Notes under the pieces: model-generated
What the model was told of the DNA's origin: nothing
Databases searched by the model: none
What the model saw: the letters and a program-made list of their open reading frames with translations, nothing else
In this document: positions 1 to 31,941 of the stretch, one piece after another
How the letters are laid out: every line of letters starts with the position of its first letter
Position numbering within the stretch: the stretch's first letter is position 1
From: a virus
Lineage: Duplodnaviria > Caudoviricetes
IMG/VR virus record: IMGVR_UViG_3300031949_000900
Coordinates: 1 to 31,941 of that record
Strand: one strand, 5' to 3'
DNA length: 31,941 bases
Translations under genes and position numbers: made by a program

Positions 1-200
1 AAGGTCCCGGACACCTTCCATTCCCGCAGGCCCTTCTTCCGCGCCATGGCGGTGTGGCCCATGCGCGTGGCGTCCAGCTCGCGCCGCGTGATCTCCAGCG
101 TCGCGTCCTGCGTGAAGGTCGTGAGGTCGACTTCGGCGCCGCCGCTGGGCGTGTAGGCGAGCGCGCCGAGCTGGATGATTTCGCCATCGGTGACGTTCAT
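1..200 (-). CDS. Major tail tube protein, N-terminal part (runs off window)
   Basis: Not in the ORF track. ATG at 200 after AGGAGG, ATGA overlap with the upstream stop. Reads MNVTDGEIIQLGALAYTPSGGAEVDLTTFTQDATLEITRRELDATRMGHTAMARKKGLREWKVSGT; the 'G-L-x-E-W-x-V-S-G' pattern and position fit siphovirus tail tubes. Confidence 0.75.
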   Translation of the reverse strand, partial: MNVTDGEIIQLGALAYTPSGGAEVDLTTFTQDATLEITRRELDATRMGHTAMARKKGLREWKVSGT

Positions 201-1066
201 GGGGTGGCCTCCTGTGTCGGTGCGGGTGGGGTCCAGAGATCCGGCAGCCAGTCGGCCTCGGTCGCGTCGGGCCGGAGCCCGCGCTGGCGCGCCTGGCGAT
301 GCGCCCGGAGATACTTGACTTCGGCGAGCGCGGCATGGACGGCGTACTGGCTGCGCTCGAGCGCGATCAGGTGGTCGCTGAGCCGCTCGAAGCGCTGATC
401 CAGGAACTGCACTTCCTCGGCGACGACCGCGCGCGTCTCGTAGCCGTACCGGCGCACGGAGCCCTTGCCCAGCGCCGAGGCCTCGGGGATCGTGACCCGG
501 ATGCCGCGGCCGGCCGCCACGCCGCGCCAGAACTCGGCGTTCGGCCGCTGGTACTCCCATTCCTGGCCCTGGACCAGATCGATGCCGTACACGCCGATCT
601 CCTCGAACTGCCCGCACCAGATGCCCCAGGCGAGGAGATAGCCGAAACTCGACTCGAACCAGTCTTCCCCGCACGCGATGGTGGCCACCTGGTCGATCGG
701 GTAGCGGACCGACGTCGGCAGGTCCGGGTGACGCTCCAGCATGAACACCGGCACCGGACAGCGCTGGAGCCAGCCGAGATAGTCCGAGCCGGGAACCGTC
801 CCCGTGAGAAAGCTCCGCGGGCCACTCCGCGGGTGCATCTCGCACCAGAGATCGGCGCGCGGAATGGAGTGGTACAGCTCATTGAGCCCGGCCACGAGCC
901 ACGCCGAGGAGTCAAATGGGGCAGCGACCATCGAGGGGCCCGCGCCGACGATGGCGAGCTTCTTCCGCGCCGGCACCGCGGTCAGGCGCCCGGTATCGGC
1001 ATCCTCGATCACCACGCGCGCGGCGGCGGGGTGCGCCTGGATCTCGTAGTGGAGGGGGACCTTCAT
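197..1066 (-). CDS. Putative glycosyltransferase, GT29/GT42 sialyltransferase / Maf / MptE-like fold (289 aa)
   Basis: Start MKVPLHY at 1066 (ATGA overlap with HNH stop). Motifs KKLAIVGAGPS...GLNE and ESSFGYLLAWGIWCGQFEEIGVYGIDL resemble the two conserved blocks of CstII/Maf-type nucleotide-sugar transferases. C-terminal coiled coil. Confidence 0.6.
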   Translation of the reverse strand: MKVPLHYEIQAHPAAARVVIEDADTGRLTAVPARKKLAIVGAGPSMVAAPFDSSAWLVAGLNELYHSIPRADLWCEMHPRSGPRSFLTGTVPGSDYLGWLQRCPVPVFMLERHPDLPTSVRYPIDQVATIACGEDWFESSFGYLLAWGIWCGQFEEIGVYGIDLVQGQEWEYQRPNAEFWRGVAAGRGIRVTIPEASALGKGSVRRYGYETRAVVAEEVQFLDQRFERLSDHLIALERSQYAVHAALAEVKYLRAHRQARQRGLRPDATEADWLPDLWTPPAPTQEATP

Positions 1067-1620
1067 GCTGCCGCCTTCTTCCTCGCCCACGTCGCCCTCA
1101 CGCTTGCTTTCCAGGCCTCGCTCCGCGGGGTATACCGCTGATTCCGGCGCTGCTCTGATGCGGTTGCCCAACGGACATTCCCTGGCTCGTAGTGCCCGTT
1201 GTTGTCGATCCTGTCGAGCGTTCGGCCAGGCGGACAAGGACCGATATAGGCAAGGAATGCGGGGAAGCTTTCTCGCCACTCCTCGCACATCGTGATGCCC
1301 CGTCCGCCGTAGTCCTTCCAATCGGCGCCGCGGGGATTGGTGCACCGCCCCTTTGCGCTGAGCCATGAACGAAACTCACGGGTCCCGATGCGACCGCGCG
1401 TATGCCCGTGCGTGCGCCTCACGCGACCGATATTCTCGCGGAGCAGGCACTTGCAACTTAGGGTGCGGCCGCCGCGAAGTGCATCAGTCGCCACGAGCTT
1501 CTCTGGGCTCCCACAACCGCAACGGACCCACCAAGAGGACGGCCGCCTATCGCTCGGGCCTCGTCGGACCGCCGTCAAACGACCAAACGTCTGGCCAGTC
1601 AGATCAATGGCTTGGCCCAT
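1063..1620 (-). CDS. HNH homing endonuclease (185 aa)
   Basis: IDLTGQTFGRLT, CGCG, SCKC, YGGRGITMCEEW and TLDRIDNNGHYEPGNVRWAT..EQ..N are hallmark motifs of a common phage HNH family. Start overlaps the rSAM stop (TGATG). Confidence 0.92.
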   Translation of the reverse strand: MGQAIDLTGQTFGRLTAVRRGPSDRRPSSWWVRCGCGSPEKLVATDALRGGRTLSCKCLLRENIGRVRRTHGHTRGRIGTREFRSWLSAKGRCTNPRGADWKDYGGRGITMCEEWRESFPAFLAYIGPCPPGRTLDRIDNNGHYEPGNVRWATASEQRRNQRYTPRSEAWKASVRATWARKKAAA

Positions 1621-2630
1621 CACACGATCTCCGTGAATGAATGCGTCACGCACTCGCGACAGATTGGATTATCTGACCAGCGACCCGCTGCGTGCGTCTC
1701 CCGAAGAGACGCCATCGTCGGGCCGTTCCAAGCCGCCTGGACCCCGTCGGCAATGTGACCGACAGTCATCTTCGTGCCCCAGAAAGTGCAACAGCCGGAC
1801 ATCGCCCCGTCATGCCGAACGCTCATGCGCATGAAGGGCTGGGCGCAACGGAACTCCCGCGGTGCCCGCGTGCCCGTCGCGGCGAGCGCATCCTTGTCGG
1901 GACGGCCCGGCCACGGGTTGATGAAGGACTGGATCGAAAAGAAATCCGCCCGTCCGCGCCACTCGGTCATGAATAGATCGAGCTCGTCGGCATTGAGGGC
2001 CGTCTCGACGAAGCAGACGCCGAGCACGGGCAGGACCGCATCGCCGCGGCCATCGAGAAACTGTTGGACGTTCCGGCGCACCCGATCGAGATCCCCGCCC
2101 ACCCGGATCCGGTCATAGGTCGCCGGCGTCGCGGCGTCGATCGAGACCATCAGCCGCGTGAGGCCTGCGTCGATCAGGGCGTGCGCCATCCGGCGCGTGA
2201 GGAGCATCCCGTTCGTGTGGAGCATGACGTCGAGCACGCCGGCCTCCCGCGCGGCCCGGACGAACTCCGGGAGATCGGGGCGCAGGAGCGGCTCGTTGAC
2301 GCCGTTCAAGTTCACGGCGCGGAGCCCCTGCGGCACGCCCTCAGTCACGATCGTCCGGAACCGCTCGAGCGGCATCCAGTCACCCTTGGCGCCGTTCACG
2401 GCGTCGGGATCCGACCACGTGCACATGGGGCACCGGAGGTTGCATGAGCGGTTGAGCTCGACGTCGAGCTGGAGCGGGAACGGCCGCGGCACGGCCCCGC
2501 GCTTCCAGTCGCGGCGATACGCCCGAAAGGCCTCGGCGCGCGGGCCCAAAGCAGCGGCGATCCGCTCATCGAGGTCGACGAAGCCGACCAGCGCCGCGTG
2601 GTTCGAGCGCTCCTGGACGGCGAGGCTCAT
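1620..2630 (-). CDS. Radical SAM enzyme with SPASM/Twitch domain (336 aa)
   Basis: CNLRCPMC (CX3CX2C), GVNEPLL, HTNG, VSIDA. C-terminal CAQPF...DG...GCC...CREC auxiliary cluster motif. Start MSLAVQ at 2630 (ATGA overlap). Confidence 0.93.
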   Translation of the reverse strand: MSLAVQERSNHAALVGFVDLDERIAAALGPRAEAFRAYRRDWKRGAVPRPFPLQLDVELNRSCNLRCPMCTWSDPDAVNGAKGDWMPLERFRTIVTEGVPQGLRAVNLNGVNEPLLRPDLPEFVRAAREAGVLDVMLHTNGMLLTRRMAHALIDAGLTRLMVSIDAATPATYDRIRVGGDLDRVRRNVQQFLDGRGDAVLPVLGVCFVETALNADELDLFMTEWRGRADFFSIQSFINPWPGRPDKDALAATGTRAPREFRCAQPFMRMSVRHDGAMSGCCTFWGTKMTVGHIADGVQAAWNGPTMASLRETHAAGRWSDNPICRECVTHSFTEIV

Positions 2631-3277
2631 CCTGCACTCCCGCCCGCTGCGGTCTCGGTCAGCCGGAGCACGCCGTTGAGGCGATCCACCGGTGGCACCA
2701 CTGGCCAGATGCGATACGAGAATCGCGTCAGCCCGATGGCTCGGAGCACGCGGAGGTAGTCGTGCCGGCACTCGCCCATGTGGGTGCTGATCAGGCCTTC
2801 TCGCGCCAAGGGCCCGAGCACCATCGGCTCCGCGAGGACCACGGCCTTGCGGGCCACGCGCAGCATGTGATAGAGCACGGGCCCCACGTCTTCGGGCGGC
2901 AGGTAGGCGAGCGCGTAGCAGGAGAAGACCAGGTCGAGCGACTCGCCCTTGAGGGTCGGCAGCACCTCCTGCATGGCGCCCGGGACGCCCCGCCAGCGCC
3001 AGCCTTCCGCCTGCGCCCGCGCCTCGCCGAAGGCGAGGACGTCCGGATGAATGTCGATGCCCGCCAGGATCGTCTGCGGCGAGCGCGCGTGCAGCAGCCG
3101 GAGATTCGGGCCCGCGTTACAGCCCACTTCGAGCGCGCTCCCGAGCTCGCCGATCGACGCGACCGCCTCCATGAGCACAGCGCGGTGCCGATCGTCGACC
3201 TTGTCCCAATAGCGCTCGGCGAAGAGCGCGCGCTGGGGCGCGGCCCAGAAGCGGTGGGCGATCGTGGCCGCCGTCAT
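2627..3277 (-). CDS. Class I SAM-dependent methyltransferase (216 aa)
   Basis: Motif I LEVGCNAGPNL, then GIDI, DLVFSCYALAYL, RVARKAVVLAEP. No DNA-MTase catalytic motif (DPPY/PC). Confidence 0.9.
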   Translation of the reverse strand: MTAATIAHRFWAAPQRALFAERYWDKVDDRHRAVLMEAVASIGELGSALEVGCNAGPNLRLLHARSPQTILAGIDIHPDVLAFGEARAQAEGWRWRGVPGAMQEVLPTLKGESLDLVFSCYALAYLPPEDVGPVLYHMLRVARKAVVLAEPMVLGPLAREGLISTHMGECRHDYLRVLRAIGLTRFSYRIWPVVPPVDRLNGVLRLTETAAGGSAG

Positions 3278-3504
3278 GCCGCGCGCTCCACGGTCTCGCC
3301 ACACGCGGTGCACTTGGCGCGGTGCGGCGCCGTTACCGTGGCGGTGTTGAGCAGGCGTTCAGAGGGATGCGGGCAGGACGCGGGCGCGGCGACACCGATC
3401 GCAGGCTCCGCGGTGGGCGCGGCCAGGCGCGCGAGCGCGGCATCGCACTGCGCGACGATGGCCAGGCCGAGCGCGCGGAGGGCCAGGACCTCCTCGGGCA
3501 TCAT
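3274..3504 (-). CDS. Small Cys-rich hypothetical protein (76 aa)
   Basis: ATGA overlaps at both ends; CPH...CTAC motif; GC3-rich codons. Confidence 0.7.
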   Translation of the reverse strand: MMPEEVLALRALGLAIVAQCDAALARLAAPTAEPAIGVAAPASCPHPSERLLNTATVTAPHRAKCTACGETVERAA

Positions 3505-3911
3505 GCCGAGACCTTCTTGAGCGCTTCCAGATTCCACGCCACCTGGGCGCGGCCGTTCTCATCGGGCCCGAGGTCAAAGGGCGGCTGGAGCGGCGTGAGT
3601 CCGAGGTAGATCGTGCCCGACAGCGCCACTGGCCCGGCGTCGTTGGCGTGCAGACACGCCTTGTAGGCCGCCTCGGCCTTCGCGCGTGCGGCGGCGTAGG
3701 TCCGGGCATGGGCGCAGACCTGGGCGCGCGGCTGCTCGGCCACCACCGTGCCGCGCATGGCGCGGATGGCCGGCTGGCCTCCATATTCGATGATCCGGGT
3801 GAATGGCCCATCGCCGGCCGGCAGGACCGTCTGCGAGCCCGCGAAGAGACTCGTCCCCGGCGTCCCGATGCCCTGGGCCTGGAAGAAGGCGAGCAGCTCG
3901 TCGAGGAGCAT
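3501..3911 (-). CDS. Tail terminator / minor capsid-type protein (136 aa)
   Basis: Position after the gp10-like gene; EQPRAQV, Y..AR.KA, LGPDENGR pattern typical of this family. Confidence 0.8.
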   Translation of the reverse strand: MLLDELLAFFQAQGIGTPGTSLFAGSQTVLPAGDGPFTRIIEYGGQPAIRAMRGTVVAEQPRAQVCAHARTYAAARAKAEAAYKACLHANDAGPVALSGTIYLGLTPLQPPFDLGPDENGRAQVAWNLEALKKVSA

Positions 3912-4306
3912 CAGGCAGCCCCCGCGAACAGCTCGGCGAAGTCGGCCGCGATCTCACTGCGGAGCGCCGGCAGCGCGTCGAGGACCGCCCGTTCGAGGAA
4001 CTTCGCCTGGCCGACCGGATGATGCGCGGTCAGGTTCTCGTGCACGTAGACCGCGTAGGGGGCGGCCGGCCCACCGAAGCCCAGCGTGACGCTGATACGC
4101 GACCCGTCGACGACGGGCGCCTGCACGTGCCCACTCGCCCGCAACGCGCCGGTATCGACGGGGCACAGGGCCTTTGCCGTCCCCATGATGCCCTCCGCCT
4201 GACGGACGAGGAGTCGACCGGCCTGCGCCGGCGCCCGCTGCGCGAGCCGCTGCAGCGCCCGAGCCAGCTCGTCGAGGCCCTTGATCTGGACACTGATCGT
4301 CGGCAT
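3911..4306 (-). CDS. HK97 gp10-like neck/tail completion protein (131 aa)
   Basis: Start MPTISVQIKGLDEL; AKALCPVDTGALRAS, YAVYVHE, GQAKFLERA. Confidence 0.88.
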   Translation of the reverse strand: MPTISVQIKGLDELARALQRLAQRAPAQAGRLLVRQAEGIMGTAKALCPVDTGALRASGHVQAPVVDGSRISVTLGFGGPAAPYAVYVHENLTAHHPVGQAKFLERAVLDALPALRSEIAADFAELFAGAA

Positions 4307-4629
4307 CAGGCGTACAAGACCTCGGCGAACGCGCCGTTTTCGTCCGAGAGCTTCCCCACTGCGATCAGCGGCGGCTGCGTCACCGGGAACCGGGCCGGAA
4401 GCGTCACCCGATCCTGCGGGACGGCCCCAGGCGCGCCGCCGACGTAGACGGTCACCATCGAGGTCTGCTCTTGCCCCTGGGCATTGGAGACCCGGCGCAC
4501 CTTCCCCTCGATGCAGGCCGGCCAAGCCGTCGCGGCGCCGTAGGTCTTCGCGCCGAACGCATCGGCCCCCGTGCACGGCTCCAGCGTGATCGTGTCCGCC
4601 ATCAGGTCGATCCACTCCCCGATGCCCAC
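4306..4629 (-). CDS. Head closure (stopper) protein (107 aa)
   Basis: Size, position and beta-rich sequence (DAFGAKTYG, QDRVTLP); GTG start. Confidence 0.7.
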   Translation of the reverse strand: MGIGEWIDLMADTITLEPCTGADAFGAKTYGAATAWPACIEGKVRRVSNAQGQEQTSMVTVYVGGAPGAVPQDRVTLPARFPVTQPPLIAVGKLSDENGAFAEVLYA

Positions 4630-4632
4630 GCG

Positions 4633-5055
4633 CTACCCCGCCACCTCATCGAACTCCCCCCGCATGAAGCCCGGCCGCACCAGATCCTGGTCCGCCGCCA
4701 CCGCGTCCTTCTCGCTCACCGACAGCCCGCCCGCCGACGGCAGCTGATACGCGCTGCCCCGGCGCCGGAGCGCGGCGGCGAGGTCCTGGTAGTGCTGCGC
4801 CCCGTACGTGATCGCGAGCCCCCCGATGCTCTTGCTCTGCACCCCGCCCGTCCGCCCCGCCGCCACCTCGGCAATGCGCGCGGCCGCGCAGTAGACGTTC
4901 GGCTCCTCGGCGAGGACGAAGGCGATCTCCGCGTCGAGGATCGCGCTGCCGGGCTTCGCGGCGCTGTCGTTGACCTGGGCGAGGAAGCGCACCGCATCCC
5001 GCTGCTGGGCGGCGGTCCCGCCGGCCTGGGGATCGCCGCCGTAGGTCCAGGGCAT
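4633..5055 (-). CDS. Head-tail adaptor/connector (140 aa)
   Basis: WTYGGDP...DAVRFL...LDAEI...SKSIGGLAITY pattern of gp15/gp6-like adaptors. Confidence 0.8.
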   Translation of the reverse strand: MPWTYGGDPQAGGTAAQQRDAVRFLAQVNDSAAKPGSAILDAEIAFVLAEEPNVYCAAARIAEVAAGRTGGVQSKSIGGLAITYGAQHYQDLAAALRRRGSAYQLPSAGGLSVSEKDAVAADQDLVRPGFMRGEFDEVAG

Positions 5056-5090
5056 CAGTGAGCCTCAGAACCGCCGCCGCGGGATGCGGG

Positions 5091-5576
5091 CTACGCCGCG
5101 ACGACCGTCGCCCCCTCGTCGATTGCCGCGTATCGCAGGGTCCAGCGGAATCCGCCGGTATTGCTCGCGCCCGTGATCGCGTCGATCGTGCCCGGCGCGA
5201 CGATGGTCGGGGCCGCCTGCGCGGGCAGGGCCAGGCCCTCGACCATCGCATTCGCGAAGGTTCCGGTGATCCCGAGGAGCTTGCCGACGGCGAGCGCATT
5301 GATGTCGAGGGTCGCGCAGACGTCGACGGCCGCGCCGACGGTCGGATTGGCCGAGAGCTTGAGGGTGCAGGCCTGCGCCTGCACGACCGTGGTGATCTCA
5401 CCGAGGATCTGGGTGATCCTCACCCGCCCACCGGCCACGGTGAAGAGCGGCTCGGTCGCGCTCTGCGGCAGCGCCTTGGCCGCGCGCTGCACGACGGTTC
5501 CGAGCACGGCGTCGGCCGCGCCATCCGGCGCGAAGGCCACGTTGAGCCCAAGGAGTCGCACGTTCTGTGCACCCAT
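5091..5576 (-). CDS. Putative virion structural protein (decoration/head fibre-like, 161 aa)
   Basis: AGGAGG SD; A/T/G/V-rich beta-type composition; lies between MCP and adaptor. Confidence 0.55.
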   Translation of the reverse strand: MGAQNVRLLGLNVAFAPDGAADAVLGTVVQRAAKALPQSATEPLFTVAGGRVRITQILGEITTVVQAQACTLKLSANPTVGAAVDVCATLDINALAVGKLLGITGTFANAMVEGLALPAQAAPTIVAPGTIDAITGASNTGGFRWTLRYAAIDEGATVVAA

Positions 5577-5585
5577 GAGAGCCTC

Positions 5586-5816
5586 CTATCGGCGCCGTGT
5601 CCGGGCGGTGCCGCCGCCCGTTTCGACCGGCGCGTGAGCGGCCGCGGTCGGCGCGCCCGGGTCTGAGGACGGGCCGCCGGCGGGCACCGTCAGGACTTCG
5701 ACGAAGCCGGCGGCCTCGAGACTCCGCACGTTCTTCCAGGTCGGATCGGCCACGACCTCGCCGCGGCAATGGCGCTGCGGCCCGGCGCGGAAGTCGTGGC
5801 GGACCCGATAGAGCAT
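5586..5816 (-). CDS. Small hypothetical protein downstream of MCP (76 aa)
   Basis: Fills the gap after MCP; N-terminal YRV..DF...GEVV domain plus low-complexity tail. Confidence 0.6.
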   Translation of the reverse strand: MLYRVRHDFRAGPQRHCRGEVVADPTWKNVRSLEAAGFVEVLTVPAGGPSSDPGAPTAAAHAPVETGGGTARTRRR

Positions 5817-5825
5817 GGCGATGGC

Positions 5826-6830
5826 CTAGTCCACCGCGTTGGCGAAGAAGGCGCCCAGATCCGTGCCGACCACCTTCGGGTCGTAGCACGTGAGGGCCTG
5901 CACGAAGTCGGCCTTGACGCGCCGGTCGGGGATCCGCTCCTGCGCAATGTCGAAGCCGGTCGCGAAGGAGGGCCGGTAACCGAAGATGTAGCCGGCGGAG
6001 GGCGTCATGAGGGCCGGTCGCGGCGCGATATAGCCGAGCCAGCAGTGCTTGCCGTAGATCCAGTCGTAGGTCTCGCTCGCCGCGCCCTCGACGGAGGTGA
6101 TCTGGATCGAGCCGCCGATCAGCAACGTCGGCACGCGGAACGCGCGCGCTACGAGCTCGGGCGTCAGGACGGCGGCCTGGGTGTACTTGTACAACTCCTT
6201 GATGTCCGGGTGATCGGCGAGGACTTCGTAGACCATCTCGCTCATCACCATGGTGTTCGGCGTGAAGCCCGTCGACTGCTTGATCGCCATCCGGGCCGCC
6301 CGAACGTCCTCGATCGGCGTCGAGCCCGCATAGTCGTCCCACTTCGACACGCCGCTCACCGGGAAGTCCACGCCGCCGGTGTAATTCGTGTTCCAGACAC
6401 CGGCCTTGAAGTACGTCCCCACGACGTCGATCTCGCGTCCGAGCAGGAGCACGCGCGTGGTGAACTCGGCCACGGCGCGATCCCAGTTGAGCGCACTGTC
6501 CGCGTTGTCGCGCAGGTCCCAGCGGTCCGCGTACTCGAAGGCGCGGAACTGCGCCGAGTAGCTCGGCGTATTGTCGACGTCGAACTTCGACTGCGGCATC
6601 GCCGTGCCGGGCACCCAGAGACCCGACCGATTGCGGAAAAAGGTCTGCTTCGGGAACGCGAAGTAGCGGTCGGACTGCTTCTGCACGGTCACGATGGGGA
6701 ACCAGCGTGCCGCGATGAACTCCGTCTCGCTCTGGAGGTACGCCGTGGTGAGGTCCGTGAGCGGCTGATCGATGTGCACGTCGTGCAGGTCGGCCGCCTT
6801 CCTGATCTGGCTTGCGAATCCGGTCTTCAT
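5826..6830 (-). CDS. Major capsid protein (334 aa)
   Basis: VHIDQPLTDL..AY, FPIVTVQKQSD.Y, W.DY..S.PI.D, PNTMVM, L.DHPDI, PSAGYIF, G.FF.NAV: lambda gpE-like HK97-fold MCP family; follows cement and scaffold. Confidence 0.92.
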   Translation of the reverse strand: MKTGFASQIRKAADLHDVHIDQPLTDLTTAYLQSETEFIAARWFPIVTVQKQSDRYFAFPKQTFFRNRSGLWVPGTAMPQSKFDVDNTPSYSAQFRAFEYADRWDLRDNADSALNWDRAVAEFTTRVLLLGREIDVVGTYFKAGVWNTNYTGGVDFPVSGVSKWDDYAGSTPIEDVRAARMAIKQSTGFTPNTMVMSEMVYEVLADHPDIKELYKYTQAAVLTPELVARAFRVPTLLIGGSIQITSVEGAASETYDWIYGKHCWLGYIAPRPALMTPSAGYIFGYRPSFATGFDIAQERIPDRRVKADFVQALTCYDPKVVGTDLGAFFANAVD

Positions 6831-6849
6831 GCGTGTCGCCCCCTCGCCC

Positions 6850-7239
6850 CTACGGCAGTTTGACCAGCGACAGGCCGTTGACCGTCCCGGTGGCGATCTC
6901 GCCGGCCGCCCCGGCCGCCGTGAGGATGCGGCCGAGGATCAGATCGTTCTGCGCCGTCTTCGCCACGGCCTGGCCATCGGCCGAGGTCCCGTAGTTGTCG
7001 CCGACGGCGAGCGCCGCGTCCGCGACAAGCCTTGAGATCCCGAGCATGCGGACGATGGCCGCCTCGTTCGTCTTCGGCTTGTTCTGGAGCACGCCGATTG
7101 GCGCATCGCCCGCGCCGTTGCAGACGTTGACGATTCCAGTGGCGGTCATCTCCACCTGGTGGTACTGCTTCGCGGAGAGATCCGCGCCGGCCTTGAAGGG
7201 CAGGTCGATGATCGGGCCAATCTCGAACGCCGTCTCCAT
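6850..7239 (-). CDS. Capsid cement/decoration protein (DUF2190-like, 129 aa)
   Basis: AGADLS.KQY, IGVLQNKP, GIS..VA..AL.VGD, DGQAV, AAGAAGEI; immediately upstream of MCP. Confidence 0.85.
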   Translation of the reverse strand: METAFEIGPIIDLPFKAGADLSAKQYHQVEMTATGIVNVCNGAGDAPIGVLQNKPKTNEAAIVRMLGISRLVADAALAVGDNYGTSADGQAVAKTAQNDLILGRILTAAGAAGEIATGTVNGLSLVKLP

Positions 7240-7242
7240 GGC

Positions 7243-7989
7243 CTACCCCTCCTCGCGCTGCTCGCGCCGATACGCGGCGTAGAGCTCCGGCTCGCTTTCC
7301 CAGACCTTGACGCGCGCCTGCACCAGGGTCAGGCCCGTCGCCGACTTCGCCACCAGCTCCTTGGCCTTGGCGTCGACCTGCGCCGCCGCGGCGCCGCTCC
7401 CCTCCCCGCCGGCGCCCTTCTCGACGAACAGCGCCCCCGTCCGGATCGCCTCGTGGGCGCTCTTGAGCAGCGGCTCGAGCTTGGCCCAGGCCTCCGGCGC
7501 CTTCTCGGCGATGCCCTTGAGCACGACGCCGAAGTCATCCGCGTTCATGCCGGGGAGCGCGGCGAGCGTCTGCGCCTTGGCGATGAACTCCTTCGTCACG
7601 CGCTGCTCGCGCTCGGCCTTGGCGACCTTGCCGGCCTCCTCGGCGGCCTTCGTCGCGGCGGCGGCATCGGCCTGCGCCTTCTCGACGAGGGCGCGCGCGG
7701 CGGGCGTGAGCCCCTTGAGGACGTCCTCGGGCTTCTCCTCGGGGACCGGCAGCCGCGCGGTGAGCGTGGCCACCTGCTCCTCGGTGGGCTCGGTGATCCC
7801 GAGCTCGTCGAGCGCGGCGAGCACGGACTTGGCGATGGTCGCCTTGTCGGCCTTCGTGCCCGCCACTCCGGGCTTCGGCAGCCGCGCCTCGAGCTTGGCG
7901 ACCTGGTCCTCGGTGGGCTCGGTGAGGCCCAGCTCCTCGAGCGCGGCCAGGACGTGCTTGGCGATCTTCGTCTTGTCGGCCTTCTTCAT
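7243..7989 (-). CDS. Nested in-frame scaffold isoform (248 aa, MKKADK...)
   Basis: Internal ATG at 7989 preceded by AAGGAGG at 8-nt spacing, in frame with 8472. Confidence 0.6.
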   Translation of the reverse strand: MKKADKTKIAKHVLAALEELGLTEPTEDQVAKLEARLPKPGVAGTKADKATIAKSVLAALDELGITEPTEEQVATLTARLPVPEEKPEDVLKGLTPAARALVEKAQADAAAATKAAEEAGKVAKAEREQRVTKEFIAKAQTLAALPGMNADDFGVVLKGIAEKAPEAWAKLEPLLKSAHEAIRTGALFVEKGAGGEGSGAAAAQVDAKAKELVAKSATGLTLVQARVKVWESEPELYAAYRREQREEG

Positions 7990-8472
7990 CGCGGGAACCT
8001 CCTTGGGCGGCGCGGACAGCCCCGCCAGGGTCTTCCGGAAGAGGGGGAGCGCGGTGCGCTGCTCCGCCGTCAGGGTGCGTCCGGACTTGGTCACGGCGGC
8101 GCTGTCGTCGAACCAGTCGCCGATCGTGGCGTCCAGCGCGGTCACGAACTGCGCCATGGACGCCCGGAGGCGCGCGCCCTTGTCGGCCGCGTCGCTCTGC
8201 AGGATCGAGCTCAGCGAATCGCGCAGGGCCCAGAGCTGCTCGCACAGCTCGCCGTGGATCGCGTCGATCGACCGCGCCATGACCGCGTCGTCGAAGCTGA
8301 GCGGGGCGGCGAGGGGGTAGTCCTTCGCGATCCGGGCGAGGAGGGGAACAAGCACGGGCGCCACCGGGCCGCGTGGGTCCCGCTTGTAGAGCACGACCTT
8401 GGCTTTGGGATTCGCCGCAGCGTCCACGAGGCTGATCTCGTCGAGCTCCATCTTCGTGAGCCGGGTCGCCAT
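7243..8472 (-). CDS. Capsid scaffolding protein with N-terminal protease-type segment (409 aa)
   Basis: N-terminal LDEISLVDAAAN; long A/E/K-rich helical body; C-terminal PELYAAY motif; position before cement/MCP. Confidence 0.8.
   Translation of the reverse strand: MATRLTKMELDEISLVDAAANPKAKVVLYKRDPRGPVAPVLVPLLARIAKDYPLAAPLSFDDAVMARSIDAIHGELCEQLWALRDSLSSILQSDAADKGARLRASMAQFVTALDATIGDWFDDSAAVTKSGRTLTAEQRTALPLFRKTLAGLSAPPKEVPAMKKADKTKIAKHVLAALEELGLTEPTEDQVAKLEARLPKPGVAGTKADKATIAKSVLAALDELGITEPTEEQVATLTARLPVPEEKPEDVLKGLTPAARALVEKAQADAAAATKAAEEAGKVAKAEREQRVTKEFIAKAQTLAALPGMNADDFGVVLKGIAEKAPEAWAKLEPLLKSAHEAIRTGALFVEKGAGGEGSGAAAAQVDAKAKELVAKSATGLTLVQARVKVWESEPELYAAYRREQREEG
7747..7984. repeat. Two-copy internal repeat in scaffold (129-nt period)
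   Basis: KADKTKIAKHVLAALEELGLTEPTEDQVAKLEARLP vs KADKATIAKSVLAALDELGITEPTEEQVATLTARLP; copies at about 7747-7855 and 7876-7984. Confidence 0.9.
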
Positions 8473-8873
8473 CAGGCGGCGACCGCCTCGCGCTGGCCCG
8501 TCCCGTGGATGGAGAACCCGATGTACTGGCCGTCTTGCACGGCCTTCCAGACCGCATCGTCGTGGATCTTGAAAGCGACAACCCAGCCAACGGGGACTTT
8601 CGTCGCATCAATGGCGGGGAAGAGCGCCTTGACGATCTCGGGCGTGGTCACCAGCGACGCGACAAGCGTCGATACGCCGCGGCGCTCGTGCATCTCGCCG
8701 CCGTCGCGGCTCTTGAGCACGTAGTCGATCGCCGCGCGCTCGAGCTCGGCCGGCGCGATGATGTCGCCCTGAAGATCGACGATGGGTTGGCCGGCCTCCT
8801 CGACGACTGAAGCCCAGCCGTAGACCACGCGCTCCGGCGAGACCTTCGCGATGCGGAAATAGTCCCCGGCCAT
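8472..8873 (-). CDS. XkdF-like prohead serine protease domain (133 aa)
   Basis: RVVYGWASV, VDLQGD, GEMH (His), GWVVAFKI.D..VW..V..G.Y.GFSIHG (Ser). Confidence 0.88.
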   Translation of the reverse strand: MAGDYFRIAKVSPERVVYGWASVVEEAGQPIVDLQGDIIAPAELERAAIDYVLKSRDGGEMHERRGVSTLVASLVTTPEIVKALFPAIDATKVPVGWVVAFKIHDDAVWKAVQDGQYIGFSIHGTGQREAVAA

Positions 8874-8946
8874 GACGCGGCCAGGGTAGTCCCTGACTTG
8901 GGCCGGAAATCGATTAGGGGGCGATCTGGGAGGGGCTAGGGGTGGA

Positions 8947-9189
8947 TCAGGGCTGGATCTTTCCAGTTGACAGCAGGGCGCGATGTTGCCGCAACCAGCG
9001 TTCAACTTCCGGCCAGAATGCGAAGATGGGACCGTGCGGCGTGATTCGGAACAGCGGCAATTCCTCTTCGCGCCCGAGTTGCTTGAGCGTCTTCGGGCTC
9101 ATCCGCATGCGGCGGCCGAGATCCTCGACCGTCAAGAGATCGGTCACAGCGCCGCTATTCATCACCTCGCTGGGACGCTCGCCCCCCAT
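8947..9189 (-). CDS. Excisionase/MerR-like HTH DNA-binding protein (about 70-80 aa)
   Basis: LLTVEDLGRRMRMSPKTLKQLGREEELP.FRI...EVERWL is an HTH_17-type pattern; start at 9189 or 9162. Confidence 0.75.
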   Translation of the reverse strand: MGGERPSEVMNSGAVTDLLTVEDLGRRMRMSPKTLKQLGREEELPLFRITPHGPIFAFWPEVERWLRQHRALLSTGKIQP

Positions 9190-9191
9190 GC

Positions 9192-9953
9192 CTATGCGAG
9201 CGCCCCAAGGACGGCGTGCAGCGCGTCGCGCTTGATCTGACCTTCCGAAAGCCGGCACACGCGAAAGCCCTGCATCTCCAGCCAGCGATCGCGGCATCCG
9301 TCCGCCTCCCTCCGGGCTTCTTTGCGATGCCACCAGCCATCGCACTCGATGATCAGGCGGCGATCGGGGATCAGGATGTCGACAATGCATCGATCGCCAA
9401 CCACATACTGCGAAAGAAACTCGATCGTGAGCGTCTTCAGGATGACATGCACTGTGCGCTCTAAGCCCGACGGGCGCCGGCGGAGCGCGACCGCCGTAGC
9501 CTCAAGTCGCCGACGGCGTTCGCCGGACGACAGCGTCCGCCAATACTTCAGCATGCCGGCGCGCGCGCCCTCTCGGTGCCGATCTTTCGCACCAGGGGCC
9601 TGGAGTCCATGCTTTGTGCCCTCGCTAATCCGGGCTCGGACCTCAGGGCGCGCGAGCGCAAGTCGAATTGCTACGCTCCGGCGATCGATCACCTCTGGCG
9701 TCAATGCGCTCGCGGCGTACTGCATCGACCGGCCACGAAGCGAGGCGCTGATCGCATTCCGGTGTTCATCGGATAGTCCTCGGCCCAGATGGGCCGCGCG
9801 CAACTTGGCTCGCGTCTCCGTAGATACGACGCGCCCGGCATTCGCGCGGCGGAGGGCGAGCGCCGACCCTGGAGATGCGGGCCGGCCTTCCCGCTTCTCG
9901 CTCAACTTCCGACGATGCTCAGCGGATTGCTTACGGCCTTTTGGCCAAGGCAC
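9192..9953 (-). CDS. Homing endonuclease: NUMOD3-like repeats + DUF559/Vsr-like nuclease (253 aa)
   Basis: SAEHRRKLS, STETRAKLR, SDEHRNAIS repeats; C-terminal VDILIP...IIECDGWWH...D..RD.WL...GFRV.R; GAGGAGG SD before GTG. Confidence 0.85.
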   Translation of the reverse strand: MPWPKGRKQSAEHRRKLSEKREGRPASPGSALALRRANAGRVVSTETRAKLRAAHLGRGLSDEHRNAISASLRGRSMQYAASALTPEVIDRRSVAIRLALARPEVRARISEGTKHGLQAPGAKDRHREGARAGMLKYWRTLSSGERRRRLEATAVALRRRPSGLERTVHVILKTLTIEFLSQYVVGDRCIVDILIPDRRLIIECDGWWHRKEARREADGCRDRWLEMQGFRVCRLSEGQIKRDALHAVLGALA

Positions 9954-9974
9954 TTCCGCCTCCTCGAGTAAACT

Positions 9975-10865
9975 TCATGTCGTCGCCCGCACCGGTACGA
10001 GCCTCTCACTGCATCTGCACTGTACGTGAAGTAACGGTCCCTTCACCTGCCCCAGCGTAGGATGCTCATAGTAACCGTCGAGCGGCGCACGGCGCCCCTT
10101 CATCGGCTTGCACAACGGGCAGAGCCGCTCGTCAGCAGCGACCAGCCACTCACGCTCATCCTCCGTGCCATCGATCAGCCCCTGCTCTCGCGCCGTCGTC
10201 CACAGCTCGCGTTGGCCGTGATTTGCCGCCGCCAAAGTTTCGTTTCTGGCAATCACCAGCCCCCGCGCATTCAGCAGTCTGTCGCTGTACCGCTGCGCGA
10301 GCCGCGCCACGTCCGCCTCCGACCGCCCCGCCTCGAGGAGCGAGACCCGCAAGTTCTGCACCGCGCCCGCATCCCGCTCGGTCAGCCCGACCAGCGCGCG
10401 GATCTCCCGCGCGGCCTCCCGCGGTGGGACGCCGTCCGTGAACGCCCGGCCGATCACCGCTCGGATCGCGGCGCGCGTCTCCTCGCTCACCTGCGTCACG
10501 AGCGCGGCCGCATGCGCCGCCGCCCAGGCCACAGCGCGCGGATTCACGAGGTCGAAGCTCACCGCCACGGACACGCCGATCGCCGGCGCCGCGACGGCCG
10601 CGGCTTCGGTCACGAGCCCGGCCAGCGCCGAGGGGAGCGCCTGGCGCAGGGTCTCGGCGCCGACCGCGTCCCAGGGGATGAGCGCCTCGGCGGCGCCGAG
10701 ATCCCCGCGCTCCAGGGCGGCGGTCACCTGGGGCAGCACGATCCCGTTCACCGTCTCGGCGACGGCCTGGAGGAAGGCGGCGCGGATCTCGGGCTCGGCC
10801 GCATCGGCGAGCTGGTGGAGGAGGCGCCAGGTCTCGGGAGCCTTCGCGATCAGGACGGCCGGCAC
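9975..10865 (-). CDS. MuF / SPP1 gp7-like minor head protein (296 aa)
   Basis: GTG start after GGAGGAG; IARNET, REWL...DERLCPLC, HVQCRC motifs; follows portal. Confidence 0.9.
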   Translation of the reverse strand: MPAVLIAKAPETWRLLHQLADAAEPEIRAAFLQAVAETVNGIVLPQVTAALERGDLGAAEALIPWDAVGAETLRQALPSALAGLVTEAAAVAAPAIGVSVAVSFDLVNPRAVAWAAAHAAALVTQVSEETRAAIRAVIGRAFTDGVPPREAAREIRALVGLTERDAGAVQNLRVSLLEAGRSEADVARLAQRYSDRLLNARGLVIARNETLAAANHGQRELWTTAREQGLIDGTEDEREWLVAADERLCPLCKPMKGRRAPLDGYYEHPTLGQVKGPLLHVQCRCSERLVPVRATT

Positions 10866-11011
10866 GGACGCTCCTCCTCCTCGGACCGCACGCCGAGGAC
10901 CGGGATCGGGATCCTCGCCACCTCCACCCACCGCAGGCGACCATCCGCCTCGCGCCCGTCGAGGACGCGGACCTGCGCAAGCGTGACGGGCATGGGGGGC
11001 GGCGCGCTCAC
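10850..11011 (-). CDS. Small hypothetical protein (about 47-53 aa)
   Basis: Below the ORF-track cutoff; GTGA-coupled to the upstream ORF; MPVTLAQVRVLDGREADGRLRWVEVARIPIPVLGVRSEEEERPCRPS. Confidence 0.45.
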   Translation of the reverse strand: MSAPPPMPVTLAQVRVLDGREADGRLRWVEVARIPIPVLGVRSEEEERPCRPS

Positions 11012-11199
11012 GGCTCGAAGCGGTCACGGTGAGGGAGTATCGTGCGGTACCTGTTCCACCATCCACTCAGCGGGACGATGCCCGTCAGCATGCGCCAGCG
11101 GGCGCCGTAGCTGAGGCGGACAAAGAACCACTGGAGCATGGTGATGTTCAACCACCCCACCCATGTCAGGCCGAGGACGCGCGTGCTCGGCGGCTTCAT
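11008..11199 (-). CDS. Small Trp-rich hydrophobic protein (63 aa)
   Basis: ATGA overlap with the portal stop; hydrophobic stretch VLGLTWVGWLNITMLQWFFV. Confidence 0.6.
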   Translation of the reverse strand: MKPPSTRVLGLTWVGWLNITMLQWFFVRLSYGARWRMLTGIVPLSGWWNRYRTILPHRDRFEP

Positions 11200-12569
11200 C
11201 GACCGCGCGCCGCCAGTCGCCGCAGCGCCGCCGCCAGCGTCTCGGCATCGCCGCGCGCCCCCTTCGCTACTTCCGTCTCATCCGGCAGCGGCAGCTTGGC
11301 CGCGGCGAGCAGCGCGCGCTCGAGCTCCGGCGCGGGGAAGAGCGGCATGCCCGCCCCGGCGAGCTGAACGATGAAGTTCCCGAGCTCGGTGAGATCCGGC
11401 CGCGCCACGTCACCGTGCGCGAGGGTCGGGAGGCGATCGGTCGGCCACCCGTTGAGCCGCATCAGCCGCGGCATCAGGTGGCGGTTGACCGTCTCGGCGA
11501 TCACGTCGAGGAATCCCTCCATCGCGGTCCCGAACAGCTCCGTCTTCGTGTTCGTCAACGCGAAGCTCCCGACCTGCTCATGGCCGATGAGGATGAAGTC
11601 GGCCAGCGCGGTCATCGCGATCCGCGCATCGTAGCGCGCGATCACGGCCCCGACCTCGAGCGATTGCCGAGACGCCGACGCCACGAAGGAGAACGTAGCC
11701 CACTTCGGAAGGACGAGACCCATCTGCTCGTCAACGCGGACGTTGCGGACGATCTTTTCCAGCCGGGCGAGCAGCACGGCCGCGTCAGGATCGTTCGGGT
11801 TGAATACATCCGGCGCGTTCTCATTGAGGGTGATCACCGGGAAGCCCGCGCTCGACCGCTCGATGCCGATGGCCTCGATCTCGCGTAGGCGGACCTTGTA
11901 GCGCCAGGGGATGAACGCCGTCCGGAAGATGCTGCGGCCCTGCGGATTGCCCTTCGCGGCCGTCGTGCGAAAGAGCAGCGCCTTGTCGATCGGGATCTCG
12001 ACCCGCCGATAGATCGGCGCCGGCGCCTGGACCATCGCCTGGATCCCGCCGGCATCGTCGAAGCGCCACTCGACGAGCGAATCCTGCGCGCGGCCCGCGA
12101 GCTTGCGGAGCCCGATCTTGCCGTCGGTGAATTTCGAGCGACGGGTCGGGTCGACGACGTCGCCGCCGCGCCGCTTGTAGATGGTCTCCAGGTAGCTCCA
12201 CCCGTAGGGGAGCATCGTGAGCGCCTCGGACACGGTGTCCTTCCAGGATACCGACAGGTCGTCGAGGCAGGATTGGACGAAATCCGCGCGCTCGAGATCG
12301 TCCGGCTCCTGACTCGCCGGCTCGACGCGCCATGAGACCTGCCGCGCGAGCTGATCGATCGCGAAGAGGACCGCGCCGGCGACGTCGTCATGGATCATGG
12401 CGGTGTACTGCTGGATGCCGCGCAGCCCTTGCAAGTCGCGGAGCTGCTCCTCCAAAATCTGTCCGCCCGCGTAGCATAATCCTGAGCGACCAATTTCTAT
12501 CAAAGAGACGCCGGCCTGCCTCGCAGCTGGATCGGTCCCGTTGCGCTTGGTCATAGCCGACTTAGCCAC
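11196..12569 (-). CDS. Portal protein (Mu gp29/DUF935-like, about 457 aa)
   Basis: EIGRSGL, MLPYGWS..E..Y, GNPQGRSI.R, EAIGIER, GSFAL motifs; probable GTG start 12569 with GGAGG (alternative ATG 12554). Confidence 0.92.
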   Translation of the reverse strand: MAKSAMTKRNGTDPAARQAGVSLIEIGRSGLCYAGGQILEEQLRDLQGLRGIQQYTAMIHDDVAGAVLFAIDQLARQVSWRVEPASQEPDDLERADFVQSCLDDLSVSWKDTVSEALTMLPYGWSYLETIYKRRGGDVVDPTRRSKFTDGKIGLRKLAGRAQDSLVEWRFDDAGGIQAMVQAPAPIYRRVEIPIDKALLFRTTAAKGNPQGRSIFRTAFIPWRYKVRLREIEAIGIERSSAGFPVITLNENAPDVFNPNDPDAAVLLARLEKIVRNVRVDEQMGLVLPKWATFSFVASASRQSLEVGAVIARYDARIAMTALADFILIGHEQVGSFALTNTKTELFGTAMEGFLDVIAETVNRHLMPRLMRLNGWPTDRLPTLAHGDVARPDLTELGNFIVQLAGAGMPLFPAPELERALLAAAKLPLPDETEVAKGARGDAETLAAALRRLAARGR

Positions 12570-13437
12570 CAGCGTCCTCCAGTGCGGAAGCCAGGAGTCC
12601 GGTCGCATCCCGCCTGATCTCCATTTCGCTCAACCGCACCACCCTGAATCCTTGCGCGGTGAGCCAGGCATCCCGCAGACGGTCGGGCTTCGAGTTCGCG
12701 TGCCAGTGCTGTCCATCACATTCGATGATGAGATTACGATCTGGAACGAAGATGTCGACAATATACCGACCGATCACCCGCTGTGCTTCGAACTCAATAT
12801 CGAACGCCTCAAGCAACGAATGGACGGTCACCTCGATCGATGATGGATCGCGCCGGAACGCTGCGGCCAATCCCTCGAGGCGCCTTTGCTCGACTTCTGG
12901 CCTCGACAGTTGGGCCCGCATGCGAGGAAGGTTTGCCCTAAGTAAATCGATACGGGGTGCACGCCGAACAGGATCGGCCCATGCCCGCCTAAGCGATGCT
13001 CGCAGTTTCTTTAGAGCATAGGGCGAGTGAGCCGCCGTCTGGAGCCGTTCAACGTTCCCCGGCACGGCGCGCCACCGCTCGACACCGCGATGCAAGCGCT
13101 CCTGCGCCTCTGGCCGCGCCATCGCCCGAGCAGTCGCCGCACGATGCTTCGCCTTCACGTTCTGATCCGCCCATCTCCGAGCCTGGGACTCCGCAGCCTT
13201 GGCCCTCGCCTCAGGCGTTCGCATCGCCGCCAATCGACGCCGCTGGAACTCCGGATCTTGAGCGACACGCCGAACCCCCTCAACCCGCCTCCGACACCCA
13301 TCCCCCGACCGGACCGCGGCGTTCATGCGCTCCACGTGCCGAACACGGATCTCGGGATCGGCCAGGCGGCGCTTCATCGTGGCCTGGATCTTTAAGCGCC
13401 AGGCCTCATGCTCCGGCGAGCCCTTCAGGGGAGGCAT
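12562..13437 (-). CDS. Homing endonuclease: helical repeats + DUF559/Vsr-like nuclease (291 aa)
   Basis: Repeated W/A-x-D-P-E-x-R helices; C-terminal YIVDIFVP...IIECDGQHWH...D.LRD.WL...GFRVVR. Confidence 0.85.
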   Translation of the reverse strand: MPPLKGSPEHEAWRLKIQATMKRRLADPEIRVRHVERMNAAVRSGDGCRRRVEGVRRVAQDPEFQRRRLAAMRTPEARAKAAESQARRWADQNVKAKHRAATARAMARPEAQERLHRGVERWRAVPGNVERLQTAAHSPYALKKLRASLRRAWADPVRRAPRIDLLRANLPRMRAQLSRPEVEQRRLEGLAAAFRRDPSSIEVTVHSLLEAFDIEFEAQRVIGRYIVDIFVPDRNLIIECDGQHWHANSKPDRLRDAWLTAQGFRVVRLSEMEIRRDATGLLASALEDAGG

Positions 13438-13438
13438 G

Positions 13439-15004
13439 CTAGGACCTCCAGTAGCTGGGCGCGGCGAGCGCGGCACTCGAGTTCGCCCAGGCGAGCGCGG
13501 CGGCGGACGTCACCGGGGCCGGCCCCGCGACGAGCTGGTCCGCGAACGCCATCACGACCGCATCGCCGTCGTCCGTCGACCGACCAAGCCGCTTGACGAT
13601 CGTATCTTTCGACTCGATCTCGATCTTCCCGCCCGACACCACGCGCCAGCGCGGCGCCGTCAGATCCCCCGTGAGTCGGTCATCGGGCGGCAGCGCGACC
13701 GCATCGCCCATCACGGGATCGAGCCGCTCGCGGAGCATCCACCACGCGGCCGAGCGGAGGTTCACGAAGCCGAGCTCGCCGGACCGATCGGTGGCGTCCG
13801 TGCGCGCAGCCGCGTTGAACGCCTCGACGGCATGCTTCAGCTCACGCAGCCGATCGACCACCCCGGCCCCGAGTCCGATCACGTCGACGATGGCCACGCC
13901 GCCGCGCGCGGCCAGGAGCGCCCCGACCTGGCCGACGGTCGCCATCGTGTCCTGGCGGGCGAAGCGGCGCAGCTCGGCAATCACCTCGCCGATCCGCGGC
14001 GCCAGGACCGTGAGCGCCTCGCCGCTGCGCGCCACGTCGACGCCCAGACTCGTCAGGCGGTGCCCGTCCAGCGAGCCGCCCGGGGCCTCGTGCCACGCCC
14101 GCCAGCGCTCATTGGCCGCCTCCACCCAGGCGAGCGGGATCACGCCATCCGCATCGTCGGCCGCGAACTCGCCGAGCACGCGGTTCTGGTATACGCTCGA
14201 CGTCTCGCCCCACTGGCGCGCGCGCTGCGCCGCCCACTCCCGGCTGATCCGCCCCGCCCGGATCGCCTCGTCGAGCGTGACGTGGCGCGTCCACCAGTCC
14301 TCGAAGCCCGGGCGGCGGGCGTGGATCTCGTAGAACCGGCCGGTGGGCGGCCCGGGCGTCGAGATGCACACCGCGAAGGCTTCCAAGCCCGTGTCGGAGC
14401 CGGCGGCGGCGAACGCGCCCTCCAGCGCGTCCCACGTGCCGGAGGGAATCGCCTTGGCCTCGTCGAAGACGATGCCGATTGACGAGGCGTGCATGCCTTC
14501 GAGCATGGCCGGCAGATCCGAGGCCATCGCGAAGGCCTCGCCCGTACTGAGCTTGAGCGACAGCGTCAACAGCTCGGTCCGGTAATCGAACGGCGAGCGG
14601 CCGATGCGATCCCAACGCAGACGCGCCGCCCATTTTCTTAACTCAGGGAGGAGATAGTGAAGCAGCTGCCGCCAGGCAGATGCTGTCATCGCCACTTTCC
14701 AGTCCCCGAGCCCATCGCGGGTGAGCGCCCACCAGAGAATGATCCAGCTCGCCAGACAGCTCTTCCCGAGCCCGTGGGGCCCGCGCACCGCGATCCGCCG
14801 ATACGTCCTGAGCGCGGCGAGGATCTCGCGCTGGTAAGGGGCCGGCCCCTCGCCATCCGGCCACGTGAAGCACTCCCGGACAAATGCGGCCGGATCGTCG
14901 CGGTACGTCTGACGGAACACCTCCGACGACAACAGAAGCGCGTCCAGGTCCTGCAGGGACACCTCGTCGAGATTCGCTACCTGATCGGCTACAGATGCCG
15001 CCAT
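13439..15004 (-). CDS. terL: Terminase large subunit (521 aa)
   Basis: Q motif (PYQ), Walker A GPHGLGKS, Walker B IVFDEA, ISTP coupling motif, RNase H-like LGVDVA ... STDDGDA. Confidence 0.96.
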   Translation of the reverse strand: MAASVADQVANLDEVSLQDLDALLLSSEVFRQTYRDDPAAFVRECFTWPDGEGPAPYQREILAALRTYRRIAVRGPHGLGKSCLASWIILWWALTRDGLGDWKVAMTASAWRQLLHYLLPELRKWAARLRWDRIGRSPFDYRTELLTLSLKLSTGEAFAMASDLPAMLEGMHASSIGIVFDEAKAIPSGTWDALEGAFAAAGSDTGLEAFAVCISTPGPPTGRFYEIHARRPGFEDWWTRHVTLDEAIRAGRISREWAAQRARQWGETSSVYQNRVLGEFAADDADGVIPLAWVEAANERWRAWHEAPGGSLDGHRLTSLGVDVARSGEALTVLAPRIGEVIAELRRFARQDTMATVGQVGALLAARGGVAIVDVIGLGAGVVDRLRELKHAVEAFNAAARTDATDRSGELGFVNLRSAAWWMLRERLDPVMGDAVALPPDDRLTGDLTAPRWRVVSGGKIEIESKDTIVKRLGRSTDDGDAVVMAFADQLVAGPAPVTSAAALAWANSSAALAAPSYWRS

Positions 15005-15861
15005 GCTGTTCTCCTGACAATCCGGGAGACCATGCTAGCGTTCACGCCGTACGCCTCACCGAGCTTGACCAACGTCATACCGCCAGCCGCGTACCTCGAC
15101 CGGATCTCCACGACGTTCGCCTCGGTTAGCTTGGCACGGCCATTGCCCGCCCCCCGGTTCATCTCTCGCGTAGCGGTGCGCAGCGATTCGGGCGGCGACC
15201 ATCCGGCCTTCGCCGCGCGCATCTTGGCAAGCGTCGCCTCAGTGAATGTCCGACCGCGATGAGCAGCGCCGATCGCGGCCCGATGCGGCGCGCTCTTCGG
15301 CACACCACGGCGAGCCGCGCTCAGTTTCCGTCTGGTTTCTAGGCTATGACGCCGACCAACCGCCTTGACACGGAGCACGGCGCGAGCCGCCTCCGGCATC
15401 CGCCAGCCTCGGCGCGCGCGCTCCTGTTGCGCGAGCCTCACTTTCCTGCGCGTCTCCTCTGACCACACGCGCCCAGTGCCCGCGAGGCTGATCTTCTTGC
15501 GCGTTTCGGCAGACACCGGCGCGCCGACTCGGCCAGGACCACCAATCGCAAGATTCAGTGCGGGCCGAAGCTCGGCAATCCAGCGGCGCTCTGCTGCCGC
15601 CCAGCCCCCAGAGCCCACCGAGCACACGATCGATTCGAGAAGGATCATCTCCGGCCGAACGTTCGCACGGCGCAGTACTCCAACCCATGCAGCGACGGGC
15701 GTCTGTTTCCGACGCCAGTCTTTCAGGTGCCCGCGCAGACGCTCCTCGTGATCCTTCGCTTTCCCGACGTACTGAATCACGCCGTCCCGCGGATCGCGCA
15801 GCGCGTAGATATAAGCGCCGATTTCGCCATCCTGTGTCTTGCGCTGCGCGGTGCCGGTCAT
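14989..15861 (-). CDS. GIY-YIG homing endonuclease with NUMOD3 repeats and C-terminal HTH (290 aa)
   Basis: YIYALRDPR...YVGK...R..GH, E..WI, LN; S.ETRxK repeats; AKLTE..V.EIR...YGV..S.V..IV HTH. Confidence 0.9.
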   Translation of the reverse strand: MTGTAQRKTQDGEIGAYIYALRDPRDGVIQYVGKAKDHEERLRGHLKDWRRKQTPVAAWVGVLRRANVRPEMILLESIVCSVGSGGWAAAERRWIAELRPALNLAIGGPGRVGAPVSAETRKKISLAGTGRVWSEETRRKVRLAQQERARRGWRMPEAARAVLRVKAVGRRHSLETRRKLSAARRGVPKSAPHRAAIGAAHRGRTFTEATLAKMRAAKAGWSPPESLRTATREMNRGAGNGRAKLTEANVVEIRSRYAAGGMTLVKLGEAYGVNASMVSRIVRRTAWRHL

Positions 15862-16475
15862 CGCTCGTGACCATTCCGCGCGAGCGCATCCGCGGGTCGC
15901 CTGAGCGTCATCAAGGCCTCGATCCGCCGGATACGCTCCTCGGTCGTCAGCATGACGTTGACGTTACCGGCGGCATTGATGACCGTCGTTGTTCCACCTA
16001 CCGGCGGCGGCTCCTCCTCCGCGAGCTTCAGAATCTTGACCATCTCCCGGAGGGCGCCGAGCTTGTCATGCAGCTTGATCGCCACGCCGTGCTCGGTATC
16101 GCGCACCTCCGCGATGGCCGACGCCGCGTGATCCGGGATCTCGGTACTCGCCTTGAGCGTCACCGTGCCATTCCACGAGGCCACGTCGCGAAGGTCGGAG
16201 AACCCGATCCGCGCCAGCTCCGCCAACACGCGCGCCGGCCTTACGTCAAGCGCCACGCAGTAATCATCGATCTTCGCCTTCACGACCGGCGTATCGAGGA
16301 TCTGCGCGCCAGCGGCCCGCGATTTCGTCGAGTAGCCTGCATCGCGCGCCGCTGCGAGCGCGTTGCCGCGAATACCGGGAGGGCCGGAGAGATAGCTGAG
16401 GAGAAAGGCGCGCTGGCGGAGCGTGAGGGCATCGGGCACTCGACGTCGGGCCCGCCCGCGGTGACGTGTCGCCAT
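15858..16475 (-). CDS. terS: Terminase small subunit (205 aa)
   Basis: GAGGAGG SD; LTLRQRAF...Y...NA..AA..AGYS, RVLAELARIGFSD, IKLHDKLGAL. Confidence 0.92.
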   Translation of the reverse strand: MATRHRGRARRRVPDALTLRQRAFLLSYLSGPPGIRGNALAAARDAGYSTKSRAAGAQILDTPVVKAKIDDYCVALDVRPARVLAELARIGFSDLRDVASWNGTVTLKASTEIPDHAASAIAEVRDTEHGVAIKLHDKLGALREMVKILKLAEEEPPPVGGTTTVINAAGNVNVMLTTEERIRRIEALMTLRRPADALARNGHER

Positions 16476-16563
16476 CAGCCTCCTCGCGCATCGACAGGAG
16501 TGGAGGACATCGCGGCGGGGCGGGGTGGAGGACACCGGGGTGAGGCGGAGCGGCTTGCGGAGC

Positions 16564-16594
16564 ATTCTACCGCGATCGGGCCCCGCGGTGTCAA
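16564..16594 (-). promoter_or_regulatory. Predicted late promoter TTGACA-N19-TAGAAT with dyad in spacer
   Basis: -35 at 16594-16589, -10 at 16569-16564; ACCGCG-N9-CGCGGT inverted repeat spanning the spacer; about 90 nt upstream of terS. Confidence 0.65.
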
Positions 16595-16971
16595 GGCGGC
16601 TGGCCCACGGACAGTGCAGACGATCCCCGAGCAGACCCTTTGCACACTCCCCTCGCCGGAGAGATTTCCAGCTGTCTCAAGGCTCGGATAGCCGCACTCC
16701 GCTTTACCGTCAGGTGAGGCAGGATCGCGCCAAGTACAGCTCCGAGGGCCCGCCTCCTGCAGTACCACTTGACGGCGGCCTTGCGGTGACCGCGTGGCCC
16801 CTGCCAGGTCACGGTGCTCTCTGGAAAGACCTGTGCGAGCTTTCTGATCGGCTCCTCGTCGGTCATGACGACGCGGAGATGGATGCGCCCTCCGTAGAAC
16901 CCGATCGATCCCTCGCCATCGATCAGGCCTGCAGCCCAGGCAACATTAGTGCAGACGTCTGGATTCATCAT
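16591..16971 (-). CDS. Single-motif LAGLIDADG endonuclease (126 aa)
   Basis: AWAAGLIDGEGSI, V.MTD, ILPHLTVKR; ATGA-coupled start. Confidence 0.85.
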   Translation of the reverse strand: MMNPDVCTNVAWAAGLIDGEGSIGFYGGRIHLRVVMTDEEPIRKLAQVFPESTVTWQGPRGHRKAAVKWYCRRRALGAVLGAILPHLTVKRSAAIRALRQLEISPARGVCKGSARGSSALSVGQPP

Positions 16972-17258
16972 GGCCACCCGCCGGCACCGGGACATGTCTG
17001 CACCTCGCCCCCCGCCGCCTCGAACGGCCAGCGCCCCGCCCGCTCCTGCGCGGCCTGCCACGTCGCGAACCAGGCCGCCGTCGCCTCCGGGGTCGCCGCT
17101 TCCGCCTCGCCCACGAGCGCCGAGAGCGCCTGGAAGCGCGGGACGGCGACCCGCGCCCAGCGCGCCATCGCCGCCTCCCCCTGCGCGGCCTTCTCGGCCT
17201 CGAGGGTCACGGCTTGGAGCAGGCGATCGAGCAGCGCCGTGTATTCGGCCTCGGTCAT
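16968..17258 (-). CDS. Hypothetical helical protein (96 aa)
   Basis: ATGA overlaps at both ends; GC3-rich codons. Confidence 0.7.
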   Translation of the reverse strand: MTEAEYTALLDRLLQAVTLEAEKAAQGEAAMARWARVAVPRFQALSALVGEAEAATPEATAAWFATWQAAQERAGRWPFEAAGGEVQTCPGAGGWP

Positions 17259-18088
17259 GGCACGCCGGCGCCGCCGGCCAGGACACGGAGCTTGATCTGC
17301 TCGCGCTCGGCCTTCGTCGGGTACGTCCCGGGCGACGCATGGAGTTTACAGGGACGGCGCCAGTGCTCGGGAAGGCACCGTTCTCGGCCCGGTGCGGGGC
17401 AGCCGCAGGGCTGCTGCCAGGCTGAGGACATGGCGTGCTGGCCGTAGGTGCTGTCGAGCTGATCGCCCTCCTGGGTCAGCCGAGGACCGTTGTGGTATGC
17501 CGAGGCCGGATAGGTGCCGTCCGGGTTGGGGGTGGCTCTGAGCCTCTCTTCTTTTCTCCTCTGCCCGGCAGTGGCGGGCGCGCTGGCGTCGACGCCGGTT
17601 GTCGCATGGGAACCTACGGAGGGGCTTTGCTTTTCAAAGGACGGGACGGGACGGGACGGGGGGGGCGTTACATTTCCGTTACCGTACGAATCCGTAACGC
17701 CGTTCGTAACGCCGTTAGTAACATCATCTGTAACGCCACTCGTAACGGTGTTACCTCTAGCCTCTCGCCACTTCCTGACCCGCTCTCTCACCGCCTTCCG
17801 TTCTGCCTTCACCTGTGTGGAGCTCGGCTGGTACTCAGCATAGTCATGGACCCGGTACCCCCCGTTGGTCAGTTCCCACAGACGGAGCCCGACGAGGAGC
17901 CTGGCGATGCGCTGCGGTGCCTGGAGTCCGGGGGCCAGCGTCGAGATGGCCGATGCTGGGATGAACCCGTCAGTCAAGTGTTCACCGCAGTAGCACAAGC
18001 CGCAGACGAACAAGTCGCGCCCGAGGGGCCCGGCCTGGAGTGCCTTCGGGTGTCGCGGAAACCGATCGTCAATCTTCGCCCACGCCAT
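17255..18088 (-). CDS. Phage replication initiator (277 aa)
   Basis: MAW.KIDD.F..HPK...TDGFIP...HDY.EYQPS...R.RK.R N-terminal domain; internal iteron-encoded VT repeats; PSRPVPS linker; adjacent to DnaB. Confidence 0.82.
   Translation of the reverse strand: MAWAKIDDRFPRHPKALQAGPLGRDLFVCGLCYCGEHLTDGFIPASAISTLAPGLQAPQRIARLLVGLRLWELTNGGYRVHDYAEYQPSSTQVKAERKAVRERVRKWREARGNTVTSGVTDDVTNGVTNGVTDSYGNGNVTPPPSRPVPSFEKQSPSVGSHATTGVDASAPATAGQRRKEERLRATPNPDGTYPASAYHNGPRLTQEGDQLDSTYGQHAMSSAWQQPCGCPAPGRERCLPEHWRRPCKLHASPGTYPTKAEREQIKLRVLAGGAGVP
17641..17754. repeat. Iteron array / probable replication origin
   Basis: GTAAC at 17694, 17706, 17718, 17730, 17742 (12-bp period); inverted GTTAC at 17667, 17678, 17750; (ACGGG)x4 at 17641-17660. 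Confidence 0.8.
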
Positions 18089-18090
18089 CG

Positions 18091-19479
18091 CTATCGCTCC
18101 CCTTGCCCTTCGTTGTGCTCTTCCTCCCGCTCACTCCGCTCCCAGAACGTCAAGTACTCCCCCTGGTACGTCAGATCCACATCCCCGGTCTCCCCATCCC
18201 GCCCTTTCGCCACGATGAGCTGCCGGTCGCTCTTCGTCTCGTCCGGCTGCCAGAGGAACAGCACCCAGTCGGCATCATGCTCGAGCGAACCCGACTCCCG
18301 GAGATCGGCCATCGTCGGCCGCCGGATCGTCCCGCGCTCGGTCTTCGCCCGGCTCAGGGAGGACAGACACAGAACGACGAGCCCGTGTCGCTTGGCCAGC
18401 CGCTTGAGCCCGGCCGAGATGGCTTCGATCTCCAGGCGCCGTCCGTCGTTCCGCGCGGCCTTTGGGCCCTGCAGGAGCTGGAGGTAGTCGATCACGAGAT
18501 AGCGGAGCGGTGGCGCCTCCTTCCGCCCCGCGCGCACGAGCGCGGCGATCTGCCGCAGCGAGAACGTGTCATCCGAGACACTCACGGGGAGGCTTGCGAG
18601 CCGCGGCTGCGCGGCGAGCAGGCGTTGCCACTCGTCCGCATCGAGGTCCCGTTGGCGGAGTTTGCTGGCGGCCACGTGCGCCTGCTGGGCGAGCCACCGC
18701 CGGCCGAGCGCCATCCGCATCATCTCGGCGCTGATCACGAGGCTGCGCGCCTGGTGCGTCCGGGCCGCATGGATCACCCAGGCGAGATCCATCGCCGTCT
18801 TCCCCGAGCCGGGCCGGCCGCCGAAGTAGACCAGGTCCCCGGGGAGGAACCCGCCGAGCAGGTAGCGATTCAGCTTCGGGATTGGGGTCGTGATGAACGG
18901 CGGCGGCTCCTCGGACTCCATCTCCCGGAGGGTCTCCTCGATCACCTCGGCAATGGAGTACGCCCGCGCCGGCCCCTCGACGGCCGCCGTGCCATCGCCG
19001 CCGCCGTCGGCCTGGGCGAGCGCCGCCGTGCTCGCACTCGCCAGCGCCTGGGCGACCGCGGCGACGTCCTCCTGGTCGTAGCTCTGGCCGATCGCCTCCA
19101 TGCAGGCCCGAATCAGCGCGCGCCGCGCGGCCTCCCGCCGAATCAGCCCGCAGTGGGCCTCCACCGACATCGGCAGATCCGCTTCCTCGACGAGCTGGGC
19201 GAGATACGCGGGCCCGCCAATCTCCTCGAGAGCGTCGGCGCTGCGGAGCGCGTCGCGGAGGTTGACGAGGTCCACGGGCGTCTGGGCCCCGACGAGGCCG
19301 CGGAGTGCGACCATGATCTGCCGATGCTTCTCGAGATAGAAGTCGGCATCCGCGCACCAGCCCGCGACGCGCGCCGCCTCGGCCGCGCCGCCGGCGATCG
19401 CCGCCCCGAGCACCGCGCGCTCCGCCTCGGCGGAATGCGGTGGCATCTTCTGGGTCAGGAGGTCTGTGAGGGTGGCCAT
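18091..19479 (-). CDS. dnaB: DnaB-like replicative helicase (462 aa)
   Basis: PPHSAEAERAVLG, GGRPGSGKT, SAEM, IDYLQL, DLRESGSLEHDAD, AKGRDG. Confidence 0.95.
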   Translation of the reverse strand: MATLTDLLTQKMPPHSAEAERAVLGAAIAGGAAEAARVAGWCADADFYLEKHRQIMVALRGLVGAQTPVDLVNLRDALRSADALEEIGGPAYLAQLVEEADLPMSVEAHCGLIRREAARRALIRACMEAIGQSYDQEDVAAVAQALASASTAALAQADGGGDGTAAVEGPARAYSIAEVIEETLREMESEEPPPFITTPIPKLNRYLLGGFLPGDLVYFGGRPGSGKTAMDLAWVIHAARTHQARSLVISAEMMRMALGRRWLAQQAHVAASKLRQRDLDADEWQRLLAAQPRLASLPVSVSDDTFSLRQIAALVRAGRKEAPPLRYLVIDYLQLLQGPKAARNDGRRLEIEAISAGLKRLAKRHGLVVLCLSSLSRAKTERGTIRRPTMADLRESGSLEHDADWVLFLWQPDETKSDRQLIVAKGRDGETGDVDLTYQGEYLTFWERSEREEEHNEGQGER

Positions 19480-19482
19480 CGG

Positions 19483-19773
19483 CTAGAACCCCGGGGCCTC
19501 GCCGGCGTCGACGCGGAGCGCGAGGAGCTGGGCCTCGGCAGACGCGACCCGGGCGTCCGCCTCGGCGAGGTCGGCGTCGCGGGCCTCGAGCGCAGCGCGC
19601 AGGCCCCGGAGCCGGTCGGCATCCCCCCGGGCCTCGAGGCAGGCCTGGGCGAGCGTGTCCTTGCTCATCGAGAGCCCGAGCAAGCCCTCCCAGGCCCGCC
19701 GGCAGACGCGATACGCCTCGGTGAGGGCGAGCGCCTGCTCCGGCGTCAGGTCGACCGTTCGGCGACGTGGCAC
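19483..19773 (-). CDS. Hypothetical coiled-coil protein (96 aa)
   Basis: GTG start, GC3-rich, heptad-like C-terminus; abuts dnaB. Confidence 0.65.
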   Translation of the reverse strand: MPRRRTVDLTPEQALALTEAYRVCRRAWEGLLGLSMSKDTLAQACLEARGDADRLRGLRAALEARDADLAEADARVASAEAQLLALRVDAGEAPGF

Positions 19774-19931
19774 GAGGGAACCTCAAGAGAGACCGGGGGC
19801 CCAGCACGCCCCGAGCGCGAGAGGGGCCACGACGGAGGCGAGGGGGGAGAGGGGACCAGGGAGTGGGGCGACGCGCGCACGCCGAGAGACGCCGCCGGGC
19901 ACGTGGTGGGCCGCGGGTGAACCGCACGCCG

Positions 19932-21485
19932 CTATGCCTCCACGATCCGCACCGCGGCAGCCTCGACCGCGTGATAGCCCGCGGTGCCGTCATCGGTGAG
20001 GAACCCGTCTTTCACCAGGTCCTTGATGGCGACCGACAGGCCGCCGCTGTTGACGTCCGAGCCGGTCCGTGCCAGCTCCCGCCGGGTGGCGCTCTGGGTC
20101 CGCCCGTCGCGGAAGAACCCGCCCGCGATGAGCCGGGCCACCCGGCCCTTCACCGAGGCGCCATCGGCCGTGACCTCGCGGCGCTCGATCTCGACGCGCA
20201 GCTCAGGCCGCACGGTCAGCACGCGGAGCAGGGCGGGATCCGTGGGCAGCTCGGTCAAGAGCCGCGCCTTGATCGCCTGGTAGAGGGCTTCGTGCTCGAA
20301 CGTCTCGGCCACCGTCACGGCGCGCCCCGGCGCTGGGCTCGATGCCGGCGCCGGGCGCGTGGGCTCCGGTCCCGGTGAGATGCCACCGCGATCCTCGAGG
20401 GCCACCAGTCGCCGGCGCAGCTCGAGGTTCTCCTGCCTGAGGGCGTCCGCTTCGCGCTTGGTCACGTGCTCCTCCTGTCGTGGGGAGTGTCCGATAGGCC
20501 GCGCCGGCTGCGCGGGGGCGTGGACATCCTCGACGGCCCGCGTTCCGCGCGCGATCGCCTGGGCCGTTTCGGCCGTCATCCAGGCCGGCTGGGCATAGAC
20601 CTGGAGCACGTGCGTCCCCCAGCAGGCGAAGAACTGGCCGAGGCCGAGGGTGGCAATCTGCTCGGGCCGGGGGCGCTTGATGCCGGCAGGGATCTGCGCC
20701 AGCGTCCGCTTGACCTCGTTCGCCTCTCGTTGCACGCCCAGGATCCACAGCGGGACGCTCTTCAGGATGATCTTCTCGACGCCGGCGATGTCCTGGCTGT
20801 CGAGCCACAGGTAATTACGCAGGCCGGCCGCTTGACGGATGAAGGCCTCCGCGGCGAGCTTCACCGGCGTGCCCCGCCCCTGGGGAATGAACTTCCAAGC
20901 CTCGGGCACGACCACCACGGTGTCCGTCTCCCGGGCCAGGACCCAGTCGAGCGCCGACTTGATCACCAGGTGCTGCATCTCGACGGTGAGGCCCGTCAGG
21001 TCCATCGCGTTCACCCCGGGGGCGAGGGCCAGGCCCGGCGCCCAGTAGACGGCGGCGATCTGCGGCACGACGGCCTCGAGATAGGCCTCCAGCGTCAGGT
21101 ACACATCCGCGGAGAGCCCCTTGGCGGTCAGGAGCGCGCGCTGGACGTTGTGCTGCACGTCCGCGAGCGTCCGTGCCCCTTTCGAGGCCCGGATGATCCA
21201 GGCGCGCTCGAACTTGAGCTTCTCCCCGCGGCTGGCCTCGAGGATCGCGGCGACAAACTGCCAGTCCGCCTGCTCGCGGAAGTAGGGATCGATCCGGCGC
21301 GCGTCGGTGAAGCTGCCCTCCCCGCGCTTGGTGACGAACGTCACGGCCCGCAGGCCGCTGCGCGTGATCAGGGCCTCGAGCGCCGTGGTCTTGCCCGCCT
21401 CCTGCGTCTGGCCGGTGATCACCAGATGGCGCAGGGGGAGCAGGACGGGCGTCCCGGTGCCGACCTCGAAGCCCAGGGGGATCAT
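19932..21485 (-). CDS. HerA/FtsK/VirB4-like P-loop ATPase with C-terminal winged helix (517 aa)
   Basis: RHLVITGQTQEAGKTT (Walker A), VVVVPEAWKF (atypical Walker B), LDSQ, LGLGQF; start MIPLGFEVGTG. Confidence 0.78.
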   Translation of the reverse strand: MIPLGFEVGTGTPVLLPLRHLVITGQTQEAGKTTALEALITRSGLRAVTFVTKRGEGSFTDARRIDPYFREQADWQFVAAILEASRGEKLKFERAWIIRASKGARTLADVQHNVQRALLTAKGLSADVYLTLEAYLEAVVPQIAAVYWAPGLALAPGVNAMDLTGLTVEMQHLVIKSALDWVLARETDTVVVVPEAWKFIPQGRGTPVKLAAEAFIRQAAGLRNYLWLDSQDIAGVEKIILKSVPLWILGVQREANEVKRTLAQIPAGIKRPRPEQIATLGLGQFFACWGTHVLQVYAQPAWMTAETAQAIARGTRAVEDVHAPAQPARPIGHSPRQEEHVTKREADALRQENLELRRRLVALEDRGGISPGPEPTRPAPASSPAPGRAVTVAETFEHEALYQAIKARLLTELPTDPALLRVLTVRPELRVEIERREVTADGASVKGRVARLIAGGFFRDGRTQSATRRELARTGSDVNSGGLSVAIKDLVKDGFLTDDGTAGYHAVEAAAVRIVEA

Positions 21486-21580
21486 GTCAGCTTGCCGGCG
21501 CCCCGGACGGCGAGGAGGCCGACGGTCTTGGTGATGGCCTCCAGCAGCAGCATCAGGTCGGCCGCGAGGCGAAGCGTCAT
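21482..21580 (-). pseudogene. 32-aa remnant resembling the N-terminus of another HerA/DUF87-type ATPase
   Basis: MTLRLAADLMLLLEAITKTVGLLAVRGAGKLT; ATGA-coupled on both sides; ends right after a Walker A-like AxRGAGK. Confidence 0.5.
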
Positions 21581-22176
21581 CCAGCCTGCTCCCCCGCCCC
21601 CGGGGCCCGGGCGAGGAGGGCGGAGGCTGTGCACGCGTCACATGACCCATCTCCCACTCCGTCTTCGTCGACCATGCCGCACAGGCATTCCTCCTCCGCC
21701 ATGATACGGACCATCCCCTCAAGCTCCGCGACCCGCGCGGCGAGGGCGGCCACTGGGTGGCGTTGGCAGTCGTGCAGGATATGGTGGGCGAGTTCCTCGT
21801 GTGTCGCTTTGTGGAGTTCACCGAACGCACAATAGAGACACTTCGGCCGCTCGCTCTCTTCCCGGAGTTGCAGGAGTTCGCCCGCGCGAGCTTCCGTCTC
21901 GTCAGTCAGTTCCGCGACCTTCCCCCGCAGCCGCTCCCGCTCCCCCTCCAGCTCCCCGACCCGCTGCTTGAAGCTCTTCACGAGGCCATCGAGAACCCGC
22001 GTCTCCTCCTCCACCCGCGCGTGGACGGCGCGGGCCATCGCGAGCCACGAACGCTGCACGACCTCTTCGGCCGGCGATCCCCTGCCGAATCTAACGGTCA
22101 ACTCGATCCACGATGGCAGCATCGCTCGTTTGGGATGCGCGTCGTACAGCACCTCCGCCCACTCCCGCTCGGTCAT
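21577..22176 (-). CDS. Hypothetical coiled-coil/Zn-finger protein (199 aa)
   Basis: Coiled coil, CLYC...HHILHDC..H and CLC...CDAC motifs; ATGA overlaps. Confidence 0.7.
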   Translation of the reverse strand: MTEREWAEVLYDAHPKRAMLPSWIELTVRFGRGSPAEEVVQRSWLAMARAVHARVEEETRVLDGLVKSFKQRVGELEGERERLRGKVAELTDETEARAGELLQLREESERPKCLYCAFGELHKATHEELAHHILHDCQRHPVAALAARVAELEGMVRIMAEEECLCGMVDEDGVGDGSCDACTASALLARAPGAGEQAG

Positions 22177-22859
22177 GATGCCTCCTCGTCAGGCCAGAGG
22201 TGCCCCGAGATCGGCTGCTCATCGTAGCCGCGGCAGTCGGGGTCGCAGAGATCCGTCATCGGCGCCGCATCGCGCCCGCGCGGCTTCTTGCGCCGCCCAC
22301 ATGTTTCGCAGATCGGCATCGCCCAGCAGATCGCCGTGCAATGCGGCGGCTCAGCTTCCATCACATCCCCTCCCCAGCGCGGGCGCGGAGGGCGGCGGCG
22401 AGATGATCGAATGCTGCGTAGCCGCCAGCCACCGGTGGCATTGTCTCGCGGTACTGCGATGTCGTACAGATCCGCCCACGCGGCTGCCCAGTTGTGTGTG
22501 CCCGTCAGGCCGGGCCACCCCTGGGCCTCCCGCCACGCCATGATGATCTCTCTGCCGGTCATCTCCACCTCGGCCACGGGCGCACTCGGCGCAATGACAA
22601 ACGGCTCGCTCCCTCGCGCCTCGACCACCACGCCGACAGCGGGCGCGCTGGGCGCGGCGGGCCAGATGACAGCGCCCTCCGGGCTCGCCTCGTCGAGGGC
22701 GCGGGCAAGGAGGGCGACCAGCGCCTTGTCTTCCTCCACCGCGCATCGGATCTTGCCAGCATGATCCTGTCGAATGCGCTCAGACTCCCTCAACCACTCT
22801 TCGATCAGGGCGTTGGCCCGCTCCACGCTCGCCCGGCTCGGCGGGGTCGGGCTACTCAT
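22173..22859 (-). CDS. Hypothetical protein (228 aa; possibly a mosaic of 2-3 small genes)
   Basis: Open frame with internal SD+ATG sites and a Cys-rich C-terminal part. Confidence 0.45.
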   Translation of the reverse strand: MSSPTPPSRASVERANALIEEWLRESERIRQDHAGKIRCAVEEDKALVALLARALDEASPEGAVIWPAAPSAPAVGVVVEARGSEPFVIAPSAPVAEVEMTGREIIMAWREAQGWPGLTGTHNWAAAWADLYDIAVPRDNATGGWRLRSIRSSRRRPPRPRWGGDVMEAEPPHCTAICWAMPICETCGRRKKPRGRDAAPMTDLCDPDCRGYDEQPISGHLWPDEEAS

Positions 22860-22880
22860 AGCCCAGCACCCGAAGGGGCG

Positions 22881-23063
22881 TCATCGGACCACGACCCGGT
22901 TGCGCGGGAACCTGTGATACGGCAGATCGGCCGCCGCCGCCTGGAGCCGGTCGGCGAGCGCATCCCGCAGCACGTCGATTTCGAGCACGGTGAACTGTTT
23001 GATGTCGATAGACGCCACGATGCGTATGCTGCTTCCGGCTACCACCGTGATCTTCCGCTTCAT
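22881..23063 (-). CDS. Hypothetical protein (60 aa)
   Basis: MKRKITVV...; G-rich SD; ATGA overlap with the RusA-like stop. Confidence 0.6.
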   Translation of the reverse strand: MKRKITVVAGSSIRIVASIDIKQFTVLEIDVLRDALADRLQAAAADLPYHRFPRNRVVVR

Positions 23064-23497
23064 GTTCCCCCTCCCCCTTCCGCCGCTCGGGCGGTGATGG
23101 TGACGTGTACGCCAGCCCGCCCGCGCACGCCGCCGGTCGTGCTCTGGTCGAACCTGAACCGATAGGGGCTCGTGATCCCATCGCCGAGCGGCAGGAGCAG
23201 ATCCGGGCACGTGCCCCGCGCATGGGTCGGCCGGTGCGCGCACGTCGAGAGCCCGTCCTGAATCCATTTCAGCGACGCCGGGAGGTTGATGCTCGGGTCG
23301 AGCCGTCGTGATCGGACGGCATGGAAATGCACATCGGCCGGCCCGCGCGCAGGCTCGGCCCCTTCGCGCCGTGCCTTGAGGCCAACGTAGAACGCGCGCT
23401 CCCGCATCGCGCGTTTCACGCGCATCCGCTGGCGCAGCGGCATGGCGAGTATCGCGTTCGGCGAGGGCACCTCACCCGGAATGAACAGGTCGATCAT
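23060..23497 (-). CDS. RusA-like Holliday junction resolvase (145 aa)
   Basis: PSPN, RRLDPSINL..SLK..QDGL ... GD ... V.I pattern of RusA-family nucleases. Confidence 0.72.
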   Translation of the reverse strand: MIDLFIPGEVPSPNAILAMPLRQRMRVKRAMRERAFYVGLKARREGAEPARGPADVHFHAVRSRRLDPSINLPASLKWIQDGLSTCAHRPTHARGTCPDLLLPLGDGITSPYRFRFDQSTTGGVRGRAGVHVTITARAAEGGGGT

Positions 23498-23613
23498 CGC
23501 TCCCCCTGGATCTCCCGCTCCGTCCGGGGGCGGGAGCGGAGCGCGAGCGTCACGTCGCGACGGGTGGGGTCAGCAGGCATGGCGGCCCCCTCTATCTTGT
23601 GCGAAAATAGTTC

Positions 23614-23641
23614 TTGACGGCACTGATGGCGGTGCTATCAT
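23614..23641 (+). promoter_or_regulatory. Sigma70-type promoter TTGACG-N16-TATCAT with palindromic spacer
   Basis: Extended -10 (TGC TATCAT), A/T-rich upstream AAAATAGTTC, spacer GCAC-N8-GTGC. Confidence 0.7.
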
Positions 23642-23695
23642 GAGGGCATGGACAGGACGAGCAGCGCACCCGAGACGGACCAGGAGGATACGAAA

Positions 23696-24001
23696 ATGAC
23701 GAAGCTGGAGTTGGCGGAAATCGGCGCGCACTTCGACGGCACGCGGCACGGTGGCATTCGCCTGCCCGATCTCACCGCGATCACGCACGCGGTCATCGCG
23801 CAGACGTTCCCCGACGCGGCGGGGCTGGCCGTGCGGGGCTCGGCAGTGGTGGTGATCTACCGCGAGTGCGAGACGTGCGCCGATCGCTTCTGCAACCATC
23901 CAAAGTGCCAGCGCGAAGAGGCGTTTTCCGGCGCCGAAGTCGACGCGCTCATTCTCGCCCACGTGCGCGGGGCGAGCGTCAGCCCCGTGCAGGGTGCATA
24001 G
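23696..24001 (+). CDS. Hypothetical Cys-containing protein (101 aa)
   Basis: AGGAGG SD before ATG 23696 (alternative leaderless ATG 23648); CETC-x4-CNHPKC. Confidence 0.75.
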   Translation: MTKLELAEIGAHFDGTRHGGIRLPDLTAITHAVIAQTFPDAAGLAVRGSAVVVIYRECETCADRFCNHPKCQREEAFSGAEVDALILAHVRGASVSPVQGA

Positions 24002-24181
24002 ATGCCCGCCCTCACCCTCCGGCGCCTCTCTGACAGCGAGTACCGCGCCCTCCGTTTCGCGGCGGCTCTCCGCGAGCAGAGCATGGAACAGTTCGCCCGC
24101 GAGGCCCTCCGCGCCGCGCTGCTCCGGCTCGCCTCGACCGCGAAGGGCGCGCCGCTCGCGGGGCTGCTCGAGCGGTCGTAG
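24002..24181 (+). CDS. Ribbon-helix-helix protein (Arc/FitA-like, 59 aa)
   Basis: Not in the ORF track. MPALTLRRLSDSEYRALRFAAALREQSMEQFAREALRAAL...: beta strand plus two helices with the SME turn. Confidence 0.8.
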   Translation: MPALTLRRLSDSEYRALRFAAALREQSMEQFAREALRAALLRLASTAKGAPLAGLLERS

Positions 24182-24219
24182 GCGGGCGGCCGCCAGCGCG
24201 CGGGTCGTGGGGTCGGGGG

Positions 24220-24444
24220 TCATGGGGTTTCGTTATCCTTTTCCGCATCCGCCGCTTCCAGCTCGGCGCTCGCGCGGGCCAGCAGATCGACTGCTCCAGC
24301 ACCCGCTTTGGCGGCACCCGCGACGCGCGCCAACCCCTCGAACATGCACCGCATCGCCTCGACGGGCATCGCGGCGAGCTCGGCGGGCGTCAGCTTGATC
24401 TCCATGTGGAACCGAACGCAGCCGTCAATGCTTGGTTCCCTCAC
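24220..24444 (-). CDS. Hypothetical protein (about 74 aa)
   Basis: GTGA-coupled start; part of the chain of overlapping small ORFs. Confidence 0.6.
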   Translation of the reverse strand: MREPSIDGCVRFHMEIKLTPAELAAMPVEAMRCMFEGLARVAGAAKAGAGAVDLLARASAELEAADAEKDNETP

Positions 24445-24629
24445 GCCCCCCGCTCCGTCCCCTGGGCGCGCAACACGGCCCGCAGGATGAACTTCGCGCG
24501 CTTCCACATCTCCGGCGTCACGACGGTATCGCTATAGAGCGAGCACATTTCCTTCCCGTCGGCGTCCTGGATCGACAACACATTACCCGCGTCGTGCACA
24601 ACTTTCCACGGCAGGCGCCAGTCCGTCAT
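24441..24629 (-). CDS. Hypothetical protein (62 aa)
   Basis: MTDWRLPWKV...IQDADGKE...AKFI: common small phage protein pattern; ATGA-coupled. Confidence 0.65.
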   Translation of the reverse strand: MTDWRLPWKVVHDAGNVLSIQDADGKEMCSLYSDTVVTPEMWKRAKFILRAVLRAQGTERGA

Positions 24630-24961
24630 GTTCGCTCCGTCCCCGCGGCGGGCTGCTGTTTCCATAGGCCGAGCGCCATCCTGATCCGCTTCACCGCTGC
24701 CTTGCTGGGGCCGGCCGGCGTGATCCTGCTCCAGGGCGCTAGTGGCAGCAAACGCTCGGCTGTTTCCATCGCCTCGTCCTTCGTCCCCGCCCACGCACCT
24801 GGGATGGAGTAACCCGTCTGCACGTGCGTCATGCCCCAGCCGCCTGCGCGGAGACGATGCACGGCCAGCACGCCATCGAGGATGTGCGCGGAGACATTCT
24901 CTGTGCCGTTCAACAGCGTGAGCGAGACCCGGCCTCGTTTCCATCCCGTCCCCTCGCTCAC
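24626..24961 (-). CDS. Hypothetical protein (111 aa)
   Basis: LAVHR...W..THVQTG motif; GTGA-coupled. Confidence 0.65.
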   Translation of the reverse strand: MSEGTGWKRGRVSLTLLNGTENVSAHILDGVLAVHRLRAGGWGMTHVQTGYSIPGAWAGTKDEAMETAERLLPLAPWSRITPAGPSKAAVKRIRMALGLWKQQPAAGTERT

Positions 24962-25044
24962 CCACGCGCCTCCTGGGTGGCTTGTCGCATGGAACTCGCC
25001 GCGTGCTGTACCTGCTCGGAGCCGACGAGGTAGACGTGTTCCAT
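24958..25044 (-). CDS. Very small hypothetical protein (28 aa)
   Basis: MEHVYLVGSEQVQHAASSMRQATQEARG; AAGGAGG SD; coupled at both ends. Confidence 0.45.
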   Translation of the reverse strand: MEHVYLVGSEQVQHAASSMRQATQEARG

Positions 25045-25187
25045 CACTCCTCCTTCCCCGTGATCTTCTTTAGCGCGCACTTCAGACACCGCCCGAGCCG
25101 CCCATCCGCCAGCACGCTCGCGCCCCGCTTGCCGCACTCGGGGCAGCGTTTGTTCTCGTCGATCGTCAGGGTCCAGGGCTCGCTCAC
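25044..25187 (-). CDS. Small Zn-ribbon protein (47 aa)
   Basis: CPEC...CLKC; GTGA-coupled. Confidence 0.6.
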   Translation of the reverse strand: MSEPWTLTIDENKRCPECGKRGASVLADGRLGRCLKCALKKITGKEE

Positions 25188-25393
25188 GCGCCGCCTCTCC
25201 GTTCGGCCCTGTGCCCCACGTGCCAGTGATCCCCGAACCGGCACTTATAGGCGGCCACGTGTTCACCGGACTGTCGAAGGAGATGGGCATGGTAGAGCGC
25301 GTCCTGTCGGTCATGCACGAGCTTGCCCGTACAGGACTTGCGACGGATGCGCCGCTTGCTGCTCATCTCCTCTCCTCGCTCACGCGCCGCCTC
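25179..25393. repeat. 19-bp direct repeat flanking the 60-aa gene
   Basis: CTCGCTCACGCGCCGCCTC at 25179-25197 and 25375-25393. Confidence 0.85.
25184..25366 (-). CDS. Small basic Zn-binding protein (60 aa)
   Basis: SCTGK...AYKCRFGDHWHVGH, a frequent phage motif; SD GAGGAG. Confidence 0.7.
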   Translation of the reverse strand: MSSKRRIRRKSCTGKLVHDRQDALYHAHLLRQSGEHVAAYKCRFGDHWHVGHRAERRGGA

Positions 25394-26105
25394 CGGGGAC
25401 AGGTAGGGCGAGCGGCAGTATCTCCTGCCGCAGCCGCTTGACCGCGATATCGCAATACTTCGGCTCGATCTCGATGCCGATGGCGCGGCGTCCCATTTCT
25501 TTGGCCGTGATGAGCGTGGATGCTGACCCCGCGAAGGTATCGAGCACGCAGTCGCCGATAGCACTTGAGTTCTCGATGAGTGGCCGAATGACCTCCAGCG
25601 GTTTCTCGGAGGCGTGCTCGCGCTCGGAGGAATGCACAGCGGCCGACTCGATAACATTGCCGACGCCCTTGTCTCCGTACCATGGAGATTCCGGGCGCCG
25701 CGCATAGATCACCAACTCCGTCATCGGCCGGTAGTACGCGCCCATCGTCATGCTTGGCTTCTTCCACACGATCATCTGCACCAGATCGGCGAAGGAGTAA
25801 AGCGCCGGGAAGAGAGCTGGATACGTGATCACGTCGCAGAACACGTACACGCTCCCCGCCGTCTTGAGTGGGCCAGCCACATCCCCGAGCCAGTCCTTGA
25901 AGTACCTCGTGAAGATTGAGTAGTCGCCCCAGTTCCGAGCCCAGACATCCCGCGCCTTGATGCTCCCAGACGGCGACAGGTAGGGCGGGTCGGTCACTAG
26001 CAGATCGATCGACTCACGCGGCAGCAGCGGCAATACCTCGCGGCAATCCCCGCAGTAGAGCGTGATGCCCGGCTCCTCGTAGAAGAGATAGTCACGGAGG
26101 GTCAT
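25380..26105 (-). CDS. N6-adenine/N4-cytosine DNA methyltransferase, beta class (241 aa)
   Basis: GDCREVL, VTDPPY, H.SEKP, VLDTFAGS, IGIEIE. Confidence 0.93.
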   Translation of the reverse strand: MTLRDYLFYEEPGITLYCGDCREVLPLLPRESIDLLVTDPPYLSPSGSIKARDVWARNWGDYSIFTRYFKDWLGDVAGPLKTAGSVYVFCDVITYPALFPALYSFADLVQMIVWKKPSMTMGAYYRPMTELVIYARRPESPWYGDKGVGNVIESAAVHSSEREHASEKPLEVIRPLIENSSAIGDCVLDTFAGSASTLITAKEMGRRAIGIEIEPKYCDIAVKRLRQEILPLALPVPGGGA

Positions 26106-26431
26106 GCCCGCCCCATCAGCACGCTCCCGTACCATGGATGCACTCCGATCACCGCGAACCCCTCGGCCACGAGGTCATCCGGCCGCGCCATCGTGTGCCC
26201 TGTCTCGTGCGCCCACTGGACGGTGAGCGAGGCGCCGACTGCGAGGGCGATCACCGGGCGCGGCAGTCTCTCCTGCTGAATCCAGCACGCCGGGCACACC
26301 CAGAGATTTGTTCCCGGTATGCGCCGGGCGCTCAGAGGCATTCGACCGCAGGCCGCGCAGCGCAACCCTGACCGGCTCCACGCCCGGCGCGCGTCCCGGC
26401 GGGCCCGGCTGCCGCGGCCTCGGCGGGTCAT
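26102..26431 (-). CDS. Hypothetical Zn-finger protein (109 aa)
   Basis: CAAC...CPAC; ATGA overlaps. Confidence 0.6.
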   Translation of the reverse strand: MTRRGRGSRARRDARRAWSRSGLRCAACGRMPLSARRIPGTNLWVCPACWIQQERLPRPVIALAVGASLTVQWAHETGHTMARPDDLVAEGFAVIGVHPWYGSVLMGRA

Positions 26432-28194
26432 CGGTTCAACACCGCCCAGCACAGCGCCTCCGCCTGGTGGACCTCGACCGCGTTGCCCACTTGACGCACC
26501 TGCTGATCCACTGTCCCAGCAAACTGGTAGCCCGTCGGGAAACCCATCGCTCCGGCGAGCTCGTGGACACGGAGCATCCGGAAGCGGATGTCGAGATAGA
26601 GCCCCTTGCCGATCTCGATCCCCTGGCCGGTGACGAGCCCGTAGCGGTCCTTCGTGGTCAAGGTGTCGAGCGGCGCCGCCACCGAGCGAGCCCCGCCCGT
26701 CCGGTTGTACTTGAGCAGGAACGGCTCGACCAGGCCGCGGGTGCCGGCGCCGCCGGACATGATGGTCGGGAGCGGCTCGTCGATCGAGTGCGTCCGCGGC
26801 CTCTGGCCCGGGCGCTCGCCCATGAAAGGGACGATGAACGGGCGGCCGACGGGTTCCGCCTCGCGGCCGTCCGTCACAACAGTCTCGACCAGGGCAGGCC
26901 CCGAACTCGTCGTGAGGGTCCGCATCGGGTCGTGAATCGAGTCGACGTCCATCCGTGTGAACTTCCGGTGCGGCAGAATGAACGGTTCGACCAGCGCCAT
27001 GTGATGCCCGGTGTTCAAGACCGCCAGCGGCTCGTCCACCGAGCGCGGAAGATTGTTGGTCCGGTTGACGACGAGGAAGGGCTCCACAAGACCGAAGCGA
27101 TTCGACCCGTCCACGGTGGGTAGCGGCTGCTCGAGCCCATGCGAGCGCTTCATGCCGTCATCTTTCCCTTGGTGATTCCCGTGGTACTTCACCAGGAACG
27201 GCTCGACCAGCCCGTGCTCACGCGAGCCCGTGAGCGTGCGCATCGGCTCACTGACCGCGCGCACCCGCCCACCATTGCCCCGACCGCTTCCTGCCGGATT
27301 GTCTCCGTGCGCGATGTTCACCAAGAACGGCTCCGCGAGCCCGACGTGCTGGCCGTTCGCCGTCAATGCCGGCACCGGCTCCTCAACTGACTTGGCATCC
27401 ATGTGCCTTCTCAGGATGACGAGGTAGGGCGCCAGCTCAGGCCCGCCGAACTTCGCCAGCCCGATCAAGATCCGCTCGCGTGTCGCCCGCGCCAGTGGCT
27501 TCGAGCGCTGAAAGATGGATTTCCCGGGGACCGACCAGTCGATGATCTCGCGTGCCGCCCGCCACGGGAGCTTGCCATTCGGCAGGTCTCCCGACGGCGC
27601 GTGGGACGCCATGGGCCAGCGCACGGCCCGCGGTCCCTTGAGGGCGAGGATGAAGAGGCGCTTGCGCGTCGTCGCGCCCCCGAAGTCCGCCGCATTCAGG
27701 ACACGCGCGTCGACGGTGTAGCCCATCGCCCGAAGCATGTCGAGGTACTGGCGATAGGTCTCACCGCGCCGACTCGGAATCTGTCGACCGCGCCGATCGG
27801 TCGGCCCCCAGGAACGGAACGCCGGAACGTTCTCGATCACGAGCGCGTCGATGCGGAGCTGATCGGCCCAGCGCAACGGATGCCACGCCGTTGCGCGGCT
27901 CTGCTCGGAAATGGGCCGGCCGCCCCGGCTGTAGCTGTGGCTCGTGCACTCCGGTGAGGCTAGGAGCAGATCGAGTCGCCCACCGGGTACGGCGTGCCGC
28001 GGGTCAACCACGCCGAGGTCTTCGTGCAGGTGCCGGACGCCCGTATGGTTGAGCGCATGCGTCTCCATCGCCTCCTTCCAATGATTCACGGCCAGGAGAT
28101 CCACCGAGCGGCCGAGCCGATGACACGCCCGCAGGAGACCCGTGCTCGTGCCGCCGGCGCCGCAGAAGAGATCGACCGCGTGGACCGTACTCAC
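26428..28194 (-). CDS. C5-cytosine DNA methyltransferase with repeat-expanded variable region (588 aa)
   Basis: DLFCGAGG (I), ASPECT (IV), IENV (VI), TTRKRLF (VIII), RML..HEL..AMGFP (IX), QVGNAV (X). Confidence 0.95.
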   Translation of the reverse strand: MSTVHAVDLFCGAGGTSTGLLRACHRLGRSVDLLAVNHWKEAMETHALNHTGVRHLHEDLGVVDPRHAVPGGRLDLLLASPECTSHSYSRGGRPISEQSRATAWHPLRWADQLRIDALVIENVPAFRSWGPTDRRGRQIPSRRGETYRQYLDMLRAMGYTVDARVLNAADFGGATTRKRLFILALKGPRAVRWPMASHAPSGDLPNGKLPWRAAREIIDWSVPGKSIFQRSKPLARATRERILIGLAKFGGPELAPYLVILRRHMDAKSVEEPVPALTANGQHVGLAEPFLVNIAHGDNPAGSGRGNGGRVRAVSEPMRTLTGSREHGLVEPFLVKYHGNHQGKDDGMKRSHGLEQPLPTVDGSNRFGLVEPFLVVNRTNNLPRSVDEPLAVLNTGHHMALVEPFILPHRKFTRMDVDSIHDPMRTLTTSSGPALVETVVTDGREAEPVGRPFIVPFMGERPGQRPRTHSIDEPLPTIMSGGAGTRGLVEPFLLKYNRTGGARSVAAPLDTLTTKDRYGLVTGQGIEIGKGLYLDIRFRMLRVHELAGAMGFPTGYQFAGTVDQQVRQVGNAVEVHQAEALCWAVLNR

Positions 28195-28490
28195 CGCCCC
28201 TCCACCCGGAACTCATAGTGCCCGCCGCGACGGGAGGAGTACCAGGTCGTCGCCCAGAGGATCACGTTCCGCCGCATCGCGGCGATGATCCACTCGTTGT
28301 CCGACGAGCCGGCCGTCGAGATGCGGTAATACCGACGCGGCTGGCCACCGTCCCCGATTTCGGTGTCCTCGCTCCACCCCCAGTCCGCCGCGTACCAGCA
28401 CGACTTGACGAACGCGAGCCAGCCCGTTGGGTCCTTGGCGGGCCACGCTTCGATCTGGGCGAGCTGGTCCGAGGTGGGGTAGTCGGTCAT
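28191..28490 (-). CDS. Conserved-looking Trp-rich phage protein (99 aa)
   Basis: ISTAG.S.NE.II.A...N...W...W.SSRRGGHYEF; GTGA overlap with the MTase start. Confidence 0.7.
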   Translation of the reverse strand: MTDYPTSDQLAQIEAWPAKDPTGWLAFVKSCWYAADWGWSEDTEIGDGGQPRRYYRISTAGSSDNEWIIAAMRRNVILWATTWYSSRRGGHYEFRVEGR

Positions 28491-28630
28491 GGGGCGCACC
28501 GATGGTCGTGCTCGAGCTCGGGGGGCGCGGGATGGATCACGACGCCTCCAGCGCCCGCTCGTCCGCGAGCGCCTTCCGGGTGAGTCCGCCGCTGGCAATC
28601 AGGTCCATGAACCAGGTTTGCTCCGTGGCA

Positions 28631-28843
28631 TCAGGCGCACCGGGAGCAGAGCGTGGCACTCGCCCACACGCACCCGCCCTCACACGGATCATCCTCGGTG
28701 CACCCGCACTGGACGCAGCGCGGGCCCTCGTCCTCGAGGTCCTCGTCGAGGTCATTGTCCAGCCCGTCCTCGCCGTCGAGATCCTCCAGGAAGTCATCCT
28801 CCTCGTCGAGGTCGACGTCGTCGGGGTTGTAGAACGGGCTCAC
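28631..28843 (-). CDS. Acidic + Cys-rich small protein (70 aa)
   Basis: GTGA overlap with the ParB stop; D/E tract then CVQCGCTEDDPCEGGCVW...LCSRC. Confidence 0.75.
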   Translation of the reverse strand: MSPFYNPDDVDLDEEDDFLEDLDGEDGLDNDLDEDLEDEGPRCVQCGCTEDDPCEGGCVWASATLCSRCA

Positions 28844-30318
28844 CGCTTGCCCGCCTTCTTCTTCGGCTTCACCTTGACCTTCGGCTTCGCGGTCGGCTCC
28901 GGCTTCGGCACCGGCGCGGCCGCGTCGAGGATCTTCCGGACGTCGATGCCGAACGCCTTGGCCCGCTTCGGGAACCGCTCGTGCCCCGACCAGCGATCGG
29001 TCGCCTCGCTGGCCAGCACGGTGAACGCCGCGTGCCGCACCAGGTCCTCCGCCGAGGTCCCGCGCGGCACGTATCGACCGACGTCCGGCTGCCCGCTCCG
29101 CCGGTCCGCGACGGCCTCGAGGATGATGGTGGCGAGGAGGCCGGTCGCTTTCGTCGGGGCTTTCTTCACGGCGGCGGCCACCGCCTCGAGGATTGTCGGC
29201 GCCGCCTTCGTCCACCGGGCCCGCTCGGCCTCTTCGAGCGCCTCCTGCTCCTTCCGCTTGCGCTGCTCGATCTGCCAGCGCTCCTCGCCGGTCTTGCCTG
29301 TCTTCGTGGCGCCGGCGGCGCGCGCCTTCGCCTCCTTCTGCTCCCGGCCCCAGTGCGTCGCGCACTTGTCCTTGTTGACGCAGACCTTGAAGGCCTCGCC
29401 GCGGCCGGGCCCGATGACGATGACGCCGATGACCGCGTGCTCGCACCGCTTGGCTTTGCCGGTGCCGTCGGCGCGCTTCCACGAGCGCGGCCCGAAGGTC
29501 CGGCCCTCGCGCGCCTCCGGGTCGATGTAGTGGTTGTGGGTGATGGGGACGATCTTCTCCGCCTGCTCCCGGGCGGCCGTCACGACGCCCACCGTCTCCG
29601 GGAAGAGCATCGGGTCGGCGGCCGCCGCCTGGAAGCGCACGTGCTCGTCGATCCACTTCTCCAGCTCGCGGACGCTGACGGGCTTCAGGCCGGCATAGGG
29701 ATCCGCCTTCGCGGATGGCCGGTGGTCCTCATCATCGGGATCCCACAGGAGATCTTCGTGCTCGAAGGCCGCCTGGGCGTCGGGCGCGATCGCGCGCTGC
29801 TGGTCCGCAGGCTTGAGCCGGGCCAGGAGGATCGCGTGGCCGGCGGTGATCTTGCCCTCGAAGAAGAGGGCCTGGGCGTCCTTGGTGAGCGAGAGCAGCT
29901 TCATCCGGTCGTAGATGTACTTGACCGACCGCCCCACCCGCTCGGCGATGCGGGCGACGTCGTACTTCGCCCGCGTCATGAGGGTCTGGTATCCGGCCGC
30001 CTCCTCGAGTGGATGCACGTCGACGCGCTGGTCGTTCTCCAATACGAGCACCTCGAGGAAGGCGGTATCGTCCATGTCCCGGACGATCACCGGCACCGAC
30101 GTCAAGCCCGCCAACTTCGCGGCCCGGTAGCGCCGATGGCCCGCGGCAATCTCATAGCCCGTGGCGTTCCCCCGGACCAGCAGCGGGGCGAGCACGCCGA
30201 TCTTGGTCATGCTGTCCGCCAACTCGCGCAGCGACGCCGGGTCGAAGGTCTTGCGCGGATTCCAGGGCGATTCATGGAGTTTCTCCAGCTCGATGGTCGC
30301 GTACGTGCTCGTGCTCAT
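28840..30318 (-). CDS. parB: ParB/Spo0J-family protein (492 aa)
   Basis: NPRK.FD...L.ELA.S...GVL.PLLVR, IAAGHRRYRA, END.R.D.HPLEEA, HTH, ITAGHA; no parA in the window. Confidence 0.92.
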   Translation of the reverse strand: MSTSTYATIELEKLHESPWNPRKTFDPASLRELADSMTKIGVLAPLLVRGNATGYEIAAGHRRYRAAKLAGLTSVPVIVRDMDDTAFLEVLVLENDQRVDVHPLEEAAGYQTLMTRAKYDVARIAERVGRSVKYIYDRMKLLSLTKDAQALFFEGKITAGHAILLARLKPADQQRAIAPDAQAAFEHEDLLWDPDDEDHRPSAKADPYAGLKPVSVRELEKWIDEHVRFQAAAADPMLFPETVGVVTAAREQAEKIVPITHNHYIDPEAREGRTFGPRSWKRADGTGKAKRCEHAVIGVIVIGPGRGEAFKVCVNKDKCATHWGREQKEAKARAAGATKTGKTGEERWQIEQRKRKEQEALEEAERARWTKAAPTILEAVAAAVKKAPTKATGLLATIILEAVADRRSGQPDVGRYVPRGTSAEDLVRHAAFTVLASEATDRWSGHERFPKRAKAFGIDVRKILDAAAPVPKPEPTAKPKVKVKPKKKAGKR

Positions 30319-30947
30319 GCGTTCCTCCGTGGCCCGGGCGGGCGCCGGGCTGTCGTGATCGGCCCGCCCGCATCGGGCCAGTGCTGTCCCTTGACGATGA
30401 ACCCGACCGCGCCCGAGCCAACGCCGAAGGCCGTTGCGATCGAGCCATACGTGGCCCCGCTGGCGAAGCGCTCGCGGATCTTCACAACCTGCTCGGCGGT
30501 GAGTTTCGCCGATGGGTTTCGCGCCCCGGCGAAGCGGCCAGGATGCCGGCGCGACCAGTGGCGCTCCCCGCTCAGCCCCATCGGATTGCGCTGTAGGTGG
30601 GCCCGGCCCTTACTGGCCATGTCCTGCGCGTTCACCAGTTTCGTCCCCAGGAAGTGGTGCGCGTGTCGGACACACCGACGGACGTCACATCGATGACAGA
30701 CGCACTGACCGGCCGGGATCTCGCCCTCGGCAAGCAGCCATGCAACCCGGTGCGCCTGGATCAGGCGGCCCTGGAGATAGAACTGCCCATAGCCGCCCTG
30801 TGTCGTGCTCCCTGTCCAGAGCCAGCAGCCGTCCGGATCATCCGAACGCTCGACTTTGGCCCAGAATCTCGGGCCGACGGCTTCACGTTCAGTGGGCGTG
30901 ATCGATACTGCTGGCGGGACGAGCTGGTAGGCGGTCTCGGTGGTCAT
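30315..30947 (-). CDS. HNH homing endonuclease (Zn-binding loop type) with C-terminal HTH (210 aa)
   Basis: RFWAKV, CWLWTG, GYG.F, AHRVAW, CHRCD..RCV...H.FLGT...N..DM..KGR, AKLT. Confidence 0.9.
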   Translation of the reverse strand: MTTETAYQLVPPAVSITPTEREAVGPRFWAKVERSDDPDGCWLWTGSTTQGGYGQFYLQGRLIQAHRVAWLLAEGEIPAGQCVCHRCDVRRCVRHAHHFLGTKLVNAQDMASKGRAHLQRNPMGLSGERHWSRRHPGRFAGARNPSAKLTAEQVVKIRERFASGATYGSIATAFGVGSGAVGFIVKGQHWPDAGGPITTARRPPGPRRNA

Positions 30948-31607
30948 GGCATCATCGCTTCCGCGAAGGCGGCTTCCAGGGCCTGCTTGAGCGCCCGGGC
31001 GCTCGTGAGCTCGGCCTCGAGCTGCTCGAGCGCCGTCCGGATCGTGGCGACGGGATCGGCCCCGTTCAGGGTGGCCGCGGCGGGCGTGGATCGCCGCGCG
31101 CCTCGCCGCGTCGCCGTCGCCCGCCCCTTCCGCGTGGCGGGCCTCGGCTTCTTCGAGGCGCCCCCCCCCGGTGACCGCCTTGGGGCAGGTCTTCCTGCCG
31201 TGTCCGACTACACCGCAGTTGCCGCACGGTCGTGCCATCGCTGGGTCCTCCTCGTCCTGCTGTGGGCCTGGAGTCGAAACGCCGCGCGCCTCGGCGACCG
31301 CGGCCATGGGGTCGACGTCGTGGACCTTGGTGAGATGGACGGCGAGCTCGCCGAGGCCCGGCTGGGGCCGGTGGCAGCGTGGGCACATCGTCGCCGGGGC
31401 CCGGGTTCCCTTCGCCTCCCGCCTCGCCACCTTGGCCGCATCGTTCGCCGTCGCCCGGGCCCGCTCGACCGCGGCCGGAGCCTCCAGCCCGTGAGCATCC
31501 ATCAGGTGGCCCGCGAGCCCCTGCTCGGTGGACCAGCCGCGCGGACACTGGGGGCAGGGGATGAACCCGCCATGCGGGAGCTGGCCGGGACCTAGGTCGG
31601 CGCGCAT
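30944..31607 (-). CDS. Zn-finger protein (2x C2H2 + CCHC knuckle), frameshifted at G9 tract 31161-31169
   Basis: CPQC-x12-HLMDAH, CPRC-x12-HLTKVH, CGNCGVVGHGRKTC. Removing one G gives a 220-aa protein ending ATGA at the HNH start. Confidence 0.7.
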
Positions 31608-31699
31608 CAGTCGCGGTAGATCTTCTTGAACCCGAGGTAGTAGTCGAGCGGCATCTCGCGGGGTGGCGCTGGGGCAGGCTTCGCGCGAGCGGGCTTCAT
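31607..31699 (-). CDS. Very small hypothetical protein (30 aa)
   Basis: GAGGAG SD; MKPARAKPAPAPPREMPLDYYLGFKKIYRD; TGATG overlap with the next gene. Confidence 0.55.
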   Translation of the reverse strand: MKPARAKPAPAPPREMPLDYYLGFKKIYRD

Positions 31700-31873
31700 G
31701 GGCGGCTCCTCTGCTGGTCGGCCCACCGCTGCGCGGCGAGGGCGGTCAGGGCGGCGGCGCGGACGAGGGGGTCGCGCGCGCGCCGGTTATCTGATCCGCG
31801 AGCAGGTGGGCAATTTCGAGGACGTAAGGCTATGACATTGCTAGGGGATTCGGGCGCGTCAGAACAAGCGCGT

Positions 31874-31903
31874 TTGACCGCTCCCGCGAGCGCGTGGGAT
31901 AAT
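31874..31903 (+). promoter_or_regulatory. Possible rightward promoter TTGACC-N18-GATAAT, leaderless ATG at 31911
   Basis: Extended -10 TGnGATAAT; ATG 7 nt downstream; ORF MRWSPVLVPL runs off the window. Confidence 0.5.
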
Positions 31904-31941
31904 CCCCGCCATGCGATGGTCTCCGGTCCTCGTCCCCTTGG

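Follow-up and report, generated by a model that had tools for sequence, protein, structure and literature searches.

Codon-composition shifts beside free-standing nuclease genes in a soil phage suggest intronless homing with exchange of gene ends

Nuclease genes adjoin the portal, large terminase (TerL), MuF-like and radical SAM (rSAM) genes of a 31,941-nucleotide stretch of caudoviral DNA (IMG/VR record IMGVR_UViG_3300031949_000900, positions 1 to 31,941), hereafter the window, from an uncultured, soil-derived, GC-rich phage. The features concerned are as follows.

1063..1620, minus strand: HNH nuclease gene, free-standing, after the rSAM gene (PHROG 374, E 2.7e-54; no Pfam match; start may be 1653)
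1623..2090, minus strand: 3′ tract of the radical SAM/SPASM gene (p = 0.002; weak peak at 1659-1676)
9192..9953, minus strand: DUF559 nuclease gene with NUMOD3, free-standing, directly after MuF (Pfam DUF559 E 2.4e-12, NUMOD3 E 9.9e-8)
9975..10868, minus strand: MuF-like head morphogenesis gene (PHROG 3517, E 6.5e-46; Pfam Phage_Mu_F E 9.4e-6, below the cut-off; start codon uncertain)
9978..10280, minus strand: MuF 3′ tract, which begins near the IARNE motif and runs to the stop (p = 0.0005; peaks at 10221-10253 and 10005-10043)
11196..12554, minus strand: portal protein gene (Pfam Portal_Mu E 1.2e-33)
12432..12506, minus strand: nuclease-facing block of the portal gene, a rare-codon patch at 12477-12506 (EIGxxG motif) and, beyond it, unusual residues up to codon 41
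12562..13437, minus strand: DUF559 (Vsr/EDxHD-like) nuclease gene, free-standing, between TerL and portal (Pfam DUF559 E 9.2e-16)
13439..15004, minus strand: TerL gene (PHROG 2, E 2.8e-33; relatives 50-65% identical)
14405..14515, minus strand: Walker B region of TerL, ranked 1 of 70 family members in protein divergence, with ordinary codons
14612..14686, minus strand: discrete rare-codon patch of TerL, codons 107-131, 300-380 bases from the GIY-YIG gene
14989..15861, minus strand: GIY-YIG nuclease gene with NUMOD3 repeats, free-standing, between TerS and TerL (Pfam GIY-YIG E 1.2e-5, above the cut-off; NUMOD3 E 1.3e-9)

The neighbours of the codon patches thus belong to nuclease families (GIY-YIG with NUMOD3, two DUF559, and HNH) and are intergenic reading frames outside introns and inteins, with the adjoining genes uninterrupted. 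They are also optional: the slot is empty in most portal, TerL and MuF relatives, as well as in relative L034 when compared with L041, where detection relied on custom profiles plus Pfam applied to 150 of 228 flanking reading frames and may miss some families. The 14989..15861 gene has the layout of a GIY-YIG homing endonuclease, with an N-terminal GIY-YIG domain and a NUMOD region. In six aligned DUF559 domains, D39, E50, D52 and H57 are invariant and the Vsr-like acidic and histidine residues are present; the family profile matches PDB 3r3p (E 1.9e-9; the single-sequence match is weak, E 0.054), and in the 3r3p chain alanines stand opposite D39 and H57, probably at the D196A and H213A positions (PMC3239194). 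The EDxHD family (I-Bth0305I, and free-standing homologues including Hef) resembles these genes in its C-terminal Vsr-like domain and has an N-terminal NUMOD-type DNA-binding region, but I-Bth0305I itself is encoded within an intron and cleaves recA at that intron's site, unlike the free-standing genes of the window (PMC3239194). Pfam detected NUMOD3 in 9192-9953 and none in 12562-13437; no close relative of the latter was present in viral contigs, two proteins sharing domain-only likeness.

We scored rare codons over 10-codon stretches against synonymous shuffles within each of the 26 window genes. Every rare codon quoted in the first-pass annotation is present on the minus strand where it was reported. 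Shuffling gave significant patches in portal (codons 17-26, p = 0.0003), TerL (codons 115-124, p = 0.002), MuF (codons 206-215, p = 0.012; codons 276-285, p = 0.017) and the gt197 3′ end (p = 0.048), and none in the remaining 22 genes, rSAM among them (p = 0.47; marginal at p = 0.039 by plain A/T-ending count); corrected for 26 genes, portal alone is clearly significant and TerL borderline. A promoter does not account for the patches (one site, a 9/12 match inside the portal patch, against 0.6 expected, which is chance level), nor do rare codons in general favour conserved positions (Spearman -0.07 and -0.05, not significant).

The patches do lie at family-wide conserved motifs, as first described, and this is consistent with resistant alleles of free-standing homing nucleases; their description as short holds for portal and TerL and breaks down for MuF and rSAM, whose shifts extend over some 100 and 155 codons as tracts. 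A/T-ending codons in MuF number 11/189 upstream of codon 206, then 6/11, 12/56 and 6/13; the fraction rises from 0.05 before the change point to 0.29 after it, against 0.30 in the neighbouring nuclease gene. The rSAM gene goes from 0.08 to 0.24 (13/158, then 23/112, 4/15 and 5/6) at a poorly defined change point (codons 154-280); its only relative found, at 54%, is uninformative. In the portal patch eight of ten codons end in A or T, with a change point at codon 28-38. The TerL patch (11/22 A/T-ending versus 31/370 beyond) is lost when scored with the gene's own codon table and regained with one pooled from relatives (z 5.2, p = 0.001), while the stretch separating nuclease and patch (codons 14-106) shows no clear shift (12/87 versus 31/370, p = 0.15) and is ordinary in protein sequence; the GIY-YIG gene itself has an A/T-ending fraction of 0.29. 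Nor are the patches purely synonymous, as had been proposed: this is true only of portal residues 20-26, which match the family consensus, whereas C27 and Q37 beside that patch occur in 0/96 and 0/97 relatives, MuF N209 is part of an IARNE variant seen in 1/102 genes, and TerL L119 replaces a conserved tryptophan (W in 58/69 relatives, L in 1/69).

Nuclease-facing gene ends (90 codons) in the window are shifted at p < 0.05 in four of nine cases (MuF, rSAM, portal and ParB) versus one of 16 control ends; TerS, gt197 and the TerL 3′ end face a nuclease yet are unshifted. The effect replicates at 24 independent DUF559 loci, retained after dropping 21 of 45 (17 short, intein-embedded or duplicate-looking, three for length and one the L041 contig), where 12/43 adjacent ends are shifted versus 8/104 others (Fisher p = 0.003). 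AT-rich loci give no signal (adjacent ends 5/33 up and two down, versus 10 and six of 79 other ends); the proposed nuclease-facing shift is supported in the window and at the independent loci.

Among 110 MuF genes, the three largest 3′ shifts are those of L041, the window and L211, the only three with an adjacent DUF559 match, by a metric chosen post hoc after the window and L041 had been inspected; the L041 nuclease is split across two frames and that of L211 is a 73-residue antisense fragment. Two further loci found later through their nuclease, L405 and L421, carry the same MuF 3′ tract (z -3.8 and -4.9). Change points in the nuclease-adjacent MuF genes fall at -9, -5, +27, +1 and +14 codons relative to IARTE, and tract composition follows that of the nuclease (A/T-ending fractions 0.29/0.30, 0.70/0.63, 0.40/0.35 and 0.75/0.72). 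These 3′ ends are not mutual nearest in the ranking, which rules out a single lineage and points to independent events.

Two natural pairs of relatives show what such tracts contain. Before the MuF motif, L041 (with nuclease) is 87% and 77% identical in amino acids to L095 and L034, in which none was found; after IARTE, identity drops to 46% and 44%, versus 77% before and 74% after the motif between L095 and L034 themselves. DNA homology ends at L041 7386-7398 and restarts at 8712, just beyond the nuclease end at 8704. In the second pair, L121, with an HNH gene upstream of portal, differs from L045 by five silent and 11 amino-acid changes in codons 1-30 around EIGxxG and by none over the following 150 codons; four nuclease-less portal alleles differ from one another by 0-1 residues in the same 30 codons. 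For the window phage itself the collections searched held no close nuclease-less relative (best portal 52%, TerL 65%), and block replacement is therefore demonstrated only in relatives. Logan contigs from the probable source run match window positions 4694-17400 with 0 differing letters and are not independent evidence; no nuclease-less allele was found in them, an absence that proves nothing there. The window's own record (L109) was left out of comparisons.

With the codon shift, its replication at DUF559 loci and the block replacements of both pairs in hand, we consider intronless homing the probable explanation, in which the nuclease carries along a foreign, resistant end of the neighbouring gene, bordered at a conserved motif. 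The GIY-YIG, DUF559 and HNH genes would be free-standing homing nucleases, each cutting a conserved motif in the adjoining core gene of a co-infecting nuclease-less relative. Break repair would then copy donor DNA from the cut to past the nuclease gene, so that the nuclease and its own version of the neighbour's end would be transferred as one cassette: the MuF 3′ third from about IARTE, the portal 5′ end through EIGxxG and probably the rSAM 3′ part. Such an end would resist cutting by virtue of being a diverged block of foreign origin, with silent and amino-acid differences alike, and would keep the nuclease gene's codon composition, unlike the GC-rich host gene; the patches first noticed would be the peaks and borders of replaced blocks. 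A co-converted donor tract is seen in L041 and L121, appears in the window by composition only (MuF, portal, rSAM) and is not seen in TerL. That the window's own blocks arose by this route, the pairing of nucleases with motifs, cleavage and resistance are what we infer from these patterns.

The first-pass annotation had instead proposed silent self-protection, the resident gene being recoded in place under selection against its own nuclease with the short patch as recognition site. Portal residues 20-26, which keep to the family consensus although eight of the patch's ten codons end in A/T, and the discreteness of the TerL patch favour it, and any silent change away from an optimal G/C-ending codon would yield a rarer one. 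We regard it as unlikely: both pairs are block replacements rich in amino-acid changes, the MuF and rSAM shifts extend over 100-155 codons, and sharp 10-codon patches are not significantly enriched beside nucleases (5/43 versus 4/104, p = 0.12). The discrete TerL patch, a poorer fit to the cassette model, is more plausibly an older scar, left where a motif has come under attack repeatedly.

Still less probable are generic causes, namely A/T-rich 5′ ends serving translation initiation (portal), ordinary phage mosaicism whose crossovers fall at conserved motifs, and chance (for TerL and rSAM), with nucleases merely sharing recombination-prone slots. Among portal clusters retained by GC3 (50 of 100) the region is significant in 11/49 relatives, often in the first codons, and portals lacking a nuclease are mosaic, pieced together from silent blocks; MuF 3′ ends show on average a slight positive shift even without nucleases (log odds 0.26), and A/T-ending dips occur in two window genes with no adjoining nuclease, the replication initiator (17255-18088, p = 0.011) and the 7243-8472 gene (p = 0.013). 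Yet the window's portal patch starts no earlier than codon 17, preceded by codons of which 3/15 end in A/T, codons 17-26 of other window genes have fractions of 0.10-0.15, and generic causes explain neither replaced blocks that stop at the nuclease gene, nor the adjacency effect, nor the match in composition. Least credible is an origin of the patches in intein traffic, as scars at empty intein sites with no connection to the free-standing genes: inteins have been reported from terminase, portal and minor capsid genes (bioRxiv 10.1101/2025.01.02.630785), relatives' TerL dips cluster at intein sites after K81 and N415 (L221, L228, L238, L247; L236) and an intein of MuF relative L227 maps to window Q283/C284, inside the 10008-10037 patch and at one MuF peak only, but no insertion maps to TerL codons 105-131 (33 long relatives; only proteins >912 residues searched), the window TerL has no dip at K81 or N415, the sole portal intein seen lies near YGWS rather than EIGxxG, and 100-codon tracts ending at a nuclease are unexplained.

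Dips extend to part of the relatives that lack a nuclease, one of the outcomes that the first-pass annotation had named as counting against its proposal: the portal motif is patched in 10/44 with none within 2 kb, and the TerL motif, among 54 of 70 clusters retained by GC3, in 6/45 with none nearby versus 0/8 with one within 1.5 kb. With these counts, the lack of significant enrichment of sharp patches beside nucleases and the absence of signal at AT-rich loci, the idea that cut sites can be read from GC3 dips alone is not upheld, other dips marking intein sites; a dip indicates a contested motif, not necessarily the neighbouring enzyme's site, and the shortcut is limited.

The T4 Seg/Mob systems (SegF-gene 56, SegG-gene 32, SegE, SegB, MobE) resemble this arrangement, with a nuclease gene between conserved genes, a cut site hundreds of bases off in the neighbour and co-conversion installing the donor site (PMC2988022, PMC2330249, PMC12724721); donor replacement of cut sites and co-conversion from distant ones are described there (PMC12724721, PMC2988022). 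Resistance of a nuclease's own allele is not a general rule, since T4 SegB is able to cleave its own genome in vitro (PMC2330249). Unlike T4, the window is from a GC-rich soil phage, involves head-assembly genes and DUF559/Vsr-like nucleases, has tracts visible by codon composition and is known from sequence alone. ICP1 homing-endonuclease islands and Skunavirus free-standing HNH genes likewise cluster beside terminase and structural genes, with extra polymorphism in adjoining core genes (PMC10448857, PMC12724721); in the passages of those papers that concern them block borders are not placed by codon composition, and the word 'synonymous' is absent from both main texts. The relatives' sequences suggest that swapped-in, cut-resistant ends moving with a nuclease are a mechanism known in phages acting on new genes.

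More tentatively, and with some doubt, DUF559/EDxHD-like free-standing nucleases may form a homing class widespread among phages, aimed at head-assembly genes and transmitted together with an alternative gene end as one cassette, with MuF IARTE and portal EIGxxG as points where cuts or crossovers recur for nucleases unrelated to one another; in GC-skewed phages a nuclease-adjacent compositional change point might then predict the target to about 100 bases, and homing would drive exchange of structural-protein termini. If the homing explanation is right, uncharacterised DUF559, GIY-YIG and HNH phage nucleases would gain concrete, testable target regions, and selfish nucleases would be swapping portal and MuF protein ends between phages.

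Several candidate cases were set aside. L266, L272 and L277 have the highest TerL amino-acid excess and all carry HNH genes; they form one clade and hence count as a single event. Long MuF forms are not intein families, seven being fusions, and Pfam did not confirm a DUF559 domain inside the L318 intein. The MuF pattern H-V-x-C-R-C looked like a diagnostic immune allele in 2/102 genes; a pattern scan gave 120 matches, and of those with at least 900 bases downstream a nuclease lay directly behind in 2/73 (L284, which is the L041 contig, and L317), with one further short locus, L392, also followed by a nuclease.

The window is a single GC-rich phage contig of 31.9 kb in which GC3 is about 0.88 in core genes versus about 0.70 in nuclease genes. 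It occurs in one soil metagenome run, possibly the one from which it came. The first eight features below all lie on the minus strand and are in gene order.

Features of the window considered here
TerS, minus strand
14989-15861, minus strand, GIY-YIG nuclease
TerL, minus strand
12562-13437, minus strand, DUF559 nuclease
Portal, minus strand
Small ORF, minus strand
MuF, minus strand
9192-9953, minus strand, DUF559/NUMOD3 nuclease
1063-1620, minus strand, nuclease-like ORF (HNH)
16591-16968, minus strand, nuclease-like ORF
30315-30947, nuclease-like ORF (HNH)

The first-pass annotation had read runs of A/T-ending codons at conserved motifs facing homing endonucleases as synonymous self-protection. 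The codons it quoted are present as stated, and within-gene synonymous shuffles of 26 genes supported the strongest ten-codon patches in portal (P = 0.0003), TerL (P = 0.002) and MuF (P = 0.012 and 0.017) but not in the radical SAM gene (P = 0.47), with the TerL value varying by codon table (not significant with one, P = 0.001 with another). In MuF and the radical SAM gene the shift spans the entire nuclease-facing end rather than isolated patches; over 90 facing codons, P < 0.05 was reached at four of nine nuclease-facing ends versus one of 16 control ends. Dips at P of about 0.01 also occur in two window genes without a nuclease neighbour. The patches contain rare residues as well, which alone are weak evidence because portal and TerL have further divergent segments without codon dips. 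The TerL Walker B region (14405-14515, minus strand) diverges more in protein sequence than that of any other among 70 family members, yet has ordinary codons; it is possibly an older exchanged block. ParB (28840-30318, minus strand), next to the HNH gene at 30315, carries A/T-ending codons at 0.11 in its first 209 codons and 0.03 thereafter; a dip is seen around codon 187, and the gene may contain a fifth tract. The replication initiator (17255-18088, minus strand) has an A/T-ending run at codons 108-137, in a low-complexity repeat linker outside any conserved motif and not adjoining a nuclease.

Among 110 non-redundant MuF genes ranked by 3′ A/T shift, ranks 1, 2 and 3 went to the three that have a DUF559 hit beside them, although the metric was fixed after two of them had been seen, leaving contig L211 as the sole fresh case. 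A DUF559 alignment scan gave 45 loci, and 24 entered the test. The facing end had moved towards rare codons in 12 of 43 genes adjoining the nuclease and in 8 of 104 genes that do not adjoin it (P = 0.003); sharp patches showed no significant excess (5 of 43 versus 4 of 104, P = 0.12). Only GC-rich loci showed the adjacency effect (5 of 8 versus 3 of 22); it was absent from AT-rich ones. MuF precedes the nuclease in two tested loci, both with a 3′ tract. Across five MuF genes the change point falls between −9 and +27 codons from the IARTE motif; where the nuclease ORF is complete, which holds for four of them, the tract matches the neighbouring nuclease gene in composition. In L211 (7550-7768, minus strand) and L392 (72-275) a short DUF559 fragment runs antisense to MuF and converges on its stop, perhaps a decayed nuclease. 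AT-rich phages (L403-L427) commonly carry, between structural genes, free-standing DUF559 genes whose N-terminus is NUMOD or zinc-finger-like.

Natural pairs with and without a nuclease involve the same two motifs as the window, MuF IARTE and portal EIGxxG. Contig L041 has a DUF559 gene after MuF, where home-made profiles found no nuclease in L095 or L034. Just past IARTE, MuF identity to L041 drops from 87% to 46% in L095 and from 77% to 44% in L034, whereas the two nuclease-less genes share 77% before the motif and 74% after; L041-L034 DNA homology ends at 7386 and returns at 8712, eight bases past the nuclease. The portal of L121, with an HNH gene upstream, differs from that of L045 by 5 silent and 11 amino-acid changes in the first 30 codons and by none over the following 150, and four nuclease-less alleles differ among themselves by 0-1 residues in the same stretch. 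Near-identical portals (L121, L142, L042, L045, L178) alternate between blocks in which silent differences are saturated and blocks that lack them, a mosaic pattern indicative of frequent short recombination tracts.

Judged from these comparisons, intronless homing with co-conversion is probably the mechanism: a relative lacking the nuclease would be cut at the conserved motif, donor-templated repair would extend through the nuclease gene, and nuclease and putatively resistant gene end would move together. Silent recoding in place, best fitting at portal residues 20-26 and TerL, is unlikely overall; in both natural pairs a foreign gene end, not a silently edited resident allele, accompanies the nuclease. 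The signal is real and its probable mechanism known, the enzymes and putative targets are new, and the form first proposed is corrected. PMC2988022, PMC12724721, PMC2330249, PMC10448857, PMC3239194 and PMC3424549 provide background, including citations of Belle 2002 and Liu 2003; among the papers listed by the literature searches, which cover few subscription journals, no title or abstract opening describes free-standing nuclease targets placed by codon composition or DUF559 nucleases beside MuF.

Generic mosaicism plus 5′ codon bias we consider quite unlikely, given the adjacency effect; many portal-region dips in relatives do lie within the gene's first codons. Results that count against the favoured reading come from relatives, in which nucleases were sought by home-made profiles, plus Pfam on 150 of 228 TerL-flanking ORFs. 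The portal motif region reached significance in 11 of 49 relatives that are GC-rich, ten of which lack a nuclease within 2 kb, and the TerL region in 6 of 53, including none of eight with a nuclease within 1.5 kb. Such relatives overturn the claim that any given enzyme's cut site can be read from a GC3 dip alone. They do not refute homing, because, judging from marker exclusion, a resistant allele could persist after its nuclease is lost or spread further than the nuclease does. A MuF residue considered as a diagnostic immune allele failed a prospective test.

Intein scars are very unlikely: insertion points mapped from 33 long relatives coincide with other TerL dips (after K81 and N415) and none with the window's patch, though one MuF intein falls within the second MuF peak. 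Supplements to bioRxiv 10.1101/2025.01.02.630785 include a map of intein sites that may bear on this. The TerL family (P0154-P0184) is intein-rich at these two main sites; the window's TerL has Leu, not Cys, following N415, which would block splicing.

The ORF at 16591-16968, upstream of TerS, carries a LAGLIDADG-like motif (AAGLIDGEG) and matches PHROG 5046 (E = 2e-14), with no match in a Pfam search and no facing codon shift in TerS. Beyond the head genes, positions 197-3313 comprise genes for a radical SAM/SPASM protein, a methyltransferase and a 289-residue product that lacks annotation. The two DUF559 genes (9192-9953 and 12562-13437) share 52-55% identity confined to the nuclease domain, which suggests domain shuffling and retargeting inside one genome.
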